Position numbers and translations under genes: made by a program. A DNA stretch of 64,000 nt. Source: Naegleria gruberi. Taxonomy: Eukaryota. Location: the NCBI GenBank assembly GCA_000004985.1, contig GG738863.1; one strand, given 5' to 3'. The notes under the pieces were generated by a model. That model was not told where the DNA came from and made no database searches. It was given only the letters and a program-made list of their open reading frames with translations. How positions within the stretch are numbered: position 1 is the first letter of the stretch; every line of letters starts with the position of its first letter. Shown piece by piece: positions 1 through 64,000 of the stretch.

Positions 1-1
1 C

Positions 2-985
2 AACTCTGGAGAAATTCAAACTGGAGAAAGAAGAGACTTGTTGAGTTGTCTCATTGAGGCCAACTATGTTCAAAAGGGAGTTTTGACTGAGGATGAAGTT
101 AAATCAGATGCATTCATCTTTTCGCTTGCTGGGTTTGTATTCAAATTTTAAAACTATTTTTCCTAATTTTATTGAAATAGACATGAGGTGAGTTTTTGCA
201 AATTTACAATTTTTTGTAATGATGAATTTTTTATTTGAAATTTTAGACAACTTGTAAGTTTCGATTAATATTTGATTTTTGTTAACATGAGTGATAGCTA
301 CTACATTACAGGTAAGTTTTCAATGAAAATTCAAGAAAATTCGAATAATATTAAGTGGACTTGTTACGAACTTGGTAAAAGACCTGAAATACTCAAGAAA
401 GCTCAAGAAGAAGTTGATCGCATACTTGAGAATGGATCAAGAATTGCAACCTATGATGATTTCCCTAAAATGAACTATCTCAACATGATCATTATGGAAA
501 GTCTCAGAGTTCATCCTCCTGTCAGTGCTGCCTATAGAGTTGCCAAAAAGGCAACCACCATTGGAAAGTATCACATTCCAAAAGATACAATTATTCAAAT
601 GGAATTTGCTAACACTCATTGGAATGAAAAATTCTGGGAACAAGCCAATGAATATAATCCAGAACGATTCCCAACTGATTTTGAGGATAGACAAAAGATT
701 CACAGCGATTTCACATGGGTTCCATTCTCAATGGGAAATAGAAAATGTGTAAGTATGACAGTTTTAGTTTATAATAATGATTTGCCTTAATAGATTGGCT
801 ATAAATTTGCTCAATATGAAGCCTTTGCCATCATGTCACGACTTTTACAATTATACGATATTAAATTGGTCAATGATGAGAGACTTCCTGAAGATCAAGT
901 GACTGAAGAAAAGGGTCCAACTGTCGGCCCAGGAAATTTACATTTGATTTTCAAGAGAAGATCATCTGTGAATGCATCTCAATAA
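2..985 (+). CDS. cytochrome P450, 3' portion of a multi-exon gene (5' end lies outside the window)
   Basis: Frame-2 translation from nt 2 gives ...DEVKSDAFIFSLAG. Later exons give WTCYELGKRPEILKKAQEEV, ESLRVHPP, PERF and the heme-binding signature FSMGNRKC|IGYKFAQYEAF, which is split by a 45-nt GTAAGT..AG intron (749-793) that preserves frame. Stop TAA at 983-985. The small exon junctions between about 134 and 350 are not resolved. Confidence 0.7.
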
Positions 986-1048
986 TTTGAAAATAAACAA
1001 CTTTTCATTGTTCATTGTTCGTTGTAATAATTTAACAAAGAAAAAAAA

Positions 1049-2295
1049 ATGGAACAACACAAAACCAGTTCCATCACCAGTAATAATAATAATTTTTCAA
1101 ATGCTGATCACGAGCACGAACATTCGGAAGTAACAAAAGAAAATCAATTATCAATTTTCGACCAAGTATTGAATGATGATATTTTCCGAATTGTTCTTTC
1201 GTTTTTAAATGTTTCAGAATTGATGATTCTGGCAATTGTTTCTAAAAAATTGAGAATTGGTCAGCTCTCATCAGAAGACTATTTATGGAAGGAATATTAT
1301 GTGAATAGAGTGAAGGTACTCAATGATAATTTCAAAAATCAGTACAGATATCAATTATTGAGGAAAGTCGATAACACCAATTTATTTGAAAAGTATTTAC
1401 GTTTTGATTGTGATTTTAAGAAACATTTAATTGAACTGGGAGCTGAAATGGCATTGAAATCTGAGCAAGATTATAAAAAGAGAACAGAATATATTGAAAA
1501 ATTAAAACAGCTTGAGTATGGGAGAGTGGGCTTTCATACACGAGAGGAAATTCTTGCATGTGATTTGAAAATCAAATATTTACAACCTCAGTACAAAATC
1601 ATTCAAATTGGTAAGTTTTGTTTTTGAAATATTCAACTCAATTTGGATTTAAAGGTGATCAAGCTGTGGGAAAGACCAGTATTTACATGCGAATGCAGAA
1701 TTATGAGATGCCAACAGAGTATACACCAACTGTTTTTGACAATTTTAGTGACACCTATAAATACATAGATAGAAACACAATTAATCTGCACTATTGGGAT
1801 ACTGCTATTCATGAAGGTAAGTTTTCTAATTCAATACATATATTAGAAGTAATTGCAAGATGTGGATCAGTAAGTTGTTTTCTTTGTAACAATATTGACA
1901 CCAATCAAAAAAGATTCAGGATTTTTAGAATTTTCCCTGGTGTAGAGTTATTTCTTTTGAGTTTCAGTTGTGGATCTGATTCTAGTATGGAAAGTTTGAT
2001 ATCAAAGTGGTTTCCTGAATGTATTAAATATTGCCCAAATATTATTCTGGTTTGCACCAAAACTGATTTGAGAAATGAAAAAACCTTTTGTAAGAGATTA
2101 ACTGAGAAATTTCAAAGAAAGCCAATTGGATTCGAACAAGGAGAGCTACTTGCAAGAAAAATGGGATGTATTACCTATTTGGAAACCAGCTCTTTTAACA
2201 ATGAAGGTATCAAAGATTTGACTGAAATTATTGCCAAATCTATTGTGATAGCTTCAAATTCAACTCTGAAACAAAAGAAATGCATGCTGCAATAG
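1049..2295 (+). CDS. F-box domain fused to an atypical Rho-family GTPase domain
   Basis: ATG at 1049. N-terminal F-box-like segment LNDDIFRIVLSFLNVSELMILAIVSKKL...LWKEYY. A phase-1 GTAAGT..AG intron (1611-1654) joins ...KIIQIG to DQAVGKT, which is the P-loop GDxAVGKT. Rho motifs follow: switch I EYTPTVFDNF, TKTDL (NKxD-type) and ETSSF. Switch II reads WDTAIHE instead of WDTAGQE and is followed by an insertion. Possible further short introns at 1817-1947 could not be phased. The frame is open to TAG at 2293-2295. Confidence 0.55.
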
Positions 2296-2330
2296 TTCAC
2301 TTTCAATAATAACTCATGGAAGTGAAAAAT

Positions 2331-2933
2331 TTACTTTATTTTAGAGACCAACCATTCAATACTCTCAGTAATATTAAACTCATTAATTATACTGGTCATG
2401 AAAACTTCGAGAGGACGTTGAGGATTCGACTCGTTAACACCCTTAGTAGGACCAGTTCTCAAATGAGAAACTCCCATTGTACAACAGAGTTCAAATTCAG
2501 ACATGGCTTGAGGATTATCAACCTTATTACCCAGAATTACTACTGGAACATTGGCCAAGTCTGGATCATTTAAAATCTTGGCCAATTCCTTAGCAGCAAC
2601 CTGAGATCTCTTTCTATCCATTGAATCGACAATGAAAACAATACCATTCACATCAATGCAATATTGTTTCCAAAGCTGACGTGCCAGATCATGTCCTCCC
2701 ATATCTATGGCTTCCACAGAACATGTCGATGAAATTTCAATGGATTCCTTATTGGGAGTAGTTGTACTTTGATAGGCACCAATAAGATTACTCTTCAATT
2801 TGTGCAATAGTGTTGTCTTTCCAGCATTGTCTAATCCTAGAAATATAATCTTTCCCTTCACTGATGACATTAATCCCAATAATTTCAGCAAGTCAGAGCA
2901 ATAATTTAAAATCCAACTGAAAAATGAAGACAT
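2331..2933 (-). CDS. sar1: Sar1 small GTPase (COPII)
   Basis: Single 200-aa ORF with GLDNAGKTTLLHKLK (the Sar1 P-loop), DMGGH (switch II), LGNKVD and a C-terminus ...EVFMTSIINE....SKIK matching Sar1 end to end. Convergent with the upstream gene, with 35 bp between stop codons. Confidence 0.9.
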   Translation of the reverse strand: MSSFFSWILNYCSDLLKLLGLMSSVKGKIIFLGLDNAGKTTLLHKLKSNLIGAYQSTTTPNKESIEISSTCSVEAIDMGGHDLARQLWKQYCIDVNGIVFIVDSMDRKRSQVAAKELAKILNDPDLANVPVVILGNKVDNPQAMSEFELCCTMGVSHLRTGPTKGVNESNPQRPLEVFMTSIINEFNITESIEWLVSKIK

Positions 2934-3597
2934 TTTTGATTACAATATTTTACAATATGAGTGAAAGAAGTAGGTAGAAGTTTGTTTAATTGAGAACTGA
3001 GCAGTTACCAATTATTGTTGTTTTTTTTGATTATGAAAATTTCATTATTATCAACTCATTAGAGTTTTTAAATAGATTCGTATCAAACACCTCACCACAC
3101 GTGTCGGTTGGACAAATTTGGAAATCAATGACGTATACTCCAACGTCATCCCTCAACAAACAAATTGTGTTATTCTGAAACTTTTGTTTATTAGTCCTCA
3201 GAAAACATGTTCATCCAATAAAGTGGAAATATGTTATTGATTAATATTTAATAAATTTTGTTCTTTATAAAAATGATTGAGATGGTCATTCTCTACTTTA
3301 ACTTGGCATTTGCTTTGATTCCAACAAGAGTTTCTCAAAAGAATATAGTACTGCTTCTCATCAATCTTCCAAAGGTACATTTGAAGGAATGAACGAAAAG
3401 ATATGAACAAGCATTTTCCGAATGTTCCAGTACCTTCTCTGCTAAGGCATTGGAAAAATGTGGATTCTCCACTCAACATGCATTCATTATGCTGATTATG
3501 AGATTACCAAAGATCAAAAGGTTCTCAAACCATTCGTTCATGTTCCACTTCCACAAATCTATGAATTTAGTTTAGAATTATCATTTGTAAATAACAA

Positions 3598-5359
3598 TCA
3601 TTGTAATAGGCATTTGACATTTTTCAATAAAACTAATTCCTTGTAAGGAAATGTTTTCCATTGTGGGTCTTTCTTAATTTCTTTCAAATGTGAAGCAAAG
3701 GAATATAAAACCACTTTTTGTAATTGTAGAGCTTGGTAGGTTTCTGAAATTTCAAAAATGGTAAACAAGTCAATAGAGCAGTCTTTGAGAGGAGTTTCCA
3801 ATTCTTCATTTACTATTGAAGCAATGTATAATTCGCATATAGAACTCAATGAACTGATCATATACTTATTCGATAGGGTTAGAAGACTTATTGCATTCTC
3901 TTCGGTCATTTCTACCTTTCCAGTACTAATATATTCCACAATTGATTTGAAATGATAATAAAACTTTTCGTCTCCTTCTGAATCATTTGTCAAGTCCACA
4001 ATACAAGATTCACTCTCTGTAAAATTGCCTTCAAACATAATTTGAAAATATTCACAAGCACACGACAGAAAGTTTCTATTCGATTTCAAAATATTGTTCC
4101 CAATCATAAACGAAACATCCAACCAATGAGAATTTTCCAATGTAGATTGCCTAATATTATTGAAATAGGCATTATTAATACTGTTCTTGATATGTTCACG
4201 ATCTAATAAATTCTTATTTAAGTGTGTTATTGCCTCATAGTCTGAGAAAGAAAATGGATTTTGAAAATTAATTCCCTCACTCCAATCTCCAGAGTAAACT
4301 AGTTTCAAAATATCAAGAAGGTCTTTTTTCGAAATATTTTCGAAAGCAATACGAACTACTGATATGTTACTATCCAATTCAATACTAAGGTCAATCTGAA
4401 ACTCTTGCTGAATGGAAATAATTTCGCGTTGATCCAAAGATTGACCATTCGAATTAATGATCACTTCTGAAATTCTTTTCAGTAAAGGACAGGGACAACA
4501 ATATAAAATCCAAGAATGTCCAAATAATTTCCCCTCCACGCCACATTCAAAAATCAAATCGCTCTTCCACTCATTATTCAATAACTTGGAGAACTTGTCC
4601 ACTAGAAAATAATCCTCCACTTCAAATTCAGTCAAATTACTTGGCTCAATTGGTCCTCTGTTGAGAAGGTATTCAAAAAAGTTGTTAACACTCAATTCAG
4701 ACTTGGAGGAACAACTAAAAAATCGATCAATTCTTGGATGTCTTCTCATGAAATTTCTAATTTTCTCTTCGCTCACTCCCTGAAATTTCTCATCAGAAAT
4801 TAAATCATTTTTCATTCCAACCAAAACTACAAAATCTATCTGTGTAGATTTTATAATTTTCATCCATTTAGATTCCAAACTTTCAAAGGTCGTTTCATCA
4901 ACCATTGAAAAACTAAATCCAGTCAATAATAATTTCACACAATCACAAACTCACCAAAGAACCAACACATTCATTGAATTAATAAAAGCTCTTTCAACTT
5001 TAATTATGACATCACATTAAATTCCAATTTCCACTAAAACTCACCACTAATAATTCAAATTGTTTGTTTGAATTTAATTTCCTCACTAAATTACTTACTG
5101 AATTTCATCTCCGATCACATCAAATAATGACAAACAAACAGTTGACGAATTTTTCAACTTGATATTAGCAGACTTTTAAAATTGCAAAATAATATTAGTG
5201 GTGATCGGAATTAAAGAAACTCACATAACTATCCAATCGTCTGGGAACGTATTCTCCTTCGAATAGGGTTTCATCATCAACACCTGTATATTTTAATAGG
5301 AATGTGGTTTTCCCACAACCAATGTCGCCAAGCAATAGCACGGCCAGTGGTGGATCCAT
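3598..5359 (-). CDS. RhoBTB-like protein (atypical Rho GTPase domain followed by a BTB/POZ-like region), multi-exon
   Basis: Exon 1 (ATG at 5359) encodes MDPPLAVLLLGDIGCGKTTFLLKY...EYVPRRLDSY and ends at a GTGAGT donor. An internal exon contains VCLSLFDVIGDE (switch II with the Gln replaced). The ORF 3598-4938 encodes the second half of the Rho domain (FSMVDETTFESLESKW, VLVGMKNDL, CSSKSELSV). It is followed by LIFECGVEGKLFGHSWILYCCPCPLLKRI, which is BTB-like. Exact junctions in 4939-5253 are not resolved. Confidence 0.7.
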
Positions 5360-5764
5360 TTTTTTTTTACAAATCCAGTCTTGCAAACTTTACAATATTT
5401 CATATTTTCATATTTCAATGAACATTCACAATGCTCAATAAATTTTCGGTCTACACTTGATTTTACTAACAAAACTGAAACTTTTAATTTTACTATCACA
5501 GCGTAAAACGAACATCTCATGATATCTGTAGATGTTATTTTTAGAAACCAACTTTAAAAAAATTCTCGTCATTCTTCTTTATAAAATTCTTCTTATCTGA
5601 TAATTGGACACAACAACGACCAAACGGGATTGTTAATTCATAATTTCGTACCAATATAGAAAAGCAAGTAGCTCCCGATCAAAACTACTCTACTGTATTG
5701 AAAAACTTGGACAAAATAACAAAATAATATCATCATCATTAAATATTAGTTTAATTTAAAGTTT

Positions 5765-7111
5765 TTGTGTTTGCTGTACAGTATGATAACAACACCAATT
5801 TCTCCTGCACACATTTTGAAGGGTTCTCCCTCACCAACATCATCAACATCAGGAACGGGTGGAAAGAAAACCTCTCGACCTCCTAAAGGATCAAAACAAT
5901 TATCATCTCCTATTTCCAATCAATCTTCCTCCACCACTTCATCAATACCACCAATGACGCCCAATGATCAACTCCCACAGCAACACGTACCTTCTTTTAA
6001 AGGTCCTGTGATACCTCCTCCAACACATTTTCCTTACTTTCCAATGAATCCAATGGCTATGCCTAATGTTCCCATGATGTATGCTCCAATTAATACGATG
6101 CACATGATTCCTACCACCACACCAATGTTTGGCATGTTTCCACAGCCTGTAATGCCAAATATTCCTCCTCCAACAACTCCCCATAATACTTCTTTTCATA
6201 AGGTTCCGACTCCAATTCAACCAAAGCCTAGTACAAGCCCTCCATCATCAACCCAATCCACCATCACCACCACACAGTCTTCTAAAACAAAACCAAAGAA
6301 GAAAAAGAGACCACCAACAAGTAATAGGAATGTGAACACTGCTGATAATAGTAATAATACATCACCAGTAGTTATTTCTAGTAATATATCGAAAACGGCC
6401 GAAACAACAAGCAATCAAAAAAGAAAAGAACCTCCAACAACTAGTCGTTCAGTTCATCAGCATATAATTTCATATTTGTGGGAATTGGGACTCAGGGATA
6501 GTGCTAAAATTTTGGAAAATGACCTCAATAATCCTCTTTTGTTGAATGCTTCAGAAGATCGTGTAAGCTCTTTTGTGAATAATTTGAGTAATGAAGTTGA
6601 GCGTCACTCACACACAATACCCCCTTCCAATAAGAAAATTTCCACCAACGAAAAATCTTCCAGTAGTAATTTTACAACAACCGATGAAACATCAATAATT
6701 AATTCAAACGAAAATGATAGTTTTATGAGTGAATCAAATAATTCAACAATGGACAAGTACAACTCTGAAAATTATCTCAACATTCTCAAACAAACCACCA
6801 AATCTGAGAGCTACAACAAACCAACTGCTGAGTATGTCAATGAAAGATTGGAAAACTTGGAACAAACACTAGGCGTAAAGGAACAAAAAGTGCAAGTATT
6901 TGCCAGAATGAAAGAAGTGGAAGAAAGAATGCTCAAATTGGATGTTAACAATAATGAGATAGCACAACAGCAACCGTTACTTGGCAGTTCTGGTACTGCT
7001 GCTAATGATAATGTGCATGATGACAACTTCTTTGATAGCTTTTTTGAAGATGACACAGATAACCACCAAATGTCTGAATCACATTTTCAATTAGATAATA
7101 CAGACTGTTAA
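5765..7111 (+). CDS. low-complexity Pro/Ser/Thr/Asn-rich protein with a LisH-like motif
   Basis: 448-aa ORF. The compositionally biased N half (PPTTP, poly-S/T) matches the codon usage of neighbouring genes. HQHIISYLWELGLRDSAKILENDLN resembles a LisH dimerisation motif. The annotated start is probably the second ATG (MITTPISP). Confidence 0.5.
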   Translation: MCLLYSMITTPISPAHILKGSPSPTSSTSGTGGKKTSRPPKGSKQLSSPISNQSSSTTSSIPPMTPNDQLPQQHVPSFKGPVIPPPTHFPYFPMNPMAMPNVPMMYAPINTMHMIPTTTPMFGMFPQPVMPNIPPPTTPHNTSFHKVPTPIQPKPSTSPPSSTQSTITTTQSSKTKPKKKKRPPTSNRNVNTADNSNNTSPVVISSNISKTAETTSNQKRKEPPTTSRSVHQHIISYLWELGLRDSAKILENDLNNPLLLNASEDRVSSFVNNLSNEVERHSHTIPPSNKKISTNEKSSSSNFTTTDETSIINSNENDSFMSESNNSTMDKYNSENYLNILKQTTKSESYNKPTAEYVNERLENLEQTLGVKEQKVQVFARMKEVEERMLKLDVNNNEIAQQQPLLGSSGTAANDNVHDDNFFDSFFEDDTDNHQMSESHFQLDNTDC

Positions 7112-7227
7112 TTTACCTTTCAAATTATTAAATTAATTCTTTAACTGTCTTGTAATCTAGCATGATAACATAACTTAATATGTTTTGTTTAATTTTACAA
7201 CTAGTTGGTGTTTAGTATATATATAAA

Positions 7228-8277
7228 TTATTCTTCCTTAGTTTCTGCTGATTCTGATTCCTCCTTTCCGTTAGCAGCTGTTTCAGTTTCGGATTCGCCC
7301 GACTTTTTGGTTTGCTTCTTTTTCTTATTTTTAGCTGAAGAAGCAGCCTTACGTTTTCTCTTCTTGGTTGGGTATCCTTTGTTTTGTGGATCTTCATTGA
7401 AATCCAAGATTCTCTTGATGAGTTCCTTCTTAGTACCTGTTGAGTTGACACCATTTGTTTTACAGAATTCTTTAAGTTCCTCAGTCCAATAATTTTGGAA
7501 TATTTCTTCATAGTCCTTGCAATCTTTCAACTCTGATCTGTTGGCTTTAATTTGTTCATTATGTTCTTCACGTCTAGCCTTTGAATCCTTTCTACCATCA
7601 ACTGTCTTTTTCTTCTTCTCCTTCTTTTCCTTCTTTTCCTTCTTTTCTTTTGGTTTCTTTTCCTTCTTATTGTTCTTCTTTGGTTCCTCCTCTTCATCTT
7701 CATCAGGGAGAATACCACTGAATACTTGACCTAGAATCAAGTCTGTATAGTTTGCCTTGGTAAATTTAGCCTTGGTTTTAAGTTTGAGATTTTCACAGGT
7801 TTGTTTCAATTGTTCCTCTGATAAATGACCAATAATTATAATTGTTCCATCCAATAAAAACTGATCAGCAATATCTTCGGCAAATTGTTTTTCATCGGAT
7901 GCATCTGTCTCAAAATTAAGTATTTGAGCAAACTTTTTAAGTGTGGACATTTTCATCTTGCTCAAAAAACCTTCTGGGCCATTAGGATCCAGTTCAACAC
8001 TATCAAGGAATTTTTCTCCAAGAGTTGATAATGCTGTTACATCATCAGCAAGTTCAACACTAGCTTCCTTCATCGATGATTTTAATGTTTTAGCATCAAG
8101 CTTTTCTACAAATTTTCTGATACCTTGCTCGTATGCCCAATCGATCAGGTCGTCACTCATTTCATTAACATTATTTTTATAATCCATTTTGGTTGCCTCC
8201 ACCATGGTTTTTAAAACATCTTCATTAAACTTTTTAAGTAACTTTGACAAATCTTCTACCGTAGTTTTAGATGACAT
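7228..8277 (-). CDS. SAP-domain nuclear protein with a Lys/Glu-rich repeat region
   Basis: 349-aa ORF. The C-terminal WTEELKEFCKTNGVNSTGTKKELIKRIL fits the SAP (SAF-A/B, Acinus, PIAS) helix-loop-helix motif. A (KEKKEKK)n tract is encoded by the 7595-7680 microsatellite, and the basic tail resembles a nuclear localisation signal. DEK-like is possible but not established. Confidence 0.55.
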   Translation of the reverse strand: MSSKTTVEDLSKLLKKFNEDVLKTMVEATKMDYKNNVNEMSDDLIDWAYEQGIRKFVEKLDAKTLKSSMKEASVELADDVTALSTLGEKFLDSVELDPNGPEGFLSKMKMSTLKKFAQILNFETDASDEKQFAEDIADQFLLDGTIIIIGHLSEEQLKQTCENLKLKTKAKFTKANYTDLILGQVFSGILPDEDEEEEPKKNNKKEKKPKEKKEKKEKKEKKKKTVDGRKDSKARREEHNEQIKANRSELKDCKDYEEIFQNYWTEELKEFCKTNGVNSTGTKKELIKRILDFNEDPQNKGYPTKKRKRKAASSAKNKKKKQTKKSGESETETAANGKEESESAETKEE

Positions 8278-8621
8278 TTTGATGATCTAGAGTGTCAATA
8301 TAATAAATTAATTTCCTACTATTATTTCTTATCCGTTTTAAACAATCACAAAATTTTTCCAACAAAGCCTCTGTTGTTGTATGATTAAAAATGTGGCCGG
8401 GTGTTGCAAAAAGAGAGTGTGGTTATTTTTTTTGAAAAATAAAAAATTAATTTTTTCTTACAACTGCCAGAATCCTTTTTAGCGGGTGAAAAATTATCTT
8501 GAAATAAGTTCCGCAAAAGAAAGGATTCTGCTTGGTGTTGTTTTTTTGGTTGACAATTTTTGTAAACTAAAAGTTTTTATTGTTTTCACACGCAAAAAAC
8601 TTTTATTGAACAACATCAACA

Positions 8622-10442
8622 TTACACTTCAAATTGACTTGCCCAATCAATGACGTTTTCTAATAATTCAATAATAGTCTTTTCTTCGTCTGACATTTCT
8701 TCTTCTTGAATATAGTCGTGGACAAGGTCTAATGTACTTGGAATGTTCTTTGTATTACTGAGTTGCATAATGTATAAAAGTAAGCCGTAGAGAGTTGTAT
8801 CACTCAGTGAACTGTAATCAGTAACTTGATTACAAATTTCAACAATCTTTTTGTGGAAGTTTACGAGAGTATCAAGAGTGGCATAGGGTGTCTTTCCAAT
8901 ATTTAAATTATCTAAAATAATAATGGCAGGTTCAAACAAGTCGGCTGATCTCAGTATTCCCTCATCATCCACTCCTAAATCATCAAATGTCACTGGACCA
9001 ATATCTTCCAACTTTCCTTCAATTTCCTTGTTTTGATTTTGAGTTTCATAGACTTCGACAAGAGTTCTATATACACGTTTCATGACACCCTCAGCAAATG
9101 CTTTGGTAATGTAATGTCTCAATTCCATACTTTGAAGTGAGCTCCAATATTGTTCAAGCGAGTTGACTATTGCTGTTGCAAGGTCAGCAATTTGTTTGTT
9201 TGCCTCTCCTACATTAAGCCAGGCTGTATCCTCTTGTTTTTGGAATTCAGCATTGAATTTCTGAGTAAAATGAATTAATAGATTATTAATTGGATGTTGG
9301 GAGACTTGATCTGCAATTTCAGAAATGTGTGAACGAATCATGGCCCATTGATCTTCAGGGGATTCTGTCAATGATAATTCTCTATCAAAGAGCTCATCCC
9401 TAGTCTTGAAAGTTCTCTCCTTTGTATAGATTGAAACGAATTTGGATGATACAAGCTTATTCCAAGGATTACCATCCGATCCATCAAAAGTTGTAGATTC
9501 TCCATCCCAGGCCTCTCCCAATTTGATACTCTTTCTCTTCTCCGAAGGATCAACACCAAATGTTGAAACATCAGAAAGTGAAACAGAAGCACGGTTTCTT
9601 GCCGAATCGAGAGGAGAATTAATTCTTGGAGTGATTGCTCCTGGAGGAGGTTGGAACTCAATAACAGGTCCAGAAAGTTGAACAGAAGATCTATTAGACA
9701 TTGTTCCTAAAGGTGGTTGAATTGCCGATTGTAAAGAGTCTCTTCCATAAGAGCTTGTTGATTGTCTAAGTGTTGATTGAATGATTGGTGAGTTTGAAAG
9801 TTGTGGCGAGATTGTTGGTGATGAATTATTGGAAATATTTGGTTGCAAGTTTGTTGATGGAAGCGAAGGTGCTGATGGATTAGTACTGCCATTACTGAAT
9901 GGCATGTTGTTACTGATTGGAGGAGGTGTATTGAAAGTCATAGATGATCTCAATGAATTGACATCACTAGGTGTGTTGCTTGTTGTTGAAGTAATGGAAG
10001 ATCTATTGGAGAAATGGAAGGATGAATTCATAGAGGTTGGTATTTGTTGTAAAGATGATGAAGATGAAGAATTGAAACCACTACTTGGTATATTAATCAT
10101 TGAAGTTGATAGATTTGAATTTCCGGTAACTCCAATACCAAATGAATTATTAGGAGTCAAAGTATTGCCACCTGAAGAAGAATTTGGTATTTCCTTGTCC
10201 ACAATATCGGAAACTCTTTCAAAGCACATTTTACAAATCTTTAAAGCTTGAGAAACTTGTTTAAATGTTTGTGCATTTGATTTCAATTCCTCTGCCAAGT
10301 TATCTTCCTTCAATAATTGTCCAAGTGAAAGCATACAAGCACCATATTGCTTCAGTGCTTCACTAAAATTACGTTGTTCATCTCTTTTAATTGCTTCACT
10401 ACTTTTCAATTTGATAGAGTGAATATTAAATTGATTCACCAT
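8622..10442 (-). CDS. hypothetical protein: N-terminal MIT-like helical domain, long Ser/Asn-rich linker, C-terminal VPS9-like (Rab GEF) region (tentative)
   Basis: 606-aa ORF. The N-terminus EAIKRDEQRNFSEALKQYGACMLSLGQLLKE...ALKICKMCFERV resembles a MIT three-helix bundle. The C-terminus ...LSDTTLYGLLLYIMQLSNTKNIPSTLDLVHDYI loosely matches the VPS9 core (GADDFLPVLIYVVL..NPP.L.SNLQYI). The domain calls are low confidence. Confidence 0.55.
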   Translation of the reverse strand: MVNQFNIHSIKLKSSEAIKRDEQRNFSEALKQYGACMLSLGQLLKEDNLAEELKSNAQTFKQVSQALKICKMCFERVSDIVDKEIPNSSSGGNTLTPNNSFGIGVTGNSNLSTSMINIPSSGFNSSSSSSLQQIPTSMNSSFHFSNRSSITSTTSNTPSDVNSLRSSMTFNTPPPISNNMPFSNGSTNPSAPSLPSTNLQPNISNNSSPTISPQLSNSPIIQSTLRQSTSSYGRDSLQSAIQPPLGTMSNRSSVQLSGPVIEFQPPPGAITPRINSPLDSARNRASVSLSDVSTFGVDPSEKRKSIKLGEAWDGESTTFDGSDGNPWNKLVSSKFVSIYTKERTFKTRDELFDRELSLTESPEDQWAMIRSHISEIADQVSQHPINNLLIHFTQKFNAEFQKQEDTAWLNVGEANKQIADLATAIVNSLEQYWSSLQSMELRHYITKAFAEGVMKRVYRTLVEVYETQNQNKEIEGKLEDIGPVTFDDLGVDDEGILRSADLFEPAIIILDNLNIGKTPYATLDTLVNFHKKIVEICNQVTDYSSLSDTTLYGLLLYIMQLSNTKNIPSTLDLVHDYIQEEEMSDEEKTIIELLENVIDWASQFEV

Positions 10443-10924
10443 TATTATGATCTGATTATATTAAAATAATTTGAAGTTTTCACAAGAGAGAGTAGCAGTA
10501 TTTCTTCGGAAGAATAAAATATATCACTGTTAATAATATTGAAGATGATGGTGATGTTGTCAATGTTCCAATCGCCGATTAAAAATATCTTTGTGTTGAG
10601 GGGGCAACAACAGTATCTTGATGTTCAGTTATTTTTTTTTTAATATGAAAGAACATCCGAGTTCCACTTGTCTTCCAATTAGCTATCCTCTTTTTTCGCT
10701 GTGATCTGATAATACAATTGTTTGAAAGGAAGTTAGAAACTTGTATCGAATCTTATTTAAATTTGTTAAATTAGATATGCAGTGAAAATCAAAGATGTTG
10801 TAACGTGGTCTTATCTTTTCCGAAAATTTCTAGAAAAAAAAACTCCCAAGTTCGTTCCACTTCAAGCATCACAATGTAACGTCCTACAACAACAAAATAA
10901 TACAGAAAAAACTAGAAGAAAAAA
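10443..10924. promoter_or_regulatory. divergent (bidirectional) promoter region between the minus-strand gene ending at 10442 and the plus-strand gene starting at 10925
   Basis: 482-bp AT-rich intergenic spacer flanked by two start codons pointing away from each other. No motif was verified. Confidence 0.3.
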
Positions 10925-13475
10925 ATGATCAACAATAACAATGCGGAGTCTCATCATCAACAGGGGAGCGGTATGATGGCCAATCAGACAAACCGAAGAG
11001 TTGTGGCTTCTTCTTCGAAACAATCGGCCATTGTGAGAGGACAATGTTTATTTTTATTGGGAAGTCCGTATCTTGGAAAGAGTGGTTATTTTGAACAAGA
11101 ATACGAAATTAAAGGATTTGAGAGGATTAGCTTTGAAAAGGATAGAAGGAAAACGTTTGAAAGGATTTTTAATTTGCTCTCACAAAATAGGAATATAGTA
11201 ATTGATGATGAACAAATCATGTCTCTTACTGAAGCTANNNNNNNNNNNNNNNNNNNNNNNNNNNNNNNNNNNNNNNNNNNNNNNNNNTAAGTTTTGATTT
11301 GATTGAACAAATCAAATTGAATGAAAAATTTATCATGGATATTCAAGCTTCACTAGGAGAAAATAATGGAAATTCATCTCTAATTTACCCAACCAGTGAG
11401 GAAAAATTTGACAAGTCCACTAAGAAGGAAATGTCACTCTATGTGAATAGAAGTGAATCAGAATTTTCCTACCACACACTCATACTAGATGCCTGTTCCT
11501 CTAATTTATTTACCTATGATACAAAGAAGAGAAAAATTCATTTCAAAGATGCACAAAAAATTAAGGAATTGATTTTGAAATGGACTGAAAGGAGTAAGGA
11601 TACACGAGTAGTTGTCATTTTCAGTGATAAAGACTCTTTCAGAGTTTCTCTCAATATACCTGCTAATCATGTCAATTCTTTAAATGTAATGCATTTGTTG
11701 AGAAATGCCATAATGGAATTGTCATTACCATCACCTGTTTATTATTGTACAGATAATGAAAATAAGGATATTTTTCTACTTATTTGCCAGGTAAGTTTAT
11801 ATTTTATTATTTACCGATTTAATCTATCCTATAATAATTATTCCAGATATTTTACGTTTATTCTATTAAAACGAGTGAATCATTATTAATTTCAGATAAC
11901 AAGATTGATTTACCAAAGACTATATTCAAATTATTCCCAAAACTTTCCTTAATAGATTATTCGAGCTTCTTCTCATTGGAAGATTTAAAATCACATTCAT
12001 TAGAACATAACAATACACCAATATCTAACAATGAAATTATTCCATTAGATTTCAATTCAAATGCAAGAAATATTGAAGCACCAAAACAAAGAAGATATCC
12101 ATTACTGAATCTTTTAAGCGAATCTGAGAATATGACGGATGAGTCTTACGTAGAGTACACTAAAAAGGGAATGTATCACGGTATGATTCTACAGAGACAA
12201 TACATTTCATATTTCGAATATAAGGAAGACTTTTTCGAATGCTCTGAACCAATTTTACTGAATGAAGAAAGTCAATCGAGAGTTATTCTATTTGATGACT
12301 TGGATAGAATGGAAGATGATGACAATCAGGAAGAGGAGCAGGAAGAGAATCCACTAGAAAGACTGAAAAGATTAAAAGAAATGTACAATAGGACAAAACA
12401 TTTAGATTCACAAGGAAGAGCCAATAGTAACGAAGCATATACGAGTGTTACTGTCGCGGGGTCATCTTCTACTGGAGTGTTTGCCATCAAAGATCCCTTT
12501 GGAAGAACAAATTCAACAAATATACCATCCCAAAATGATGGTATGGAACTTTCAACAGCTTCTCAAATGGAAAATGCTGCTCACAATCAGACATCATCAA
12601 CTGGTGTGATGGCCAATAGCGTTTTAGCTGACAGTAAAGTACTTTCAGCTCTCGTTGTGAACATGTCCATTCACCAAGTTATGAATCATTTTGGAATGAC
12701 ATTCTTTCAAAGAGGAAGAGACTATAAGAATGAATACAGAATTGATAATTTCAAAACTAAAATTATCAATAATGTTGCTTTCAAGCTCTATAGTACCTGT
12801 GTTGGTACGAGACCTGAACCATACAAGCAAGAAAGTATCATTAAGGAAGGAAAACTTTTGAAGGCTATTTGTAATTGTCCTATTGGAGCAGAAGGCACAT
12901 GCAAACATATTTGTGCTCAAATTCTAGCATTTAGAGAAAAGGACAAGTATATGAGAGAAAAGTTTGAATCTTTGAACAGTTCCAAGTCTGATAGGTTACT
13001 TCCTCCACCAATACCATTCTCTCAATTAGATCCAGTTCTAGATGATTGGTGTATCAAGGTAAAGGTTATCAAGAAACACAATGAGAAATCATGGGCCAAC
13101 GAGAGAGGTTCTGGACGTGTAGCTGCCATCACCATTGCTGATGAGCTTTCAGGAGATATGTCCCTCTCCTCAAAACAAAACAAGGTTAAATTGATCATGT
13201 TTAATGATTGTATCAATGAATTTTATGATCAAATGGAAGAAGGCGAAAGTTATTATGTCAATAAGGGACATTTAATCAAAAAGCCACACGAAGATTTCTT
13301 TGAAATTCAATTATGTACCAATACTGTAGTAAGAAATATTCATCAGCTCAATGTTAAATTTAAGGATCAACATAATACAAGCGCAGACTATTCAAGAATA
13401 TTCCAAGAGAAACTTCAAACTAAAAATATAGGAATTGAATTTGAGGAATATCCACTCAATTCAAGTACCACATAA
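10925..13475 (+). CDS. multidomain protein: P-loop kinase-like N-terminus, SWIM zinc finger, RPA70-like OB fold (one gene spanning an assembly gap and one intron)
   Basis: ATG at 10925. LFLLGSPYLGKSGY is a Walker A motif of the PNK/AAA_33-kinase type, and ...NIVIDDEQ is Walker B-like. The gene runs across the N-run 11237-11287. The exon ...LLICQ ends at a GTAAGT donor (11791), and a 56-nt intron (11791-11846) rejoins in frame to IFYVYS..., which is continuous with ORF 11976-13475. C-terminal half: CNCPIGAEGTCKHICAQILAF (SWIM CxCxnCxH), then WCIKVKVIKKHNEKSWANERGSGRVAAITIADELSGDMSL...GESYYVNKGHLIKKP, which closely matches the RPA70 DBD-A OB-fold consensus. Confidence 0.6.
11237..11287. other. 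assembly gap (51 N)
   Basis: Run of n inside the coding region of the 10925-13475 gene. Confidence 0.99.
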
Positions 13476-13484
13476 TAATTCCAT

Positions 13485-14673
13485 GATTGAACCATCTCCT
13501 GAAAAGAAGAGAAAGATTGAGCAAGTCATTTCTCAAAATAATGCAGAGAATGAAAATATTGAGGATCAAGAAGAGGAGGACCAACCAGAAAGAAGAATAG
13601 TGAATAATGAATACGAATCACCAAATAAGAAGGCAAAACTACCATCCATTGATACTAGGTTTGATGATATTATGAATGCTCAAACAATGGAAAGCCAACA
13701 CTCAATCATTGCATCTCAACCAATGACCTCAACATCCAACGAATCCTGCAAGTCACAAATTATCAATACTCCAAGTACAGGTAAAAAGTCTCAGGTCATT
13801 GAAGAGGAAGTATTCAATGTTGATGAAGATGAGGAAATTCATCAAGTAATTGTTCAAGATGTAGATGAGGAGGAGGATGGGCCAATATTTACTAGTGACA
13901 ATTATCAGAAACCGGCCACTGAGTCTATCCTCGCTAAATCACAACCTTTGAGTTCATCAGAACTAGCAACAAAACCAAACACATCCTCTTCCACTGTACC
14001 ATCCAATAACAACTCACAAAAGAGTAACCATTCCAGTAACAGCTCGAGCACACCCACTCCAAAACCTCATTATTACTTTGATGAAAATGAACAGAGTCAA
14101 ACATTTGAAGATATTTTCTTTACTCCATTCAAAACTCCACAAACTTGCTCCACAAACAAAACAACACCTTCATCCACCTTCTCCCTCAATGCCAAACTAG
14201 AGAATATTCTTATTGACGATGAATCTTCCCCATTCTATCAAAGTGAATCAAAAACTAAGGACTTGATTCCTGATGATGATGTTCAAGAAATTGTAAATAG
14301 TCAAGAATTTGAAAGAAAACCAATGAGCCCTAAATCCCTAAGTCAACACAACAAGCCACAAGTTTTGGATTATGTTGTTTTGAGTGACAATGAAGAAGTG
14401 GAAATTTTGGACTTTGTCACTCCAAGAAAACCAATTCGTAAAAAGACCAAACCTCAATCCCCAATATTTCAACCTCCACCTCCTACCGATATTATTGTAA
14501 GGAAACCTTCTGCTTCAATAATTGTTGAAGAAAAACCAAACCAGCAACCAGAATCTTCCAATAATTCCACCTCAGCTTTAGATAATTCCACAACAACCCC
14601 TTCTTCCACCAAAACTCCTAAAAAAGTCAGTCTCAAATTCCTTCTCGATAACAATGACATGTCTGACTGGTAA
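13485..14673 (+). CDS. acidic Ser/Thr/Asn-rich low-complexity ORF: either a frame-shifted C-terminal tail of the preceding gene or a separate gene
   Basis: The long open frame (tool ORF 13435-14673) overlaps the last 41 nt of the preceding gene in the +1 frame. Its first ATG (MIEPSPEKKRK) lies only 10 bp after that gene's stop, too close for an independent promoter. No convincing intron links the two frames. Confidence 0.35.
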
Positions 14674-15099
14674 ATCAATAATTTTCCTCAATAATAGTGT
14701 TCTTTTACTTTAATTCCATGCCTTTACCAATTTTACCTATCTATTAATAAGTTTTGTTTGTTGGTGGAATTTGCAATTTGCAGAAAGCACATTCTCTTAA
14801 AAAGAGCTCTGACAAAATCGTTGTTTTCAATTAAAATTAATTTAAATCTGAATTGAAAAAATATTCATCACAAGAGGTATGTACCCATCGTTCCGCTTTT
14901 ATGAACCGTGTTTTTGTTTGCTTTCCTTTTTTTTAACAATGATCATCATCAACAACATTAAACAACAATTCTGACAATAATATTTAACAATAATATATTT
15001 GCGGCAATTTGTGGATAATGAAAATGTGTGATGATATTCTTCTTGATAAATAATTTATTTCTTTGATGATGGACAAATTAATAATATTGTTAACAGAAA

Positions 15100-16524
15100 A
15101 TGCTCGATATCAACTTGTTAAGAGAATACAAGAACGGAAACCCTGAAATTGTCAGAGAATCCCAACGTAGAAGACACAAGGATGTTGCTCTCGTCGATAA
15201 AGTCATTGAATTGGATGCAGAATGGAGAAAGCTTACTGGTGAAGTTAATGGTATCAAGAACTTGGGCAACATTGTCAGCAAGGAAGTTGGTCAAAGAATG
15301 AAGGCTAAACAACCACTCGGTGATGATATTGAAATCCCACAAGAAATTTTGGCTACTGTCGATAAGAATTTTACAAAGGAAACTCTTGAAAGTGTTTTCC
15401 CTCAACTCAACACAAATCAATTGAAGAAACTTTCTAATCATATTACCGAAGTTCACGTCAAGCAAGCTGATACTGATGCTTCTAATAAGGAAAAGGAAAG
15501 AGATGAAGTTTTGCTTCAACTTGGTAACCTTGTTCACGAAACTGTTGTTGTTAGTGATAATGAAGATAACAATGGTATTGTTCGTTTGGTTGGTAATCCA
15601 AGACCAAAGGTTGATGACAGTGGATTCAAATGTCTTAAACATATTGATATCATGAGAAAGCTCGGATGTTTGGCTACTGAAGAAGGTACTCAAGTTGGTG
15701 GTGGTAGAGGTTATTTCTTGATGGGAGATTTGGTTAGATTGAACTTGGCTCTCCAAAATTATGCTATTCAATTTTTGACTGAAAAGGGATTCTGTCCAAT
15801 GTACACACCATTCTTCATGACAAAGGATCAAATGAAGAGAGTTGCTCAATTATCTCAATTTGATGAAGAATTATATACTGTTTCTGGTGAAGGTGAAGAC
15901 AAGTATTTGATTGCCACTTCTGAACAACCAATTGCTGCTTTCCACTTGGATAAGAGATTTGACGAAAGTGAACTTCCATTGAAGTATTGTGGTATGTCCA
16001 CTTGTTTCAGAAAGGAAGTTGGTGCTCACGGTAAGGATACTTTGGGTATTTTCCGTGTCCATCAATTTGAAAAGATTGAACAATTCGTTGTCACTTCTCC
16101 AAAGGACAATAAGAGTTGGGAAATGTTCGAAGATATGATTGGTAACTCTGAAGCTTTCTATCAATCTCTTGGTCTCTCCTACAGAGTTGTTAATATTGTC
16201 AGTGGTGCTTTGAACAATGCTGCTGCTAAGAAGTTAGATTTGGAAGCTTGGTTCCCAGGTGCTGAAGAAGGTAACGAATATCGTGAATTGGTTTCTTGCT
16301 CTAATTGTACTGACTATCAAGCCAGAAGATTGAACGTCAGATATGGTAAGGCTGCTACTAAGGGTGATGCTGAATTCTGTCACATGTTGAACTCTACATT
16401 GAGTGCTACTTCTAGAACTATTTGTTGTATTGTTGAAAATTACCAAACTCCAGAAGGTGTTAATATTCCAGAAGTTTTACAACCATACATGGGTGGTACC
16501 AAATTCATTCCATACAAGAAGTAA
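15100..16524 (+). CDS. serS: seryl-tRNA synthetase (cytosolic class II aaRS)
   Basis: Single 474-aa ORF. It has an N-terminal coiled-coil arm (MLDINLLREYKNGNPEIVRESQRRR). Class II motifs: RFDESELPLKYCGMSTCFRKE (motif 2), GAHGKDTLGIFRVHQFEKIEQF, and the motif 3 region SCSNCTDYQARRLNVRY. Collinear with SerRS throughout. Confidence 0.95.
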   Translation: MLDINLLREYKNGNPEIVRESQRRRHKDVALVDKVIELDAEWRKLTGEVNGIKNLGNIVSKEVGQRMKAKQPLGDDIEIPQEILATVDKNFTKETLESVFPQLNTNQLKKLSNHITEVHVKQADTDASNKEKERDEVLLQLGNLVHETVVVSDNEDNNGIVRLVGNPRPKVDDSGFKCLKHIDIMRKLGCLATEEGTQVGGGRGYFLMGDLVRLNLALQNYAIQFLTEKGFCPMYTPFFMTKDQMKRVAQLSQFDEELYTVSGEGEDKYLIATSEQPIAAFHLDKRFDESELPLKYCGMSTCFRKEVGAHGKDTLGIFRVHQFEKIEQFVVTSPKDNKSWEMFEDMIGNSEAFYQSLGLSYRVVNIVSGALNNAAAKKLDLEAWFPGAEEGNEYRELVSCSNCTDYQARRLNVRYGKAATKGDAEFCHMLNSTLSATSRTICCIVENYQTPEGVNIPEVLQPYMGGTKFIPYKK

Positions 16525-16727
16525 ATTTATTAATCTTTTGTTTTTAAATTTTACTTTCTTATGTGAGAAGGAACATAAGGAATCTAAATTTGAAAAATTC
16601 AAGTTAAGTTGGACTTGTTTCTATCCTGTGGTATCCTGCGGTGATCTATTCAGCTCAGAATTTCGAAACAATTCACGCCAAAGGAATCAAGTGAATTCAT
16701 TTATATTTCAGATTTTATGATAGTGGA

Positions 16728-16819
16728 TGGCTACGGCGTCCGATTTGAGAAGTTAAGCATCGTCGAGCCACATCAGTACTGAGGTTGGAGACAACTTGGG
16801 AACCTGTGGTGCTGTAGTC
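16728..16819 (+). rRNA. 5S rRNA gene copy with a 27-nt internal deletion (probable pseudogene or variant)
   Basis: GGCTACGGC|GTCCGATTTGAGAAGTTAAGCATCGTCGAGCCACATCAGTACTGAGGTTGGAGACAACTTGGGAACCTGTGGTGCTGTAGTC followed by TTTT. It is identical over 86 nt to the reverse complement of 21603-21688. It lacks CATATCACGATGAATGCACCTCATCCC, which is present in the other copy after ACGGC. Confidence 0.55.
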
Positions 16820-16875
16820 TTTTATTTTGAAAACCTTTTGGCTATTTTCATCTTCAAAAAAAATGCAAGAAGAAA

Positions 16876-19389
16876 ATGCCACCCTCAATAACTGCAAGTA
16901 ACGAGAAACTAAAATCAAAGAAAACGACAAAGAGGAAAAATGAAGAGGAATATATTCCTTTTGATAATGATGAATTTATTGAGGCAGAGGATGAAACTAC
17001 GAAAGCAAAAAAACCAACAAAAACAAATATTAAGGTTACTACTCACAACAATCCTGTGCCAAGCACACCCAAAAAGAGAAAAACAGGATCTACTGTTGAC
17101 TTTGTTCCTGTAACCACCCCATCCACATATACAAATTCAAACCATAATCCTGTTAAAGTGGATTTTTGCCAGTCAGACCTGGCTAACGATGATAGCCTGT
17201 TTAAAATACCATTTATTAACAGAGAATATGTTTCTCAACAATTAGCAGAATCTCTATTACTCCAAAAATCCACACAAAAAGGAATCCTGCCAATTTTGAG
17301 CCAACATTTTGGAAGTGGAAAGACAGCCCTTGTTGAAAACTTTAGACAAGTTTTAACAAGAAACAATATTTCTCTTGTTGGCACAGAAGAAAATGTCAAG
17401 AGTTTGATGCAGGCTGCCTTGGTTTATTTGGACGTATCAATTGAGGCTCCTTCTGATAAGTTTGAGGATTTAGATTTAAAAGGTATTTTTTTTGAAAATT
17501 GCTTGGAAAGAACATGTGATGCTTTAAAACAGGTTGATGCAACATTCTTGGACGAATCAGAAAAGGAAAAATTGAAAATGAGTTTGTCTGTGATTCAGAA
17601 TATGGTTTGTAATGAAGAACCACTCTACTTGCATCAGAAAGTTGTTGCCTCATTCAAGGATTGTGGTAACATTTTCAACTTTTTTCAAAGATGGTCAAAA
17701 AACCAACTTTTTCCCTTACTTTTATTTTTTGATGAATTTTCCCACTTGGGAGAGAGTGTAATTCTCAAATTTTGGCAAAGGTTGAAACTGCTCTTTGGAT
17801 GTACAAACCCTGGAAAAACTATTAGATATCCAGGTATATATATTGTGGTTGCTGGTAAATCGGCTGCCCTCGCCAAATTAGGAAGAGGTTTCATTGTTTC
17901 TCCAACGCCATCTATTCACATTGTATTGGACATGCTGAAAGTTGAGCATATAGCTGAACTGATAACTGAGTTAGAAATTTCACCAAACAAAAGTATTACA
18001 ATGAAACAATTTTTGGAACAGGAATTCAAAATTGGGAAACATTTTGAGTTTTTTTGTAAAGTTCTTCATGAATATTCTGGAGGAATACCTAGACTAATTA
18101 TCAAAACAGCATTCTCTTTTGTGGACTATTGGCGTAGAACAGGAAAAGCAGTGGAATTGTCTTCACGAGAAAAAATTGAGCTAGTATTTAAAAGTTTCAA
18201 AACAAGTGAAATATTGAGCCATGTAAGAAACCTTTCTGAAATAATTCCATTAACATTTGAGGCTGACCATCCTTCATATTCAACCTTGAAAAGATTTTTC
18301 TATTTTGCAACTGTCGGAATTCCAGTAGAACCAAAAGCAAATATGATTGATCTAATATATGATTTGAATATTGGAGTGGAAACCATGTTGGTAGCAGAGG
18401 AAGATGTTTCACACCAATATTTTCGACCAATTGTTCCAAAATTTATTTCACTTTCAGAAATAGAAATACCTGAAAAAATTCAAATGTTGCAACAAATATT
18501 CTCTCATGGATTTAAAGAGTCTCAATATGTTGACAAAGGAGCATTGCTAGAAATACTTGTACGAGATACCATCATTAGCAAAATTGTTTTTCTTATCACA
18601 GAAAACAAGTTGAAAGGAGGCAAATGGAAAACAATACATCCATGTTTTGCAAAATCAAATCTCTTGAGAGATAAAATTGTCAAGATGGATACACAGTATG
18701 TGAGATACATGCCAAAAATTATTACCAGCAATAAGGCCAAGTGTCATAAAGATTCAGAATACTTTGAAATGGATATTCCTTGGGACCATACAGCATCTGA
18801 TCAAAACTGGAAAAAAGTGAAACAAGTCTTTTTTATTGGTGATTGCCTTGTTCATCCAGCTCCTAAATCAAGGTCAAGTGATTTTTACATCAACCTCCCT
18901 CCTGATTGTGCACTTGCTTTTGCAGTTAAGAATTATCCAAAAACTGTATTTTCAATTCAAATGCTACAACAAGAGATTGATACGTGTTTTTTATCTACAC
19001 AGAAAGGCACTTTTTCAAAGATTACATTATTCGTATTTTGTAGTGGTATTGAACATTCTGATCTTAATAACTATTGCGATCGTGATGGATGTTTGGTTCT
19101 TGAATCTGGAGTTTATGAGTTTGAGGAGAATAATACTATCAAAACAACTCAATCAAGTTTTAAACCAGTTTTTAAAAAACTTAGAAATACACCAAATAAT
19201 ATATCAGAGTACTCACCGCCACACCACGATCTCAAAATTTATATCCCTGACGACATGGAAGTTATCGTTTTAGGCAAGCAAAGTTTTGACTCTTTTTTCA
19301 ATGAAAATGATAGGTCATTATTGCAACGCTTATCAACAGACTTGCCAACTGTTCAACACCTAGAAAGCATTTTACCAAATATTTATTAA
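16876..19389 (+). CDS. hypothetical P-loop NTPase (Walker A FGSGKTAL, Walker B LLLFFDEF), 837 aa
   Basis: Single long ORF with a basic N-terminal tail, then ...GILPILSQHFGSGKTALVENF and hhhhDE further downstream. The rest is large and probably helical. No family could be assigned by eye. Confidence 0.55.
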   Translation: MPPSITASNEKLKSKKTTKRKNEEEYIPFDNDEFIEAEDETTKAKKPTKTNIKVTTHNNPVPSTPKKRKTGSTVDFVPVTTPSTYTNSNHNPVKVDFCQSDLANDDSLFKIPFINREYVSQQLAESLLLQKSTQKGILPILSQHFGSGKTALVENFRQVLTRNNISLVGTEENVKSLMQAALVYLDVSIEAPSDKFEDLDLKGIFFENCLERTCDALKQVDATFLDESEKEKLKMSLSVIQNMVCNEEPLYLHQKVVASFKDCGNIFNFFQRWSKNQLFPLLLFFDEFSHLGESVILKFWQRLKLLFGCTNPGKTIRYPGIYIVVAGKSAALAKLGRGFIVSPTPSIHIVLDMLKVEHIAELITELEISPNKSITMKQFLEQEFKIGKHFEFFCKVLHEYSGGIPRLIIKTAFSFVDYWRRTGKAVELSSREKIELVFKSFKTSEILSHVRNLSEIIPLTFEADHPSYSTLKRFFYFATVGIPVEPKANMIDLIYDLNIGVETMLVAEEDVSHQYFRPIVPKFISLSEIEIPEKIQMLQQIFSHGFKESQYVDKGALLEILVRDTIISKIVFLITENKLKGGKWKTIHPCFAKSNLLRDKIVKMDTQYVRYMPKIITSNKAKCHKDSEYFEMDIPWDHTASDQNWKKVKQVFFIGDCLVHPAPKSRSSDFYINLPPDCALAFAVKNYPKTVFSIQMLQQEIDTCFLSTQKGTFSKITLFVFCSGIEHSDLNNYCDRDGCLVLESGVYEFEENNTIKTTQSSFKPVFKKLRNTPNNISEYSPPHHDLKIYIPDDMEVIVLGKQSFDSFFNENDRSLLQRLSTDLPTVQHLESILPNIY

Positions 19390-19725
19390 GTATTGGAATA
19401 GCTTACAAGGTTGAAATTACTTCATTGCAATTAAATGACAGATGACATTAATAAACTTTCACGTTTTTCTATGCTAATATTAAGTGATGTTATGTTTCAT
19501 TTCACTTATATTTGACTCATTCATCAATTAGATTGCCAAGTTTTATCAAGCGATGTTAATTGTTTCATTTCACTAATGTAACCTTCTTGTTTTACCATGA
19601 TGATGACAATGATGCTGTAATTACAGAAGAGTTTTTTACATTTATCCTAAATCCACAAGCACTTGGAACTTATTGGTCAACTTGCTTTTCGAAATGGTAT
19701 TCATGGAAACACAACATTGAAAAAA

Positions 19726-21588
19726 ATGAATACAAATAACCTTCCCACAGATTGCTTGTTGTACTTGTGTGATTTTATGATCCTTCAATTGAATGATTAT
19801 TGCAATATTTTCCTAGTTAACAAACATTGGAGGAATTCATTGGAATTGAATAATCATTTCTGGTTGAGGCAAGTGTGTGGTATTGTTAAAATGGCTTCCG
19901 ATGATCATCATCATTCCTTTGATCAATTGTGTAGCATGGTAATTTATGGAAATTGGACTGAATTCAAATTAAAGTATAAAGGAAATGTGTATTTACATAA
20001 ATTTTGGAAGAGAATTGAAAAGTTAAAGGAAATGAGTAGTGATATTGAACTCTTAAAATCAGCAGCTTTTCAAGTGATTGTGCAATTTCATAGAAATGCA
20101 TCGAGTCAATTTCAAAAAGAACGGTTAAAATTGGAGAACACTCACTATTTGGAAAGGTTTGAAAAGTATCACTTCTTTTATCAAGATGAATATCAGTCGA
20201 ATGTCAATATGATTTTAACAATAGATAGCATGTTCATGACTCATTTCTCTCAGTATTGGGTTTATTTGATAGGCTTTGATACTAAATATCCAAATACACC
20301 AACCAGATTAACAACCATGTTTTTACAGAAATGTATCGAGTCGAAACAGAATTATTGTGGTAAAATGGCAAGTCTATTGTCATTTACTTTGAATAGTGAG
20401 ACACTCATTGGTATAGATGTTGAGAATTTTCTATCAACCTTGATCAATTCATTGCTAAAGTATTTCACAAACCCTAGTATTAGCAAGAATCACAAGCAAA
20501 AGCTCGATCTTTATCAAAAATTGATTGATGAAATGTTTTTGAATTTGAATGAGTATCATAGTGGTGAAATATTTGTTTCAATAATGAAACGACTTCAGTC
20601 TGATATTTTCCCACTTGTTTCCAAAGAAAAGCAACAATGTGAGATTGTCACAATACCAAAATTGTCAAAACAATTATTGAATATTATTTGCCAAGATGGA
20701 AATATGAGAGAAAATATTATCCCTTTCGTATTTTCTAATTTTCGAGTGGAGAGTAACATGTTACAAACCTTATTGAAAAGTTCAAGAGATTCATTTATAG
20801 TGAAATGGTACTATACTACTTTACGAGATGAATTCACATGTGTGATCTATCCTCAAATCGAATATGTGATGGGAGAAGAGTTGATTTCATTTCAAGAATT
20901 GATCCAAACATTGGCTAATCATTACATGAAACGAGGGAAGACATTTAAGAAACTGTTGCAAGATATTCAAAAAACTAGCTGTCCATTCAAAATGGTACTT
21001 AGAAAGGGCGTGGGATTATTAGAAACCATTGAGCATTTGGAATATTACTACCAACTCTACTCGACCAATATGAAGAAGGATGTTGTAAAAGAGTATTTGG
21101 CTGAAGCACTTGGAGAAATGTTTCCAAGTATGATAGAAAGTAGTGGCGTTCCTTTCGCCAAGAGTATTGTCGATCATTACAAGACCAATTTCCATATTCC
21201 TCTTCACAAATGCTCAAAAAAGAATCATGACGCAAACATGTGCTTTGATATTTGTGAGATTTTGACTGCCAATCAAAATTGTCCAAAGAATTGGAAAGAT
21301 AATCAAGCTTACTTTACGATTCATCCAATAGCTTTATATTTAATTGGAAATAGGTATTGTTATGGTGGAAATCTTGATCTTTCGAGCTTTCTTCCTGAAT
21401 ATGGAGAAACTATAATTACAGTTCCAATTTTGATAGATTTTGTGAGAACCTATACTGGTAATGATAGTTCACCAATTTATAGTTTTCCCTATTCGAAAGT
21501 TCCACCAACATCTATTCGATTCATTTTGAAGAAGGTCACATTGAAAACCTTACTTGAAAATCCAATGCTTATTCTGGATCACCTGTAG
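19726..21588 (+). CDS. F-box domain protein (F-box at the N-terminus, large C-terminal region of unknown function)
   Basis: The tool ORF starts at a TTG. The first ATG at 19726 gives MNTNNLPTDCLLYLCDFMILQLNDYCNIFLVNKHWRNSLELNNHFW, an F-box consensus (LPxEiLxxIfxxL...W). The ORF is open to TAG at 21586-21588. Confidence 0.55.
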   Translation: MNTNNLPTDCLLYLCDFMILQLNDYCNIFLVNKHWRNSLELNNHFWLRQVCGIVKMASDDHHHSFDQLCSMVIYGNWTEFKLKYKGNVYLHKFWKRIEKLKEMSSDIELLKSAAFQVIVQFHRNASSQFQKERLKLENTHYLERFEKYHFFYQDEYQSNVNMILTIDSMFMTHFSQYWVYLIGFDTKYPNTPTRLTTMFLQKCIESKQNYCGKMASLLSFTLNSETLIGIDVENFLSTLINSLLKYFTNPSISKNHKQKLDLYQKLIDEMFLNLNEYHSGEIFVSIMKRLQSDIFPLVSKEKQQCEIVTIPKLSKQLLNIICQDGNMRENIIPFVFSNFRVESNMLQTLLKSSRDSFIVKWYYTTLRDEFTCVIYPQIEYVMGEELISFQELIQTLANHYMKRGKTFKKLLQDIQKTSCPFKMVLRKGVGLLETIEHLEYYYQLYSTNMKKDVVKEYLAEALGEMFPSMIESSGVPFAKSIVDHYKTNFHIPLHKCSKKNHDANMCFDICEILTANQNCPKNWKDNQAYFTIHPIALYLIGNRYCYGGNLDLSSFLPEYGETIITVPILIDFVRTYTGNDSSPIYSFPYSKVPPTSIRFILKKVTLKTLLENPMLILDHL

Positions 21589-21606
21589 ATTTTTCTAAGA
21601 CAAAAA

Positions 21607-21724
21607 GACTACAGCACCACAGGTTCCCAAGTTGTCTCCAACCTCAGTACTGATGTGGCTCGACGATGCTTAACTTCTCAAATCGGACGGGATGAGGTGC
21701 ATTCATCGTGATATGGCCGTAGCC
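21607..21724 (-). rRNA. 5S rRNA gene (apparently full-length, about 118 nt)
   Basis: The reverse complement reads GGCTACGGCCATATCACGATGAATGCACCTCATCCCGTCCGATTTGAGAAGTTAAGCATCGTCGAGCCACATCAGTACTGAGGTTGGAGACAACTTGGGAACCTGTGGTGCTGTAGTC followed by TTTTT, which is a pol III terminator. The 5' GGCUAC pairs with the 3' GUAGUC to form helix I. The conserved ACGGCCATA, CCCGTCCGAT, AGTACT and GGGAAC...GGTGCTGTAG elements are in the expected order. Confidence 0.7.
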
Positions 21725-21976
21725 ATCATTGTTATTAAAATATGAAATTTCAATCAAAAGAGATTCGGGACCTAGTAGCAAAAGGACCGTTTTTATCTCC
21801 ACCGAACAAATGATATTCAAGTAAATGAAATTAATATTTTAATAAATTGTTTTAGGTATTATTTGATCTGGGACGAAAGTGAACGAATTACATTATTTTT
21901 GTAATTTGAAATTTAAATACTATTCACAATTTAATAATAGTGAATGAACTTTCTCATTTCATTATAATTTGAATAT

Positions 21977-22689
21977 CTAGAATAATTGATTATCATTGGT
22001 TCTAGTCGCCATTTGTGAGAAATGTAATACACAATCAGAATTTGGTTTACCAAAAGGAATTCTTGATTCAATGTTTGTATCAATTACACCAGTTTCGTCC
22101 ACTTTCACTTGAATATCAAAGAAGAATCTTCTATTAGAAAGTGTCAAAATTAATGGAATAATTACAAATTCACCTTTCTTCAATTCCAAAAGCAAATCTC
22201 CTGCAATAGGATTGTGAAAAATCAATTCAAATCTTGTCAATTGATACAAAACTGGATGAGATTCATTAATTTCCAAATTATAGAAATTTGGAGTTGTAAA
22301 TTCAAATTTGTGAGTTTTTAATTCCAATTCCAAAATTGTTCCACTAATTCTTTGACATAATGTCACATGCTGTTGAAATCTAGTTTCGTCATACAATTGA
22401 TAGGATTGGAATTTTGATCGCAACAATAAATTTCTGCATTGTAATTTGATTTTTCCATTGGTGATGAAGAAAGGATGTACAGTTGGAAGAGTACTTGCAT
22501 TCGAAACAAGATCAGTTTCGGCTACCACATTCATGTTGGTAGATGCCACATGTTGAGATGTATTTTGAGCAATATTTTGTACATCTGCTGCAACAGTTTT
22601 GCTCACGCTTTCAGATTCATGTGGATTGGTTGAATTATTTGCACTTTGTTGTTGCTCTTGCTCATTATTCGAATGTTGTTGTTGTAACA
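21977..22689 (-). CDS. hypothetical Gln/Asn-rich protein
   Basis: The tool ORF starts at a TTG. The first ATG (MLQQQHSNNEQEQQQ) is at 22689. The ordered C-terminal half is ...FFITNGKIKLQCRNLLLRSKF...LILTLSNRRFFFDIQVKVDETGVID. No recognisable domain. Confidence 0.4.
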
Positions 22690-23174
22690 TGTTGCTTGAG
22701 GATGTGAATTCTTCGATTTGTGTTTGTTTTGGGATTAGTTGTTGTTGGCGTGGCAGATGATGAACCAGTCCCAACTAAAGAATACGAAACTATTAGCAAT
22801 GAAAGGGAGTCTTGAATTGATTGTTTTTTTGTGCTCAAATTTGGAAAGTGCAAGATGATGGCTAGACAGCTTTGCTTCTGTTAGCAGCAACGTAACCTTT
22901 CGAATAGTATTTTCAAGTAGGAATTTCCAAGCATGTAAGCTGTTGAAACATGTTGTATTCAATCGTTTTTTTATGTGGTTAGAAAAAGAAAGCAGTTCAA
23001 ACGTGACAATAACTCGTTTCTTTCATCACGTTTTCAATTCGAAACTAAATTCACAAATCTCTCATTGTAATCATTAAACACTATTAAATAATAGTTAAAT
23101 ACTCCAAATTTGGAAACACTCCAAAAATTGCAAATTCGAAAAACCCTTTTATGAAACTTTGAAAACAAAAAAAA

Positions 23175-25385
23175 ATGCTAGACTCCATCTACTCTCTCTT
23201 TACCTACGGAAAATCCCTTTTGATTCCCACCCCATCGGAACCAGGATCCACCAATAAGAATGAAAACAATCAACTAGAACAACAATATCCAATTGATAGA
23301 ATGTCCACCACAAGAAACTTTTCCGACTATCGTTTTGAATATTACTACAATTTAGATGATGATTCGCTCTTTTATAAACGCTCGGGATGGGCTGAATATT
23401 GTAATAACAAATTGGGACTTGTTTTTAGATATCCAACAGTGAATAATTTGTGTATTGAAGTGTTGCCTTTGGGTGATGGTGTAATTTCTGTACAACTCAG
23501 AGAGAAGGAATCAGAAACAACAACTAATGGGTGCTCCTCCTCCTCCTCCTGATGTCATGAGTGGAATGGTTGGTAAGTTGTTTATTATTATTTGAATTAA
23601 TTGGGGAGAATTAATGATGTGATTTGTGATTCATATGAAATAGCCACCATGTTTAATATTGAAGATGTTTCTAGTATTGTCCTTCAACAGAATAGTAATA
23701 CTTCATCTAATGATAATAATAATTCATCCTCTCGTTCCAATATTCTCAATCAGCATCATCAGAAAGAAGAAGAAGAAGAACAAGTGGTGGACATGACAAC
23801 ATTTGGACCAAAGGAGCACTTACTCAATTCATTGAAAAAGTTTGAAGAAAATAATTTTCCTTACAAGGTTTTACAACAACGAGCTGTTAAAATTAATTCA
23901 AGAAAGGCATATGAATGTAAATTGGAATTGGAAATGAAAAAGTCTATTCTCAGTAAGCATTTCAAACAATTTGAAAAGAGTGAAAGTGGTGATTCTGTTA
24001 AGGTTTTACTTTATTTGGTAGCTTTGAAATCTGATGAAACAAACAAATTCTTCACTCTTCAACACATGACTCCTAATCTTGATTTGGAAAACTTTGAAAA
24101 TGAAATTGAAAATAACATTTCACACATGGTGAGAAGTATTAAACTTGTGCAGACACAACAAGTTGGTGGATTCACTTTGGAAAGGAAAGATTTGGGAATC
24201 TCCATGAAGTTATTGGATGAAGCTTGGCAATGTTGGAAAGTTTCTGAATTAGAACATGATTTTACAGCTCCAACTAGGAAGAGTAAGGCAACAGATAGCT
24301 CAACCAAACTCAAAATGGAATCCTTAATTGAACTTCCAAACCATTTGAGGAATGAGAATGTATTGCTCTATCTAGTTTCACAACACTCAAAAGATCAGAT
24401 TGGAAAGGAGTTTGCTCTCATTGAATGTACCACAGCAGAACAACAAGAAACATTTGAACAAATTCTAGAACATAGAAAGGTTTCCTTGAAGAAATTCGAT
24501 AACTTTATTGAAATTTCAGAAAGAATCAACTTTGGCGATGAATTGGCATCGGAAGGAATTTTATTTGCCTATATTACTGAATTCGAGTCATCACCAGTTC
24601 ACTCCTCCAAGCTTCTCCCAACTGATCTTACTCAGTCATTCGAAAGATACAATGCCATAGAGTGCTACTTTACCAGAGACTCCAAGATTTACAAAATATT
24701 TTCCAGATCTCACTTTTCACAATCACTTTCTTCCTTCAGAGAAAGTATCATTTCACAATTCAAATGCCTCACATTCAAGCAACCTGAAACAACTACAGAT
24801 TTATTGGATAATACATTCATGACATTTAAGAGTGAAGAGCACAAGTTTGAGATTCAAGTCCCACTTTTGTATCAAGTTTCTGCTAAGGAATCTCTCGGAA
24901 ATACTCCAGTTTGCCAATTCTTCTCCAGATACTCCATGCTCAATGTCCTTCACATGTTTGAAACTCAAATCTACTTTGAATTAATTGGACACATTTCCAA
25001 GAATGAACACATACTCACAGATGCCACTCAAAGATTGGAAACTCTAAAACAATCTCTCCACTCTCAAATGGTTAGAAATCTTGGAAAGCCAATTCCTTTA
25101 CGATCAGAGAGCACCTTAGTTTTTAATGATATTGAGGCAAGGCATGTTGTCTTTTCCACACCAATTGGTTCTCCAATTCATCAAAAGAATTTAATTCATG
25201 CGCATACCAACTTTTTGTGGGTTTGCCCTTCACCTCAAGCAATACTCAGTCAGTCTAAATCACCTCAATCTGATACTGTATATGTTGTAACTATCAAGTC
25301 GAATGTAATGGAGTCATTCTTTACGGAATCTATTGAAAAACTGCTTCAACAGATTCATTCTACTTTCAAACTTGTCAAAGAATAG
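23175..25385 (+). CDS. hypothetical protein; either one gene with a 72-nt intron (23572-23643) or two adjacent genes (23175-23552 and 23649-25385)
   Basis: Read directly from the displayed sequence, the frame from ATG 23175 stays open through ...MGAPPPPPDVMSGMVG to a canonical GTAAGT donor at 23572. An acceptor ...AATAG at 23643 rejoins exactly in the frame of ORF 23601-25385 (ATMFNIEDVSS...). The supplied ORF track instead ends the first ORF at 23552. That 1-nt discrepancy near 23520 is unresolved. No known domain. Confidence 0.45.
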
Positions 25386-25645
25386 CTTTGAGATTTAACT
25401 CTCAAAGAGATGTGGATTAGTAAAAAGGCTCACTTTTACATTCTACAGTTTTTAACATGTCTCATTAGCTCCTAACCAAATTTACCAAAATAGAAAGTAA
25501 GGATCTTTCAGCATGTCCTGAACGCGTTCAAATGAGCCAAAATAGAATGTTTACAATGCCTCTTTGTTACCTTCAAAAAAACTATTTGATCTCATCGAGA
25601 GTGAGAGAATCATTCACACTAAAAAAAATCAACTCAACTCTTAAA

Positions 25646-26026
25646 ATGGCCTCTCAAGCAGATCTCGAAATTGTTGCCCAAGGTAACAAGAAATGGATGG
25701 AAGTCTTTGCCTCTGAAAAGATTTCACAAGGATTAGGTGATTGTTATCATCATGATGCTCAATTGACTCACTTTGGAACTTTTGGAGCTTTCCATGGCCC
25801 ACAACCAATTGCTGACTTTTTCCAAAACTTTTTACATGGTCAAGTTGGTGCTAGAAATCCAGTGTTGACTTCACACGTAGTTCAGAGAATTGATGAGAAT
25901 ACAATTTATGAATTGGGTAAAGTAAAGGCAAGTTTGGCTGCTGGTGGTGAAATTGAAGCTCCATACACTGTTGTTTGGACTAAAGGAAGCAATAATGAAT
26001 ATAAGATTAAATATGACACTTTCTAA
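25646..26026 (+). CDS. NTF2-like / SnoaL-like small protein
   Basis: The ATG at 25646 is in frame with tool ORF 25532-26026. The roughly 125-aa product MASQADLEIVAQGNKKWMEVFAS...CYHHDAQLTHFGTFGAFHGPQPIADFFQNFL...VVQRIDENTIYELGKV...YTVVWTKGSNNEYKIKYDTF has the cone-shaped alpha+beta NTF2/SnoaL pattern. Confidence 0.5.
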   Translation: MASQADLEIVAQGNKKWMEVFASEKISQGLGDCYHHDAQLTHFGTFGAFHGPQPIADFFQNFLHGQVGARNPVLTSHVVQRIDENTIYELGKVKASLAAGGEIEAPYTVVWTKGSNNEYKIKYDTF

Positions 26027-26325
26027 ATAAACAAGAATTATGAAATCTAACATGAGTGAAACCCTGTTCGGTTCTGTAACCAGTGACACTTTGTCGGTTC
26101 AGAAAATGGGTCAGCTGATACTTTTTATTTTTTGCATCATTATCGAGCTATTTGATTTGATCCTAAAAAGGAATTGCTTAGACAATACAAGAAACTTAGC
26201 TTTATTCGAAACAGTCTTGCTGAGTTCATAGAACACAAAGGGAGATCACGTTTAAGATCACGTTTCGAGGTTAGATTGATTAATTGGTAAACGTGATCCT
26301 ATACTTATTTTTATTAGAAATTAAA

Positions 26326-27621
26326 ATGAAAAAATTCCAAACTCAACTAATCTTACTTGTTGCAATACTGTGCCTAGTATCATCATGTCACTCTATTCAA
26401 CAAGAATTAGAAAGGAAAATATCAGCAGTTTCCTTTGAATATTCAACTCAAGATGGTTTCATCTTTAAACAACCAATTCAAACAAAACTCTATCAATCAG
26501 TTGACCCGTCCAATAATCCAATAGTTAGTGAAATTGATGGAGTATGCGACCCTCCAAACACATCCACTAATTCTCTTCTCCAACTCTTTACCTCACCATT
26601 CGCCTACTACTTTCGAATGAAAGATTATTCAACTTTCTTTGGGCCTGTTTTGTCTCATAAGGAAGTTTGTACTGTAAGGGTTAAAATGGGAATTTCTCAA
26701 TTACCTGCGAATATTGATAATGCAGAGTACGATTCCTCTTTCTTGGAAGGTTTGAGAGTAATTTCAGATTCGAATAGTGTTTCTAATTTTCAAAGTATTT
26801 TCGGTCCGTTTATTGCAACTAACATTCAATACGGAAATAGTGAATTGACCTCCTTTTACAAAAGTCTTCCTGTAGGAATTTACCAAACTCCAATACTGTC
26901 CAGTGAATCTCTAATCCCATTCAAACAAGTGAAAAATTCAAATGTTTGGTTTTCAAATGGAAATATTGTAAACTTTACAATTTCAACATTATCAAACTTT
27001 GTCAAAGTGAACAATTTAGCTCCCTCCAACGTTATCGCTTCCATTCAAAAGCTAGAAACCGATTCGTTCATTGATCCTTTACAAATTCAATCATTGTATC
27101 AATCATCCTATTCCACTAACTTTCCAATTTGTGAAAATTCAAGAATTTTCAATTTAATTGAAGCCAATTTGGATTCTGGATTCATGACCTATGTGATTAC
27201 TTATGCTTACCAGATGTATGGTGTCACTATTGGTCAAATAAGAAATGGTTTTGAATCTAAGGGAATATTTTCAAATGTCAAATTGACTTCAATTGCTGGA
27301 TTGTCACTTGACAGAAATCATATTACTGGCATTCCAATATTCAAAGTGAATAGAGCAGCAAGTTCTTCAATTAGAGAATCTTATTTGACCATGGATGAAA
27401 GTGAGGCTAAATCCATTTCATCTGATTACTCAATTCTTGGATATTGCTCATCTGTCAGTACTCATCCAGATATGATTCCACTATACAGATTCAATTTTGA
27501 TAGACATTATTACAGAACTAGCGAGAAGGGAGAGTCAGGTTGGATTATAGAAGGTTTAATGTGTTATGTGTATTCACATATAGTTTCAATTCCATCAGCT
27601 CAAATTTGTATTGTAAATTAA
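26326..27621 (+). CDS. secreted hypothetical protein (N-terminal signal peptide)
   Basis: The ATG at 26326 gives MKKFQTQLILLVAILCLVSSCHS, a hydrophobic signal sequence, followed by an Ser/Asn-rich 430-aa ORF. No family recognised. Confidence 0.5.
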   Translation: MKKFQTQLILLVAILCLVSSCHSIQQELERKISAVSFEYSTQDGFIFKQPIQTKLYQSVDPSNNPIVSEIDGVCDPPNTSTNSLLQLFTSPFAYYFRMKDYSTFFGPVLSHKEVCTVRVKMGISQLPANIDNAEYDSSFLEGLRVISDSNSVSNFQSIFGPFIATNIQYGNSELTSFYKSLPVGIYQTPILSSESLIPFKQVKNSNVWFSNGNIVNFTISTLSNFVKVNNLAPSNVIASIQKLETDSFIDPLQIQSLYQSSYSTNFPICENSRIFNLIEANLDSGFMTYVITYAYQMYGVTIGQIRNGFESKGIFSNVKLTSIAGLSLDRNHITGIPIFKVNRAASSSIRESYLTMDESEAKSISSDYSILGYCSSVSTHPDMIPLYRFNFDRHYYRTSEKGESGWIIEGLMCYVYSHIVSIPSAQICIVN

Positions 27622-27720
27622 AATCTTACTTCAGTAATTATCTCTGTAATTCAACAATTTCAACATTTCACAGATTTACAAAATGTTTTATGACATTGTT
27701 CACCATATGTTCCATTAAGA

Positions 27721-29244
27721 TCAATATCGTTTTTGCATCAATTTCAATGGTTCAAATATTTGAGCTGCCTCATTTTGATCAATATTATTCCCGTGAATAT
27801 CCAAATAATCTAATTCTTCCAAATGTACCAATGATTTGACTCCCTCAATACTAATCTTATTTTCGGACAGGTCAAGCTTTTTTAAAGGTTTCAATTTGTT
27901 GACAATAATCTCAACACCATCATTGGAAATTGCATTACATCCTATATAGAGATATGTAAGCTTTTTGAGATGTTGAATATCATTCAATCCATTATCGGAT
28001 ATTCTGTTGCTTGAAACGTTCAAAATGGTCAGTTGCCTCATGAAATTCGAAATTAGTTTTAATCCAGTGTCCTCGATATTGTTTAGTTCAATTTCTAGTA
28101 ATGTTAAACAGCTTAACGTACATAACTTATCTACGCCAATGCATCCAATAATATTGTTGGATAAACTCAGACTGGTCAATCCAGTTAGTTCAGAAAGTCC
28201 TTCTGTTTCATTCTGAATAAAGTTGACGTCCATGGAAAGGGATTTCAACTGCTGCATTTTACGGAGAATACCAACACTACCAGAATATCCCATGCCTCTT
28301 AGACCCAGCTCTGTCAAATTAGGCAAAGAACACAGACCAATAAGAGACTGCTGTGGAATAAGATGCCAATAATTACTTAAATCCAGGCTTGTTAATTGCT
28401 TCATGGTAGAAATAAGGAGAGGTGTGTTTTCCTCAAAGTCATCATTTTTTTGAAGACTGAGTGCTGTCAAGGATTCCATTGAAGTAATAAATTCAACACC
28501 ATCATTAGAAATTCCAATTCCATCCGCAATTAATTCATTCAAATTTTTCAAATTGCTAATAAATTTAGCTCCTGTGTCCGCTATGATATTTTGTGAAATA
28601 TTCAAAGTTATTAAATTTTGTAAAGAACTAATCGATTCAGCTCCAATAGATGTAACTCTATTACAAGGTATTGACAATTTCACAAGTTGATGCATTGAAC
28701 CAAGTAATACAGCTCCCTTATCACCAACACTTGCACCTGATAGATGTAAATTTTCCAAACTTGTCATTGTACTAATCACTTTTGCTCCATCCTCTCCCAG
28801 AAATGAATTATAAATCTTTAAAGTTTTCAATCGTTTCATCTCCTTACTGATAATGTGCAAATAATCACGTGAAAACAAACAATGAGCAAAATCCAACTCT
28901 ATCATGTTTTTCAAGTAAGAGAGTGGATAGTCAGGATCGAAAAAGTAATCAATATTCGAAACTCTTGAAACATAAAACAAATACATTTCCCTTCCAACAT
29001 TATTCCACTGTTTGCTAATGAGAAAACAATTTTGAACCACTGGTTGAAAAGTTAAATATTCCATGATTAAAAAACAAATATCATCAGCAAATACATTCAA
29101 TCTTCTTTCATTGCTTTTAAGAGTTTTCATTTTCTTCTCCTTTTTTTCCATACTACTTTCATCAAAAGGTTGCTTTGAATTTTCTTCTTCCGAAGCTTCA
29201 CCATCACTCGATTGCTTTCTTTTCATTTTTTTCTGGTTGATCAA
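27721..29244 (-). CDS. F-box / leucine-rich-repeat protein (RNI-type LRRs)
   Basis: 507-aa ORF. An acidic/basic N-terminus is followed by NVFADDICFLIMEYLTFQPVVQNCFLISKQWNNVG, which is F-box-like. More than 12 tandem repeats of about 24-28 aa with the pattern LxxLxLxxNxIxxxG fill the rest. Confidence 0.7.
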   Translation of the reverse strand: MINQKKMKRKQSSDGEASEEENSKQPFDESSMEKKEKKMKTLKSNERRLNVFADDICFLIMEYLTFQPVVQNCFLISKQWNNVGREMYLFYVSRVSNIDYFFDPDYPLSYLKNMIELDFAHCLFSRDYLHIISKEMKRLKTLKIYNSFLGEDGAKVISTMTSLENLHLSGASVGDKGAVLLGSMHQLVKLSIPCNRVTSIGAESISSLQNLITLNISQNIIADTGAKFISNLKNLNELIADGIGISNDGVEFITSMESLTALSLQKNDDFEENTPLLISTMKQLTSLDLSNYWHLIPQQSLIGLCSLPNLTELGLRGMGYSGSVGILRKMQQLKSLSMDVNFIQNETEGLSELTGLTSLSLSNNIIGCIGVDKLCTLSCLTLLEIELNNIEDTGLKLISNFMRQLTILNVSSNRISDNGLNDIQHLKKLTYLYIGCNAISNDGVEIIVNKLKPLKKLDLSENKISIEGVKSLVHLEELDYLDIHGNNIDQNEAAQIFEPLKLMQKRY

Positions 29245-29681
29245 AGCCTTAAAATTTGGCGGGAAAATAGTTCTTTCATTTTTGAGTGAATAAACAATTG
29301 ATTCAAAATCAGATTTTCATTACAAACTCTCTTGATGGTGTCATTATTTTGCCAAGAGACCATTTTGATGTACATCAATATTCGATTGACAGTCAAAACA
29401 TGAATTTATTGATGTTGAATTCACTTCAAAAATTGGCGCCTAACAAAATTTTTCAACTCAAAAAAAAAACTTAACAACACTCTCTGCATACATAGTTTCG
29501 CTTCAGAGTTTCATCCTTTTCCTCTGTATAAACAGTACTCTCAGATTCTGTTGATACCAATAATACGTGTATACTTCTCCGGTTGTGAGACTACAAATAG
29601 TAGAAGAGCAAGAGAAGAATTTTTACAAACTCTATTTAAATATATTAATATATATAATAACATAGCCACAACAGACCACAT
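29245..29681. promoter_or_regulatory. divergent promoter region between 27721-29244 (minus) and 29682-31156 (plus)
   Basis: Spacer between two start codons oriented away from each other. AT-rich with an A9 run at 29459-29469. Inference only. Confidence 0.25.
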
Positions 29682-31156
29682 ATGATAAATTTAACTCCTA
29701 GAAAGGCATCAAGAAACTCTGTTTCTTCCTTTCCATCTCCCGATAGTTTGCCACAACAACAAGAACAAATAGAAGCCATGGCAACACCACAAAGTATTAT
29801 TAATCCTCCTTCTTCAATTCATCAACAATCATCAGCCTTTGTTACACCTACTTCATCCTCCTTTAATAATGATATCAACAGAGAAGGCACAATGTATAGC
29901 CAATTTATGAACACGAATAACGCATCCAATTCACACCATCATCAATATTCCTTCAAACCATCAACAACCTCCTCCTATTTAAAGCCTTTCATGTCTTACT
30001 TTTTTGCTCATCGAAAGAATATTCACGATAATCCTTCCAACAAGAAGGGAGAATCCATATGGCCAGAGAGGATTGTTTACATCATTGGTTCCATCATCTT
30101 TTTCACACTCTCTTCAGTGATTCTTATTAATGTCCTCAACTTTATGTTTAGACAAAAGACTCTTCCAAAATCATCATCAGCAAAGGATGTGATATATTTT
30201 CTAATTGGAGAAGTTTGCACAACACTCCTTTTGGTAGTTATTCGTTTATTCTTTAACCTGGAGAATTCTGATTATGACCCTTCCATTACAAAACACCGAC
30301 ACAAGATTTCACAACATGGAGCTGAAGTAGGAGTTTTATTCGAATATTTCACTTTGGAAGAAAGAGAAATATTGTTCTACTTGTCCAATGTTTCAATCTA
30401 TCTTATTGGATATGCTACTAATTCATTGTGCTATGCAATTTTATTTGAATTAATTATTGTTCAAGCTGGCTCAAAATATGGATTTTTCAAAAAGGATTTG
30501 TTAGGCTTGTGTGTAGTATTGGCCAACATATTTTGCGTATTTTTGGGATGGTTTAATGTGAGAATGAATGATTCTTTGGAAGTTTTTCTCATTTCTTGTT
30601 CTGCTGATTCAGTACTTCCAGAGGAAAGTGTCTTTATCCTTCCAAAATTTTCCGTCTTGCACACATTATTCTCATTCATTTGAGGGCTGATGCAAAGAAA
30701 GATTCGTACATTGAAATGTTTCTTGTAATGTTTATTGGTATCCTTGGATCAATCATTGTATTCAGAACCTACAATGCCTATATCAGTGCTATGAGGAGAC
30801 CACCAAAATATATTAATCTTGGAAGACCAATCAGAAGATATCCACAATACCAACAATACCCTCAACAATCAAAAGGACAATTTTTCAATCCATCTCTTTC
30901 ACCTCAACAACAACAACAACAACAACCAGGATATTACCCTCAACAAGCTCAACCTTTTGGCACACCACAACAAAATCCTTACAACCCATATCAATCACAA
31001 TATTCACAAATGCAAACTCAACCAGCCTTTAATCCACAACAACAACAACAATTCATCTTTTCCACACCACAATCCGAACAGAAATTATTCTATCCTCCAC
31101 CACCATCAAACACTAGAATCAATTTTACTCCTCAAAGCATTCCACAAAGATATTGA
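29682..31156 (+). CDS. multi-pass membrane protein with a Gln/Pro/Tyr-rich C-terminal tail (two ORFs in different frames, probably one gene)
   Basis: ORF 29682-30683 has a low-complexity N-terminus and four hydrophobic helices (IVYIIGSIIFFTLSSVILINVL, IYFLIGEVCTTLLLVVIRLFF, ...). ORF 30680-31156 (its first ATG gives MFLVMFIGILGSIIVFRTY) adds one more helix and a QQQQQ/PYNPYQ tail. A weak 44-nt GTCTTG..AG intron (30645-30688) would join the two frames. A frameshift is the alternative. Confidence 0.45.
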
Positions 31157-31481
31157 AAATTTTATTGAATAAAGATTTCACACACAGACATACACACCAT
31201 TGTAAACATCATCTCTCAGATTCTTTTCGAGAAGGTTATTTCTCCCTCTTCGTAATCTTCACAAAACAGACAAAAACTTGTCCAAAGGAAATTAGAGGAG
31301 AATTGAACAGAAAAAAAAAAGCCATCACCCACTTTCCCGCCAAGATTTTTGAAACTCTTGTGCGTACATTAATTGCTGCTTTATATTCATCACATCATCA
31401 AATTGTTCATCTCTCACGAGTACATTTTAGTATCATCACTCTACATAAAACACAATCATCTTATCAATTTTAATAGAGAGA

Positions 31482-32591
31482 ATGAATTCGGAAGATTTTC
31501 TGATGGATTTCTTCTCCGATCAAACTTCATCAACACCCTCTGCTTCTATGCAATTTGACAATACAATGGAGATGATGAATAATGGAGAGGAGAACAACAA
31601 CAGCAGTTGTAGTACAAGGCTTGCAGAGGACTCTGATGATGATATTACCATGATGATGATTTCCACAAATTTGGATTCAGTTGAGCAATCCTGTAATGCA
31701 GGTGCTGCAGGTGAAGGGGCAATTGAAATGAATTCATGCTCTGCTGCACAATGTAACATGATGGAAAAAGTGGGCAGTTTAGCAGAGCAAGTAAATTCAC
31801 AGCTGTCACATTCGAATACAGCAGCAAAGGTAGTTCATGAAATTAGTCCTGTGCTATTGGAACAGTCGACAAGTGAAGGATTGAAAAGTGCTTATCGTGG
31901 ATATAGAAATGCAATTGTAACTGGTGTGAAAATTAGAATTCCATATATTTTACAATCAGTTATTTATGCTCTGATATTTCAAACACCTTCTGAGATTAAG
32001 AAAGTTAGATTTGTGATTAAGCAAATGTTTCATCACTCGAAGAATTTGGCCTCATTTGTTGCCATTTACAAATTGATAACATATATTTGCAGAAATTATT
32101 TGAATGTGCGGAATGGATTGGATGCTCTGCTGGCAGGTTTTGTTGGTGGAAGTATTGCATTTGGTGAGAGTAAGGGAATTTCTGGAGCTGTCAATAACCA
32201 GATAGTTCTATATTTATTTGCGAGAGGAATAGATGGTGGATTAAAAGCACTGGCCACCAAAGGATATATTCCTGAAATTATGGATATATCAACACCGAAT
32301 GGTTTTCGATTATTTGCAGGATTTTCTCTTGCTTTGGTACTGTATTTGACCGATCATCAACCTAGAGCTCTGAAATCTGGATTCATGTCCACTATGAAAT
32401 ATCTTTATCATGAAAGTAATGATGGAACAATGTCAGTTCCAATCAATTTTGCTCCTTTTGTGACGTTTATTACCATTTGTTTACTACTTGGATATTGGTT
32501 CCCTCAATTCAGATTGGAAAATGTGTTACAACGAGTGGATGATGCAATGACTTGGGAGAATATTAAGGAATTCATGAGCTCGTTTTTCTAA
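31482..32591 (+). CDS. Tim17/Tim22/PMP24 (PXMP4)-family membrane protein (tentative)
   Basis: 369-aa ORF. An acidic N-terminus is followed by GxxxG-rich amphipathic/hydrophobic helices (LAGFVGGSIAFGESKGISGA, ARGIDGGLKALATKG, FAGFSLALVLYL) as in the Tim17/OEP16/PMP24 superfamily. Confidence 0.5.
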   Translation: MNSEDFLMDFFSDQTSSTPSASMQFDNTMEMMNNGEENNNSSCSTRLAEDSDDDITMMMISTNLDSVEQSCNAGAAGEGAIEMNSCSAAQCNMMEKVGSLAEQVNSQLSHSNTAAKVVHEISPVLLEQSTSEGLKSAYRGYRNAIVTGVKIRIPYILQSVIYALIFQTPSEIKKVRFVIKQMFHHSKNLASFVAIYKLITYICRNYLNVRNGLDALLAGFVGGSIAFGESKGISGAVNNQIVLYLFARGIDGGLKALATKGYIPEIMDISTPNGFRLFAGFSLALVLYLTDHQPRALKSGFMSTMKYLYHESNDGTMSVPINFAPFVTFITICLLLGYWFPQFRLENVLQRVDDAMTWENIKEFMSSFF

Positions 32592-32696
32592 TGCCCCAAA
32601 ATCAGTAATAGCATCAATATTTTTCATCCTCTAAAACAGTATAATTTGTAAATAATATTTTGTAATTTATAAACAGTTAGATAATTTATTAGAGAA

Positions 32697-34909
32697 CTAT
32701 TTGAGATTGATTAATTTTTTGAGAAGTCTTGGTGATTTAACCTTTGTGGATGATTGATTCAATTCCTCGTCAAAATCAAAGGTTGTTTCCTTTGTAGGTG
32801 AAAGCATATCTTGGCCATCAATGATGGTATCAAAAACACATTCCAACAAATCTCGAGCAGCTGAGCCATTTGTAGCACTGGTCACTCTGACATCCCTCCA
32901 CAATTGTGCTCGTCTGTCCTCATCTTTGGCCAAATCAATAAATTGTTTCTGAACAAATTTCATCGAATCTCTATATACATATCCACCAATTTCGTAGAAA
33001 AATCTCCATTTTCTCTTTCGAAATTCCCTCTCTTCTGATGAACAAAAAGAGTATGTACTCTGGAGGAAGGACTGATTGGTTGGATCATCATCGCTACTGC
33101 TATCACTGAAAATTGCAGAAGTATTGAGTGGATCGCCAATAGTTATCGAAATTGGTTTCTCTCTTGTTGATATTGTAGAGCTGCCAGTATTGAAAATATT
33201 ACTACCAATTGAAATGGCCTTACTTGACATTGGTGATCTTTCTGTAGATGTGGTGGTAATTGATGAGATGGATGTACAACTATTGAGTGAAGGTAGGAGA
33301 GATTTGGAAGAAGAAAGTGGACTCGTATCTTCACTCTTACCTGTTATCCCTGGCTCAAATAAATGATATCGTTCCTTATATAAGAGATCAACTTGTTCTT
33401 CATCTATGTCTTTCATCAAACTGTAACACAAAGATCTCCAAACAGTGTCACACGTTGCCACAATATACATTTCATAATTTACAGTACTCAGAACACATAA
33501 ATCATGTGCATCCAAGTAAAAGCAAATGTAAATTAAAATATCACTCGGTAACTTTTGCCAATTTTCCTGTCTAATCTTGAATTCCTCTTCCTCTGTGAGC
33601 ATGTGATGATTTTCAACAACAAATCTCGAAGGTGACATTTTAGGAATAAATGATCCAACATTTAACCCATTTTTCTTTTGTTTTTGAATACTGGCACTCC
33701 TTGCTCTTTGAAATCGTTCCATAGTTTTTGAATTTTGTGCACTTTCGAATGTACCAGGTATTCTCTTTCTCTTTTGTTGAATGGTATGTCTCCTCTTGGC
33801 ATCTCCTGCCATTTTGTGAAAGTTTTTAATTGGTTTGTGAAGACGAATGTGTTTTGGTAAATCATCAAATGCTTCACTAATGTCAAAATATTGAATTTTG
33901 TGAAGAAAAACATCCTTCTTGTTGAACACTAGAAATATTGGTACATTCTCAAAACATGATGCATTGACAATTTCCTCAAATAAGAGCAAACTTTCCTTCA
34001 TTCTATTCGATCGATCATCTTCGTAACAAACTTGATTATATTCTGAAAGTGAGACGATGAAAATTATTCCACTTGTTGCTCCAAATAAGTGAACCCACTT
34101 TTTACGTTCATTCCTCTGGCCACCTATTATGATAAATAAATATTTAATATTAGTTCAAAGCTTATTTCAATACATATATTCTTTAAAAAAACCTACCTGT
34201 ATCAAAAACTCTAATTCTATTATTTCTATAAATGCACTCTGTTTCAACAATACCAGTTGTTTTCACATATGATGACATGACATGCTTTGTTTTTGGCATT
34301 GAATATATATGATCCATCTGTTTCACCAAGTCAGGTAAACAATTTTTGCATTCTCGTTATGAAATGTTCATCAACAATCCTCAGAATATGAATAAAATCC
34401 TCACAATCCAATCTAAGAACACTATTTGCAAATTCCTCATTCTCAATCTTGTTTAATTTCTCATCTGGAAACATACTCGAAAGTGCTCTCAGTACAAACT
34501 GTACCATTTGCACGATATTCGAAAGGATTACTTCACGATAAGATAAATATTCATCATTATCAAATCCTCCATTGAATAGTAATTTAACATTCTTGAAAAG
34601 CGTACTCTTCCTATAAGTTCCAATAAAAACAATTTCCAATATCATTATTCGAATTATATTGATCACCATTCATAAATCAAACATAGTACATCTTGTTAGA
34701 AACATGCCTAAATTTCAACAAACTACTCACCCAACACCTCCTGTCCCCAACATGATCACTCGTTGTTGTGGTAAATTTAAAACATTTGATCCGCCATTCG
34801 AATCTCCCAATCCTTTCAATAATTTAGAAGATGAAGACTTTTTAGAAAGCATGGAACGTGATGATGATTTTCTCAGCGAAGATGATGACGAAGATGTACT
34901 CTGACCCAT
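32697..34909 (-). CDS. G-protein alpha subunit-like protein fused to a C-terminal F-box domain (multi-exon)
   Basis: Exon 1 (34909-34721) encodes MGQSTSSS...QQRVIMLGTGGV and ends at a GTGAGT donor. A 110-nt intron (34720-34611) rejoins to give the P-loop GTGGVG|KSTLFKNVKLLF, which is the canonical GxGxxGKST. Helical-domain exon(s) follow, then ...PKTKHVMSSYVKTTGIVE...RVFDT|GGQRNERKKWVHLFGATSGIIFIVSLSEY (switch II DxGGQRxERKKW) and ...FLVFNKKDVF (NKxD). The ORF then continues for about 300 aa without the TCATDT/alpha5 C-terminus. It contains LPSDILIYICFYLDAHDLCVLSTVNYEMYIVATCDTVWRSL (F-box) and a Ser/Thr-rich tail. The junction around 34310-34335 may hide a tiny intron or a frame error. Confidence 0.65.
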
Positions 34910-35421
34910 TTTCTATTTCCTATCTTTCTCTTTTTACAGTAATTATTATTATTAGTAGCAATATATCGAATATCTATATCACTTATATGATATGATTCTG
35001 ATGAGGTTGATGATGATTATTAATAATAGAATTTGATGATGATAAGAGTTTCGATTTTTTGTTTTATGAGAAGGCGGTCAAGTATTCTCCGCGCTTCTTT
35101 TTTTTCTGAATTTTTTGCTTTGGTGCTTTTTCAGTGAGGAGTTTTTCAAAGGGAAGAAAAAGATAAACTAGTGCACTACTTGAATAATATATTATTGAAA
35201 TATTGTATGCTTGGTTCTTGTAAGTGATGTTGCTAGTGGTTGTGAGTAGTGCCTGATGTTGTTTTTTATTGGAAAAGGAAATGGCAATACCTTGTTGTTA
35301 TAATTGATGCCAAAAAGGATCCACTCAGTGATAATAATAATATTTATCTAAACAAGCAACTGCTGAACACTCTCAACTTGTGAATATGGTGTTGTAGATG
35401 ATGATGATAATGAAGATGTAG

Positions 35422-35649
35422 TTAAAGAGAGAGAAATAGTTTTTTTTTCAAAGTGTCATCTCTCATACCAGAAACATCAAGAATCTCCTCCAAGAGTTTT
35501 TGTGTTAGAAAACCAAAAGTGAAACCTTGCATTTCAGCTTGGTTACTGGCAGCTAAATGGTTCATATTTGGATGCTTACCACATGTGTAATCACTTGACA
35601 AATTTAAACATCCTCCTTTGAAATGGTGATAGCAGTAGTATCTCATCAA
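35422..35649 (-). CDS. small Cys-containing ORF (75 aa), unassigned
   Basis: MMRYYCYHHFKGGCLNLSSDYTCGKHPNMNHLAAS.... It sits 70 bp downstream of the DEAH helicase stop and shows the codon bias of real genes. It may be a small mitochondrial/IMS-type protein. Low confidence. Confidence 0.25.
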   Translation of the reverse strand: MMRYYCYHHFKGGCLNLSSDYTCGKHPNMNHLAASNQAEMQGFTFGFLTQKLLEEILDVSGMRDDTLKKKLFLSL

Positions 35650-35719
35650 TAATGTTATCTTAGCAGTTTTGGTAATAACTGGTTTCGTAATAATAATATC
35701 TAGTAGCTATTCATCATAA

Positions 35720-37999
35720 CTATTCCTCTTCTGAATTTCTTAACAGTAGTAAACGATCTTGGATTTCACGTTCCTTCTTGTCAATACTTCTCTCGAATAA
35801 TTGTGGACAAACTTCAACCAACCAATCTGATTCAATAGTTGTTACATCTCTCATGAATACTTTGGTTGTAAATAAAAGTTCTGTAAATATTACAAACTCT
35901 GGCGGATATTTAAAAAGGACGCTATTAGGATGGATGTAATAAATATCATTGCCTCGTACGGATTTATAGGAACCATCTGATTGTCTTTGTGCTGCATTGG
36001 AAAAGTAACCAGATATTAAACATTTTCTAATAGTATCAATAGGTGGGTCAATATTGCCGTAGCCCACATTTGAATCCATAATTGATTTGATAGGAATGGA
36101 GAATCGTTTGAGTAGTTTTTCAAATTGATGGATAAATTGTTCAACTCTTTGCATGGATTTGTAAGTAATACAATTGTCATAGCACCATTTGCTAGATTTG
36201 TTGTTTTTGAGATAGGACATGTAAATGTTAAGGTATGTCAAATGGTCACCTTCCATAACAGAGAATTTCCTTTTTACATACTCAACCCTATCTTGGAGTT
36301 GTCTGGAGGTTACAAAAACATTTCTCACACTGGTCATGGCACAAATAATGAGCATCTCTTGAGAGCAATTCATATTACCAGAGTGTAGCAGAATTTTAGA
36401 AACGAATGGGTCAGTCGGGAATTCAGCCATTTGTAAACCCAGAGGATTTGTCAATTGACATGAATCATCAAGAGCACCGAGTGCATAAAGAGTTTCCAAT
36501 GATTGGGCCATATGACTAGATGGTGGAGAAGAAAGAAAATCAAAGAATACCAAATTATCAATTCCTAATGCCTTCATCTGGAGAATGATATCTGAGAGAT
36601 TGGATTTTTGAATTTCTGGAATGGTATTTTCCTTAAGCTTTTCATAATCTTGTTCAGTATAGAGACGAAAGCATTTACCATTCATCACTCGTCCTGCTCT
36701 TCCAGCACGTTGTCGTGCTGATGATTTGCTAATTTCTGTCACTACTAGACAATCCCTGTTGGAACGATAATCATAAATTCTCTCCTTTACAAATCCACAA
36801 TCAACTACAAATCTCAGAGAAGGAATAGTAATCGATGTCTCTGCAATATTAGTTGAAATAATGACCTTTCTCTTATCCTTTACAGTATCAAATATTTTCA
36901 TTTGCTCTTCCAAGGATAATCCTGCGTAGAGAGGTAATACGAGCATGTTATCTTTTTTTGCTTCGAATAGAGAATCTTCAATAAGGGATACCAGCTCTTC
37001 AATTTCTTGTTGGCCTGTCAGAAAGACCAACACATCTCCAGATTCTATTGGTTCACTATTATGAATGTTCAAGACGCATTGTAAGCTGGAACGAACATAA
37101 TCTGAGATTGGTTTCTGAATGTAGTAAATATCGACTGGATAGGTTCTCCCTTCAATACTCATAATGTAACAACTCAGATTCAATTGGGGAACATTGAAAA
37201 ATTTGTAAAAATCCTCAGCATCGAGAGTGGCACTCGAAATTATGAGTCTTAGTTCAGGGCGCTTCTGTAGGACCTTCTTTAAAAGTCCTAACAAGATATC
37301 TGTCTTGGTACTCCTTTCATGGACTTCATCAACTATTATGACAGAATAATCGGTCAATAGAGGGTCCACCAACATTTCTCTCAATAACATTCCATCAGTC
37401 ATGTATTTAATCCTTGTAAATTCTGAATATTTTGCATCGAATTGAACACAATATCCGACCAACCCTCCAAGTTCACCATGTGCATTTTCACTTGTTAATA
37501 TTCCACTCCTAGTTGAAATTCCAAAACTATTACTTGCAGCAGAGGAAGAAGAGGAATTAGGAAATGATTCCCTCTTCTCCTCAAACACTCTCTTAGCAGC
37601 ACTAATTGCTGAAATCCTTCTCGGTTGTGTACAACAAATAGATTGTCCATTAGAGCACCATCCACTCTCATACAAATATTGAGGAATTTGTGTCGTTTTT
37701 CCACTGGCAGTCTCTGCACTCACAATCAACACATTGTAATTTTCCAACAAGTACAACATGGAATTCCTAAATTTATGAATAGGTAATTGTCTTCTCTGTT
37801 CATCCAATGATAACTTCCGATGAGGATTATAAACAAATTCCATAACCTCCTGATTTTCATTCCGATCAATAATTGAATCTCGAAACTCTTCATGTGTAGA
37901 ATTTCGGATGGCTTCTGGCGCTTGTTGTCCAGGTTTCCAAAATCCACCACTTTTACTAGGCACCGACCGAGAGGATGATGCTTCCGCTGGTTTAAGCAT
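35720..37999 (-). CDS. dhx35: DEAH-box ATP-dependent RNA helicase, DHX35-like
   Basis: Single 759-aa ORF. FWKPGQQ...LPIHKFRNSMLYLLENYNVLIVSAETASGKTTQIPQYL (motif I), TQPRRISAISAAKRV (Ia), VIIVDEVHERS (DEVH), ISSATLD (SAT), TNIAETSITIPS and QRAGRAGR (VI) are all present. OB/HA2 C-terminal elements follow. Collinear with DHX35. Confidence 0.9.
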   Translation of the reverse strand: MLKPAEASSSRSVPSKSGGFWKPGQQAPEAIRNSTHEEFRDSIIDRNENQEVMEFVYNPHRKLSLDEQRRQLPIHKFRNSMLYLLENYNVLIVSAETASGKTTQIPQYLYESGWCSNGQSICCTQPRRISAISAAKRVFEEKRESFPNSSSSSAASNSFGISTRSGILTSENAHGELGGLVGYCVQFDAKYSEFTRIKYMTDGMLLREMLVDPLLTDYSVIIVDEVHERSTKTDILLGLLKKVLQKRPELRLIISSATLDAEDFYKFFNVPQLNLSCYIMSIEGRTYPVDIYYIQKPISDYVRSSLQCVLNIHNSEPIESGDVLVFLTGQQEIEELVSLIEDSLFEAKKDNMLVLPLYAGLSLEEQMKIFDTVKDKRKVIISTNIAETSITIPSLRFVVDCGFVKERIYDYRSNRDCLVVTEISKSSARQRAGRAGRVMNGKCFRLYTEQDYEKLKENTIPEIQKSNLSDIILQMKALGIDNLVFFDFLSSPPSSHMAQSLETLYALGALDDSCQLTNPLGLQMAEFPTDPFVSKILLHSGNMNCSQEMLIICAMTSVRNVFVTSRQLQDRVEYVKRKFSVMEGDHLTYLNIYMSYLKNNKSSKWCYDNCITYKSMQRVEQFIHQFEKLLKRFSIPIKSIMDSNVGYGNIDPPIDTIRKCLISGYFSNAAQRQSDGSYKSVRGNDIYYIHPNSVLFKYPPEFVIFTELLFTTKVFMRDVTTIESDWLVEVCPQLFERSIDKKEREIQDRLLLLRNSEEE

Positions 38000-38086
38000 T
38001 TTTTTTAATAAAATTTAAAATTTTAAATATTTAATGTATTTAATTGTTAACGGTAATAATAATTTATTGAACATGTAGAAAATCGA

Positions 38087-38767
38087 TTACTTTTTCTTTT
38101 TCACATTTTCATTCTTTGAACTACAGCTGGAATTACCTCTCTTTTTGGTTGTTGAGGAATTTTTCTTTTCATTAATTGATGAGGATTCGCTTGGATAATT
38201 GACAGTTCTAAAGGTGAGTGAAATTCTTCGATCTCCCTCCAATAGGTTAGGTTCAATTCCATGTTTAAATGATTTTCTGGAAGATCCAGTCATCAGATAT
38301 AAGGAACGAGCTGGTAATTTAACTTGATGTTTTATATCCTTTTTTGTAAAGGTAAATGTTGAATCACATTCAAGTGAAAGTCCAAAAATGATTTCCTTGT
38401 AAGTTTTACGGTGGTCAAAGTGTTGGTCCAGAGAATCATCTGGCTTGTATTCGTTCACAAATATTTCAGTAAACTTGTCATCTCCTAAATAAGATTCATA
38501 TTGAGATAGATCAATTTTTGGAACATGTGTGGCAGTTCTTTCGAGAATTGTGGTACATAAATCTTTCAAAAATTGAGGAAGTGGTGTAATTTCATCAGGA
38601 ATGATATTGTACTTCTTGTCATGTTTTGGTCCATAAATTTGAATTCTTCTCTTTTTCGATCTGTTAAGAAACCAGAGCTGTTTCTCCAAGTTTTCGACAA
38701 GACTTGAAGCTTCTTCTGGGGTGAGAATGTCCTTGATAAGATAGAGTCCTTTAACTGTTGTTTCCAT
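38087..38767 (-). CDS. AlkB-like 2OG-Fe(II) dioxygenase (ALKBH family)
   Basis: 226-aa ORF. GLYLIKDILTPEEASSL... opens the protein, DQHFDHRKTYKEIIFGLSL carries the HxD metal ligands, and LPARSLYLMTGSSRKSFKHGI...RISLTFR carries the distal H and the RxS 2OG-binding motif. A Lys-rich C-terminus follows. Confidence 0.65.
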   Translation of the reverse strand: METTVKGLYLIKDILTPEEASSLVENLEKQLWFLNRSKKRRIQIYGPKHDKKYNIIPDEITPLPQFLKDLCTTILERTATHVPKIDLSQYESYLGDDKFTEIFVNEYKPDDSLDQHFDHRKTYKEIIFGLSLECDSTFTFTKKDIKHQVKLPARSLYLMTGSSRKSFKHGIEPNLLEGDRRISLTFRTVNYPSESSSINEKKNSSTTKKRGNSSCSSKNENVKKKK

Positions 38768-38931
38768 TTTTTGTTTGTGTTTTTCAATTCAAAAGGCGAC
38801 TAGAATTTAAGTATTTTTAGTAGAAAAGTTCATCATCACAAACAAAACACTTTGAAGTTCTAGCAAACATTAGAACTCATAGTTATTAATTTCAAAAGAA
38901 ACTTAAATGGATGAAGTTTGTTATAAACTAT

Positions 38932-41900
38932 TTATTCATAAACTTCTGCAAATTCAGTTGCACTTCTACCAAATATTTCAGGGCTATACATTTCCTCAGC
39001 TTTTACACCTGGAATAACAAATGAGCCAATAGATGTAGCTCTGGCAAGGTAGGTAAACTCATGAGTACCTTCCCATAATAATGAACTGAATGCTTCCACT
39101 CTTTCATCTCTAATATTATGATGCTCGTACCAGATTGGATTCCACCAACACCACCAACGTCTTGTTCCTCTATTATTATTGGATCCAGTTCCACTAACAC
39201 TAGCAATAGCTGGGGTTCCTTTCAATTCTGGATTGATTGGTTCGAGACCAGCTGGTAAAAAGTCAACTAGAGCAACATGATATCTACGACTAGTATTTGT
39301 CATTCTCAACTTGATACGAACCAATTCTCCTGCCTTAAATCTCCAACTATTCTTTTCCTTATCAAATGTAACATGAGAAGGATTAGTGACGTGCTCATAA
39401 CTTCTTTGAACTTCGAAACCGTAATCCAAAGCGTCAACAAGTAAATTCTTTGGAGCATAATCCATACCAATTCTATAGTATAATCTTCCTTCCCTTGNAA
39501 TGTTTGTTCTCCACAATAATCTTCTCCAAGCCATGCGTTAACAACAAAATCTGGGGTAACTCCTTCAAAGACATTAAAGTAGGTATTGAGAGCAAGGAGA
39601 ATGAAAACGTTTTCCTGAGTATTACCCCATCTTCCCTTCTTCTTGTGAGCCAACAATCCCTTAACAATTTTTGGAATGAGGTGTGATTTTGGAGAGATAT
39701 TGATGAATGCTTCCAAACAAATACCGTCGGTTCTTCTATCACTGTGCAACATGATATGCTTGGTGGCCATTACATCTCCATAACTGGTGATAAAGTTTGC
39801 TGTTTGAGCAGTTTCATTAGCATTCTTATCCAAGTGTGTCATAATTTCTGAAACTGTGCTTGTTTCTTTCTTACCACTTGCAAGATAAATAGCAGTAGCT
39901 ATCCATGCAAGATATTCCATATTTCCTTGGAGTTTCTTTTCCTTATAGAGAGTTTCAGCTAATGACTTGGCATCAGATTCACCCAACAAGGCCAAAACAT
40001 AGTAAGCATAAGCTTTGATGGATCTCAAAGATTCTGGAGAATAATCAGTACAGTATCTTTCAATAGTTTTGAGGACTGGAATGAGTTTGGACATCATTGG
40101 TGCATTCAATGTGTAACCAGCAATTTTACAACGAGCCATGGCGTGACCAACATGGCAAGTAACGTAAGGAGACACCTCATAATAGCTAGAGTAGGACCAA
40201 TAGCCAAAACCACCATTAGGGAATTGTCTTGAAGCCAATGTAGAGAAATATCCATTGATTTTAGTGTCAATAGCATCTTTGGTTGGTATCTCTGGAACTT
40301 GGAAGGCATACAAAATATCCTTGAGGGCAACAATTGACAATATTCTACTAGAAATTTGTTCACAACATTCAAATGGATAGTTATACAAATAGAGGAAAGT
40401 GTCAGTGAGTGATGACAAGGCAGTAGAAGAAGTTGTAATCTTGAGACCACCAAATTGTGGGAAAACATTTTGAGGAGCCTTTACAGGTTGGAAAACTGAA
40501 GAATCTCCATCCATTTCACCATAAGTTGCAAATGCCTCAGTAGTAGCTGGTGTGAAAACTCTAATCTCCTTTTCTACAGCATCGGCAAAATTAATGCCAG
40601 GTGTAGCAATGGAAACACCAACTTGGAATCTGGCAATACCAACACGATCTGTTGACATTGGGAATCTCAATTCGGCTCTTCCCATAGCAGGTACTTTGAC
40701 CCTCAAACCCTTCTTTGAAGAATCCAAAAGAGCCAAGTTTGTGAAGTTAATAGCAGCATTGACAACAACATCAATTGGGACTTGACTTTGTAAAACACAT
40801 GTAAATTCAGCTCTGTCACCAAAGTTAAGGAATCTTGGAAGGGATGGTCTGATTGCCAATGGAAGTTGAGCCACCATAGATGATTCATGAATTCCAAAAC
40901 ATGAATCTCCTTTGATTGCAACAGCTGTAATTCTATACTTGGTCAAATTGTCAGGAAGTTTGAATGAAACAGTTGCTTTACCATGGACATCAGTTACGCT
41001 CTTTGGACTGAAAACTGCAAGAGGATTAAAGTTAGATCTGACAGAAATTGCTGAATCTTCTGGTTGGTCTTCCTCGCCCTGGGAAGATGCATCTTTACAT
41101 TTACCACCTCTAGCACAGCATTTACGACAGCACTTACAACATTCCCTGTCACAACAGCCAGAACAAGAAGCACTAGCACAACAAAGCAGTTCTGGTTGAT
41201 CTCCTTCGAATACAACTGAATCATAACTCTTTACAAAAAGGTAGCTTCTCAATGAGTATGGATTAAGAACTGGATAATTTCTACGAGTAAATGTATTAAG
41301 AGGATTAGAAATAGAATATCCTGTCAAGGAGAGAACAGCTTCATCAACTGCCACAATGCAGACTTCAGAATTTTGAATTGGTTCACCAGTGATTGGATCC
41401 TTAACAAGTACATCAATGAAACTTTCTGCTCCTGGAGTTAAATATTCCTTCTCAGGTTTGGTCTCAACAGTTAAGGTTCTAGTGATGTTGGAAACAGAAA
41501 TTTCACATTGACCAGAAGCATATGCAGGCTGTTTTGGCAAATTAGTAAGAACGGTACCCACTGCATCAACTCTTGATTGACTTCCTGCAACTTCAACACT
41601 AACATAAATATTAGGAATGCAATTTTTGGTAATGTCAATCTCAATTTCAGTACAACCGTCTTCTGGATCAATAGTTATTGGAATATGTTTGATCACATCG
41701 TCAAGTGATACAAGTGCAACACCTTCACATTTTCCATCAAGGTTAGATTGAATAAGAAGTTTAGCCTTATCACCAACTTGATATTCAGTCTTGTCTTTAA
41801 TGATGAGAAGGGTGTCCTTAGAAATTCTCTTGCCAACCTTTTCATCTCTTGTGGAACCACCTGTAATATACAAGTTAGTTCTTGATGAATTTGTAAGCCC

Positions 41901-44900
41901 AGTTTCAGGATCAACAATTTCGACTTTGAATGAATAACTGCCACCTTTTTCAAATTTAACAGGTACTTCAACTGGTCCGTCTTTAGATGAGGTCAAAATT
42001 TGTTCAAAAACTTGCACGGTTTCATCTACAAACCTGAATCCCTTCTTTACACTAACAGATGTGGTAGCTGTCAATTTCATTTGAATACCAGAGACTAAAT
42101 TACCATCGACATCAGATGTAACAAGGGATGCAGTTACAGGAATATTAGGTTTAACAAATTGTTTGCTAAATTTGATACCACAATAATACTTGCAAGGATG
42201 GACAAGGAATGAAGTACTCGAAGAGATTGTTTGTCTGTTAATATCTTGAACAGTAGATTCTATTGAGATAGTTACTGGTACCTTGTTAGGTCTTGCAGAC
42301 TCTGTAAAAGAAATAGCAATTTGATGTTCTCCGTTACCGTCTGTGGTACCTTCAAATGTGGTACTTCCTAAAACAGAGCCAGTACTACTACCGAATCTTC
42401 TCATTCTATAAAATCCCATGTATGGATCATTACCTTCTCCAAAAGTATAGGCGTGTTGGTTAGGAGGAGTATATGATGCAGACGTTTGCTTGATGGTATA
42501 ATTGCATTTTCCACCACAAATACCTCCACCAGAGTAGTATTCAGCCTTGGTAGTGCATACAGCAGAATTTCCATTCACAATATAATTACCAGCAGGAACG
42601 GAAGATGATGATTTGAATTCTGGAGTTCTGAATTCTTGTACCTTGAAGGAATGTGAGGTTGAGAAAGCAGTGAATGTAATGATATGATCTCCCAAGTTAG
42701 CATTATCAGGAACCTTAAAAGTAAAATCAAAGGTTCCAAGTTTTGAAATTTCAATATCTCCCTCACAATATTTTTGACCTCTGGCATCATGGACTGTATA
42801 GTGTGTTGTTTGTTCAGAAGGAAGAACGACAATAGGTCCAGAGTCTTGCAATTTGAACTTTCTGACGATACCCTTGATGGAAACAGTTTCATTAGGCTTG
42901 TACAATCCTCTATCGTTGTAAATATGAGCAACGGTATCTGTACTAAATTTTGAAGTGTATAGTCCAACATCTGGAATGAAACAAGAATCATTACCATGCT
43001 TGGCAATCAATTTGGAAGTACCTGCATGAACCTTATATTTTCCAATACCAGTCTCAGCGTCAGGAGTAACATGTGCATTTACCTTGATGAATTCCACATC
43101 TTTCTTAATAATACTACCATCGCTCAATGAGTTAATCCAGAAATATAAATGAGATGAATGAGAATCATATGAACAATCAAGGGCGATCTTTGTAGATTGT
43201 ATCCATGCACAGTATGTTGGACGATAGTCCCAATTTCCTTTCCAACTAGTTTTAGTTGGCTCAACAAAAACCATCAAGTGACCCAGATTTTCATTAGGGA
43301 ATTGAAGATATTGTGAGAGGTCTACCTGTGTTTCACATGGTTCATCTTTCTCTCCACTGATTGTCAAGGTAGTGTCTAAAACCATTTTTCCTGGGAATTT
43401 GTAACTATTGTTATAGGCACTATAGTTAAGAGTTTCACCAGAATAGATTTGAGGTTCTACTTGACAAACTTTAAATTGTACAGAGTCCATATTTACAGTA
43501 ACAAAAGAATAGGTTGGTTTGGTGTTCAAGGTTGGATCGAGTACCATTACACCAGTACCAAAAGCTTGTAAACTTTGACGAGCACTTCCAACTTGAAATT
43601 CAACAACTGTATCAGGAAGAGTTTGTCCCCAAACATCTACAATACCCTTAAGGAAAAACTTATAGGTTGTTCTACCCTTTGATTTGCCTCTGATTGTCAA
43701 ATAAGTTCCACTTGGATTCAATTCCATGTTTTCCAATAATGGTGAAACAGTAACCATAGACTCTAAAAGCTTATCAACATCAATAGAATTGGAGAAGATA
43801 ATAGTGAAAGGCTCCATTGGAGTTGAACCACCAGATGAACGATCTTTTCTAAATTCAGGATAAGTGTATACATGAATTACTGAATCTTTCAATGATGGAA
43901 GAGGGCCTTCTGTACCAACAACTCCCTTATTAATTGTAATATCAAAAGAAGCTCCAATAGAAACTGGATTATTTTGGAAATCAAAAGTAAACCACAAATG
44001 TCTAGATTCAGGAGCTGAAGAAAGTTTGGAAAGATAAGAGTTATACATGGATGAATGTTTCTTTTTCAAATTATAATCTTCCATCATTTTCTTAACTTGA
44101 TCTTGAAGGAGTGAATTTGAGGATTTTCCATCGAAAATCAAACTAGCCTTACGACCTGGAGTGGAAATAAATGGTAATACAGCACTTGGGTCAATCTCTT
44201 GATCAAACTCGGCATAAAATACAGGGAATTCATTAACTGGCATTGAGTGGCTATTTGGCAAATACTCTTTAACATAAAGTCTTGGTGTTTCGAATGTAAA
44301 AGAAAAATCTGATTTCAATGTGCCCCCATTTTGTGAGCTAGTTCCTTTCTTGACAGTAACTGTATACTTTGTAGACATGTCAAATCTATAGTTGGCTTCA
44401 TAGACTAATGTTTTGGAACCCAACCACTTGAATTTACCTCCCTTTTTTGGGAGTGGTGAAACAATAACAGGAACTGTCTCACTTTCAACACTATCAATGC
44501 TGGATACAGCAACCATTGGTTGAGAGAAGGTAATTGTAATGGATGGAACAGATCTATCTAATTCTCCTTCTGGTGAATATCTCAAAATGGTCAAATCAGA
44601 ACCTGAAAGCTGGGCTTCTTCTTCCTTCAATTCTTGTGGTTTCTCCAATTTAACTTGAGGTGGAAATTCAACTTGAATAGAGTCAGCTGTCACTGGTGCC
44701 TTTAAAGATTTTTCTCTACATTTACAAATATCATTTCAATCACAAAATCCATCAATTGTAAAACTACTTACCTCATGAAGAAATCTTTTTGATCAGTGTC
44801 ATCACTCTTAATTGCTGGTAATCTATTCAATAATCTGTTAGTTTCCTCCTCTGATAACTCCTCAATGGAGCATAATTTTGCTCCCGATTCTTCTTCTGAT

Positions 44901-45049
44901 GATGATGCTGATAAATTTTCCAACAAAAGGGCTGCTCTACTATCCTCCAAAGTTGGTTCTCTCACCTGCAAATTGATTTGATCATAGGTATTAACTGATG
45001 GTACCAAGCCAGTTGGCAATGTAACTGGGCGTCTTGATAGAAGTCTCAT
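38932..45049 (-). CDS. alpha-2-macroglobulin / thioester-containing protein (TEP) family, about 2000 aa, two or more exons with a frame break at an ambiguous base
   Basis: Exon 1 (45049-44772: MRLLSRRPVT...DFFM) ends at a GTAAGT donor. A 56-nt intron (44716-44771) rejoins in frame to ...REKSLKAPVTADSIQVEFPPQ, which is ORF 39306-44693. Long MG-domain beta-rich repeats follow. YNYPFECCEQISSRILSIVALKDIL aligns to the thioester site [22 protein letters not shown]. An alpha/alpha TED-like region follows. After the single n at 39498 the protein continues in another frame (ORF 38932-39534: ...YHVALVDFLPAGLEPINPEL..., the typical A2M C-terminal region). No N-terminal signal peptide is evident. Confidence 0.8.
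39498..39498. other. single ambiguous base (n) coinciding with a reading-frame switch in the A2M/TEP gene
   Basis: The frame of ORF 39306-44693 and the frame of ORF 38932-39534 can only be joined within about 12 codons of this base. Confidence 0.8.
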
Positions 45050-45320
45050 GTTATTTGATGATGATCAGATTAAAGTTTTTTTAAAATAAATTGCTGGTGT
45101 TGTTTTTTCTATTTTTTTTTGATGATAACTTTTCGATTTTTGTGGCCATTTAAATGTTGTAACTGGCAGCTCATGAACTTTATTCCTTGGAACTCCTTTT
45201 GTGTTATCTTGTGTAATATTGAGTTTTTGTAATTAAATATTTTATACAGTGTAACCATTAAGAAAGGTTACCAAGGAAGAGACTACTAGGGCAAAAGGGA
45301 AGGGCAAAGGATGCAGACCT

Positions 45321-47543
45321 TTAAGATTTGGACAGGAAAGTGTTCACCAGTTGACCATTTAATTGTGAACTGGAGAGGTTTGGTTCGAATAATTGTCTTG
45401 TTGAGGGATGGAGCATCTTGAAGGTTTCTTCACTAATATGCAATTGATTCATTCTACCATTTGCCTCAATAGAATTACACAGAGAAACTCCCTCACCAAA
45501 CAAATCAAAACTTTGCTTGAACTTTCCAACAACTGCTGCTGTAATATTGGTAGAGGTGTGAATTCCAATTCGGACACCAATCTTGTTAGGATAGTTCCCT
45601 CCACCCAGAAATGCTCTCTTTTCATTGAATTTCTCAATGGATTTAATCATTTCAAAGCCACACTTAACACATTGCTCTGCATGTTTCGGTTCGTCATAGG
45701 ATGAGCTATGATAAAGACCACCAGCTAGGAAATAGCAATCTCCAATGGTTTTAATCTTTTCCAGCTTGTTGGAGGAGCATAAATCATCAAAGTTTTCGAA
45801 TATATCATGGAGCATCTTGATAACACTTGTTGGATTCATGTCACTAGTCAATTTGGTAAATCCAACAATGTCACAATAGAGCAATGTACAACATACAATA
45901 GAGTCAATAACTTTCAGACCCATTGAAAGTCTTTGTGCAATGTTTTTAGGGAAAATTCGATCCGTTATTCTGGTCAATTGTTCCTCTTTCGTTGCAACCA
46001 TTCCAGTATCTCTAATGAATCCAATAAAGTGAGATTTTTGACTTTTTGGATCAATTACTTCTGAAATTCTGGTTTCTATTGAGAGAATTCGTCCACATTT
46101 CCCTTCTGCTTTGAGGAACCTTACACTGTCAATTACTTTTTTCTGACCAGTTCTCATGTATCTCTCTAAATAGTAATCGTGCTTTCTTCTATCTGAAGAG
46201 TTGCAAAGCATTTTAATGTTTTTACCGAGAACTTCATATTTCTGATAGCCAAAAACATTCACAGCCGAATGATTAAAAACCTGAATGATTCCTTCCTGGG
46301 TAATAGCAATGATTGGAATGACTGAAAGTTCAGTAATTGAATCACAAATAGTCTTGTTTTTCATAAGTTTCTCATCTTCTTCACTTGTTTTACATTGTTG
46401 AATGTAGAGACAGTAATGAATCGTGCCAGTTTTTTTAACGGTGACAACTTTACCGTGACAAGGGAATGATTTCTTGAGTACGTTTGAATAGCATGTGAGT
46501 TTTAAATCTCTTACCAAAAGCTTTCGTCTTCTTCTCGATCGTTCCTCTTTCCTTGCAATTGAATATGGCAATCCATGAGAGGCACAATGAGTTTCTGTTA
46601 TATCCCAAGAATTCAATGAACCAGTAAATCTTTCAATTTCCATCTGAATGTCCATAATTGACTGCTCATCCACATACTTTGAAAGATTTTCGCCTAGAGC
46701 CACAAATGAATGAATTCCAAATAATTTCTCAGATTCTGGATTTAAATACTCGATTTCAAACTTCTCATTGAATATAATGATAGGAAATCCACACAACATC
46801 ATTTGATCTATGGCAGAATTCAACTCCTCAGATTCTTCCTGCATGAGTGGTGCGTCATTTTCAGTATATCCATTCATTACACTTCCATACACTTGCAAAT
46901 CACTCACCAAATCGAATGCATCATGTGTATAATCAATTGCTTGTTCAGACTCTGCTTCTGTCTCACCTTCACAATATTCTGATTCGATTGTTTGTCCAAA
47001 ATTAGCAAGACCGTTCAGTAAATTATTAGAGCTTTGCAATCCTTTGAGAAGCCTGGACGAAAGTCCCTTCTTGAATCCTGCAGCCCTTTTCAGTGTTTGC
47101 ATTCCTTGCTCTCTACTCTGAACAGAGAGAAAACTTGCTCCACTTCTAGCAGAAGATTGGGCACTTTCACAACCCATATCTGTAGAGTTTAAATCAAGAA
47201 AGAGTGAGTTTTTCAATTCACCTGGTTTAAGGCAAATGGAGGCACTTGCAACAGCCATAGTTGAGTATTGTCTTCCGAGTTGAGTAGGTGGTTTTAGGAC
47301 TTTTCTTTTAGGAAAAAGAAGTGGTTCCTCTACTCCATACGTACTTGTAGCATCTCCATTATATTCTGAAGTTTCGCATGAAGATACAGAAATTGCAGAA
47401 TCATCGTCATCATCATTAAGAGAAATTGAAAAGCCAGAAGGTTTCGTAATAATGGTTGGACGACTGTAGGAGAAAGTCTGATACTCCAAGTCACCAGAAA
47501 TTGATTCTTGCTCCTCAACAAGCATTCGTTTCTTCATGATCAA
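45321..47543 (-). CDS. PAS-PAS-class III nucleotidyl cyclase (adenylate/guanylate cyclase catalytic domain at the C-terminus)
   Basis: Single 740-aa ORF. An acidic Ser-rich N-terminus is followed by two PAS-like segments (CGFPIIIFNEKFEIEYLNPESEKLFG...; ICDSITELSVIPIIAITQEGIIQVFNHSAVNVFGYQKYEVLGKNIKML). The cyclase domain then reads CCTLLYCDIVGFTKL (metal Asp), KIKTIGDCYF, RIGIHTS...AAVVG, FDLFGEGVSLCNSIEANG. Confidence 0.85.
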   Translation of the reverse strand: MIMKKRMLVEEQESISGDLEYQTFSYSRPTIITKPSGFSISLNDDDDDSAISVSSCETSEYNGDATSTYGVEEPLLFPKRKVLKPPTQLGRQYSTMAVASASICLKPGELKNSLFLDLNSTDMGCESAQSSARSGASFLSVQSREQGMQTLKRAAGFKKGLSSRLLKGLQSSNNLLNGLANFGQTIESEYCEGETEAESEQAIDYTHDAFDLVSDLQVYGSVMNGYTENDAPLMQEESEELNSAIDQMMLCGFPIIIFNEKFEIEYLNPESEKLFGIHSFVALGENLSKYVDEQSIMDIQMEIERFTGSLNSWDITETHCASHGLPYSIARKEERSRRRRKLLVRDLKLTCYSNVLKKSFPCHGKVVTVKKTGTIHYCLYIQQCKTSEEDEKLMKNKTICDSITELSVIPIIAITQEGIIQVFNHSAVNVFGYQKYEVLGKNIKMLCNSSDRRKHDYYLERYMRTGQKKVIDSVRFLKAEGKCGRILSIETRISEVIDPKSQKSHFIGFIRDTGMVATKEEQLTRITDRIFPKNIAQRLSMGLKVIDSIVCCTLLYCDIVGFTKLTSDMNPTSVIKMLHDIFENFDDLCSSNKLEKIKTIGDCYFLAGGLYHSSSYDEPKHAEQCVKCGFEMIKSIEKFNEKRAFLGGGNYPNKIGVRIGIHTSTNITAAVVGKFKQSFDLFGEGVSLCNSIEANGRMNQLHISEETFKMLHPSTRQLFEPNLSSSQLNGQLVNTFLSKS

Positions 47544-48031
47544 TTATTGATGTTTTGAGGTTTTTTTAATAATACCGAATGACATTATCTGAAGTTTTTA
47601 AAAGTGGTGGCATGCAGATCTTCCTCAGATAGATATTTTTGCAGAAAGAGATAAGCAGGAAATTTTAATTACCCTTTTATATTAAAGTGAGGTTTCTTTT
47701 TGACTTTTTGTATTCTTAATCATGCCAGATCGTGAGATGAAAATTTTAAGGATTTGGCAATTATTGAAAAAAGACTTGATGTTATTTGACAAGATTTCAA
47801 AGTTGGCTCAATGGTTCAGCTAATTATCAAAGATTGTTGTTTGATTTCTTGTGTTGTTTCAAAATAAAGCACTTTAAAACACAAAAAAGTTGTTTTGCCA
47901 AATTGCTTAAAATCATGTGCGAAGCCAATCTCCAGACGTGGCATAGAATAAACCTTACTACTTGTTTGAATATTGGACTTGTCTTGGTAGAATCATATTA
48001 AAACGAAAGAAGTATTTGATTATGATTAAAT

Positions 48032-49267
48032 TTATTGCATTTTGGATGAAAGTAAAATGAATTGTTGGATAGTTTGGCTAACATCACCACCATTTTGTTC
48101 AAGAATATCAACAAGGGCTCTTTCATTAGTCATGCCCATATTGCTCAAAACGTCAAGTTGGAATTGATATTTTTCTTTAAGGGCATTGAATCTTTCATCT
48201 TCAAAGTCTTCTTCATCACTATCCTCATCATCACTATCGAATTCCCTAATATCATCAATCTTGAGATCTCTAACTTGTTGAATAGTTTGATCGACAGATT
48301 GTTGTTGTTGTTGTGGAGCTTCAGCAACTGGCAATGGATGAACAACTAAATCTAACCAGAAAGTATGTCCAAATTGAATATCACCAGAACACAATTTGAA
48401 ATATCCCTTAAGTGGGCCAAGTTTTCTTGGAATAAAAGTAACAGATACGTCCACTGATTGATTTGGACTAGCAACTGGAACATTAGAAGAAACAATTTGG
48501 AAAGGAAGAGCCTTGGAATCTCTACAATGTAATTGAACATTGGATGGCCAATTGGTTGAGCCAGGGTTGACAATCTTCCAAGTTTTGGTAATTTCTTGAT
48601 TAATATAAACTGATGATCCATCAGGCAAGTTGACATCAGAGGAAAATCTGGCAACAAAAGGAGTAGGTTGTTGAGAGGTATTAAGAGCTACAAAACCCAT
48701 AGAGTCTTCCATTACTGTAGCTGTGGTTGGATGAGTAGGTTGTTGTTGGGTTGTAACAGAAGAAGGTTGAATTAGAACAGGTTGAGGAGAACTTGATTTT
48801 GGTTGAATTGGTTGAGTTGGTTGGATTGGTGATTCAGGTTGTTTCTGTGGTGAGGATGGTTTTTGTGGAGTTATTGGTTGTGGTTGAATGGTTGCTGTTG
48901 GAGGTGTGGTAATTGGGATTTCCTTCTTTACTGGTTGTGTTGGTTGTTCCTTCTTCTTTGGAATAACCTTCTCCTTCAAAGTAACTTGCATACATGGTGT
49001 AGAGAAGGACTTTTTAGCATAGTTCCATTCATCTTCACTTGTTGTAACGATCAAATCATCTTCATTGTCTTTGTATTGAACAAGGTGAGTGGTAATATCG
49101 ATATTTAATTGGAATGCTTTGGAAACTTGTTGATAAAATTCAATCAATGTACAAGATGATGGCACGGAAAATCTTCTAATTGTATCATTGAGTTTGACTT
49201 TAACGGACAGTTGTTGAAAGACTCCATAGTTATTGTACATGATTTGTTGTGGATGAAACATTTTCAA
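48032..49267 (-). CDS. NBR1-like selective autophagy receptor (PB1 - FW/NBR1 domain - UBA)
   Basis: 411-aa ORF. The N-terminal PB1 is VKVKLNDTIRRFSVPSSCTLIEFYQQVSKAFQLN...LVQYKDNEDDLIVTTSEDEW. A Pro/Gln-rich linker follows. The FW/NBR1-type beta domain is FVARFSSDVNLPDGSSVYINQEITKTWKIVNPGSTNWPSNVQLHC...GHTFWLDLVV. A C-terminal UBA is ALKEKYQFQLDVLSNMGMTNERALVDILEQNGGDVSQTIQQF. Confidence 0.75.
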   Translation of the reverse strand: MKMFHPQQIMYNNYGVFQQLSVKVKLNDTIRRFSVPSSCTLIEFYQQVSKAFQLNIDITTHLVQYKDNEDDLIVTTSEDEWNYAKKSFSTPCMQVTLKEKVIPKKKEQPTQPVKKEIPITTPPTATIQPQPITPQKPSSPQKQPESPIQPTQPIQPKSSSPQPVLIQPSSVTTQQQPTHPTTATVMEDSMGFVALNTSQQPTPFVARFSSDVNLPDGSSVYINQEITKTWKIVNPGSTNWPSNVQLHCRDSKALPFQIVSSNVPVASPNQSVDVSVTFIPRKLGPLKGYFKLCSGDIQFGHTFWLDLVVHPLPVAEAPQQQQQSVDQTIQQVRDLKIDDIREFDSDDEDSDEEDFEDERFNALKEKYQFQLDVLSNMGMTNERALVDILEQNGGDVSQTIQQFILLSSKMQ

Positions 49268-49727
49268 TGATGATCGGTTGTTTTTCTTCGTTTGCTGCTT
49301 TTCACGTTTGTTTGCAATATTTGTCTCTTATCGGTTCAATCAAATAATAATTAAAATTGCTTTGGATCAAAATGAAGAAACGTGATGGCAGTTTTTTTCT
49401 TGTTGTGTTCTATTTTAATCCTCATACGTGATGCTGAGAAGAATTCCTTTCGAGGTTCATTGTGTTATTGGATTTAAATTAGAAGGTTACACATTTCCCT
49501 TCTCAACGTAAATCAATTCCTTCATATTTTGAAGATAAAACATTCAAATTCTCCAATCAAATTGATTTACAAGATGGATCATCAACATTAAATATTGTTT
49601 TACCTCTAGAAAATGCTGGAAATGAAAAAAATTAAAAAATATTTCATCACCAGCTATCGCATCATTCGTTTTCAAACTCTCTAATTTATTTAAAATTAAT
49701 ATTAAATAATTAATTGATTATTAGATA
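49268..49727. promoter_or_regulatory. divergent promoter region between the NBR1-like gene (minus) and the EEP nuclease gene (plus)
   Basis: 460-bp spacer between two outward-facing start codons. Its 3' 130 bp (from 49601) is duplicated at 52706. Inference only. Confidence 0.3.
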
Positions 49728-50999
49728 ATGCCTCCTCGTAAGAAAGTAGAACAACAAACAAGTTCTTTTGCTTGTCTTGAAAATATTTCGGAACATGAAA
49801 TTCAACAAATTGCTGTTAAAAAGAGGAGAGGACGGCCAAAAACAAAGCCTTCTATTTATGCCGATTTTCCAATTGCTGATTGTATGGGAAGAAATTGGAT
49901 TTTGAGTAATGAAAGTGAATTGAGAAGCAAAGTAGATTCATTCCGATTAGTGTGTTATAATATGCTTTGTCAAGACTATGCAAAGAAACCATACTTTCCA
50001 CACTTGTCGGATACCACTGAAATTTTGAGTTGGATTAATAGAAAGCATAGATTATTGGATGAATTTTTAAGCTATCATGCTGATATTATTTGTTTACAAG
50101 AAGTTGATAGATATGGTGATCATTGGAGGGAAAGATTATTAAAGAATGGATATGAATCAACTTATACTCAAAGAACAGGTGGTAAACCTGATGGTTGTGC
50201 CACATTTTGGAAGAGTGAAAAGTTTGAAAGTATTAGAAATATACCAATTTTATTCAATGATGTAGCAAGACAAATTACGAAAAATAGTGAATTGGAAACT
50301 CATGAAAAGTGTGATTTGAATGGAAATGTAGTGACCAGTTCTAATTCAATTTCCAAGTTTCTGACTAATAATGTGGCTAATCTAACACTCCTCAAACATA
50401 GATCAAGTGAAAAGTTGGTTTGCGTTGTGAATTTACACTTGTTTTGGGATCCTTCATTCCCTGAAGTTAAATTATGCCAAATATTTTACACTATGAAACA
50501 GACAAAGGATTATCTCACTTCCCTATCACTTGAGGATATTCAAATATTCTTTTGTGGTGATTACAACTCAATGCCAGATAGTGAAGTTTATGAATTTTTA
50601 ACAAAAGGTCAGACCTTTATTCCAGGACACTTGATTCCATTTTATGCAGACTCTGACTTTAAAGATAGTATTTCTCTAGTTGAGTGTGAGAATGATGATG
50701 GTGAAAAAACTTTCAAACACCAAATTACCAATCCATTTGGGACTGCAACGAGTTTATACAAAGCTGTATGTGGAGATGAACCAACATTCACCAATTATAC
50801 CAAAAATTTTAAGGGATGTTTGGATTATGTGATGGCTTGTAATTATCCTACCAGTGGTGAAGAAAAGGGTATTCTTGTCAGTCGAGCATTACAAATACTC
50901 ACAGAAGAGCAAGCATCTGAGTTTGAAGCTCTTCCTTCGATCAAGAATGCCTCAGATCACATTTCCCATGCATTCGATTTTGACATTATGAAACTATAA
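49728..50999 (+). CDS. CCR4/nocturnin/angel-type endonuclease-exonuclease-phosphatase (EEP) family deadenylase-like protein
   Basis: 423-aa ORF. ...DIICLQEVDRYGDHW (the catalytic E of the LQEVD motif), ...GCATFWKSEKF, ...NLHLFWDP, FFCGDYNSMPDS and ...GCLDYVMA (the terminal D/H block) are in canonical EEP order. Confidence 0.8.
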   Translation: MPPRKKVEQQTSSFACLENISEHEIQQIAVKKRRGRPKTKPSIYADFPIADCMGRNWILSNESELRSKVDSFRLVCYNMLCQDYAKKPYFPHLSDTTEILSWINRKHRLLDEFLSYHADIICLQEVDRYGDHWRERLLKNGYESTYTQRTGGKPDGCATFWKSEKFESIRNIPILFNDVARQITKNSELETHEKCDLNGNVVTSSNSISKFLTNNVANLTLLKHRSSEKLVCVVNLHLFWDPSFPEVKLCQIFYTMKQTKDYLTSLSLEDIQIFFCGDYNSMPDSEVYEFLTKGQTFIPGHLIPFYADSDFKDSISLVECENDDGEKTFKHQITNPFGTATSLYKAVCGDEPTFTNYTKNFKGCLDYVMACNYPTSGEEKGILVSRALQILTEEQASEFEALPSIKNASDHISHAFDFDIMKL

Positions 51000-51005
51000 A
51001 TCAAC

Positions 51006-52349
51006 TCATACCAAGACCCTCTCTTCACTAATTTGTACAGAATTCATTGAATGAACATCTGTTGCTGTATCAATATTGAGATAAATATTGGTATTAGTGT
51101 CAGAGGCACGAATGGTTCCATTATTTTCAACTCTTGAAATTTCAAATTGTGGAGGTGGTTCATTCATTGAAATTAAATGAAGTTTTTGAGTCTTTCCACC
51201 TTCAATTTCACAAGTTCCTAGAAATCGTATCGTACAAACTTCGTCCAATATTGAAGCTGTTGTTCCATCACAAATTATTCCACTCTCTAAATGATCGATA
51301 GCATAATAACAATGAGCAATAGATGAATTGATTAATTCCCCATACAATCCAAAATGTCTTCTAAAATCCGATCCAACACTAGCTCTGTAACCATAACCAC
51401 TTGCAAATCCAACACCATCGACCTCTAAATTCTCCCTATGAATTAGTTCTTTCAAACAGTGAATTACTAATGAAGGATTGGACTCTGCCATATGTCGTTC
51501 AAAGCTCAATATAAATTTTAGACTCTTTCTATCAAAGAACATATCAAGAACACAACAGTTATATTGCTCTGAAACAACTTGAATAGAATTGACAATATTA
51601 TTCTTTGTTGCNNNNNNNNNNNNNNNNNNNNNNNNNNNNNNNNNNNNNNNNNNNNNNNNNNAATTAATTATATTCATTAATTTAGCTGTAGACAGAGGAG
51701 TGTTTGTTCCGAAAGTTTGAAGAGGAGCCATTAATTGTTTCCTCTTTCTAATAGTTGCATTTACCTGCTTAATAATCCTTTTCTTTTGAATTTTTGAATT
51801 AGATTTGAACCATTTTGCATCCTTTACAGTGTCTTGCAGATCTTTCTTTTTAGCCATTAATTCCATAGTATCACTAGGAGAAGCATTTACTATTAATGAA
51901 TTTAATGGAATACATTTTGCTCCCAAAATTTTCAATTGATTCTTTTTGGAAGTAACCTTGTCAGCTTTACGTTTTAGAACTAGAACACTTCTTTGATTAT
52001 CATCATGAGCAATAATGGAATAGGTTTGATTTTTTCTACTTGCAATCAGTGTTTCGAATGGAACAGTTTCAATATGTTGTAATTCTTCCTTTCTGATTTT
52101 ATAATTTTTAACCTTTTTAATTTTGTCAATGCATAGGGCAACATATTTTCTCTTCAACCATTGAAATACTCTATTACAACAAAATCCTTGATGAATGTGT
52201 TTCTTTAATTCTTTGGATGCAAGATTTCTTCCTGTTTTATTCAATAAAAAAGCTCTGTACCAACGTTTCTTGTTGTGAGTTGTTTGACAGCAAACACAAA
52301 CAGTTCCTTTATCAATTAGTTGTGTTGATCGTGATGACAACTTACACAT
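51006..52349 (-). CDS. hypothetical protein (Cys-rich basic N-terminus; interrupted by an assembly gap)
   Basis: 447-aa ORF reading across the N-run 51612-51661. MCKLSSRSTQLIDKGTVCVCCQTTHNKKRWYRAF..., with ...GYGYRASVGSDFRRHFGLYGELINSSIAHCYYAIDHLESG at the C-terminus. Convergent with the EEP gene, with 6 bp between stops. No family assigned. Confidence 0.45.
   Translation of the reverse strand: MCKLSSRSTQLIDKGTVCVCCQTTHNKKRWYRAFLLNKTGRNLASKELKKHIHQGFCCNRVFQWLKRKYVALCIDKIKKVKNYKIRKEELQHIETVPFETLIASRKNQTYSIIAHDDNQRSVLVLKRKADKVTSKKNQLKILGAKCIPLNSLIVNASPSDTMELMAKKKDLQDTVKDAKWFKSNSKIQKKRIIKQVNATIRKRKQLMAPLQTFGTNTPLSTAKLMNIINXXXXXXXXXXXXXXXXXATKNNIVNSIQVVSEQYNCCVLDMFFDRKSLKFILSFERHMAESNPSLVIHCLKELIHRENLEVDGVGFASGYGYRASVGSDFRRHFGLYGELINSSIAHCYYAIDHLESGIICDGTTASILDEVCTIRFLGTCEIEGGKTQKLHLISMNEPPPQFEISRVENNGTIRASDTNTNIYLNIDTATDVHSMNSVQISEERVLV
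51612..51661. other. assembly gap (50 N)
   Basis: n run inside ORF 51006-52349. Confidence 0.99.
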
Positions 52350-52705
52350 TTTTTTCCCAAGTTTTTCTTTCTGACAGTTCTAGAGAAAATTAGAATAATT
52401 TGTGCAAATTTTATTTTTAGCAACCAGCTAAAAAAACTGAGCTGAAAATTCCTCATTGCTTTCTTTACCTTTTTTCTCAATAACCAGAGAGAGAACTGCG
52501 GAGAACTGCAAGATTTGGATTGTTTACATCAAATAATAGTGATAATGGTAAGATCAGTTTCTAACTCGTGTTTCTGTACGTTTCCAACAGAGTTAAAGTT
52601 AAGGTAAATTACGCTCAGAAACAGCTGGTAAATTTCCACTTTTTTCCATTATTTTTTAAAAAAAACACAAGTTTATGCTGTAGCAAAGGACATCCGATAC
52701 ACGAG

Positions 52706-53161
52706 TACCTCTAGAAAATGCTGGAAATGAAAAAATTAAAAAATATTTCATCACCAGCTATCGCATCATTTGTTTTAAACTCTCTAATTTATTTAAAATT
52801 AATATTAAATAATTAATTGATTATTAGATAATAGATAATGCCTCCTCGTAAGAAAGTAGAACAACAAACAAGTTCTTTTGCTTGTCTTGAAAATATTTCG
52901 GAACATGAAATTCAACAAATTGCTGTTAAAAAGAGGAGAGGACGACCAAAAACAAAGCCTTCTATTTATGCCGATTTTCCAATTGCTGATTGTATGGGAA
53001 GAAATTGGATTTTGAGTAATGAAAGTGAATTGAGAAGCAAAGTAGATTCATTCCGATTAGTGTGTTATAATATGCTTTGTCAAGACTATGCAAAGAAACC
53101 ATACTTTCCACACTTGTCGGATACCACTGAAATTTTGAGTTGGATTAATAGAAAGCATAGA
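52706..53161. repeat. near-identical duplicate (about 99%) of 49601-50051, covering the promoter and first 108 codons of the EEP nuclease gene and ending at an assembly gap
   Basis: Direct comparison shows identity except for a few indels/substitutions in the upstream part (A7 vs A6; cattcgttttcaaactct vs catttgttttaaactctc; an extra tagataa) and one coding substitution (ggacggcc vs ggacgacc). Confidence 0.85.
52838..53161 (+). pseudogene. truncated duplicate copy of the 5' end of the EEP nuclease gene (108 codons, then gap); probably an assembly artefact rather than a functional gene
   Basis: MPPRKKVEQQTSSF...WINRKHR is identical to residues 1-108 of ORF 49728-50999. It is cut by the N-run 53162-53211. 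Confidence 0.6.
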
Positions 53162-53211
53162 NNNNNNNNNNNNNNNNNNNNNNNNNNNNNNNNNNNNNNN
53201 NNNNNNNNNNN
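53162..53211. other. assembly gap (50 N)
   Basis: n run separating the duplicated EEP fragment from the sAC-like paralogue. Confidence 0.99.
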
Positions 53212-54630
53212 GTTTTGCTTTCAATACCATACAGTACATTTCTGTTCATGAACAGGTAGAGAGCATTTGCAAAAGTGTAATGGAAGGAAACAGAGTCAAG
53301 TGGATGAGAAGAAATATCCCTCGAAAGTGATGTAACTTGAAATAAATTAGGTGATTCCTCATTAGCCCTCAAAAATTGCCTACACTTTTCAAATATATCA
53401 CCACTAATATAAACATTACCTTGTTTACACTCTTTCAACAATTCCCTAACCCTTAGTAAAACTTCCCCTCCGAAAATTCTCAACCATTGAGATCCAAAAC
53501 CTCCCAAATGATAGGAAGTACACTCACCCACATTAATAACACATTTCACCTCCAATGGTGTGTCATTTGATTTGTAAGTTTTCAAATTGGTCATGGTTTG
53601 AATTTTAATTCCACATTTTACAGCTGCAAGAATTGAATCTGTGAAAGTTCTATCCATCCTAGGTGAGTAGAATTGACAAATAATCAAATCTCCTTGAAAT
53701 TTTTCAATATCTCCACCCATTTCATATATTACAGCAATTAAACTAGTGTACACATAGTAGATATATCTTGATATTTCAGAAACGTTGCAAGTATCCTTTT
53801 CATGATAGAAGGAGTCCACAATTTTTGAAAATCCTTTCATTTCAATAAGTAATATACATGTTTCATAGGAAAATTCACTCACAGGTGAGAGTAACTTCAT
53901 CTTTTCCTCTTCCACTGGTTTGATAGATGAAGTAGAACCATTTTGCTTGTATTTCTTCCACAAATTAATTCCAGGACTTGATGATTTCTTCTTATTATTT
54001 ACCAAAGCTCCTCTTACTAGGTGATGAAGATCTACTATTAGAATCACTATTATTTACAACATTATTATTAGGGATTGGTGATGTTGGACCAGGTGGTAGT
54101 GAAGGAGAATGTGGACGGTCAGATCCCTTATTAGAAGCAGATCCAGTACTAACAGAGAGAAAACTAGAGAATTTACTCTCTGTATCGAGACCTTCATTGG
54201 AATTTGTTTTCTGAAGGTGATGTCCTAGCTTTACCTTATATTGTTTACCCTCGCCTCCATAATATATATATCGGAGGCAATATAGTAAATGTTGAGGAAG
54301 GAAGGAGGTTGACAATTCGAGATTTAATTCCTCCTGTGATTTGGCCTTGGAAGGTGATACAGATTGATAATTATTCAAGCCAATAAAGCTCACTCTAGCA
54401 TTGGGTATTCGGAAGGAGCTTGCCTTCTTCATCTCTGCTGAGGCTCTCACTTGAATATTCTCAAATTCCTCACTGGTGATGGAGGTTCTTGATAGCTTGT
54501 CCCTTCCAAATTGAAACTTGGGCGAGAATGTATTAAGGGAGTGATGGCCACCTTGTGTTGTTGTGATGGATTTGCTGAGAGAAATGTGATCACCGCCCTG
54601 CTTATGAGAAGAGCTACAGATAGCTCCCAT
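53212..54630 (-). CDS. sAC/ADCY10-like cyclase paralogue (N-terminal region plus first cyclase-homology domain only; frame break; truncated by the gap). Possible pseudogene or incompletely assembled gene
   Basis: ORF 53995-54630 starts MGAICSSSHK... and is paralogous to the N-terminus of the downstream gene (shared ...FLPQHLLY(C/N)L..YY). ORF 53145-54047, in another frame, encodes SEFSYETCILLIEMKGFSKIV...LIAVIYEMGGDIEKFQGDLIICQF..., the cyclase C1 homology. The two frames overlap at 53995-54047 with no plausible intron, and sequence is lost in the gap. Confidence 0.45.
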
Positions 54631-54981
54631 TTTAATAAAAATTTGTTGGTAGTGATAAAAACGTTATTTCTTATGCCCATCCAATGAACAAATTAGTGCA
54701 TTATTTGTTAGACCGTTGTGATGAACTTAAAGGAAAAGGAAACAGTAAATAGTAGTACCAAGGATAGTCTTACTCAATACTCCTTCTCACAGAATTATAA
54801 ATTGTTTTCTGGTATTGGAACTGCAAAGAACAGCTCCAAGAGTGAAATACTCATGAGTTGGTACTCTTTCCCATTTCCTTCTTGCTTTCGACACTACTTG
54901 AGATGGGTAAGTGAAACAGGGTTTTAACTTAATATTATTTTCCAAATCGGTATGCATGATGAATTAATAAAGATAGTCCAA

Positions 54982-57900
54982 CTACTGCTTAATTATCTTA
55001 TATCTTTCATTCAAAGATTGGATTGATTCGTGTTGTTCAATGTAATTTTCCATAAGATAATCCATATCTGAAATAATATCTGGAAGTTTGTCTTCTACAT
55101 ATTTCAGTCCTTTCGATATTAAATAATGATAGCAGTCGTACATGTCCAGAAGAATTCTCAACTTGACACCATGCGCTGATTGAGAAGAAACAAATTGCAG
55201 TGCATCAGAGTAGGATTTTTCAACATTAGGATAGCATTCTTCGAAAGATGCCTCAAGCAATGAGCACTTGATTAGAAGAAATCTGGATTGCAATCTCAGT
55301 ATTTCTCCTAATAAATTTTCTTGATGTGATGCTAGTGCATTCTTGAAGAGTGTCTCTGTATGTTCAAGATACGGAACATCAGTACCAATTTGGATACTAT
55401 CTAGGAATTCCAAATACTTGACCCGAGACTCTAAAATTGCATAATCGAATATTAAGCTTGGAGGTGCATAAATGTGAAGAGAGTTAAAGAGAGATTCCAT
55501 GTGATCAGCTTGTTCCCTTAACCGTTGCTCTTTCTCTACAATATTAATTCCAGACGTTAACTCTCTGCAAAATTGGACATAGGCAAGATAAAACTTGGCG
55601 CTTAATACTTGGGTTGGACTTGCCACAGTTGTTGAAAATATTGAAATGATGCTCATTCCTTGATTAGCTGATCTCTCTAGCTCATCCAATTGACCACTAA
55701 TTAATAAATAGTAGCAAGCAAATGAGTAAAAGAACATGTAAGAAGGGAGGTGAAGTCTGACCCTGCTCTGTTCAGATCCCAAAGTGTAGTATTTTGATGC
55801 ACTCTCATATTTACCAACAGACCACAAAGCCCGCATCGAGTAGGTACAAGATACAAGCAAAGCATCCCTTTTTCTGAACCTATTAATGGACTGTTGATGA
55901 TACTTGTCGGGATCGCTCAAATACTGATTGATAACATCTTCAGAGAAGAGAATTACCTTATTAAAATTACCCCTGGTGTTGTGAGTCATCATGCAAGATA
56001 CAGAACCAAACATTTGCTGTGTAGTATCTCCTATTTCTGTTGATAAATTAATGAGGTTTGAACTCAATACTATTGCTTCATCTGTCTTGTTCAAGTAAAA
56101 AGCCATGAACCATCTCTCAGATTCAATAGAAAAGATCAACTCTTTCTCTGATTCTGGGCAATACAGTTTTGCTTTGGTTAATGCTTCCTCACCAGTCGGC
56201 ATCAAATTTGCGTCAAACAAATTCTCAATAAATATTCCAAATTTGAGTAGACTCTTTGCAAGTAAGATTTTAACACTCAAAAAACTGAGACCCAAAATGG
56301 AAAAAGTTGAAGAAATTCGTGTTATCCCTTCAAATCTCTTTCTGGTAATATCAATCAGGGAGAGAACTGACTCGAAAACGTTCAGCTTTGTAACATCTAA
56401 TAGGTCGGTGTACTTGACTTCTTCATTTCCTTCCTTTTCTCCTTTCCACAATGTTACAATTTTCTCCAATATCGTATTAAATGAAACACAAAGATGCTTG
56501 AAAACAGAAGCTTCCTGCTCTTGGCTCAATAGAGTGATAGCTTTTGGAATTATAACACACGCCAATGCTAAATGAAGCATTTCCTCCTTTTCTACTGATC
56601 CTAGCGAGAGGGTTTCCTCTAAAGCAATCTTATCAAAATAGTGGCCTAAATGAACGGCGATTTCCTTAATATACCACGAGGATCGTTCTCTACTTTTGTG
56701 TCTTCTACATTGTTGCTCAATTGTCTTGATAAAGTGTTTGGCAAGAGACATGTGAAATTCTCTCTTTTGCTCTTTGGGAGTAGTGGAATACACAATCTGT
56801 AGCATCATGGAAGATTTGAATTTGAACGTTCTGTCCTTACTTGATGAACAAGCAAGAAAATGTTTACCCTTTGTCTCCTCAACCACTTCTAAAAACTGAT
56901 GACTGCCAACAAGATTCTTCAAAATATCTGATAATTTTCTGTCCTTTTTCACATTTGATTCCTTTGGGAATATTGCTTCAAGAGTCTCAAAATCGAATTG
57001 GATTCCAATCGAAGATGCAACTTTCAGAACAAGTTGAGAGTCAACATCCAATCTGTCAATCTTTTGTTGAAAGAACGAAGACATTGTGGCAGGCAATTCA
57101 ATCGTATCCATAGTCGTAAATTTAAACTTGAGGCAGCCATCTTCTACATAAGTTCTTCCATTTTCTTGTAAAAAGTGAAGGGCCATTGTTAAAAACTGTT
57201 GATTTCCCTCTGTTTTTTCGACGAAAATGTCTAAAACCTTTGGATCGACTTTTGAAGCATTAAAATAAAGCTTTAAGTATTCTTCACATTCAGACTTGGT
57301 GAACTCTTTAAGGTCGATTACTAAGTCAGCCTTAGCCTTCCACTCATCAAGCTCTTTTCTCTTCTCCGCCATTTGTGGTCCATCTGGAAGCTCGTTACAG
57401 GAAAGCAACAATACACAGTTGGTAATTCCTGGCTCAAGGTCCAAAATTTTTTTCGTAACAATCCTTGAATAGGGGTCAAACTGCATTGTAAAATGGAAAT
57501 CGTCATATAGTAGAAACCAAGGTTGTGCTGAATACCCCATATACATCCAAGAAATAGAAAGCAATCTAGCGAAAAGATCAGCAGCGATGGTAATTCTCTC
57601 CTCCTGATCCAGTTTAACACTATCTTTCGACTCTTTAAACTCGGTACCTACAACTGGGTTCAATAAGTATAAATTGTCACGATCTTTTTCTTCTTTGAAA
57701 GTTTCCAACATTATTTCTTCTCTTTGTTCTCTACTAATATTGTTGTAAAGATTTTCAACATCATTATAATCTAAATCCAATCCGTTCTTCTTATAAAAAC
57801 GTTCAGTAATGCTAATCTTCAGGTTTCCTAGATAGAGATAAAATGGAGTTTCGAACTCAATAGCTGAATTATAAACACAGGCAAGTTTTGATTTCAATTC

Positions 57901-59935
57901 GCTCACTAATCTTCTCAAAAGGTCAGATTTTCCAACACCATTTTCTCCTTTCACAAAAATTATCTTGGTCTTTGTTTTCTTACCCTGTTCTATTTCTTGC
58001 TGTTTTTCATTAACATATCCACAAATACTATCAAATATTTCCTCTCTTCCAATAGGATATTTGAGAGAATTCAAATGCTCAGAGCCACTGTAACTTTTCT
58101 TACCAGATGATTCAGAATGGTCTTCTGTCATAATTTGTGAAGGAGATTTCTTAATGTTATAATACATTTGAGTTGAAGAGATTGATGAGTCTTTGACCTT
58201 CCAAATTTTTATCAAATCTGATTTTCCCTTCACCTTGATTGGCTCTAGTGGTTCTATTGGAATACCCTTCAACATTTGAGCTGTCTCCTCTTCACATAAC
58301 ACAACTCCATCATTTTTTTCTGATTCCTTCATTAAACGGGCAGCCAAATTTACCTTATCACCATAAATAGTAAACTCCTTTCTATATTCTGACCCACTGA
58401 TACAGATTATTAAGGTTAAATAAATATAAACATACACATTTCCAATAAAACACTTTCCACTGGCAATTCCCAATCCAAACTTCATTCCTAGTTGAGATAA
58501 ATTGCCTGACAGTTCAATACCTGCCTTCACTGCTCTAATGGAATCACTGATATGACTAACAGGATAACCAAAAGAAAATACAAGAATAGTACCCTTTTCA
58601 TCCGACAACATGTTTGCAATAAAACCCTCATAAGTTTCCAATACGCCTTGAACGTTTGTTAAATATGTTTGATACACTTGCATTTCATCATCTTTTGTTT
58701 CGTACTTGTTTGTATCAATAATGGACAAGAACCCCACTGTGAGAGGTTTGACTTCATTGATCCATTCACTTTGTCCTGCATCTATCTTGTTTCTAACAGG
58801 TGGGCTAATAAATTTACGAAGTATTGGAATAAAGGTTGAGTTCACTGTTAGAATGGGTAATGATAGTCCAGTAATGGGCTCCCTTTTTGATGCCAGAGCT
58901 ACATACACATCTGCCTCTTTGATTTCTAACTTTCTACAAGTGATATAATTGGAACATTTTTCAAATGCTGGCCTGGTTATCACAACTTGTCCTACCAGAC
59001 TATTACCCAAAGCGGAGGACATTTCGAGAAGAGCTTGGCCAGAAGTGATTCGAAGCCAGTAATCATTCACTCCCAAATGGTGCGTCGTTACATATCCCAA
59101 AGACACACCACAATGTATCTGAAGTGATATGTTATCATTCACCTTGAAAGATTTCAAATATTCAGTCTGCTGAATTCGCAAGGCACATTGAACAGCCGCA
59201 ATTACACACTCAGCCAAAGTTCTATCCTTACGTGGGTAATGGAATTGACAAATAATAGCCTATAGATTTCATTCAATAAAAAAGTTCTTAAGCAACTTAC
59301 ATCTCCTGCAAATCGTTCGATATCTCCTCCAAACTTTGCATGTTAATACTTTGCGCAATTATCCTACTTACATCATAAATAAAGGCAATTAATGTCGTAA
59401 AATATTGATTAATATATTTAGTAAGAAGCTCAGCTCCATTAGGTTCTTTTGAAAGGCTCTCTGTTAAATTAGTAAATCCAGAAATGTCAATCATTAAAAT
59501 ACAGGTTTCATATGTTATATTACTAAGTGGAGACATTGTTGTTGACATTTCTTCCTCCAATGCCTTTGATTTCCTATCATTTACATTACTATTATTATTG
59601 CTCTTGTAATAGAGAGACTTGAGATTATACAACAAATGTTGAGGTAAATAAGAACAAATTATTTCCGCATTAACCTCCTCCGTTGTTTTTTTTCCATTTC
59701 CAAAAGGTATTGTTTTAAATCCCATCAAATTCACTCGGGGAGGAGGAAGTTTGAAAGAGTGTGCCTTACGAACCTCCACCACTTTCGTTTCTGACTCCGA
59801 GGAAGCATAAGAATCTTTTGATACTCTCCTTTCCGAATATCTAATTGATTTATGTTGATTAAAATCTTTTGGTGATTCTTGTTGATTAGGACTAACAACA
59901 TTCTCACTGCTGTTCAAGCTGCAAGCAGATCCCAT
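54982..59935 (-). CDS. soluble adenylyl cyclase (sAC/ADCY10)-like protein: two cyclase homology domains, P-loop NTPase region and C-terminal helical/TPR-like repeats (about 1620 aa, 4 or more exons)
   Basis: Exon 1 (59935-59372) encodes MGSACSLNSS...TYETCILMIDISGFTNL...LIAFIYD. A 38-nt intron (59334-59371) is followed by a 33-nt exon (59301-59333), FGGDIERFAGD. A 41-nt intron (59260-59300) leads into exon 3, AIICQFHYPRKDRTLAECVIAAVQCALRIQ.... Joined, IAFIYDFGGDIERFAGDAIICQF matches sAC KVLIFGGDILKFAGDALLALW. A second domain carries ...IGNV|GSEYRKEFTIYGDKVNLAARLM across an in-frame 39-nt intron (58397-58435). Further elements are FVKGENGVGKSDLLRRL (Walker A), hhhhDD (Walker B) and long helical repeats. 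Stop at 54982. Confidence 0.8.
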
Positions 59936-60585
59936 CTTGATGAAAAAAAGATGGCAAGTGGTCGGTTGTTTGTTTGGATAATTTTTTAAATTTAACTTTT
60001 CAACCAGTCATGCTGAGGAGGACAATTTTTCTTGTAGTACAAAAGGCGGCAAAATTTTTACTCGTTTCAACTATGATAATGACCCTCAGAGATTTTTGAC
60101 CAACAAAAATTCGAAGGGGAACTTTAAAACCACTCTTCTTCTAACACATTATGAAGTGATGACAGCTCTTGTGGTGATGTATTTCTCTGATCCAATCATT
60201 GAAATTGTGCGAATACAATCATTTTAATTAATAACATATTCTCCATTGCATTGAGAAGGTGTATATGTATAATATTTAATATAAAAAAATAATTCATATA
60301 TTCAATACATTAATAATTAAGAATAGTTTCCATTAGGAGCTGAATCGGCCGATAAATTTGTAATGACTTTTACGCTCAGGTAATGCAGCAGTAGTTAAAG
60401 CCTTAAAACAATGTCTCAAAACGTACACAGCCTCTAATTGTGTTCTTCCTAGCATTGATAGATCCTTCACAGTTACACCATCTCCCGAAAATGATTTAGG
60501 CCTTGCTCAAGAAAAAGAACAAAAGAAACGAAAAGAAAAGCTTCTTGCAAATGTTGTTAATTGTTCTCACTGTACAACCGCTATC

Positions 60586-61671
60586 ATGGTGGGGATAGGA
60601 ACCTTATTGGCCGCACTTGCAATGTATATTGGCTGTTCTTTCCAAAGTAACACTACGATTCAACAGAATAGATTTTCGGATGATAAGATTGTGAGACTTA
60701 ACAACACTTTTTATGAAGAGAAGAGGTTCTTCTTTACTCCCAAAATTAAGGAGACTAAATTTCTTCATGCCTACAAAGAAGCAATCGGAGAAATGAAACA
60801 ATGTCAAATTGATACAAAATTGTTGAGGTACTTTTATGGAGAGAGTGGTATTGGTAAAACAACAATGTTACATGAAGTGTTGAAAGATTCGAAACCTTTT
60901 CCATATACTCTTTTGAGGTTGGAAAGTGGAAACTCTTGGAAAGAAGTTGGAGTGAAACTAAACATTACATCCATAAATGAGCATGCTACAGAAGAACTTG
61001 TGTTTAGAACCTTAACAGAATACTTTAACTATTTGAATAGTGATGATTGTCCTTTAATTATTATTGATGGTGCTAATAGAAACCCAAAGATTACTAATAC
61101 CTTCATTGCTTTCTGGAGAGATATTAGTCATGTTAGACCTTTTGCATTGTTAATGATCTCCTCTGATGGCTTCTACCCCTCAATTTCAAGAGGTGGTGGT
61201 AGAGTGATCGGAACAGAACTCTCTCCATCCGAAACCTTTGTCAGAGAATATTTGGAAGCTAAAGGAATTGTTGATCCTTCTCTTGTTTCAGAAATTATGG
61301 AAATAACAGGTAACAAGATAGTTTACTTGAGTTCAATAAGATCACCAAGAGAACTTAATATCTTGGAACAAACTGTATATGAAAACTTTGAAGAGAACTT
61401 GATGGAATTGAAAAGATTCGATATGGCTTTCCAGTACTTTAAAAATTTAGTGAAAGTTTTGCTAGAAAATCCCCAACAAAGCATGGCCGCATTAGATGTA
61501 GTTCCTGACAAGGAAGCAGCCAAGATATTTAAATCCAACTTGTTGAGAAGGTATGGGCAGGATTACAGATTCCAAAACAAGGCGGTTGAAAGATTCTTTA
61601 AAAGAAAGTGGAAAATTAATAGTGAAGGACTATTGAAATTGAATATAACGGGAAGGACTGTGTCTGAGTAG
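60586..61671 (+). CDS. hypothetical membrane-anchored P-loop NTPase (Walker A YGESGIGKTTML, Walker B LIIIDGA)
   Basis: 361-aa ORF. The frame is open upstream to 60364 but has no ATG there. It encodes MVGIGTLLAALAMYIGCSF, a hydrophobic N-terminus, then an NTPase core. No family assigned. Confidence 0.5.
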   Translation: MVGIGTLLAALAMYIGCSFQSNTTIQQNRFSDDKIVRLNNTFYEEKRFFFTPKIKETKFLHAYKEAIGEMKQCQIDTKLLRYFYGESGIGKTTMLHEVLKDSKPFPYTLLRLESGNSWKEVGVKLNITSINEHATEELVFRTLTEYFNYLNSDDCPLIIIDGANRNPKITNTFIAFWRDISHVRPFALLMISSDGFYPSISRGGGRVIGTELSPSETFVREYLEAKGIVDPSLVSEIMEITGNKIVYLSSIRSPRELNILEQTVYENFEENLMELKRFDMAFQYFKNLVKVLLENPQQSMAALDVVPDKEAAKIFKSNLLRRYGQDYRFQNKAVERFFKRKWKINSEGLLKLNITGRTVSE

Positions 61672-62000
61672 TGATTCAATTCGTGAGTTGCATAATACAA
61701 TGAAAACAATTAATCAAAATTCTTAGAGTTCGTGATAGCTTGTGGCGATTTCTGCTTTGAAAATGCGCGGATATAATCATACATTAATTAAAAACGAATT
61801 CATATATTCTTGTATTAAGAAGGTGAAAAATGTATAAACGTTCACTTGATATTCTATATAATAATAATAATTAATAAACAATAATTGTCCTCCTTAATGA
61901 AAATTGGCATTACCCGCCAAATGAACATCTGAAATAGAAAGGGAACTCATCACATCTCAATAATAAAAGTATTTGAAATGAACTTGAAAAATTAGAAAAA

Positions 62001-64000
62001 ATGAATCAACACTATCCAATAAGGAGAGGAAAACCATCATTTCTGTTCCTCATCTTAATATGTCTCAGCATTTTAGTTTCCATGAAGAGAGACTCGGTTG
62101 AATCGGCCGACGCTACTTGTTATGATACTGTCTCGATAAATAGCTTTGATAGCAATAGCGTTTCAGACCTTAGATGCTCTCCTTCTACGTACGCATTATC
62201 GAATAGAAGAGGTGGTTACATTCAAGGTAGCTTTAACTATGTTCCTAAAGGGAAAGTAATTCTAGGAAGCAAATTTACCATCAACCTCAAGTACATGTTC
62301 TCTTCATGTGATACTAAAATTAAGCACAACTCATCTCTCATTATTAACGATCAATATGTAATGGACATACCATTTGATGGTTCCCAATGTAATTGTTTAC
62401 AAAAAGAGTTTTCCTTGAGCCCAACGATATCCTCCTATTTGATGTTGAATCCGACCAATACTCTCAAAATTACATCAAGTATTTCAACAAGCACCGAAAT
62501 TTATATCAGTGATGTTAAAATCAAGTTTTGCTACATATCCCAGTCGACAACAATTGCCAATCTCAAACTTGAGAATTCTTTGCAAACTATTTCAATCTTG
62601 ACTCCAGAATCATACAAACAAATCAAGACAGAACCTTTTAAAGATATTCTCAGTTCTAAAACATCAAACCTTACTAGTGTTCCATATGTTATTACAAATA
62701 GTGCTGTTGATATTGTGGAAAATATAACATTGACTGTCTCACTCACTGGAAGTTTTGCCATTTCCAATTATTTAATTGTTGATGTGCAATTACAGAAAAT
62801 TGGACCAAATGGGGGAAATATTATCATCTCACCATCCATTTCCAAATCATCTTCTCTTTATTCTAAAAATCTAATTTTGAGTAGAGTTAATTTACAAAAT
62901 TCTGAAAAATTGATAGCTTCACTTGTTATAGAATCTATTAAAGAAGATTCAATTACGAGTGGAGTGAACCTTGAATTGGCTGTAAGTGCTACTAACCCAG
63001 ACACAGTGGAATTATCAGACAATACTAAAATCGGTTTACCTTTCCAATTGTTTTTGTCAAAAGCCTACCTTTCTGAAAATGAAAAATCAGCTGGTCCAAT
63101 CTACAATGCAGGACCTATTTCAGACTTGGCCTATATGGATTTCCAACCTCTTGTCACTAGTCCTTTCAATCCTGCTTGTTGGCTTCAGTTGAATATGATT
63201 ATCAATGGAAATATACCAGCATTTATAGGCAACATTCATATTTGGTCCTCCAAAAGCAAAACACAATTTACAAAGTTCTTCCAATACTCTCACTTTATTG
63301 GGTCAACTTTATTTATGGCTATTCCTTCCGATCAGTTGGATTGCAATCCAGCAACATCAACAAAATTATATATGAGAGTAGAAACAAATTTACCTTTCAG
63401 TTATAGAATGTATATTTCGAGAAAGGTTTACTCCTCAGTTAGTTCACTATCAAAATCTGTTTCAAACATTTTCACACCAAAGCTAGAAAAGGGAGAAGGT
63501 TTTGCTGTTTCAGTTGACAATCTGTATGATCCAACCCAAGATGGATTTGAGAAGGTACCACTTAATTTCCAATTACCACCTTTAAATATTGGTTCATCTA
63601 GAAGATTTAATGCTTTCCTTACTAAAAGAAGTTCAAACCCAACAATTTTTCGTAGTGTAGATGCCATTGCTGTTCCCATCAATCCATTCCCGAATGCCAT
63701 CCTAGACACTCAAAATTTACTTTACTATTTTGAAAATGATTGCATTGATTGTACTCTGAATTTGTATGTCCAATTACCTGATTCCATTAAGAATCCACCA
63801 TCATTATTGCCGAACTCAAACATTGATGAAACTCAACTTAGAAATGATTATGGTATTTATTGGAAATATGTTGATGTTTCATCTGTTTCAACTGCTTCAA
63901 AGTATGCAGTGGCAACCATCACTGTTAACAACGTCGCCTACCAATCAAAGAAAAACATCAAGCTGCTTGCAACCCAAAATAGAATTGATAGCACCTATTC
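62001..64000 (+). CDS. secreted hypothetical protein, 5' portion (ORF open to the end of the window)
   Basis: The ATG at 62001 gives MNQHYPIRRGKPSFLFLILICLSILVSMKRD, a signal peptide. Frame 0 stays open for more than 660 codons to nt 64000 with the codon usage of real genes (Ser/Asn/Ile-rich). It is absent from the ORF track only because no stop is reached. The minus-strand ORFs 62531-62767 and 63428-63709 are antisense noise. Confidence 0.5.
   Translation, partial: MNQHYPIRRGKPSFLFLILICLSILVSMKRDSVESADATCYDTVSINSFDSNSVSDLRCSPSTYALSNRRGGYIQGSFNYVPKGKVILGSKFTINLKYMFSSCDTKIKHNSSLIINDQYVMDIPFDGSQCNCLQKEFSLSPTISSYLMLNPTNTLKITSSISTSTEIYISDVKIKFCYISQSTTIANLKLENSLQTISILTPESYKQIKTEPFKDILSSKTSNLTSVPYVITNSAVDIVENITLTVSLTGSFAISNYLIVDVQLQKIGPNGGNIIISPSISKSSSLYSKNLILSRVNLQNSEKLIASLVIESIKEDSITSGVNLELAVSATNPDTVELSDNTKIGLPFQLFLSKAYLSENEKSAGPIYNAGPISDLAYMDFQPLVTSPFNPACWLQLNMIINGNIPAFIGNIHIWSSKSKTQFTKFFQYSHFIGSTLFMAIPSDQLDCNPATSTKLYMRVETNLPFSYRMYISRKVYSSVSSLSKSVSNIFTPKLEKGEGFAVSVDNLYDPTQDGFEKVPLNFQLPPLNIGSSRRFNAFLTKRSSNPTIFRSVDAIAVPINPFPNAILDTQNLLYYFENDCIDCTLNLYVQLPDSIKNPPSLLPNSNIDETQLRNDYGIYWKYVDVSSVSTASKYAVATITVNNVAYQSKKNIKLLATQNRIDSTY

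Follow-up and report, generated by a model that had tools for sequence, protein, structure and literature searches.

RhoBTB proteins, which occur in metazoa, in Dictyostelium (RacA) and in Naegleria, combine an atypical Rho domain with BTB domains that bind Cul3. Rnd1-3 and RhoH are GTPase-deficient, constitutively GTP-bound Rho proteins; they form vertebrate families without an F-box, and they keep the glycine of the DxxG motif. The only F-box small GTPase with an experimental study in the literature that we found is TbFRP, a FYVE-F-box-Ras-like GTPase of Trypanosoma brucei (Discoba) that has a FYVE domain, a Rab18-like G domain and membrane targeting by PI3P binding, and for which its authors did not find an ortholog in N. 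gruberi (PMC3593210). A family that joins an F-box to a Rac-like domain has nevertheless been catalogued in Naegleria by Herman et al. (2021; BMC Biol 19:142, PMC8296547), whose Table S8, in the part drawn on here, holds at least 11 N. gruberi F-box 'Rac' entries. The passages of that paper considered here suggest 'GTPase-dependent ubiquitination', note birth-and-death evolution for the F-box Rab-like clades and remark on roles of these clades at the organism-environment interface (PMC8296547). The catalogued Naegleria F-box 'Rac' proteins share a common F-box, an NFK..LIE linker and a Rac-like domain, and mostly carry a CaaX box.

The window analysed here, a stretch of 64,000 nucleotides from N. 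gruberi, is compact and AT-rich (34% GC) with short GTAAGT introns, and analysis of its open reading frames and their translations shows that the F-box–Rac-like gene at 1049-2295 (+) is real and intact, with four exons and a product of 371 aa. The spliced 371-aa model is 100% identical, microexon included, to the manually corrected XP_002678060.1*, which is entered in the consulted part of Table S8 as 'Rac' with the additional domain 'F-box' and carries no pseudogene flag there (Herman et al. 2021, PMC8296547). The gene, its corrected model and its architecture are already known, having been published in 2021 in supplementary material only and without functional work. What we add for this paralog is the triple substitution Q190/I239/H240, with its unusual loss of the DxxG glycine, together with the CaaX box; these additions are small and introduce no new kind of system. 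We found no discussion of the substitutions at Rac1 positions 12, 60 and 61 in the passages of Herman et al. considered here (PMC8296547). An earlier reading made from the letters of the window (the sequence-only reading) had recognised an F-box–Rho fusion, and this agrees both with the 2021 entry (Rac plus F-box), as far as the table was consulted, and with single proteins annotated in other heteroloboseans. That reading had proposed a search of dictyostelid proteomes for the architecture; a dictyostelid source is rejected, the sequence identities of this gene and of the neighbouring RhoBTB ORF assigning the window to N. gruberi, a heterolobosean.

The product resembles RhoBTB in placing a degenerate-site Rho-type domain and a cullin-RING adaptor module in one polypeptide, but XP_002678060.1 has an N-terminal F-box (the Skp1/Cul1 route) and a CaaX box, whereas RhoBTB has tandem C-terminal BTB domains (the Cul3 route). 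No Pfam match to a BTB domain was obtained in the F-box–Rac product, and the gene and RhoBTB are not orthologous. With TbFRP it shares the combination of a small GTPase with an F-box and a host from Discoba; it differs in having no FYVE domain (no Pfam match to one was obtained in the product), in its Rac-like G domain and in a CaaX box instead of PI3P targeting.

All features of the gene lie on the plus strand (+). Start (ATG, 1049) and stop (TAG, 2293-2295) were both confirmed, and the coding sequence is interrupted by three introns of 44, 43 and 44 nt, every one of which begins with GTAAGTT, a heptamer found at 11 sites in the whole 64-kb window (three of them being the intron starts of this gene). 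Exon 1 (1049..1610), which from the ORF and its translation comprises residues 1-187 and the first base of the Gly188 codon, encodes a low-complexity N-terminus, the F-box, the helical linker and strand beta-1 of the G domain (YKIIQIG). Intron 1 (1611..1654; 44 nt, GTAAGTT...AAAG, phase 1) joins the frames as IQIGDQAVGKT: the codon that it splits (G|GT) becomes, once spliced, the first Gly of GDQAVGKT, the junction reading ...YKIIQI-G-DQAVGKT, so that the P-loop (residues 188-195) is encoded by 1610 plus 1655-1677. The sequence-only reading had placed an intron at exactly 1611-1654 to join the F-box part to the Rho part, and both the frame and the split Gly codon agree with it. That reading also took the F-box and Rho exons to belong to a single transcript. 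The sequence supports this directly: beta-1 of the G domain is encoded in exon 1, in one ORF with the F-box, and the Rho domain is therefore incomplete without the F-box exon.

The downstream half of the gene begins with exon 2 (1655..1816), which contains the P-loop, switch I and switch II (DTAIHE, 1798-1815), and is followed by intron 2 (1817..1859; 43 nt, GTAAGTT...GCAAG), a 10-nt microexon (ATGTGGATCA, 1860..1869) encoding most of D-V-D-Q (residues 242-245), and intron 3 (1870..1913; 44 nt, GTAAGTT...AAAAG). Exon 4 (1914..2295) carries the remaining G domain (FRIFRIFPGVELFLLSFS, TKTD, the Rho insert DLRNEKTFCKRLTEKFQRKP and ETSSF), the tail, the CaaX box and the stop; the tail is basic (KQKK) and leads into the CaaX box CMLQ (2281-2292, residues 368-371). 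When every one-intron and two-intron GT..AG combination between 1790 and 1990 was enumerated, the pair 1817-1859 and 1870-1913 was the only solution with Rho-like spacing and typical intron lengths. This four-exon splicing yields WDTAIHEDVDQFRIFRIFPGVELFLLSFS after switch II, one residue longer than the Rac1 counterpart, and the product fits the 12-member family alignment without insertion. It is matched by Pfam Ras as a single stretch with 86.3 bits (positions 1-160 of 162). Two other models were considered and rejected: one reads 1655-2295 as one exon (model A) and one removes a single 30-nt intron at 1817-1846 (model B). Pfam Ras scores these read-through models at 75-76 bits, split into two separate stretches, and both leave an insert of 19-29 residues that is present in no aligned family member. 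The insertion that the sequence-only reading had described after switch II consequently disappears, since it arose from reading two 43-44-nt introns (1817-1859 and 1870-1913) and the 10-nt microexon between them (1860-1869) as coding sequence.

The best match of the G domain among solved structures is human Rac1 (E 8e-36), with residues 182-370 aligned to Rac1 4-191, and the top 60 PDB matches are Rac, RhoG, RhoA and plant ROP chains. The Rac1 alignment takes in both the Rho insert and the CaaX box; the insert (DLRNEKTFCKRLTEKFQRKPI) pairs with its Rac1 counterpart with one gap, of one residue. Set against Rac1, the P-loop GDGAVGKT is GDQAVGKT here (G12→Q190), switch I is YTPTVFDNF for YIPTVFDNY (T35 being kept as T213), and switch II is DTAIHE for DTAGQE (G60→I239, Q61→H240). 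Further along, G4 reads TKTD for TKLD (K294, D296) and G5 TSSF for CSAL (S337), and the C-terminus, CLLL in Rac1, is the basic KQKK followed by CMLQ. The nucleotide-binding motifs GxxxxGKT, Thr35, TKTD and TSS are thus kept, whereas DTAIHE departs from the G3 pattern of DxxG followed by the catalytic Gln (DTAGQE). At two positions the domain has the residue pattern of the GTPase-deficient atypical Rho proteins (Rnd, RhoH, RhoBTB), with a non-Gly residue at position 12 (Q190) and a non-Gln residue at 61 (H240). All of the motifs named in the sequence-only reading (LNDDIFRIVLSFLNVSELMILAIVSKKL...LWKEYY, GDQAVGKT, EYTPTVFDNF, WDTAIHE, TKTD(L) and ETSSF) were found, and its description of a switch II without the catalytic Gln holds: correct splicing restores no DTAGQE, and DTAIHE is also present in a 98.5%-identical environmental strain. 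Three features lay beyond that reading, namely G12→Q in the P-loop, G60→I in the DxxG motif and the C-terminal CaaX box CMLQ.

Replacing residue 12 or 61 of Ras and Rho proteins impairs hydrolysis, both intrinsic and GAP-stimulated. The flexibility of the DxxG glycine underlies the GTP-dependent movement of switch II, and substitutions of G60 block the transition to the active state. Because XP_002678060.1 is substituted at 12, 60 and 61, its G domain is predicted to be locked; we infer that it binds nucleotide and that it would neither hydrolyse nor switch normally. Sar1 and translation factors use a His at the position of Gln61 for catalysis, so that on sequence alone the H240 domain could still be capable of hydrolysis. 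A terminal Q in a CaaX box normally marks a protein for farnesylation. The substitutions at Ras/Rac 12 and 61 and the prenylated C-terminus (predicted in XP_002678060.1) are a likeness to Rnd1-3 and RhoH; however, the Ile at the DxxG glycine and the F-box set the protein apart from them, and membership in these families is not expected. Compared with the other F-box 'Rac' paralogs, XP_002678060.1 stands out in combining G60→I with G12Q and Q61H.

The region upstream of the G domain contains the F-box (1169..1300, residues 41-84, LNDDIFRIVLSFLNVSELMILAIVSKKLRIGQLSSEDYLWKEYY; delimited from Pfam, the family profile and AF2) and a conserved helical linker (1301..1591, residues 85-181; from family alignments and AF2). 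For the single protein the Pfam evidence lies below the cut-offs: F-box PF00646 reaches 19.7 bits against a cut-off of 20.5 (E 7.6e-4, residues 41-69), and PF12937 reaches 14.8 bits against 24.3. Among 12 family members, F-box-like is matched in 8 and F-box in 5 at E ≤ 0.01. A family profile built from 27 N-terminal regions matches the F-box of human FBXO3 with an E of 1.1e-7 (FBXO3 residues 8-71, all three helices) and FBXL5 with 0.0086, with weaker matches to FBXW7, FBXO4 and beta-TrCP; of its 16 matches at E ≤ 1, ten are named F-box proteins, and both alignments printed for these fall on N-terminal F-boxes. The F-box identity is therefore established at the level of the family only, the single protein being sub-threshold. 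An F-box usually starts with a Leu-Pro dipeptide at helix 1. Here it starts with LN (L41-N42) and the Leu-Pro is absent; the family consensus is LNDD, with Leu-Asn in most aligned members.

An AF2 model of the N-terminus, made with a 26-sequence alignment, has a mean pLDDT of 80. It places helices within the F-box region at 43-51, 55-64 and 69-73 (block-mean pLDDT 93-97) and long linker helices at 81-102 and 123-154; block means are 88-97 for most of residues 40-150 and fall to ~65 near 101-110. Foldseek returned no significant match for the N-terminal model in the PDB. The linker motif is CDFKKHLIEL, for which the family consensus is NFK..LIE. The AF2 model of a full-length N. lovaniensis paralog (P0020) has a pTM of 0.81, which suggests that F-box, linker and G domain pack together into a compact whole.

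XP_002678060.1 belongs to a heterolobosean F-box–Rac family. An exhaustive HMMER search with exon 1 as query returned the same F-box/linker/Rho layout in single annotated proteins of ~356-376 aa from Naegleria lovaniensis and Willaertia magna, and some family members have additional N-terminal Kelch repeats (Kelch-F-box-Rho forms). The same query found, on the environmental contig ENA ERZ929261, an ORF with 97% identity, and no 1:1 ortholog in other species, the nearest relatives outside N. gruberi-like sequences having ~36% identity over the N-terminus. A protein search with the spliced product returned 8 generic Rho proteins at ≤38% identity, and a word-indexed protein search with the N-terminal family profile gave 5 matches, which included no further members and nothing from N. 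gruberi. The active site varies across the 12 aligned members: Gln61 is kept in five and absent in seven, and several have a broken P-loop or no CaaX box. Most members do have the box, with Q or M as its last residue. At position 60, XP_002678060.1 alone has a residue other than Gly (one other member is gapped there).

The environmental contig ERZ929261 is syntenic with the locus (P450, F-box–Rac gene, Sar1-like) at 98.5% DNA identity. Under the four-exon model its ortholog keeps the ORF, the splice sites, the frame, DTAIHE and CMLQ. In its exons one codon is missing and one is added, changes that leave the frame as it is, and the sole frameshifting indel lies within intron 1, which is 45 nt long in the environmental ortholog compared with 44. 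By the Nei-Gojobori method there are 7 non-synonymous and 4 synonymous changes, a dN/dS of ~0.41 that is based on 11 substitutions only. The contig has one substitution in the region of introns 2 and 3 and is too close to judge the introns by substitution pattern. The comparison gives no apparent sign of gene decay, with too few events to make this reading firm.

We regard as the best explanation of these features, and as a moderately probable one on the strength of the sequence and the structure models, that XP_002678060.1 serves SCF as a substrate receptor anchored by a farnesyl group, and that its Rho-like domain would not switch normally. In such a model the F-box would dock on Skp1 and so put the protein in the substrate-receptor position of an SCF (Skp1-Cul1-Rbx1) ubiquitin ligase, and the rigid helical linker would keep the Rho-like domain at the place taken by WD40, LRR or Kelch domains in ordinary F-box proteins. 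The proposed layout is that of FBXW-type receptors (Fbw7, beta-TrCP, FBXW8), in which an F-box is followed by a helical linker and then by the substrate-binding domain, and the role proposed for the linker of XP_002678060.1 is that of the linker in Fbw7 and beta-TrCP. The farnesylated CaaX tail would bring the SCF complex to a membrane, and the G domain, with nucleotide bound, would hydrolyse it poorly and make no normal switch II transition. Locked in this way, it could constitutively present a binding surface to the effectors, GAPs and GEFs of Rho, and these partners would become the targets of ubiquitination. Our literature search found nothing specific on Skp1 in Naegleria.

If the F-box instead couples the GTPase itself to SCF, it would serve as a degradation handle for the fast turnover of a Rho-like domain that does the signalling. 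Auto-ubiquitination is common among F-box proteins, which speaks for such self-targeting. TbFRP, moreover, is rapidly proteolysed, which its authors link to the F-box (PMC3593210). However, the linker is conserved and confidently predicted to be helical, and together with the compact model (pTM 0.81) it looks more like the scaffold of a receptor than like a plain degron, and the Kelch-bearing paralogs suggest modular substrate recognition; we consider self-targeting unlikely. Another reading, and in our estimate a very unlikely one, is that the N-terminal helices derive from an F-box but have lost Skp1 binding, and that with the linker they make up a module within the protein that regulates or dimerises the Rho-like domain and has nothing to do with ubiquitination. 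Such a module would accommodate the Leu-Asn in place of Leu-Pro, the sub-threshold Pfam F-box score and the single compact body of the full-length model (N. lovaniensis paralog), but it is at odds with the family profile, which matches genuine Skp1-binding F-boxes over three helices (FBXO3, E 1.1e-7).

The protein might also have no maintained role, being a recent duplicate that has lost its GTPase function (G12Q, G60I, Q61H) and is drifting to a pseudogene. The lack of close relatives beyond N. gruberi-like sequences would also be in keeping with a paralog that evolves fast and may be dispensable, and the decay model draws further on the size and variability of the family (7 of 12 members without Gln61, several with broken P-loops or no CaaX), on the failure to find a close ortholog in other species, on the non-Gly residue at position 60 that XP_002678060.1 alone has among the aligned members, and on the birth-and-death evolution noted for F-box Rab-like clades in the passages of Herman et al. 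considered here (PMC8296547). Against this, the four exons, one of them the 10-nt microexon, make up an undamaged ORF, and the three introns are canonical; the second strain keeps splice sites and frame, with exonic indels of whole codons only; dN/dS is below 1 (~0.41, from 11 substitutions); neither the nucleotide-binding motifs nor the CaaX box has been lost; and the curators set no pseudogene flag in the part of the catalogue consulted (PMC8296547). Decay seems decidedly unlikely to us.

A speculative extension, built on analogy and to be taken as a long shot, is that the fast-evolving F-box–Rho paralogs, among them XP_002678060.1 with its predicted farnesylation and loss of hydrolysis, act as 'integrated decoys' that would capture bacterial effectors or toxins aimed at host Rho GTPases. 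Membrane-anchored Rho look-alikes would then hand GEF and GAP mimics and modifying enzymes to SCF as a form of amoebal innate defence, a logic that parallels the integrated decoys of plant NLRs. The idea would fit the lineage-specific expansion and the sequence variability of the family, and also the remark on the organism-environment interface in the consulted passages of Herman et al. (PMC8296547).

Fusions of small GTPases to cullin-RING adaptors (F-box, BTB) are unusually common in Naegleria. If the Rho-like domain is indeed the recognition part of a membrane-bound SCF, the protein would be a compact natural case of ubiquitination directed by a GTPase fold, and the intact and degenerate paralogs would, if this is true, provide a natural comparison of switchable with locked forms. 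For the neighbouring Sar1-like ORF, a contig search found no encoding contig on record. Another neighbour is a RhoBTB gene (3598-5359, minus strand (-)) 1.3 kb from the F-box–Rac gene; the BTB domain belongs to this RhoBTB gene, and 311 aa of its ORF are identical to XP_002678166.1* in the part of Table S8 of Herman et al. (2021) drawn on here.

Three small-GTPase genes, each from a different family, share a stretch of ~4.3 kb in the window. The stop codon of the F-box-Rac gene lies 35 nt from that of a convergent, intronless gene on the minus strand (window 2331-2933), whose 200-aa product is a Sar1-like Arf-family GTPase with a Pfam Arf score of 152.6 bits and the motifs GLDNAGKTT and DMGGH. 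The third gene, of RhoBTB type (window 3598-5359, minus strand), combines a Rho-like domain with a BTB domain; its N-terminal exon starts at 5359, its introns fall between 4939 and 5302, and the switch II of its Rho-like domain is degenerate, reading DVIGDE. In Table S8 of Herman et al. 2021 (PMC8296547), the manually corrected N. gruberi model XP_002678166.1 has 311 aa identical to this gene. With the F-box-Rac and RhoBTB-type genes both present here, two cullin-adaptor/Rho fusions therefore lie at most 4.3 kb apart. On the other side, the F-box-Rac start codon is just 63 nt downstream of the stop codon of a cytochrome P450 gene, the 3′ part of which (window 1-985, plus strand) has several short GTAAGT introns and corresponds to p450 Pfam matches on the syntenic environmental contig L001.

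This contig (k127_585116 of the environmental metagenome ENA ERZ929261) is syntenic over its positions 1143-3884 with window 1-2747 at 98.5% identity, and the ERZ929261 sample therefore contains an organism closely related to N. gruberi NEG-M. Other F-box-Rac paralogs of N. gruberi have almost identical counterparts on other ENA/Logan contigs; for example, XP_002672362.1, a manually corrected entry in Table S8, is closely matched by the protein P0011.

The word-indexed protein search returned no N. gruberi proteins among its matches, nor did the full-length F-box-Rac query recover the 97%-identical ENA ORF, and an exact look-up of the Sar1-like ORF found no record. The source genome's own annotations thus appear to be absent from the searched protein collections, and the absence of close matches there is therefore uninformative on rarity.

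In several paralogs (the ENA/Logan ORF calls P0010, P0011 and P0022) the called ORF stops directly past the Trp of WDTAG (...IELW, ...IGLW and ...IGYW). These sequence endings suggest an intron just 5′ of switch II, unlike intron 2 of the window gene (1817-1859), which follows DTAIHE, and hence that intron positions near switch II differ across the F-box-Rac family.

Part of the family (P0010-P0012 and P0014-P0016) carries N-terminal Kelch repeats before the F-box-linker-Rac unit, as do XP_002672610.1, XP_002677266.1 (manually corrected) and XP_002668324.1 among the Table S8 entries. In such members the F-box has a candidate partner-binding domain on either side. The complete, Kelch-bearing P0016 (731 aa) has the switch II sequence DTAGPE and ends without a CaaX box.

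What the first reader, a model, noticed from the sequence alone, without database searches (positions are those of the whole stretch)
10925..14673. P-loop kinase - SWIM zinc finger - RPA70-like OB-fold protein, possibly with a frame-shifted acidic tail
One gene, spanning a gap and a 56-nt intron, combines an N-terminal PNK/AAA_33-like Walker A/B kinase fold, a SWIM zinc finger (CNCPIGAEGTCKHICAQ) and a C-terminal OB fold that matches the RPA70 DBD-A consensus very closely (WCIKVKVIKKH..W.NERGSGRVAAITIADELSGDMSL...GESYYVNKGHLIKKP). SWIM plus ssDNA-binding OB plus kinase suggests a DNA-repair/recombination factor. I do not know a described family with this exact combination. The long acidic ORF that follows in the +1 frame (13485-14673) may be its true C-terminus.
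Basis: partly seen in the sequence, partly recalled or inferred. Interest (0 to 1): 0.55.

Follow-up and report, generated by a model that had tools for sequence, protein, structure and literature searches.

The report
Amoeba kinase-like, SWIM, ssDNA-binding protein
This is one real Naegleria gruberi gene for a roughly 1,200-residue protein that joins a polynucleotide-kinase-like domain, a SWIM zinc finger, a single RPA70-type single-stranded-DNA-binding fold and a long disordered tail; the domain combination is undescribed, is named so far only in heterolobosean amoebae, and probably acts in DNA repair.

Summary
The window is Naegleria gruberi, and 10925-14673 (+) is a single gene. It is interrupted by a 50-N assembly gap, a real 56-nt intron and a +1 frame break at 13452-13475. 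Orthologues in Willaertia magna (one intronless 3,576-nt ORF), N. fowleri and Acrasis kona are colinear from the P-loop to the last residues. The Ser/Pro/acidic ORF is therefore the true C-terminus. The GenBank model is wrong: it lacks the P-loop exon and hides the frame break with a false 151-nt intron.

Domain calls:
- **OB fold:** RPA70 DBD-A type (human RPA70, E 1e-9).
- **SWIM:** 98% hhalign probability to a bona fide SWIM protein.
- **Second α/β domain and a central motif:** unassigned. My HAD-phosphatase idea was not demonstrated.

It is not an RPA70 orthologue, because the N-terminal OB, DBD-B and DBD-C are absent. Paralogues, including one in N. gruberi, replace the OB with an HMG box plus a Ku-binding-like motif.

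Best reading: an ssDNA-targeted DNA-end-processing or repair scaffold. The function is inferred, not shown. Novelty: a new variant of a known kind. Interest is moderate.

The parts
10925..11237 (+). First coding segment: start codon and the N-terminal half of the PNK-like P-loop domain. Walker A GSPYLGKS is at 11060-11083 and the Walker-B-like IVIDD at 11195-11209.
   Evidence: It aligns with Willaertia residues 1-88 and the N. fowleri N-terminus. It is absent from the GenBank model P0001.
11238..11287 (.). Assembly gap of 50 N. By comparison with orthologues it hides about 47 residues (about 140 nt) of the P-loop domain, including strand 4 and the lid region.
   Evidence: One search gives the gap coordinates. 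Searches show Willaertia and N. fowleri carrying 'R..LIEKIK.E.P.C.I.CI.F.P...' at that position.
11288..11790 (+). Coding segment after the gap: the end of the P-loop domain and most of a conserved α/β (Rossmann-like) domain. That domain starts near 11389 and has an invariant Asp in LILD at 11479-11490.
   Evidence: The AF2 topology is β-hairpin-α-β-α-β-α-β.
11791..11846 (+). Spliceosomal intron of 56 nt, GTAAGT...TTCCAG.
   Evidence: It is needed to join the two frames. The spliced 'LLICQ|IFYVYSIK' aligns with Willaertia 'ITLCHLLYLYSVK'.
11847..12659 (+). End of the α/β domain (to about 11972), a conserved central motif RRYPLLNLL...YKEDFFE (12090-12239), an acidic stretch (12294-12347) and a low-complexity linker.
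   Evidence: The central motif is conserved in all 12 family members aligned but has no PDB or Pfam match.
12660..12938 (+). Extended SWIM zinc-finger domain, with the CxCx8CxH signature CNCPIGAEGTCKH at 12870-12908.
   Evidence: hhalign of family profile A8 against the bacterial SWIM protein P0155: 98.2%, E 5.6e-14, 93 columns. P0155 and P0025 pass Pfam SWIM. Relatives score sub-threshold Pfam SWIM hits at the same site. C, C, C and H are invariant in 11 sequences.
13008..13328 (+). Single OB fold of the RPA70 DBD-A type. The L12 loop WANERGSG is at 13092-13115. The conserved stacking Phe, in IMFND, is at 13194-13208. The L45 loop is shortened.
   Evidence: PDB phmmer and hmmsearch: 1ynx E 1e-7, 1jmc E 1.1e-9. 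Non-family hits in the 1.8-billion-protein search are full RPA70s aligned at their DBD-A.
13329..13472 (+). Coding linker after the OB fold (VRNIHQLNVKFKD...IFQEKLQTKNIGIEFEEY...). Part of it (13329-13465) is wrongly removed as intron by the GenBank model.
   Evidence: It is conserved in N. fowleri (VRNIHEVGVKFKD...IQFEEF), in P0006 and in Willaertia (IFKERLENQNKVIEFEEF).
13452..13475 (+). Zone holding a +1 frame break. The phase-0 frame stops at TAA 13473-13475. Deleting any one base in this zone restores a single ORF.
   Evidence: Orthologues are uninterrupted here. Whether this is an assembly error or a real mutation cannot be decided from the window.
13476..14673 (+). Disordered Ser/Pro/acidic C-terminal tail in the +1 frame, with conserved short motifs:
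- PSPEKKRK (13492-13515; NLS-like)
- SIDTRFDDIMN (13645-13677)
- FEDIFFTP (14104-14127)
- SLSQHNKPQV (14335-14364)
- YVVLSDNEEVEIL (14371-14409; SIM-like)
- C-terminal KKVSLKFLLDNNDMSDW (14620-14670)

The stop codon is at 14671-14673.
   Evidence: The motifs are conserved in Willaertia, N. fowleri, Acrasis and metagenomic members. The FF motif and the C-terminal motif also occur in the HMG-box paralogues.

Best explanation
The locus is one nuclear protein-coding gene of Naegleria gruberi. Its product is about 1,220 residues once the gap is filled. It belongs to a protein family whose named members are all heterolobosean amoebae.

Domain order:
1. A polynucleotide-kinase-like P-loop domain.
2. 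A conserved Rossmann-like α/β domain.
3. A conserved central motif.
4. An extended SWIM zinc finger.
5. One RPA70 DBD-A-type OB fold.
6. A disordered tail of about 400 residues with an NLS-like patch and several conserved short linear motifs.

Most likely mechanism (inferred, not shown):
- The OB fold anchors the protein on single-stranded DNA, such as resected ends, gaps or stalled forks.
- The SWIM domain adds a DNA or protein contact.
- The N-terminal P-loop module binds NTP and either phosphorylates 5'-OH termini or acts as a nucleotide-dependent switch.
- The tail recruits partners through its motifs.

Paralogues keep the same N-terminal core, SWIM and tail motifs but swap the OB fold for an HMG box preceded by a Ku-binding-like motif. 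This suggests one core module delivered to ssDNA by this gene and to duplex DNA ends by the paralogue.

The stop at 13473 is most likely a one-base assembly error or a strain-specific lesion, and not a real gene end.
For: **Gene structure**
- Colinear orthologues exist in Willaertia magna (35% identity, 97% coverage, a single 3,576-nt ORF), in N. fowleri and in Acrasis kona.
- The neighbourhood is conserved: MIT/VPS9, SerRS, SAP and Exo_endo_phos genes flank both loci.
- tblastn shows the frame changes exactly at the gap, at the intron and near 13452.

**OB fold:** E 1e-7 to 1e-9 against RPA70 DBD-A structures. The L12 loop and the F238-equivalent Phe (numbering from memory) are conserved.

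**SWIM:** hhalign 98.2%, E 5.6e-14.

**PNK-like domain**
- Walker A is intact in Naegleria, Willaertia and Acrasis.
- Foldseek gives PNKP at probability 1.0.
- hhalign gives 83%, P 1e-5 to the real Lichtheimia kinase sequence, and 96%, 4.6e-9 to a four-sequence PNK profile.
- The Lichtheimia protein is a characterised RNA 5'-OH polynucleotide kinase (PMC11571804).

**DNA context**
- The variable module is always a DNA-binding domain. It is an OB fold here and an HMG box (E 2e-13) in the paralogues.
- All four HMG paralogues carry [KR]xxPxW at the same position. This matches the KBM core R-X-X-P-X-W (PMC4831024).
- N. gruberi is listed among the organisms in the DNA-PKcs phylogeny figure of PMC8021618.

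**Tail:** the tail motifs are conserved across genera.
Against: - There are no functional data of any kind.
- In the HMM alignment the PNK general-base Asp position holds Glu (Naegleria) or Gln (Willaertia, Acrasis). Walker A is degenerate in some divergent members and paralogues (P0013, P0020, P0105). The domain may therefore be non-catalytic.
- Both AF2 models are low confidence (pLDDT 51 and 57), so the fold matches are only indicative.
- Pfam gives no significant hit for the N-terminal half.
- The closest sequence-level kinase relatives are RNA kinases, not DNA kinases.
- The L45 loop, which carries the second stacking aromatic of DBD-A, is shortened in Naegleria and Willaertia. ssDNA affinity may therefore be modest.
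- As assembled, the N. gruberi copy has an in-frame stop before the tail.
Confidence: 0.6

Rival explanations
1. The protein is a non-catalytic adaptor. The P-loop and α/β domains are pseudo-enzymes that keep only a structural or nucleotide-binding role, and the protein works purely as an ssDNA-bound scaffold for partners of the tail motifs.
For: - The catalytic Asp position is Glu or Gln.
- Walker A is lost in P0013, P0020 and P0105 while the rest of the architecture is kept.
- The α/β domain has only a lone conserved Asp and no recognisable catalytic motif set.
- The most conserved parts are SWIM plus OB (62% identity against 35% overall).
Against: GK[ST] is strictly kept in the Naegleria, Willaertia and Acrasis orthologues over a long divergence. 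This argues for at least nucleotide binding. Glu can serve as a general base.
Confidence: 0.3
2. The protein is an RNA end-healing or RNA-binding factor and not a DNA repair protein. The PNK-like domain would phosphorylate RNA 5'-OH ends and the OB fold would bind single-stranded RNA.
For: The best sequence-level matches of the P-loop domain are the Mucorales tRNA-splicing RNA 5'-OH kinases. Trl1-KIN and bacterial Pnkp1 are among the fold matches.
Against: - The OB fold is specifically of the RPA70 DBD-A type.
- Paralogues swap it for an HMG box, a duplex-DNA binder, with a Ku-binding-like motif.
- NLS-like KKRK patches are present.
Confidence: 0.12
3. It is a divergent RPA70 paralogue, a subunit of an alternative RPA complex, as the GenBank names imply ('replication factor-a protein', 'replication protein A DNA-binding subunit D').
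For: The only database-recognisable similarity is to RPA70 DBD-A.
Against: It has a single OB fold. No Rep-A_N, REPA_OB_2 (DBD-B) or Rep_fac-A_C (DBD-C, the trimerisation core) was found in any member, whereas the true RPA70 hits of the same search have all of them. The other roughly 1,000 residues are unrelated to RPA.
Confidence: 0.05
4. In strain NEG-M the gene is really broken. It would be either a pseudogene or two products (a truncated protein ending at 13475 plus an untranslated tail), or the tail would be reached by programmed +1 ribosomal frameshifting at ACA-UAA-U.
For: The assembly shows an in-frame TAA TAA at 13473-13478 with no homopolymer nearby. Skipping the U of the UAA gives the best-scoring junction against N. 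fowleri, tied with two other deletion positions.
Against: - The 399-codon tail is fully open in a 33% G+C genome and keeps every conserved motif. Any lesion must therefore be very recent.
- Willaertia, N. fowleri and P0006 need no frameshift, so a conserved recoding signal is unlikely.
- The same assembly has several gaps.
Confidence: 0.12
5. It is a domesticated or active transposon-derived gene, with SWIM from a MULE-type transposase and the RPA-like OB fold captured as in Helitrons.
For: From general knowledge, SWIM fingers and RPA70-like OB folds both occur in eukaryotic transposon proteins.
Against: - No transposase or helicase domain was found.
- The gene has a single syntenic locus shared with Willaertia.
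- Orthologues are colinear in four genera.
- The closest SWIM relatives are bacterial stand-alone SWIM proteins.
Confidence: 0.03

Closest known systems
RPA70 (replication protein A large subunit), DNA-binding domain A
   Same: The OB fold at 13008-13328 is homologous to DBD-A (E 1e-9 to human 1jmc). This includes the W-x-N-x-R-G-x-G L12 loop and the stacking Phe of 'AFNE'.
   Different: Only this one OB fold is present. The N-terminal OB, DBD-B and the zinc-containing DBD-C trimerisation domain are absent. The L45 loop is shortened in Naegleria and Willaertia, and a Ser-rich insertion follows strand 3.
Polynucleotide 5'-kinases (T4 Pnk, mammalian PNKP, fungal Trl1-KIN and the Mucorales RNA 5'-OH kinase)
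   Same: The fold is a P-loop kinase with GxxxxGK[ST] and a hhhD strand. These kinases are the best structural and profile matches. As in PNKP and T4 Pnk, the kinase is fused to a second α/β domain and to nucleic-acid or partner-binding modules.
   Different: There is no significant Pfam AAA_33 hit. The general-base Asp is not conserved (Glu or Gln). The second domain is not a demonstrable HAD 3'-phosphatase because it lacks DxDxT. There is no FHA domain. The fusion to SWIM and OB is not known for any PNK.
SWIM zinc-finger proteins (Pfam PF04434; bacterial stand-alone SWIM family proteins; from memory, eukaryotic Sws1/Shu2/ZSWIM7)
   Same: The domain is an extended SWIM domain with F-x-RG-x-x-Y, a β-hairpin segment and CxCxnCxH, homologous over 93 columns to a bacterial SWIM protein.
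   Different: Here it is embedded in the middle of a large multidomain eukaryotic protein, immediately upstream of a DNA-binding module. There are no Rad51-paralogue partners, SNF2 ATPase or transposase in cis.
APLF and PNKP-type DNA-break repair scaffolds
   Same: This is a resemblance in how it may work, not homology. Both combine an end-processing-type module with DNA or partner-binding modules and a disordered acidic tail bearing short motifs. The HMG paralogues carry an APLF-like [KR]xxPxW Ku-binding-type motif.
   Different: There is no FHA or PBZ domain. The Ku-binding-like motif is absent from this OB-type gene. No sequence homology was detected to APLF, or to PNKP outside the kinase fold.

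Membership tests
RPA70 / replication factor A large subunit | DBD-A OB fold | tested here: met
   PDB phmmer and hmmsearch give E 1e-7 to 1e-9 against RPA70 DBD-A structures. Hits in the representative library are RPA70s aligned at DBD-A.
RPA70 / replication factor A large subunit | N-terminal OB (Rep-A_N), DBD-B (REPA_OB_2) and DBD-C with zinc ribbon (Rep_fac-A_C) | tested here: not met
   None is detected in the N. gruberi product or in any of 8 relatives at E<=1. All are found in the genuine RPA70 hits.
SWIM zinc finger (PF04434) | CxCxnCxH metal-binding signature | tested here: met
   CNCPIGAEGTCKH lies at 12870-12908. C, C, C and H are invariant in 11 family sequences.
SWIM zinc finger (PF04434) | Significant profile similarity to curated SWIM members | tested here: met
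   hhalign of the family profile against P0155 gives 98.2%, E 5.6e-14. P0155 scores 28.4 bits against the Pfam SWIM cut-off of 19.6. The Pfam model itself gives only sub-threshold hits on relatives (best 17.3 bits) and none on the N. gruberi sequence.
Polynucleotide kinase-type P-loop kinases (T4 Pnk / PNKP / Trl1-KIN; Pfam AAA_33) | Walker A GxxxxGK[ST] | tested here: met
   GSPYLGKS lies at 11060-11083. The motif is conserved in Willaertia, N. fowleri and Acrasis and degenerate in P0013, P0020 and P0105.
Polynucleotide kinase-type P-loop kinases (T4 Pnk / PNKP / Trl1-KIN; Pfam AAA_33) | Fold and profile similarity to PNKs | tested here: met
- hhalign: 83%, P 1e-5 to the real Lichtheimia kinase sequence, and 96%, 4.6e-9 to a four-sequence profile of which two sequences were recalled from memory.
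- Pfam AAA_33 gives only one sub-threshold hit, on Acrasis.
Polynucleotide kinase-type P-loop kinases (T4 Pnk / PNKP / Trl1-KIN; Pfam AAA_33) | General-base Asp after strand 2 (T4 D35; residue number from memory) and lid Arg residues | tested here: inconclusive
   The aligned position holds Glu in Naegleria and Gln in Willaertia and Acrasis, with acidic residues adjacent. In N. gruberi the lid region lies in the assembly gap.
HAD-superfamily 3'-phosphatase (PNKP / T4 Pnk phosphatase domain) | Motif I DxDxT and the remaining HAD motifs | tested here: not met
   Only the first Asp is conserved (LILDACSS, LILDFSSA). No second Asp or Thr is present.
HAD-superfamily 3'-phosphatase (PNKP / T4 Pnk phosphatase domain) | HAD Rossmannoid fold or profile similarity | tested here: inconclusive
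   - The AF2 topology has a β-hairpin right after strand 1.
- The PDB hmmsearch is empty.
- hhalign to recalled PNKP, T4 Pnk and GmhB sequences gives below 1% probability.
APLF-like Ku-binding motif proteins | Basic patch followed by R/K-x-x-P-x-W | tested here: not met
   The motif is absent from this gene and from all OB-type members. It is present in all four HMG-box paralogues examined. The consensus comes from PMC4831024.

The most novel reading that the evidence does not exclude
Heterolobosean amoebae have evolved their own family of break-processing scaffolds, functionally analogous to PNKP and APLF. A common core (PNK-like P-loop domain, α/β domain, central motif, SWIM, FF-motif tail and a C-terminal KKxSLKxLL motif) would be delivered to single-stranded DNA by an RPA70A-type OB fold (this gene). 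The same core would be delivered to Ku-bound duplex ends by an HMG box plus a Ku-binding motif (the paralogue XP_002678549). This would be a modular system for choosing the DNA substrate of one enzymatic or scaffolding core.
Probability: 0.2. Interest if true: 0.6.

Novelty: new variant of a known kind. Interest (0 to 1): 0.42.

Why it matters
**What is new**
- All the recognisable parts are known (PNK-like kinase fold, SWIM, RPA70-type OB, disordered motif-bearing tail). Their combination is not described in Pfam or in the searched literature.
- Among named organisms it appears only in Heterolobosea, the group that includes the pathogen N. fowleri.

**If the inferred role is right**
- It would be a lineage-specific way of coupling DNA-end chemistry to ssDNA recognition.
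- The OB-for-HMG swap between paralogues offers a natural experiment on how a repair module is targeted to different DNA structures.

**Practical consequences**
- The public N. gruberi gene model is wrong in two places: the P-loop exon is missing and a false intron hides a frame break.
- The 'RPA' names in GenBank are misleading.

Tried and rejected
**1. Intron explanations for the frame change**
- I enumerated all GT..AG pairs that join the two frames.
- A canonical-looking 103-nt candidate (13329-13431, GTAAGA..ATATAG) and the GenBank 151-nt intron (13315-13465) were both rejected.
- Both delete residues conserved in N. fowleri, P0006 and Willaertia.

**2. Pfam scans**
- Scans of the N. gruberi pieces and of the orthologues gave nothing significant for the N-terminal half.

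**3. HAD 3'-phosphatase hypothesis for the middle domain**
- This would have made the N-terminus T4-Pnk-like in full. It was not demonstrated.
- The PDB hmmsearch was empty and hhalign to recalled sequences was non-significant.

**4. Word-indexed protein searches**
- The second and third searches were largely unproductive. They returned only a fragment and one bacterial SWIM protein.
- As a result, the family members found could not be fed to the structure predictor.

**5. Other dead ends**
- The central motif has no PDB relative.
- A canonical PIP-box reading of FEDIFF was rejected by inspection, because position 4 is Glu.
- The Rev1-interacting-region, SIM and XLF/PAXX-like readings of the tail motifs are memory-based resemblances that I could not test.
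- Literature searches for the architecture found nothing.


Full report
**Organism and gene identity**

The window is AT-rich eukaryotic DNA (about 33% G+C). A protein search with the assembled product returned two hits. One was a Naegleria gruberi entry named 'single stranded DNA binding, replication factor-a protein' (P0001, 1,043 aa, 98% identity). The other was a hypothetical protein of Willaertia magna (P0002, 1,191 aa, 35% identity over 97% of the query). The window is therefore N. gruberi, a heterolobosean and not an amoebozoan.

**Gene structure**

- an ATG at 10925;
- a 50-N gap at 11238-11287;
- a GTAAGT...CAG intron of 56 nt at 11791-11846;
- a long frame ending at TAA 13473-13475;
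- a 412-codon ORF in the +1 frame running to 14673.

tblastn of the Willaertia protein against the window gives four colinear segments. They change frame exactly at the gap, at the intron and near 13452.

The Willaertia gene is one uninterrupted 3,576-nt ORF. Its neighbourhood shares MIT/VPS9, seryl-tRNA synthetase, SAP-domain and Exo_endo_phos genes with the window. These are orthologous, stable chromosomal loci.

Alignment with Willaertia and N. fowleri indicates that the gap hides about 47 residues of the first domain.

**The frame break**

I listed every GT..AG pair that could join the two frames. The GenBank model uses 13315-13465 (GTACCA...CAAG). A better-looking candidate is 13329-13431 (GTAAGA...ATATAG). 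Both are wrong, because the segment they remove is conserved protein sequence:
- N. gruberi VRNIHQLNVKFKD...IFQEKLQTKNIGIEFEEY;
- N. fowleri VRNIHEVGVKFKD...IQFEEF;
- a Naegleria-like metagenomic protein with IAFEEY;
- Willaertia IFKERLENQNKVIEFEEF.

All three then run on without interruption into (I/V)APSPEKKRK-type sequence. In N. gruberi that sequence lies in the +1 frame.

Deleting any single base between 13452 and 13475 restores one ORF. The break is therefore a one-base discrepancy. It is most likely an assembly error in a draft that has several gaps, less likely a recent lesion in the laboratory strain, and least likely recoding. The window alone cannot decide.

Two consequences follow. 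The public model is faulty at both ends of the problem, because it also starts after the gap and so lacks the P-loop exon.

**OB fold**

The single sequence matches RPA70 DBD-A of yeast (1ynx, E 1e-7), Ustilago and human. A two-species profile reaches E 1.1e-9 against human 1jmc over the whole domain.

In an exhaustive profile search of 1.8 billion representatives, the non-family hits to this region are proteins of about 600 aa. Pfam resolves them into Rep-A_N, DBD-A, DBD-B and DBD-C, with the match falling on DBD-A.

Conservation within the fold:
- The L12 loop (WANERGSG against WSNSRGEG) is conserved.
- The Phe of IMFND (AFNE in RPA70; F238 by my memory of the literature) is conserved in all OB-type members.
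- The L45 loop, which in RPA70 carries the second stacking aromatic, is five residues shorter in Naegleria and Willaertia but long in Acrasis and other members.

No member has any other RPA70 domain. The protein is not an RPA70 orthologue, whatever the GenBank names say.

**SWIM**

Pfam does not report SWIM on the N. gruberi sequence. It gives only sub-threshold hits, best 17.3 bits against a cut-off of 19.6, at the equivalent site in five of eight relatives.

The family profile does find a bacterial 'SWIM zinc finger family protein' (P0155). hhalign aligns 93 columns at 98.2% probability, E 5.6e-14. The alignment covers the F-x-RG-x-x-Y segment, the β region and CxCxnCxH. P0155 itself passes Pfam SWIM. 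UniRef names the N. fowleri orthologue 'SWIM-type domain-containing protein'. The SWIM call is sound.

**N-terminal P-loop domain**

Walker A (GSPYLGKS) and a hhhDD strand are present. Sequence searches alone are weak. The only sensible PDB hits are the Mucorales kinases (E 0.03-0.15) and PNKP (E about 2).

An AF2 model of the Willaertia N-terminus is of low confidence (pLDDT 51). Its best matches are nevertheless consistently polynucleotide kinases:
- Foldseek gives mammalian PNKP at probability 1.0.

The Lichtheimia and Rhizopus proteins are characterised RNA 5'-OH polynucleotide kinases (PMC11571804).

hhalign of a seven-sequence family profile gives 83% (P 1e-5) against the real Lichtheimia sequence.

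I accept 'PNK-like P-loop domain'. Catalytic competence is open for two reasons:
- The general-base Asp position aligns with Glu in Naegleria and Gln in Willaertia and Acrasis.
- Walker A is degenerate in some divergent members.

**Middle domain and central motif**

Between the P-loop domain and SWIM lie two conserved elements:
- an α/β domain with invariant D, W, R, P and Y;
- a motif of about 50 residues, R(F/Y)PLL...ITDE.YFE...HG(I/V)(I/V)L.R.YI..F.

- HMM and hhalign tests are negative.
- The DxDxT motif is absent.

I therefore leave this domain unassigned. The central motif has no PDB relative.

**The family**

The exhaustive search revealed full-length relatives. All named members are heterolobosean:
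- N. fowleri FDP41_002594 (1,368 aa);
- Acrasis kona KAL0488844.1 (907 aa);
- Willaertia magna;
- N. lovaniensis (paralogue);
- several metagenomic proteins.

A paralogous branch keeps the α/β domain, central motif, SWIM, tail FF motifs and C-terminal motif. Its full-length members P0020 and P0105 also keep a degenerate P-loop domain. This branch replaces the OB fold with an HMG box (E 2e-13). It comprises N. gruberi XP_002678549, N. lovaniensis XP_044554048, P0020 and P0105.

All four paralogues carry [KR]xxPxW (for example KKKKTLPSWM and NRALPGWM) between SWIM and the HMG box. This fits the minimal Ku-binding-motif core R-X-X-P-X-W (PMC4831024). N. gruberi appears in the organism list of the DNA-PKcs phylogeny figure in PMC8021618. 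The OB-type proteins lack this motif.

**Tail**

The tail is Ser/Pro-rich and moderately acidic. It carries motifs conserved across genera:
- an NLS-like PSPEKKRK;
- SIDTRF(D/E)x(I/L)(M/L)N;
- an acidic-x-(I/L/V)FF motif, in one copy here and four to six copies in the HMG paralogues;
- SLSQHNKPxV followed by VxLSD(D/N)E-type sequence, which from memory resembles SUMO-interaction motifs;
- a C-terminal K(K/R)xSLKxL(L/I/M).

Their partners are unknown.

**Interpretation**

Shown:
- one gene;
- the domain order;
- homology of the OB fold, SWIM and the kinase-like fold;
- family distribution among named organisms;
- the OB/HMG module swap.

Inferred:
- The protein binds ssDNA through the OB fold.
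- It brings an NTP-binding, possibly 5'-kinase, module and a motif-rich tail to DNA lesions.
- The paralogue does the same at duplex or Ku-bound ends.

The main rivals are a purely non-catalytic scaffold, an RNA-directed function, and a really broken N. gruberi allele. I regard an RPA-subunit reading and a transposon origin as unlikely.

**Verdict**

It is a new domain architecture built from known parts, in a lineage-restricted and uncharacterised family. It is of moderate interest, with a clear set of experiments that would settle its function.

Noticed in passing
Paralogue P0015 (N. gruberi XP_002678549 / NAEGRDRAFT_66231), residues about 599-610 and 627-693; also P0018, P0020 and P0105: HMG-box paralogues of this gene carry a conserved [KR]xxPxW motif (KKKKTLPSWM, NRALPGWM, EKSLPAWM) between SWIM and the HMG box. 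It matches the published minimal Ku-binding-motif core. They also carry 4-6 repeats of an acidic-x-(I/V)FF-x-x-K motif that occurs once in this gene's tail.
   Followed up: partly
window 10925-11237 and 13315-13465, compared with GenBank model P0001: The public N. gruberi gene model starts after the assembly gap, so it lacks the P-loop exon. It also uses a false 151-nt intron (GTACCA..CAAG) to bypass the frame break, which deletes about 50 conserved residues. The product name 'replication factor-a protein' is misleading.
   Followed up: yes
window 39498, 51612-51661 and 53162-53211: There are further assembly gaps in the window (one single N and two 50-N blocks), which shows draft quality. Gene models next to them may be affected in the same way.
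   Followed up: no
window 7228-10442 (-), 15100-16524 (+) and 49728-50999 (+), compared with L001: The neighbourhood is conserved with Willaertia magna, though rearranged. A SAP-domain gene, an MIT/VPS9 gene, an intronless seryl-tRNA synthetase and an Exo_endo_phos gene flank the orthologous loci in both genera.
   Followed up: partly
P0041 (Acrasis kona KAL0484434.1), P0027, P0113 and P0129: A third class of proteins shares this family's particular SWIM subtype. It has a different architecture: a long acidic N-terminal region, then SWIM, then a C-terminal coiled-coil-like segment. Function is unknown.
   Followed up: no
window 13260-13300 (OB L45 loop), compared with P0005, P0003, P0004 and P0007: Naegleria and Willaertia have a short L45 loop in the OB fold. 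Acrasis and several metagenomic members have a long one with a PNPN(Y/H/K) segment. This may mean different ssDNA-binding strength or mode within the family.
   Followed up: no
searches: The word-indexed protein search missed close relatives (N. fowleri, Acrasis, the N. gruberi paralogue) that the exhaustive HMMER search found easily. Negative results from that tool on low-complexity protist proteins should not be trusted.
   Followed up: partly

What the first reader, a model, noticed from the sequence alone, without database searches (positions are those of the whole stretch)
16728..21724. Two chromosomal 5S rRNA gene copies in inverted orientation form an 86-bp perfect inverted repeat around a two-gene segment
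The sequence at 21607-21724 (minus strand) is a full-length 5S rRNA with the helix I complement and an oligo-T terminator. The sequence at 16728-16819 (plus strand) is a second copy that is identical over 86 nt but lacks 27 nt after ACGGC. The pair brackets 4.8 kb containing a P-loop NTPase gene and an F-box gene. In Dictyostelium discoideum the 5S gene resides on the extrachromosomal rDNA palindrome, so dispersed chromosomal 5S copies are a lineage-informative feature. The perfect identity of the shared 86 nt suggests gene conversion or recent duplication. Inverted repeats of this kind can mediate inversion of the enclosed segment.
Basis: seen in the sequence. Interest (0 to 1): 0.55.

Follow-up and report, generated by a model that had tools for sequence, protein, structure and literature searches.

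The report
Naegleria 5S gene plus deleted pseudogene
The window comes from the amoeba Naegleria gruberi and holds two already-catalogued members of its roughly 279-copy scattered 5S ribosomal RNA gene family, one intact gene and one copy disabled by a 27-base internal deletion, which is an ordinary arrangement for this genome.

Summary
Rfam finds a full-length 5S rRNA gene at 21606-21724 (-) at 105 bits. It finds a second copy at 16729-16820 (+) at 42 bits, just above the threshold of 38. The second copy is exactly the first with nucleotides 10-36 deleted and no substitutions. The two form an 87-nt perfect inverted repeat around two genes.

The lineage framing is wrong. Three encoded proteins are 100% identical to Naegleria gruberi proteins, so this is a heterolobosean, not a dictyostelid.

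Both copies are already rows R33827 and R33536 (scaffold_19) in a 2012 catalogue of 279 dispersed N. gruberi 5S genes. That catalogue has 32 neighbouring pairs 5 kb or less apart (about 9 expected by chance) and 15 short copies.

Perfect identity is not special to this pair. A 5S gene at another locus, from an environmental relative whose neighbouring protein is only 86% identical, differs at 1 of 119 positions.

The deletion removes the 5' strands of helices II and III, so the short copy is most likely a young pseudogene. Both copies keep a conserved upstream element and a T-run.

Inversion of the enclosed segment is possible but untested. The P-loop call is supported at motif level and the F-box call only weakly. 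This is an ordinary feature of low interest.

The parts
21606..21724 (-). Intact 5S rRNA gene (119 nt); catalogue entry R33536, scaffold_19:117605-117721
   Evidence: RF00001 at 105.4 bits, full model. The MFE fold is the canonical three-way junction, -41.5 kcal/mol. Box A-, IE- and box C-like sequences lie at gene positions about 49-64, 67-72 and 79-97 (read from the sequence). 118/119 identical to the 5S gene of L006.
21735..21754 (-). Conserved upstream element of the intact gene (positions -30 to -11, ATTGAAATTTCATATTTTAA); probable TATA-like Pol III upstream promoter element
   Evidence: 16/20 identical to the same positions upstream of the short copy, and also conserved in L006. P about 2e-5 for AT-rich 20-mers of this window. 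A TATA box upstream of N. gruberi 5S genes was reported in PMC3369914. Function is inferred.
21602..21606 (-). T-run (TTTTT) at the 3' end of the intact gene; probable Pol III terminator
   Evidence: Read from the sequence. T-runs are noted as putative terminators in PMC3369914, Fig. 2 legend.
16729..16820 (+). Internally deleted 5S copy (92 nt; deletion of gene nt 10-36, junction between 16737 and 16738); probable pseudogene; catalogue entry R33827, scaffold_19:112737-112821
   Evidence: RF00001 at 42.0 bits against a gathering score of 38, with 27 model positions skipped. Equals the full gene minus nt 10-36, with 0 substitutions. The fold keeps helix I and the helix IV/V arm but loses helices II/III.
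16699..16718 (+). Conserved upstream element of the short copy (-30 to -11, ATTTATATTTCAGATTTTAT)
   Evidence: 16/20 identity to the intact gene's upstream element.
16820..16828 (+). T-run TTTTATTTT after the short copy; probable Pol III terminator
   Evidence: Read from the sequence.
16737..16823 (+). Left arm of the 87-nt perfect inverted repeat (right arm 21603-21689)
   Evidence: the repeat finder pair I1, 100% complementary, 4779 nt between the arms.
21603..21689 (-). Right arm of the 87-nt perfect inverted repeat
16876..19389 (+). Enclosed gene 1: 837-aa 'predicted protein' of N. gruberi, a divergent P-loop NTPase-like protein; its start codon lies 56 nt after the short 5S copy
   Evidence: 100% identical to an NCBI N. 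gruberi predicted protein. No Pfam hit. 20 distant relatives in the exhaustive HMMER search. Invariant Q143/G146/G148/K149/T150 (Walker A-like) and a conserved hhhhFDE. Weak AAA_16, AAA_22, ATPase_2 and KAP hits in relatives.
19663..21588 (+). Enclosed gene 2: 641-aa ORF (annotated model 620 aa, starting at 19726), an orphan 'predicted protein' with a possible N-terminal F-box-like motif; its stop codon lies 18 nt before the 3' end of the intact 5S gene
   Evidence: The only database match is the N. gruberi protein itself. No Pfam hit on the whole protein. The N-terminal 65 aa alone give F-box-like at E 0.054 and F-box at E 0.087, both below cutoff.
15100..16524 (+). Context: seryl-tRNA synthetase gene, used to identify the organism; its stop codon lies 205 nt before the short 5S copy
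   Evidence: Pfam tRNA-synt_2b and Seryl_tRNA_N. 100% identical to N. gruberi seryl-tRNA synthetase.

Best explanation
These are two neighbouring members of the dispersed chromosomal 5S rRNA gene family of Naegleria gruberi. In Naegleria the 18S, 5.8S and 28S genes sit on a roughly 14-kb extrachromosomal circle, while about 279 5S genes are scattered singly or in loose pairs through short intergenic regions of the chromosomes. The copy at 21606-21724 (-) is an intact, presumably active RNA polymerase III gene. It has an internal control region, an AT-rich upstream element at -30 to -11, and a T-run terminator. The copy at 16729-16820 (+) was once the same kind of unit, because it still has the upstream element and the T-run. 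It then lost nt 10-36 in one deletion event with 1 nt of microhomology. That removed loop A, the 5' strands of helices II and III, and part of loop C. The resulting RNA cannot build the arm that binds ribosomal protein uL18/L5. The deletion also moves the internal promoter 27 bp closer to the upstream element. The copy is therefore most likely a young pseudogene. The 87-nt perfect inverted repeat follows simply from two members of a nearly invariant family lying in opposite orientation. Shown here: the identity of both sequences, the exact deletion, the structural loss, the organism, the catalogue membership, and the commonness of close pairs and short copies. Inferred: loss of function, a recent date for the deletion, and the promoter role of the upstream element.
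For: Rfam hits and alignments. Exact deletion with 0 substitutions. Folds. Organism identification. Catalogue of 279 copies with coordinates matching at an offset of 96,000: 16737 maps to 112737 and 21605 to 117605. Catalogue statistics: 117 scaffolds, 15 entries under 110 nt, and 32 adjacent pairs at 5 kb or less against 9.3 +/- 2.9 expected. 18S/5.8S/28S only on the extrachromosomal element. Homology between the copies is confined to about -35 through the T-run, with a conserved -30 to -11 element. L006, a different locus in a strain whose neighbouring protein is 86% identical, has a 5S gene 118/119 identical. The 5S genes are absent next to the seryl-tRNA synthetase gene in two Naegleria single-cell genomes and in Willaertia, so the position is lineage-specific.
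Against: No expression data exist for either copy. The short copy still passes the Rfam gathering score, keeps helix I, the helix IV/V arm, an upstream element and a terminator, and shows no decay. It could therefore still be transcribed and might have some use. Eight catalogue entries have similar hit lengths of 80-88 nt, which leaves open that this form is recurrent rather than a one-off accident.
Confidence: 0.85

Rival explanations
1. The pair arose by a recent local inverted duplication, or is kept identical by gene conversion between the two neighbours.
For: 92/92 identity in a copy that is probably non-functional. Close pairs of 5S genes are 3.4-fold over-represented genome-wide, which suggests local duplication is a common route.
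Against: Homology stops at about -35 and at the T-run, and within -1 to -40 identity is only 24/40. A recent duplication would therefore have had to copy a unit of only about 160 bp. Identity needs no pair-specific mechanism, since a copy at another locus in a diverged strain is 118/119 identical. A conversion tract covering the whole gene would have repaired the deletion.
Confidence: 0.25
2. The inverted 5S repeats act as recombination substrates that flip the 4.8-kb two-gene segment, giving two orientation isomers in the population.
For: 87 bp of perfect inverted homology bracket the segment. Exchange within the shared part would regenerate one intact and one deleted copy, so an inversion would be viable.
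Against: No read-level data are available. 87 bp is a short substrate. No recombinase-like domain is found in or next to the segment. With 279 identical copies, any pair could recombine, and this pair is not special. The published assembly shows one orientation.
Confidence: 0.05
3. The short copy is a functional 5S-derived small RNA (a 'mini-5S' lacking the beta domain) or a 5S-derived mobile element, rather than a dead gene.
For: It retains the upstream element, the internal promoter boxes, the terminator, helix I and the helix IV/V arm. It shows no substitutions. Eight catalogue entries of 80-88 nt hint at a recurring size class.
Against: No target-site duplications, A-tail or LTR context flank it. 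No second copy of the junction exists in the window or in the one environmental relative recovered. The non-transcribed upstream element is present, which argues for DNA-level ancestry and not retroposition. BLAST with a heterologous query can break at that point for trivial reasons.
Confidence: 0.07
4. Assembly artefact: a collapsed or misplaced rDNA unit.
For: None beyond the general risk with repeated genes.
Against: Unique, gene-bearing flanks lie on all four sides. There are no N gaps within 5 kb. Naegleria rDNA circles carry no 5S gene. The same two positions were reported independently from the JGI assembly.
Confidence: 0.02

Closest known systems
[quoted passage not shown]
   Same: The two copies are entries R33536 and R33827 of that table (scaffold_19). 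They are chromosomal, intergenic, have an upstream AT-rich element and T-run terminators, and have the same gene length.
   Different: The paper lists coordinates only. It does not mention the exact 27-nt internal deletion, the inverted orientation, the conserved -30 to -11 element as defined here, or the excess of close pairs. It scores the arrangement as 'tandem', whereas its own table shows a dispersed family with loose pairs.
Dispersed 5S genes and 5S pseudogenes of filamentous fungi and fission yeast (Neurospora crassa, Aspergillus nidulans, Schizosaccharomyces pombe); from my own knowledge, not tested here
   Same: Single 5S genes are scattered between protein-coding genes, with unrelated flanks, a nearly invariant coding sequence, a short conserved upstream element, and some defective copies.
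   Different: The classic Aspergillus pseudogenes are truncated at the 3' end. Here the defect is an internal deletion of nt 10-36 with both ends intact.
Dictyostelium discoideum extrachromosomal rDNA palindrome carrying the 5S gene
   Same: Both organisms keep the large rRNA genes on a multicopy extrachromosomal element.
   Different: This is a different supergroup (Heterolobosea, not Amoebozoa). The Naegleria element is a roughly 14-kb circle with 18S, 5.8S and 28S only, and the 5S genes are chromosomal and dispersed.
5S-derived mobile elements (SINE3-type SINEs, Cassandra TRIM retrotransposons; Cassandra preprint listed)
   Same: They contain a 5S-related sequence with the internal Pol III promoter, dispersed in the genome.
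   Different: Here there are no target-site duplications, no tail and no LTR. The sequence is identical to the rRNA gene rather than merely related, and the non-transcribed upstream element is retained.
Inversions between inverted rRNA genes or other inverted repeats (bacterial rrn-mediated inversions, plastid inverted-repeat flip-flop); from my own knowledge
   Same: Identical rRNA gene sequences in inverted orientation bracket a segment.
   Different: The repeats here are only 87 bp, against kilobases in those systems. No isomers have been documented.

Membership tests
5S rRNA gene (Rfam RF00001): copy at 21606-21724 | Covariance-model score above the gathering threshold over the full model | tested here: met
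   105.4 bits against 38, model positions 1-120.
5S rRNA gene (Rfam RF00001): copy at 21606-21724 | Three-way junction with helix I, the helix II/III arm and the helix IV/V arm, about 120 nt | tested here: met
   The MFE and centroid structures show all three arms; 119 nt; -41.5 kcal/mol; z -2.6.
5S rRNA gene (Rfam RF00001): copy at 21606-21724 | Pol III type 1 promoter (box A, intermediate element, box C) and T-run terminator | tested here: met
   AAGTTAAGCATCGTCG (positions 49-64), CCACAT (67-72) and TGAGGTTGGAGACAACTTG (79-97) occupy the positions of the Xenopus boxes, followed by TTTTT (sequence). An internal control region and TATA box were reported for N. gruberi 5S genes in PMC3369914. 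This is sequence resemblance only; factor binding was not tested.
5S rRNA gene (Rfam RF00001): copy at 21606-21724 | Transcribed and incorporated into ribosomes | not testable with these tools
   No expression data are available, and identical copies could not be told apart in any case.
5S rRNA gene (functional): copy at 16729-16820 | Covariance-model score above the gathering threshold | tested here: met
   42.0 bits against 38, but with 27 model positions skipped and 4 non-canonical pairs flagged. The pass is marginal.
5S rRNA gene (functional): copy at 16729-16820 | Complete helix II / loop B / helix III / loop C arm (the binding site of uL18/L5) | tested here: not met
   Nt 10-36 are deleted, and the fold has no helix II/III arm. 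The copy is therefore filed as a pseudogene, not as a functional 5S gene.
5S-derived SINE or retroposed pseudogene | Target-site duplications, a 3' tail, and no conservation of the non-transcribed upstream sequence | tested here: not met
   No direct repeat of 6 nt or more within 40 nt on either side of any of the three copies. The upstream -30 to -11 region is conserved at 16/20.
Invertible DNA segment (recombinase-driven switch) | Inverted repeats flanking the segment | tested here: met
   87-nt perfect inverted repeat.
Invertible DNA segment (recombinase-driven switch) | A dedicated recombinase encoded in or beside the segment | tested here: not met
   No recombinase or integrase domain in the ORFs at 13435-25385.
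Invertible DNA segment (recombinase-driven switch) | Both orientations present in a population | not testable with these tools
   This needs reads or PCR.
P-loop NTPase (837-aa protein) | Walker A (GxxxxGK[ST]-like) and Walker B (hhhhD/E) motifs conserved across homologues, and a significant match to a P-loop profile | tested here: inconclusive
   QHFGSGKT is invariant in 8 of 8 sequences and hhhhFDE is mostly conserved. Only sub-threshold Pfam hits (AAA_16 0.013, AAA_22 0.0046, ATPase_2 0.015, KAP 0.031) occur in relatives, and none in the protein itself. PDB sequence searches were negative. The AlphaFold model was unusable, pLDDT 38.8.
F-box protein (641-aa ORF) | Match to the F-box or F-box-like profile above the curated cutoff | tested here: not met
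   The whole protein gives no hit even at E<=10. The N-terminal 65 aa give F-box-like at 13.7 bits against 24.3 and F-box at 13.2 against 20.5. This is a motif-level resemblance only.

The most novel reading that the evidence does not exclude
The 27-nt-deleted form may not be a one-off dead copy. It could be one of a recurrent class of 5S derivatives lacking the beta domain; eight entries of 80-88 nt in the published catalogue have the same hit length. Such copies keep the Pol III promoter, terminator, helix I and the helix IV/V arm, and could be transcribed into a stable 'mini-5S' RNA with its own role, for example titrating 5S-binding factors. Alternatively, convergent 5S pairs such as this one could flip or insulate the genes between them.
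Probability: 0.05. Interest if true: 0.45.

Novelty: already known. Interest (0 to 1): 0.12.

Why it matters
It matters little. The locus is a clean example of how Naegleria organises its 5S genes: on the chromosomes, dispersed, often in loose pairs, and separate from the extrachromosomal rDNA circle. It also corrects the statement repeated in the rDNA-circle literature that no rRNA genes are chromosomal. The internally deleted copy is a convenient natural marker. Its unique junction would let one ask whether a 5S gene with displaced internal promoter boxes is still transcribed. The excess of close pairs suggests that local duplication spreads 5S genes. None of this changes current understanding.

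Tried and rejected
1. Dictyostelid origin: rejected, because three proteins are 100% identical to N. gruberi proteins.

2. Synteny test: the seryl-tRNA synthetase loci of two uncultivated Naegleria single-cell genomes (L001, L002) and of Willaertia magna (L003) carry no 5S gene and have a different gene order. They therefore gave no ancestral state.

3. Fetching other N. gruberi 5S loci failed. The look-up of encoding contigs holds no record for N. gruberi proteins.

4. The metagenome scan with a 23-mer returned six loci. Five are a coincidental match inside bacterial LarA genes and only L006 is a real 5S gene. Scans of genome contigs and viral contigs found nothing.

5. Sigma-70 promoter and intrinsic-terminator scans are irrelevant for a eukaryote and were at shuffle level.

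6. Single-sequence AlphaFold models of parts of both enclosed proteins were unusable (pLDDT 38.8 and 39.6), so no fold search was run.

7. PDB sequence and profile searches for the enclosed proteins were negative.

8. Retroposition or SINE origin: rejected, because there are no target-site duplications and the upstream element is conserved.

9. Assembly artefact: rejected, because the flanks are unique, there are no gaps nearby, and the positions appear independently in the published table.

10. The N. gruberi genome paper (Cell 2010) is not held in the library.
Full report
**Observation.** The two sequences are present as described. An Rfam scan of the whole window gives exactly two hits, both to 5S_rRNA (RF00001). 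One is at 21606-21724 on the minus strand, at 105.4 bits over the full model. The other is at 16729-16820 on the plus strand, at 42.0 bits. That is just above the gathering score of 38, and 27 model positions are skipped. A permissive rescan of 14500-24000 adds nothing.

The repeat finder reports one perfect inverted repeat, 16737-16823 against 21603-21689. It is 87 nt long with 4779 nt between the arms. A script shows that the short copy equals the long one with nucleotides 10-36 (CATATCACGATGAATGCACCTCATCCC) removed. There are no substitutions in the remaining 92 nt, and the junction has 1 nt of microhomology.

The deleted 27-mer and the shared core occur nowhere else in the window. ARAGORN finds no tRNA genes. 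No assembly gap lies near either copy.

**Organism.** The ORF at 15100-16524 is a seryl-tRNA synthetase that is 100% identical to the NCBI Naegleria gruberi protein on a 467,654-bp contig. The next best matches are N. fowleri (80%), Willaertia magna (71%) and Acrasis kona (62%). Both enclosed ORFs are also 100% identical to N. gruberi 'predicted proteins' on the same contig. The window is therefore heterolobosean chromosomal DNA, with about 34% G+C.

**What is already known.** In Naegleria the 18S, 5.8S and 28S genes are carried only on a roughly 14-kb closed circular extrachromosomal element, present in thousands of copies. A 2012 paper (PMC3369914) searched the JGI N. gruberi assembly by BLAST. 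It reported 279 putative 5S genes, not linked to the rDNA, with an internal control region and a TATA box.

Its Table S1 contains scaffold_19:112737-112821 (R33827, 85 nt) and scaffold_19:117605-117721 (R33536, 117 nt). With an offset of exactly 96,000, these are window positions 16737-16821 and 21605-21721. Both copies were therefore already catalogued, although the paper did not describe the deletion or the orientation.

I transcribed the table and analysed it:
- The 279 entries lie on 117 scaffolds, and 235 of them are 117 nt long.
- Fifteen entries are shorter than 110 nt, and eight of those are 80-88 nt.
- There are 32 adjacent same-scaffold pairs at 5 kb or less and 42 at 10 kb or less.
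- 79 of the 279 copies have a neighbour within 10 kb.

A uniform model on 41 Mb (genome size from my own knowledge) gives 9.3 +/- 2.9 pairs at 5 kb or less and 18.4 +/- 4.0 at 10 kb or less. The maxima over 2000 simulations were 21 and 36. A 5S gene with a second copy a few kilobases away is thus routine in this genome, and so are short copies.

**Anatomy of the two units.** The intact copy folds into the canonical three-way junction at -41.5 kcal/mol. Box A-, intermediate-element- and box C-like sequences sit at the same gene positions as in Xenopus (about 49-64, 67-72 and 79-97; read from the sequence). The gene ends in TTTTT.

I aligned both window copies and a third copy from a metagenome contig (L006) with their flanks. 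Homology is confined to the gene, about 33 nt upstream, and the T-run. Identity between the two window copies, in 10-nt bins counted back from -1, is 4, 8, 8, 4, 1, 4 and so on. That defines a conserved element at -30 to -11: ATTGAAATTTCATATTTTAA against ATTTATATTTCAGATTTTAT, 16/20 identical. The probability is about 2e-5 for AT-rich 20-mers of this window. L006 shares this element. It fits the TATA-like upstream element reported for these genes, but its function is inferred.

No target-site duplications flank any copy. The short copy therefore descends from a complete gene unit at the DNA level and not from a retroposed transcript.

**Effect of the deletion.** Nucleotides 10-36 comprise the 3' part of loop A, the 5' strands of helices II and III, loop B, and the first bases of loop C (dot-bracket structure). 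The short RNA can still form helix I and the helix IV/V arm, but it has no helix II/III arm.

From established knowledge of eukaryotic 5S RNPs, that arm is the main binding site of ribosomal protein uL18 (L5), so such an RNA should not enter ribosomes. The deletion also brings the internal promoter boxes 27 bp closer to the upstream element, which should disturb positioning of TFIIIB. This last point is inference. The most likely status of the short copy is a pseudogene.

**Why the identity is perfect.** The evidence does not require either.

L006 is a 1,964-bp environmental contig whose alpha/beta-hydrolase gene is 86% identical in protein sequence to an N. gruberi gene on a different, 401,612-bp scaffold. 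It therefore represents another locus in a diverged member of the N. gruberi complex. Its 5S gene (106 bits) still differs from the window gene at only one of 119 positions. The 5S sequence is thus held nearly constant across loci and strains, so any two intact copies will form a near-perfect repeat.

For the defective copy, zero changes in 92 nt beside a clearly diverged upstream region (24/40 identical in -1 to -40) is best explained by a recent deletion in a gene that had been under selection until then. Gene conversion from other family members remains possible. A recent duplication of a larger segment is excluded, because the flanks are unrelated.

**The enclosed genes.**
- The 837-aa protein has no Pfam hit and no word-indexed homologue other than itself. 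An exhaustive HMMER search finds 20 distant relatives, the best at 36% identity.
- In an alignment of eight family members, Q143, G146, G148, K149 and T150 (QHFGSGKT) are invariant. An FVNRE motif lies upstream, and an hhhhFDE motif is largely conserved.
- Several relatives give sub-threshold hits to AAA_16, AAA_22, ATPase_2 and KAP_NTPase. 'P-loop NTPase' is therefore a reasonable label, but it is not confirmed.
- The 641-aa ORF (annotated as 620 aa) has no homologues. It matches F-box-like only when its N-terminus is scanned alone, and then below threshold (E 0.054).
- Single-sequence AlphaFold models of parts of both proteins were unusable, and PDB searches were negative.
- Neither protein resembles a recombinase.

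**Inversion.** The geometry allows homologous exchange between the arms, and the products would again be one intact and one deleted copy. However, 87 bp is a short substrate, no recombinase is present, the same argument applies to any of the 279 copies, and no read-level data were available. I rate this as possible but unsupported.

**Comparative context.** The seryl-tRNA synthetase loci of two uncultivated Naegleria genomes and of Willaertia contain no 5S gene, and their neighbouring genes are different. The positions of these 5S copies are therefore lineage-specific. The ancestral state could not be reconstructed.

**Verdict.** The finding is a real but ordinary feature: two catalogued members of the dispersed N. 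gruberi 5S gene family, one intact and one a young internal-deletion pseudogene, lying in convergent orientation. The one open thread is whether the eight 80-88-nt entries of the published catalogue share the same breakpoint. If they do, the deleted form would be a propagated class. The tools at hand could not test this, because no DNA-level access to the rest of the assembly was available.

Noticed in passing
L004:1547-1569, L005:2116-2138, L007:12327-12349, L008:526-548, L009:152-174: The 23-mer GCATCGTCGAGCCACATCAGTAC of the Naegleria 5S gene occurs exactly in five GC-rich bacterial metagenome contigs. There it lies inside a lactate-racemase (LarA) gene, encoding ...TGIVEPHQYA... (Pfam Lar_N 3.8e-44). 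This is a coincidence of a conserved protein motif, not a 5S relic, since Rfam gives no hit there.
   Followed up: yes
L006:539-657 (-) and L006:823-1908 (+): An environmental contig from the N. gruberi complex carries a 5S gene 166 nt upstream of, and divergent from, an alpha/beta-hydrolase gene. That gene is 86% identical to N. gruberi XP_002676052.1, which lies on another scaffold. The 5S gene is 118/119 identical to the window gene (T24A) and shares the upstream element.
   Followed up: yes
Table S1 of PMC3369914 (scaffold_59:172675, _42:267547, _61:144509, _61:101584, _1084:570, _594:1, _27:25164, _19:112737): Eight short catalogue entries have nearly the same hit length (80-88 nt) as the deleted copy in this window. 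They may share its breakpoint, or they may only reflect where BLAST alignments break. The paper scores N. gruberi 5S genes as 'tandem', but its own table shows a dispersed family with loose pairs.
   Followed up: partly
Literature (PMC5805870 and related announcements): [quoted passage not shown] This overlooks the roughly 279 chromosomal 5S genes, two of which are in this window.
   Followed up: partly
window 16876-19389 (+); alignment A2: The 837-aa protein belongs to a small, unnamed family of about 20 detectable members. Besides the P-loop motif it has a conserved C-terminal HPAPKS(K/R)SxDF motif, which may mark a second, possibly nuclease-like, module.
   Followed up: partly
L001:13751-19343: In an uncultivated Naegleria genome, the region downstream of the seryl-tRNA synthetase gene holds a 1103-aa protein with a primase C-terminal (PriCT_2) domain and a T5orf172/MUG113 protein. 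This suggests an inserted mobile or viral element there.
   Followed up: no
window 11238-11287, 39498, 51612-51661, 53162-53211: Assembly gaps: three runs of 50 N and one single N. None is close to the 5S copies.
   Followed up: yes
window 13435-14673 (+): A 412-aa ORF just upstream of the seryl-tRNA synthetase gene is rich in Ser, Asn, Gln and Glu and has no Pfam match. It looks like a typical low-complexity orphan.
   Followed up: no

Follow-up and report, generated by a model that had tools for sequence, protein, structure and literature searches.

All characterised alpha-2-macroglobulin (A2M)/TEP proteins act outside the cytosol; the roles of the RDDR and ExMY motifs in bacterial A2M have been set out, and in metazoan TEPs the thioester-pocket residues all come from the CTMG domain (PMC4498604). 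In a protist, Elias and Novotny (2008, PMC2430557) described Dictyostelium discoideum CPRas2, whose flanks show homology to COG2373 (A2M-like) proteins of bacteria.

The window analysed here, 64,000 nucleotides of Naegleria gruberi contig GG738863.1, carries on the minus strand (45049..38932) a single A2M gene with one 56-nt intron and a product of ~2050 aa, starting with the ATG at 45049. The two frames joined give 2019 aa plus a piece missing at a lone n, in agreement with the ~2000 aa of the first-pass annotation. We read the locus, with a rough probability of 0.6, as an intact nuclear Naegleria gene, horizontally acquired, for a monomeric, bait-triggered thioester trap that is probably intracellular. 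Its features are as follows.

44772..45049, minus: exon 1, residues 1-92 plus 2 nt; hydrophilic N-terminus without signal peptide; contains LQVREPT
44716..44771, minus: spliceosomal intron, 56 nt, GTAAGT...TAG, phase 2, between FFMR and EKSLK
39499..44715, minus: exon 2 up to the gap, residues 93-1831, single open frame down to the n
44286..44579, minus: Big_5 (bacterial Ig-like), residues 139-236, Pfam E 6.2e-07
42651..42929, minus: MG2, residues 689-781, Pfam E 6e-13
41325..41804, minus: A2M bait-region domain (PF07703), residues 1064-1223, Pfam E 1.2e-17
41034..41231, minus: bait region, residues 1255-1320, hypervariable between homologs, predicted disordered (pLDDT <50)
41097..41183, minus: cysteine string within the bait, CCASASCSGCCDRECCKCCRKCCARGGKC, with Cys at 12 of 29 residues
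40791..41015, minus: A2M domain (PF00207), residues 1327-1401, Pfam E 2.3e-13
39552..40424, minus: TED, residues ~1524-1814, all-alpha toroid in the AF2 model, pLDDT mostly >90
40356..40367, minus: predicted thioester motif CCEQ, residues 1543-1546, preceded by Y-P-F, aligned with CLEQ of ECAM
39504..39515, minus: second, non-thioester CGEQ (WLGEDYCGEQ), start of MG9
39498..39498, no strand: lone n, very probably an assembly defect, with ~97 nt missing between TTnCAAGGGAA and GGAAGATTATAC
38935..39495, minus: post-gap coding part, 187 codons, end of MG9 and C-terminal MG domain
38977..39420, minus: bMG10, bacterial A2M C-terminal MG domain, containing RDER (39100..39111) and EEMY (38986..38997)
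38932..38934, minus: stop codon TAA

Domain architecture and thioester site

Exon 2 encodes an MG array, the bait-region domain, A2M/MG7, a CUB-like domain, the TED and the beginning of MG9. In Pfam scans the first piece matched Big_5, MG2, A2M_BRD and A2M, and the second matched bMG10 (E 1.6e-32); A2M_recep, one of the models that the first-pass annotation suggested scanning for, was found in neither piece, nor were TED_complement and Thiol-ester_cl, and no Pfam TED model matched the TED region. The AF2 model of residues 94-1290 (pLDDT 86.5) consists almost throughout of beta-sandwich domains, and that of residues 1225-1831 (pLDDT 79.5) contains the disordered bait and the all-alpha TED, in which a helix begins directly after Cys1543. 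Foldseek matched the MG array to SaA2M (4u48) and ECAM (5a42) with E values near 1e-35, the Salmonella and E. coli A2Ms being the best structural matches, and the TED part to C4, C3, C5, ECAM, SaA2M, human A2M and CD109 (E 1e-17 to 1e-20). The protein is a bacterial-type (COG2373/YfaS-ECAM-like) A2M, not a metazoan or Dictyostelium TEP. Of the original A2M/TEP assignment, membership of the A2M superfamily with MG array, bait and TED stands; a place in the eukaryotic TEP lineage does not, given bMG10 and the bacterial relatives.

Using phmmer against the PDB, ynYPFECCEQissr was aligned to kaYPYGCLEQtasg of ECAM, whose YPYGCLEQ is a thioester site established by experiment; CxEQ is thus retained at the true thioester position, as first annotated. 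C, E and Q are each at least 90% conserved (69 sequences), and x is S in 73, A in 12, N in 9, T in 7 and C in 5 of 118 aligned homologs, with others in the rest. Cys at this position, initially considered an oddity as a replacement of Gly, therefore falls within normal variation, and the adjacent second Cys might compete with the thioester Cys or change its reactivity. Cys1543-Gln1546 is the predicted thioester pair, bond formation itself lying beyond sequence evidence. RDER and EEMY align with RDDR and ESMY of ECAM and are counterparts of the thioester-pocket and activation motifs RDDR and ExMY of ECAM and SaA2M, so that the window protein retains the pocket motifs YPF, RDER and EEMY. CxEQ is kept in nearly all heterolobosean homologs (13/14), one Willaertia paralog having lost it, and the Sappinia pedata copy has STEG in its place. 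The second CGEQ, of the WLGEDYCGEQ type, is conserved in 12/12 group A-C amoebal sequences; among the aligned homologs shown, bacterial sequences have Ala in place of this Cys (AGEE, AGEQ, AGSH and similar).

N-terminus, bait and proposed mode of action

For the N-terminus, MRLLSRRPVTLPTG, the highest Kyte-Doolittle mean over 12 residues is 1.07, compared with 1.8-3.3 for bacterial homologs (two exceptions are apparently 5'-truncated), which bears out the reported lack of a signal peptide. A hydrophobic N-terminus is likewise absent in 14/14 heterolobosean homologs and in the Sappinia protein, and none of these proteins, the window protein included, has a TM-like segment anywhere. In the N-terminal alignment, LQVREPT of exon 1 matches the bacterial L-x-FRLSEG, which follows the bacterial signal peptide, and the amoebal proteins begin just before this motif. 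The bacterial signal peptide would have been lost once and been absent since in every amoebal copy, and the cytosol or the cytosolic face of membranes, not a secretory compartment, would most likely be the site of action; this loss and this location are the least certain parts of our reading. The real oddities of the family are that the signal peptide is gone in 14/14 heterolobosean homologs, yet the thioester site is kept in nearly all (with the pocket motifs too in the window protein), and that Naegleria baits carry a Cys string lacking in bacteria.

It is possible, albeit rather doubtful, that the protein is secreted or luminal by way of a 5' exon that escaped recognition, a different start, or unconventional export or phagosome delivery, and would trap extracellular or phagosomal proteases like bacterial and animal A2Ms. 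Such a protein would share the outside-cytosol action of every characterised A2M/TEP (PMC4498604), and its many cysteines, those of the bait among them, could pair as disulfides if the compartment is oxidising, but the Cys positions are mostly unconserved. The upstream signal-peptide exon allowed for in the first-pass annotation is very unlikely: the frame is closed by a stop 5 codons before the ATG, the preceding gene ends 271 nt upstream of the A2M gene, a search of this interval returned no Met-initiated hydrophobic peptide, and the paralogous N. lovaniensis locus is similarly tight (about 270 nt to the next gene). The absence of hydrophobic N-termini and TM segments across the heterolobosean and Sappinia proteins and the position of the amoebal starts also argue against secretion.

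For the preferred reading, a thioester trap acting inside the cell, the conserved anatomy suggests the following sequence. A protease would cleave the disordered bait; the freed bait and the TED would compete for the C-terminal MG domain (RDER, EEMY); the TED would swing out, exposing the Cys1543-Gln1546 thioester, which before triggering would be shielded by Tyr/Phe of YPF and Met/Tyr of EEMY; and the thioester would react with a lysine of the protease, resulting in covalent capture. The bait Cys string is Naegleria-specific, bacterial baits being almost free of Cys, and overall Cys content is 1-2% in the amoebal proteins versus 0.29% in the bacterial ones; the string may act as a lipidation, metal or redox element.

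It is unlikely that trap function is gone and that the MG/TED scaffold now serves otherwise within the cell, for instance in tagging cytosolic invaders through the thioester, in sensing metal or redox state through the Cys string, or as a structural protein. In its favour, the compartment would be new because the signal peptide was lost, the bait has been reshaped into a Cys string not known from bacteria, CxEQ is missing from a Willaertia paralog and from the Sappinia copy (STEG), both of which persist, and Dictyostelium CPRas2 has a GTPase within the same bacterial-type scaffold (PMC2430557). In 13/14 heterolobosean copies, however, purifying selection has kept the trap-specific elements complete: YPF-CxEQ, RDER, EEMY and a disordered bait whose length is normal (66-96 aa versus a bacterial mean of 69).

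Ambiguous base and origin of the gene

The frame break falls between GAACAAACA (..EQT) and GGAAGATTATAC (GRLYY..), in an 11-nt stretch holding the n at 39498; no other lone n occurs in the window, whose three remaining gaps are blocks of 50 N. Compared with the N. fowleri ortholog ~97 nt are absent at the n, and compared with every homolog ~32-45 residues of MG9 (FKGRSKDENQLNIPMS...KTLAISKxGP). The earlier placement of the frame change at the n was accurate to within 11 nt, but this is not a simple frameshift or one-base slip; the C-terminal ORF, split off at the n and carrying bMG10, is indeed part of the A2M gene. The 187 post-gap codons are 89.6% identical to the N. fowleri ortholog, the highest value of any segment, and 57% identical to a bacterial homolog. 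Because the downstream piece is the best conserved, we strongly infer an assembly or consensus defect hiding ~100 nt of MG9, not a pseudogene. A recent pseudogene, in which the ~97-nt loss and the frameshift are real in this strain, is improbable: a short repeat (AAGGGA...GGAAGA) flanks the missing piece in N. fowleri and could mediate slippage deletion, and the n is a single base unlike the 50-N blocks, but the ambiguous base lies exactly on the junction, as a bad consensus join would give, and beyond it stand 187 codons that have no stop, although the genome is at 34% GC, and that match bMG10 at E 1.6e-32.

The nearest relatives are Naegleria and Willaertia paralogs, followed by full-length Acidobacteriota proteins (35-37% identity), which fits a Naegleria and not a dictyostelid as the organism. 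The closest, N. fowleri FDP41_002492 (XP_044563385, 'Alpha-2-macroglobulin domain-containing protein'; 74% identity), is an ortholog sharing intron position, CCEQ, Cys-string bait and lack of a signal peptide; the window copy differs in being broken in two at the probable assembly defect. Heterolobosean paralogs occur in N. fowleri, N. gruberi, N. lovaniensis and Willaertia magna and form at least 4 paralog groups. Entries of this family are automatically annotated, and no functional study of it was found in the literature; the N. gruberi copy XP_002670374 carries the misleading name 'ras GTPase domain-containing protein'. Non-amoebal full-length homologs are overwhelmingly bacterial and of the YfaS/COG2373 type (~37% identity), so that the Dictyostelium Tep proteins once suggested for comparison are the wrong group. 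In an NJ tree with Kimura distances, a weak method, the heterolobosean sequences were monophyletic in 30/30 bootstraps, and the eukaryotic clade was sister to, not nested in, 92 sampled Acidobacteria-type sequences; donor and direction are therefore read from taxonomic distribution. A transcript of Sappinia pedata falls with the amoebae (30/30) yet is equally distant (~36%) from bacteria, and the amoebal copies may stem from one transfer or several. The family probably moved from bacteria, with Acidobacteriota as nearest sampled relatives, into a Naegleria/Willaertia ancestor; intron gain and diversification into the paralog groups would have followed.

Vertical inheritance in the eukaryotic TEP/A2M lineage, comparable with Dictyostelium and animal TEPs, is very improbable: superfamily architecture and CxEQ are in common and complement C4, C3 and C5 are among the top Foldseek matches of the TED half, but the C-terminal domain is bMG10 and not A2M_recep, TED_complement is without a match, no metazoan TEP is among 148 homology-search matches whereas full-length bacterial homologs reach 37%, the MG array fits best on SaA2M and ECAM, and the pocket is bacterial in type, the TED (YPF) supplying its aromatic residues. 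Bacterial contamination or a chimeric assembly, to which the bacterial nearest non-amoebal homologs might point, is ruled out by the spliceosomal intron, whose position recurs in an N. lovaniensis paralog (95 nt there) and in the N. fowleri ortholog (130 nt), by eukaryotic neighbours on the same contig (DEAH helicase, 2OG oxygenase, PAS-cyclase) at a uniform GC of ~34% across the whole window, and by the 74% identity shared with a chromosomal gene of N. fowleri.

Comparison with known systems

ECAM (YfhM) and SaA2M (PDB 5a42, 4ziq, 4rtd, 4u48) share with the window protein the MG array, BRD, TED and bMG10, an equal CxEQ position and a disordered bait. The TED-borne aromatic pair is YPY there and YPF here, and the CTMG motifs are RDDR and ExMY versus RDER and EEMY. 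Identity is only ~15-19%, and the amoebal protein is ~400 aa longer, with an N-terminal extension containing Big_5; unlike ECAM and SaA2M, it has no signal peptide or lipobox, has a Cys-string bait, and is encoded with an intron in a eukaryotic genome.

Uncharacterised proteins named 'YfaS / alpha-2-macroglobulin family / DUF6049' (2000-2100 aa), found in Acidobacteriota (Pyrinomonadaceae, Chloracidobacterium) and further bacteria of the soil, are collinear with the window protein over 97-100% of the length at 35-37% identity. They have the same Pfam set, CSEQ or CAEQ as thioester motif, and the N-terminal motifs L-x-FRLSEG and LLxRLPxIK in common with the amoebal proteins. They differ in a classical signal peptide (KD 1.8-3.3), the lack of an intron, ~6 Cys in total and almost Cys-free baits; at the one bacterial locus examined, the gene stands alone.

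Metazoan TEPs (A2M, C3/C4/C5, insect TEP1, CD109) share the superfamily fold and, much as proposed for the window protein, expose their thioester (CGEQ) once triggered through the bait or anaphylatoxin; they differ in being secreted or GPI-anchored, in A2M_recep at the C-terminus and in an identity of 12-16%. CPRas2, likened here by its published description only, is like the window protein a protist protein on a bacterial A2M-type scaffold, and is presumably intracellular because of its inserted Ras-like GTPase domain; it is much larger than the window protein, in which, unlike CPRas2, Pfam found no cpRAS or other GTPase domain.

Gene structure and integrity of the A2M locus

The gene for the bacterial-type alpha-2-macroglobulin (A2M) of about 2050 aa lies on the minus strand, and collinear alignment with ten homologs confirms the splice junction ..DFFMR/EKSLKAP.. 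between its two exons. The phase-2 position of the intron was common to the N. fowleri ortholog FDP41_002492 (130 nt) and to an N. lovaniensis paralog (95 nt).

Gene model of the A2M gene, adjoining gene and scaffold gaps
45049, minus strand: gene start at the first ATG, with an in-frame stop five codons upstream
45049..44772, minus strand: exon 1
44771..44716, minus strand: intron of 56 nt, GTAAGT...TAG
44715 down to the lone n at 39498, minus strand: exon 2, a single open frame
from the n to the stop codon at 38934..38932, minus strand: post-n coding part, 187 codons in another frame
45321-47543, minus strand: gene with PAS and adenylate/guanylate cyclase domains (Pfam-confirmed), adjoining the A2M gene upstream
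11238-11287, 51612-51661 and 53162-53211: 50-N scaffold gaps

Bacterial contamination was ruled out, because the gene carries an intron, GC content is even across the window (32–38%) and the flanking genes are eukaryotic, with the PAS-cyclase gene on one side, a 2OG-Fe(II) oxygenase and a DEAH-box helicase on the other, and a CCR4-like nuclease as well. Neighbouring genes differed at the loci of the N. fowleri ortholog and the N. lovaniensis paralog, so that synteny added no support. The N. fowleri ortholog is immediately preceded by a non-LTR retrotransposon-like pair (Exo_endo_phos_2 and RVT_1 ORFs, 4543-6937 and 2332-4523 of that locus sequence), which may account for the missing synteny with the window. 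Elsewhere in the window, the long minus-strand ORFs 53145..54047 and 54982..59217 (1411 aa; span about 53145-59217) were cyclase-like by eye, which together with the PAS-cyclase gene suggests a local signalling-cyclase cluster, and the product of the minus-strand ORF 27721-29244 (507 aa) resembles, by eye, a leucine-rich-repeat protein whose N-terminal part is F-box-like.

The n at 39498 is the sole single n of the window, all other gaps being 50-N blocks. Two of these blocks (51612-51661 and 53162-53211) interrupt the long minus-strand ORFs 51006..52349 and 53145..54047, whose gene models are therefore incomplete. The first-pass annotation had placed a change of reading frame at the lone n and the C-terminal region in a separately annotated ORF; the split ORF does belong to one gene, and the n was found to hide a missing segment of about 97 nt. 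In protein alignments, about 32–45 residues (FKGRSKDENQLNIPMS...KTLAISKxGP) present in nearly all aligned amoebal and bacterial homologs were missing from the window, and at the DNA level 97 nt of the N. fowleri ortholog have no counterpart in the window, the break falling between TTnCAAGGGAA and GGAAGATTATAC. A short AAGGGA...GGAAGA repeat flanks the corresponding N. fowleri stretch. The 187 post-n codons are free of stops, and no other part of the protein is as well conserved (89.6% identity with N. fowleri and 57% with a bacterial homolog). A collapse in the consensus or assembly is by far the likeliest cause of the frame break; a real, very recent deletion at 39498 is much less likely. The split annotation is thus to be repaired as an assembly artefact, and not to be called two genes or a pseudogene.

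Family, predicted structure and relatives

The two pieces on either side of the n were scanned against Pfam. The large piece matched Big_5, MG2, the bait-region domain A2M_BRD (PF07703, E 1.2e-17) and A2M, with MG4 weak; the small, post-n piece matched bMG10 (PF17973), the C-terminal domain of bacterial A2Ms, at E 1.6e-32. Neither A2M_recep, TED_complement nor Thiol-ester_cl was matched at E up to 0.01, so that the scan for A2M_recep proposed in the first-pass annotation yielded bMG10 instead. No Pfam model of the thioester domain (TED) matched, and an NCBIfam scan of the main piece returned no family. The nearest proteins were from N. fowleri (74%) and N. gruberi (63% and 61%), followed by N. 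lovaniensis and Willaertia magna. Next came full-length collinear proteins of 2000–2100 aa at 35–37% identity; those that carry names are labelled YfaS or alpha-2-macroglobulin family and belong chiefly to Acidobacteriota (Pyrinomonadaceae, Chloracidobacterium). Apart from heterolobosean paralogs and a single Sappinia transcript, the entries in the match lists were bacterial, and no thioester-containing protein (TEP) of a metazoan or dictyostelid was among them. The earlier placement in the A2M/TEP superfamily was confirmed by the array of macroglobulin (MG) domains, the bait-region domain, the TED and a CxEQ at the thioester position. Assignment to the eukaryotic TEP lineage did not hold: since bMG10 is present, metazoan-type models are absent and the nearest relatives are amoebal and then bacterial, the window protein is a bacterial-type A2M and does not belong with the TEPs of animals or dictyostelids, the window itself being Naegleria DNA.

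AlphaFold (AF2) models were compared with known structures using Foldseek. The model of residues 94–1290 (pLDDT 86.5) is a chain of nearly all-beta sandwich domains, with Salmonella A2M (SaA2M, 4u48) and E. coli A2M (ECAM, 5a42) as best PDB matches (E about 1e-35, about 950 columns). The model of residues 1225–1831 (pLDDT 79.5) has a disordered stretch corresponding to the bait, followed by beta domains and an all-alpha TED, which is mostly above pLDDT 90 and whose helix begins right after Cys1543; for this model the matches, at E 1e-17 to 1e-20, were the TED-containing chains of C4, C3, C5, ECAM, SaA2M, human A2M and CD109. The bait (residues 1255–1320) is hypervariable in sequence among homologs and has pLDDT below 50.

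Bacterial A2M genes of the ECAM type may stand, for example, beside pbpC, and the window locus does not have a pbpC-type context. For a clue to function from bacterial operons, one Pyrinomonadaceae homolog, the closest bacterial one examined, was inspected and was a stand-alone gene, without pbpC or the yfaS-operon partner genes of E. coli.

In a neighbour-joining tree on 1810 well-occupied columns, the heterolobosean clade was monophyletic (30/30 bootstraps) and comprised three Naegleria paralog groups (A–C), the window protein being sister to N. fowleri FDP41_002492 in a group within which N. gruberi has duplicated its gene. A full-length transcript of 2048 aa from the amoebozoan Sappinia pedata (EukProt EP01101) joined this clade in 30/30 bootstraps and is equally distant from amoebae and bacteria (about 36%). 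Its thioester is lost, with STEG for CxEQ, and the copy may stem either from an independent transfer or from shared ancestry. A search seeded with the Sappinia homolog gave no further amoebozoan members; it recovered a fourth, divergent heterolobosean group, consisting of N. fowleri FDP41_008308 (2381 aa) and a Willaertia magna protein (P0174, 2273 aa), both with long acidic or Ser-rich N-terminal extensions. FDP41_008308 keeps CTEQ and a Cys-rich bait, and the Willaertia protein has no CxEQ. With distant bacterial A2Ms as the root, the eukaryotic clade was sister to 92 Acidobacteria-type sequences and not nested within them. From the overwhelmingly bacterial distribution and the bacterial domain type, we infer a bacterial origin.

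The N. fowleri proteins are named 'Alpha-2-macroglobulin domain-containing protein' in the databases. NCBI and UniProt give the N. gruberi A2M paralog XP_002670374 the name 'ras GTPase domain-containing protein', with no Ras domain among its precomputed Pfam matches. A literature search on Naegleria macroglobulin, eukaryotic COG2373 and amoebal thioester-containing proteins returned only Dictyostelium CPRas2, in which a Ras-like GTPase is inserted in a COG2373 (bacterial A2M-like) scaffold (PMC2430557). The name of XP_002670374 was probably carried over from CPRas2, whose flanks are COG2373-like. Unlike CPRas2, the window protein is without any GTPase domain, no Ras/GTPase family having been found in its Pfam scan.

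N-terminus, thioester trigger and bait

The lack of a signal peptide noted in the first-pass annotation was borne out and proved wider, extending to all 14 heterolobosean homologs. Among the 30 closest bacterial homologs examined, 28 had a hydrophobic segment at residues about 4–25, with a 12-residue Kyte–Doolittle maximum of 1.8–3.3, and the remaining two look 5'-truncated. At the N-terminus of the window protein the maximum was 1.07, with no hydrophobic segment. The segment was likewise absent from eleven more heterolobosean proteins of groups A–C, the two fourth-group proteins and the Sappinia transcript; the maxima of these amoebal N-termini ranged from -0.03 to 1.6, and no TM-like segment was found elsewhere in any of the proteins. 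In the alignment, the starts of the amoebal proteins lie a few residues ahead of L-x-V-R-E-P-T, which corresponds to the L-x-F-R-L-S-E-G found in bacteria directly after the signal peptide. An upstream exon with a signal peptide, considered earlier, was sought at the locus: the interval to the stop codon of the preceding PAS-cyclase gene is only 271 nt and contained no Met-initiated hydrophobic peptide, so that such an exon is very unlikely, and the distance to the upstream gene is also about 270 nt at the N. lovaniensis paralog locus. Because N-termini and motif alignment agree across the amoebal copies and upstream spacing is tight at both of these loci, the loss is old and clade-wide and not an artefact of the gene model. 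The N-terminus MRLLSRRP is basic, but a role in mitochondrial targeting was rejected, as other paralogs start with acidic sequences. The amoebal proteins contain 19–49 cysteines (1–2%) versus about 6 (0.29%) in the bacterial ones, most at unconserved positions, and such scattered cysteines would weakly fit a reducing compartment.

At the thioester site, ynYPFECCEQissr was aligned by phmmer to ECAM kaYPYGCLEQtasg, so that CxEQ is kept at the true thioester position, as first proposed. The view of CCEQ as an unusual variant was not sustained. CxEQ occurs in 112 of 118 aligned homologs, six being without it, and x varies widely: CSEQ 73, CAEQ 12, CNEQ 9, CTEQ 7 and CCEQ 5, plus M, R, I, L and V. 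The CCEQ form is limited to Naegleria paralogs among these 118, and given the variability of x across them, Cys at this position is ordinary variation and no departure from the motif.

In bacterial A2M the thioester is shielded by two TED tyrosines (Y-P-Y) together with Met-Tyr of the C-terminal MG domain, and on activation the RDDR and ExMY motifs of that domain change partner from the TED to the cleaved bait (Fyfe et al., PMC4498604). The window protein reads Y-P-F-E-C, with Tyr kept at -4 and Phe instead of Tyr at -2, a change also seen in several bacterial homologs.

Trigger motifs and cysteine string of the A2M gene
39100..39111, minus strand: RDER, aligning with ECAM RDDR
38986..38997, minus strand: EEMY, aligning with ECAM ESMY
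41097..41183, minus strand: Cys string CCASASCSGCCDRECCKCCRKCCARGGKC inside the 66-residue bait, 12 Cys in 29 residues

By alignment, the full bacterial-type trigger (Y-P-F, CCEQ, RDER, EEMY) is kept, and mainly for this reason we propose that the protein would still act as a bait-triggered covalent trap. A second CGEQ (WLGEDYCGEQ, 39504-39515) lies at the start of MG9, adjoining the gap, and is kept in 12/12 amoebal sequences of groups A–C; bacterial homologs aligned there have Ala for Cys (AGEE, AGEQ, AGSH and similar). CGEQ is the canonical animal thioester motif. As an alternative thioester this site was rejected, being located in MG9 outside the TED with Ala for Cys in the aligned bacterial homologs, and it is probably a decoy for motif-based searches.

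Strings similar to that of the window bait, with 9–17 Cys, were present in the baits of the divergent N. fowleri paralog and of seven of nine Naegleria sequences of groups A–C; two of these seven are almost identical and represent one N. fowleri gene. Willaertia baits had no Cys string, and only 1 of 105 bacterial baits had even a single Cys. When four Cys-string baits were scanned against Pfam at E up to 10, no match was obtained; the likeness to cysteine-string protein or metallothionein is compositional only. The string sits in the segment that proteases must cut, and it might anchor the protein through palmitoylation, bind metal, act as a redox switch or form a disulfide knot.

A possible intracellular thioester system

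Taken together, heterolobosean amoebae have domesticated a bacterial-type thioester A2M that lacks a signal peptide and that in Naegleria is provided with a Cys-string bait. The consistent loss of the export signal along with the predicted retention of the full trigger suggests that a thioester system may operate inside the cell. We give a probability of roughly one in four to the reading that heterolobosean amoebae run an intracellular, complement-like system of this kind, including the following steps. A bacterial periplasmic A2M would have been captured, would have lost its signal peptide and would have expanded into four or more paralog groups, and the Naegleria copies would in addition have been fitted with a cysteine-string bait, which may be palmitoylated for membrane tethering or may be metal/redox-sensitive. 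In the cytosol, the amoebal A2M would covalently trap or tag proteases, or pathogens secreting them, such as intracellular bacteria and giant viruses.

The family is already in the databases, and a gene transferred into Naegleria is no surprise; an intracellular system would be, if shown experimentally. Free-living and pathogenic Naegleria alike have kept the family. N. fowleri is a lethal human pathogen with prominent proteases, and its four such genes are candidate factors in the control of proteases or in defence against intracellular microbes. If cytosolic, the amoebal proteins would also offer a tractable protist model for the rewiring of a bacterial defence protein gained by horizontal transfer. 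The known thioester proteins (A2M, complement, insect TEPs and bacterial A2Ms) are classic examples of defence molecules that act outside the cell or in the periplasm; compared with these, a cytosolic amoebal A2M would extend thioester-based capture to a new compartment and, if the reading is true, would represent the first thioester-containing protein family to work natively inside the cytoplasm.
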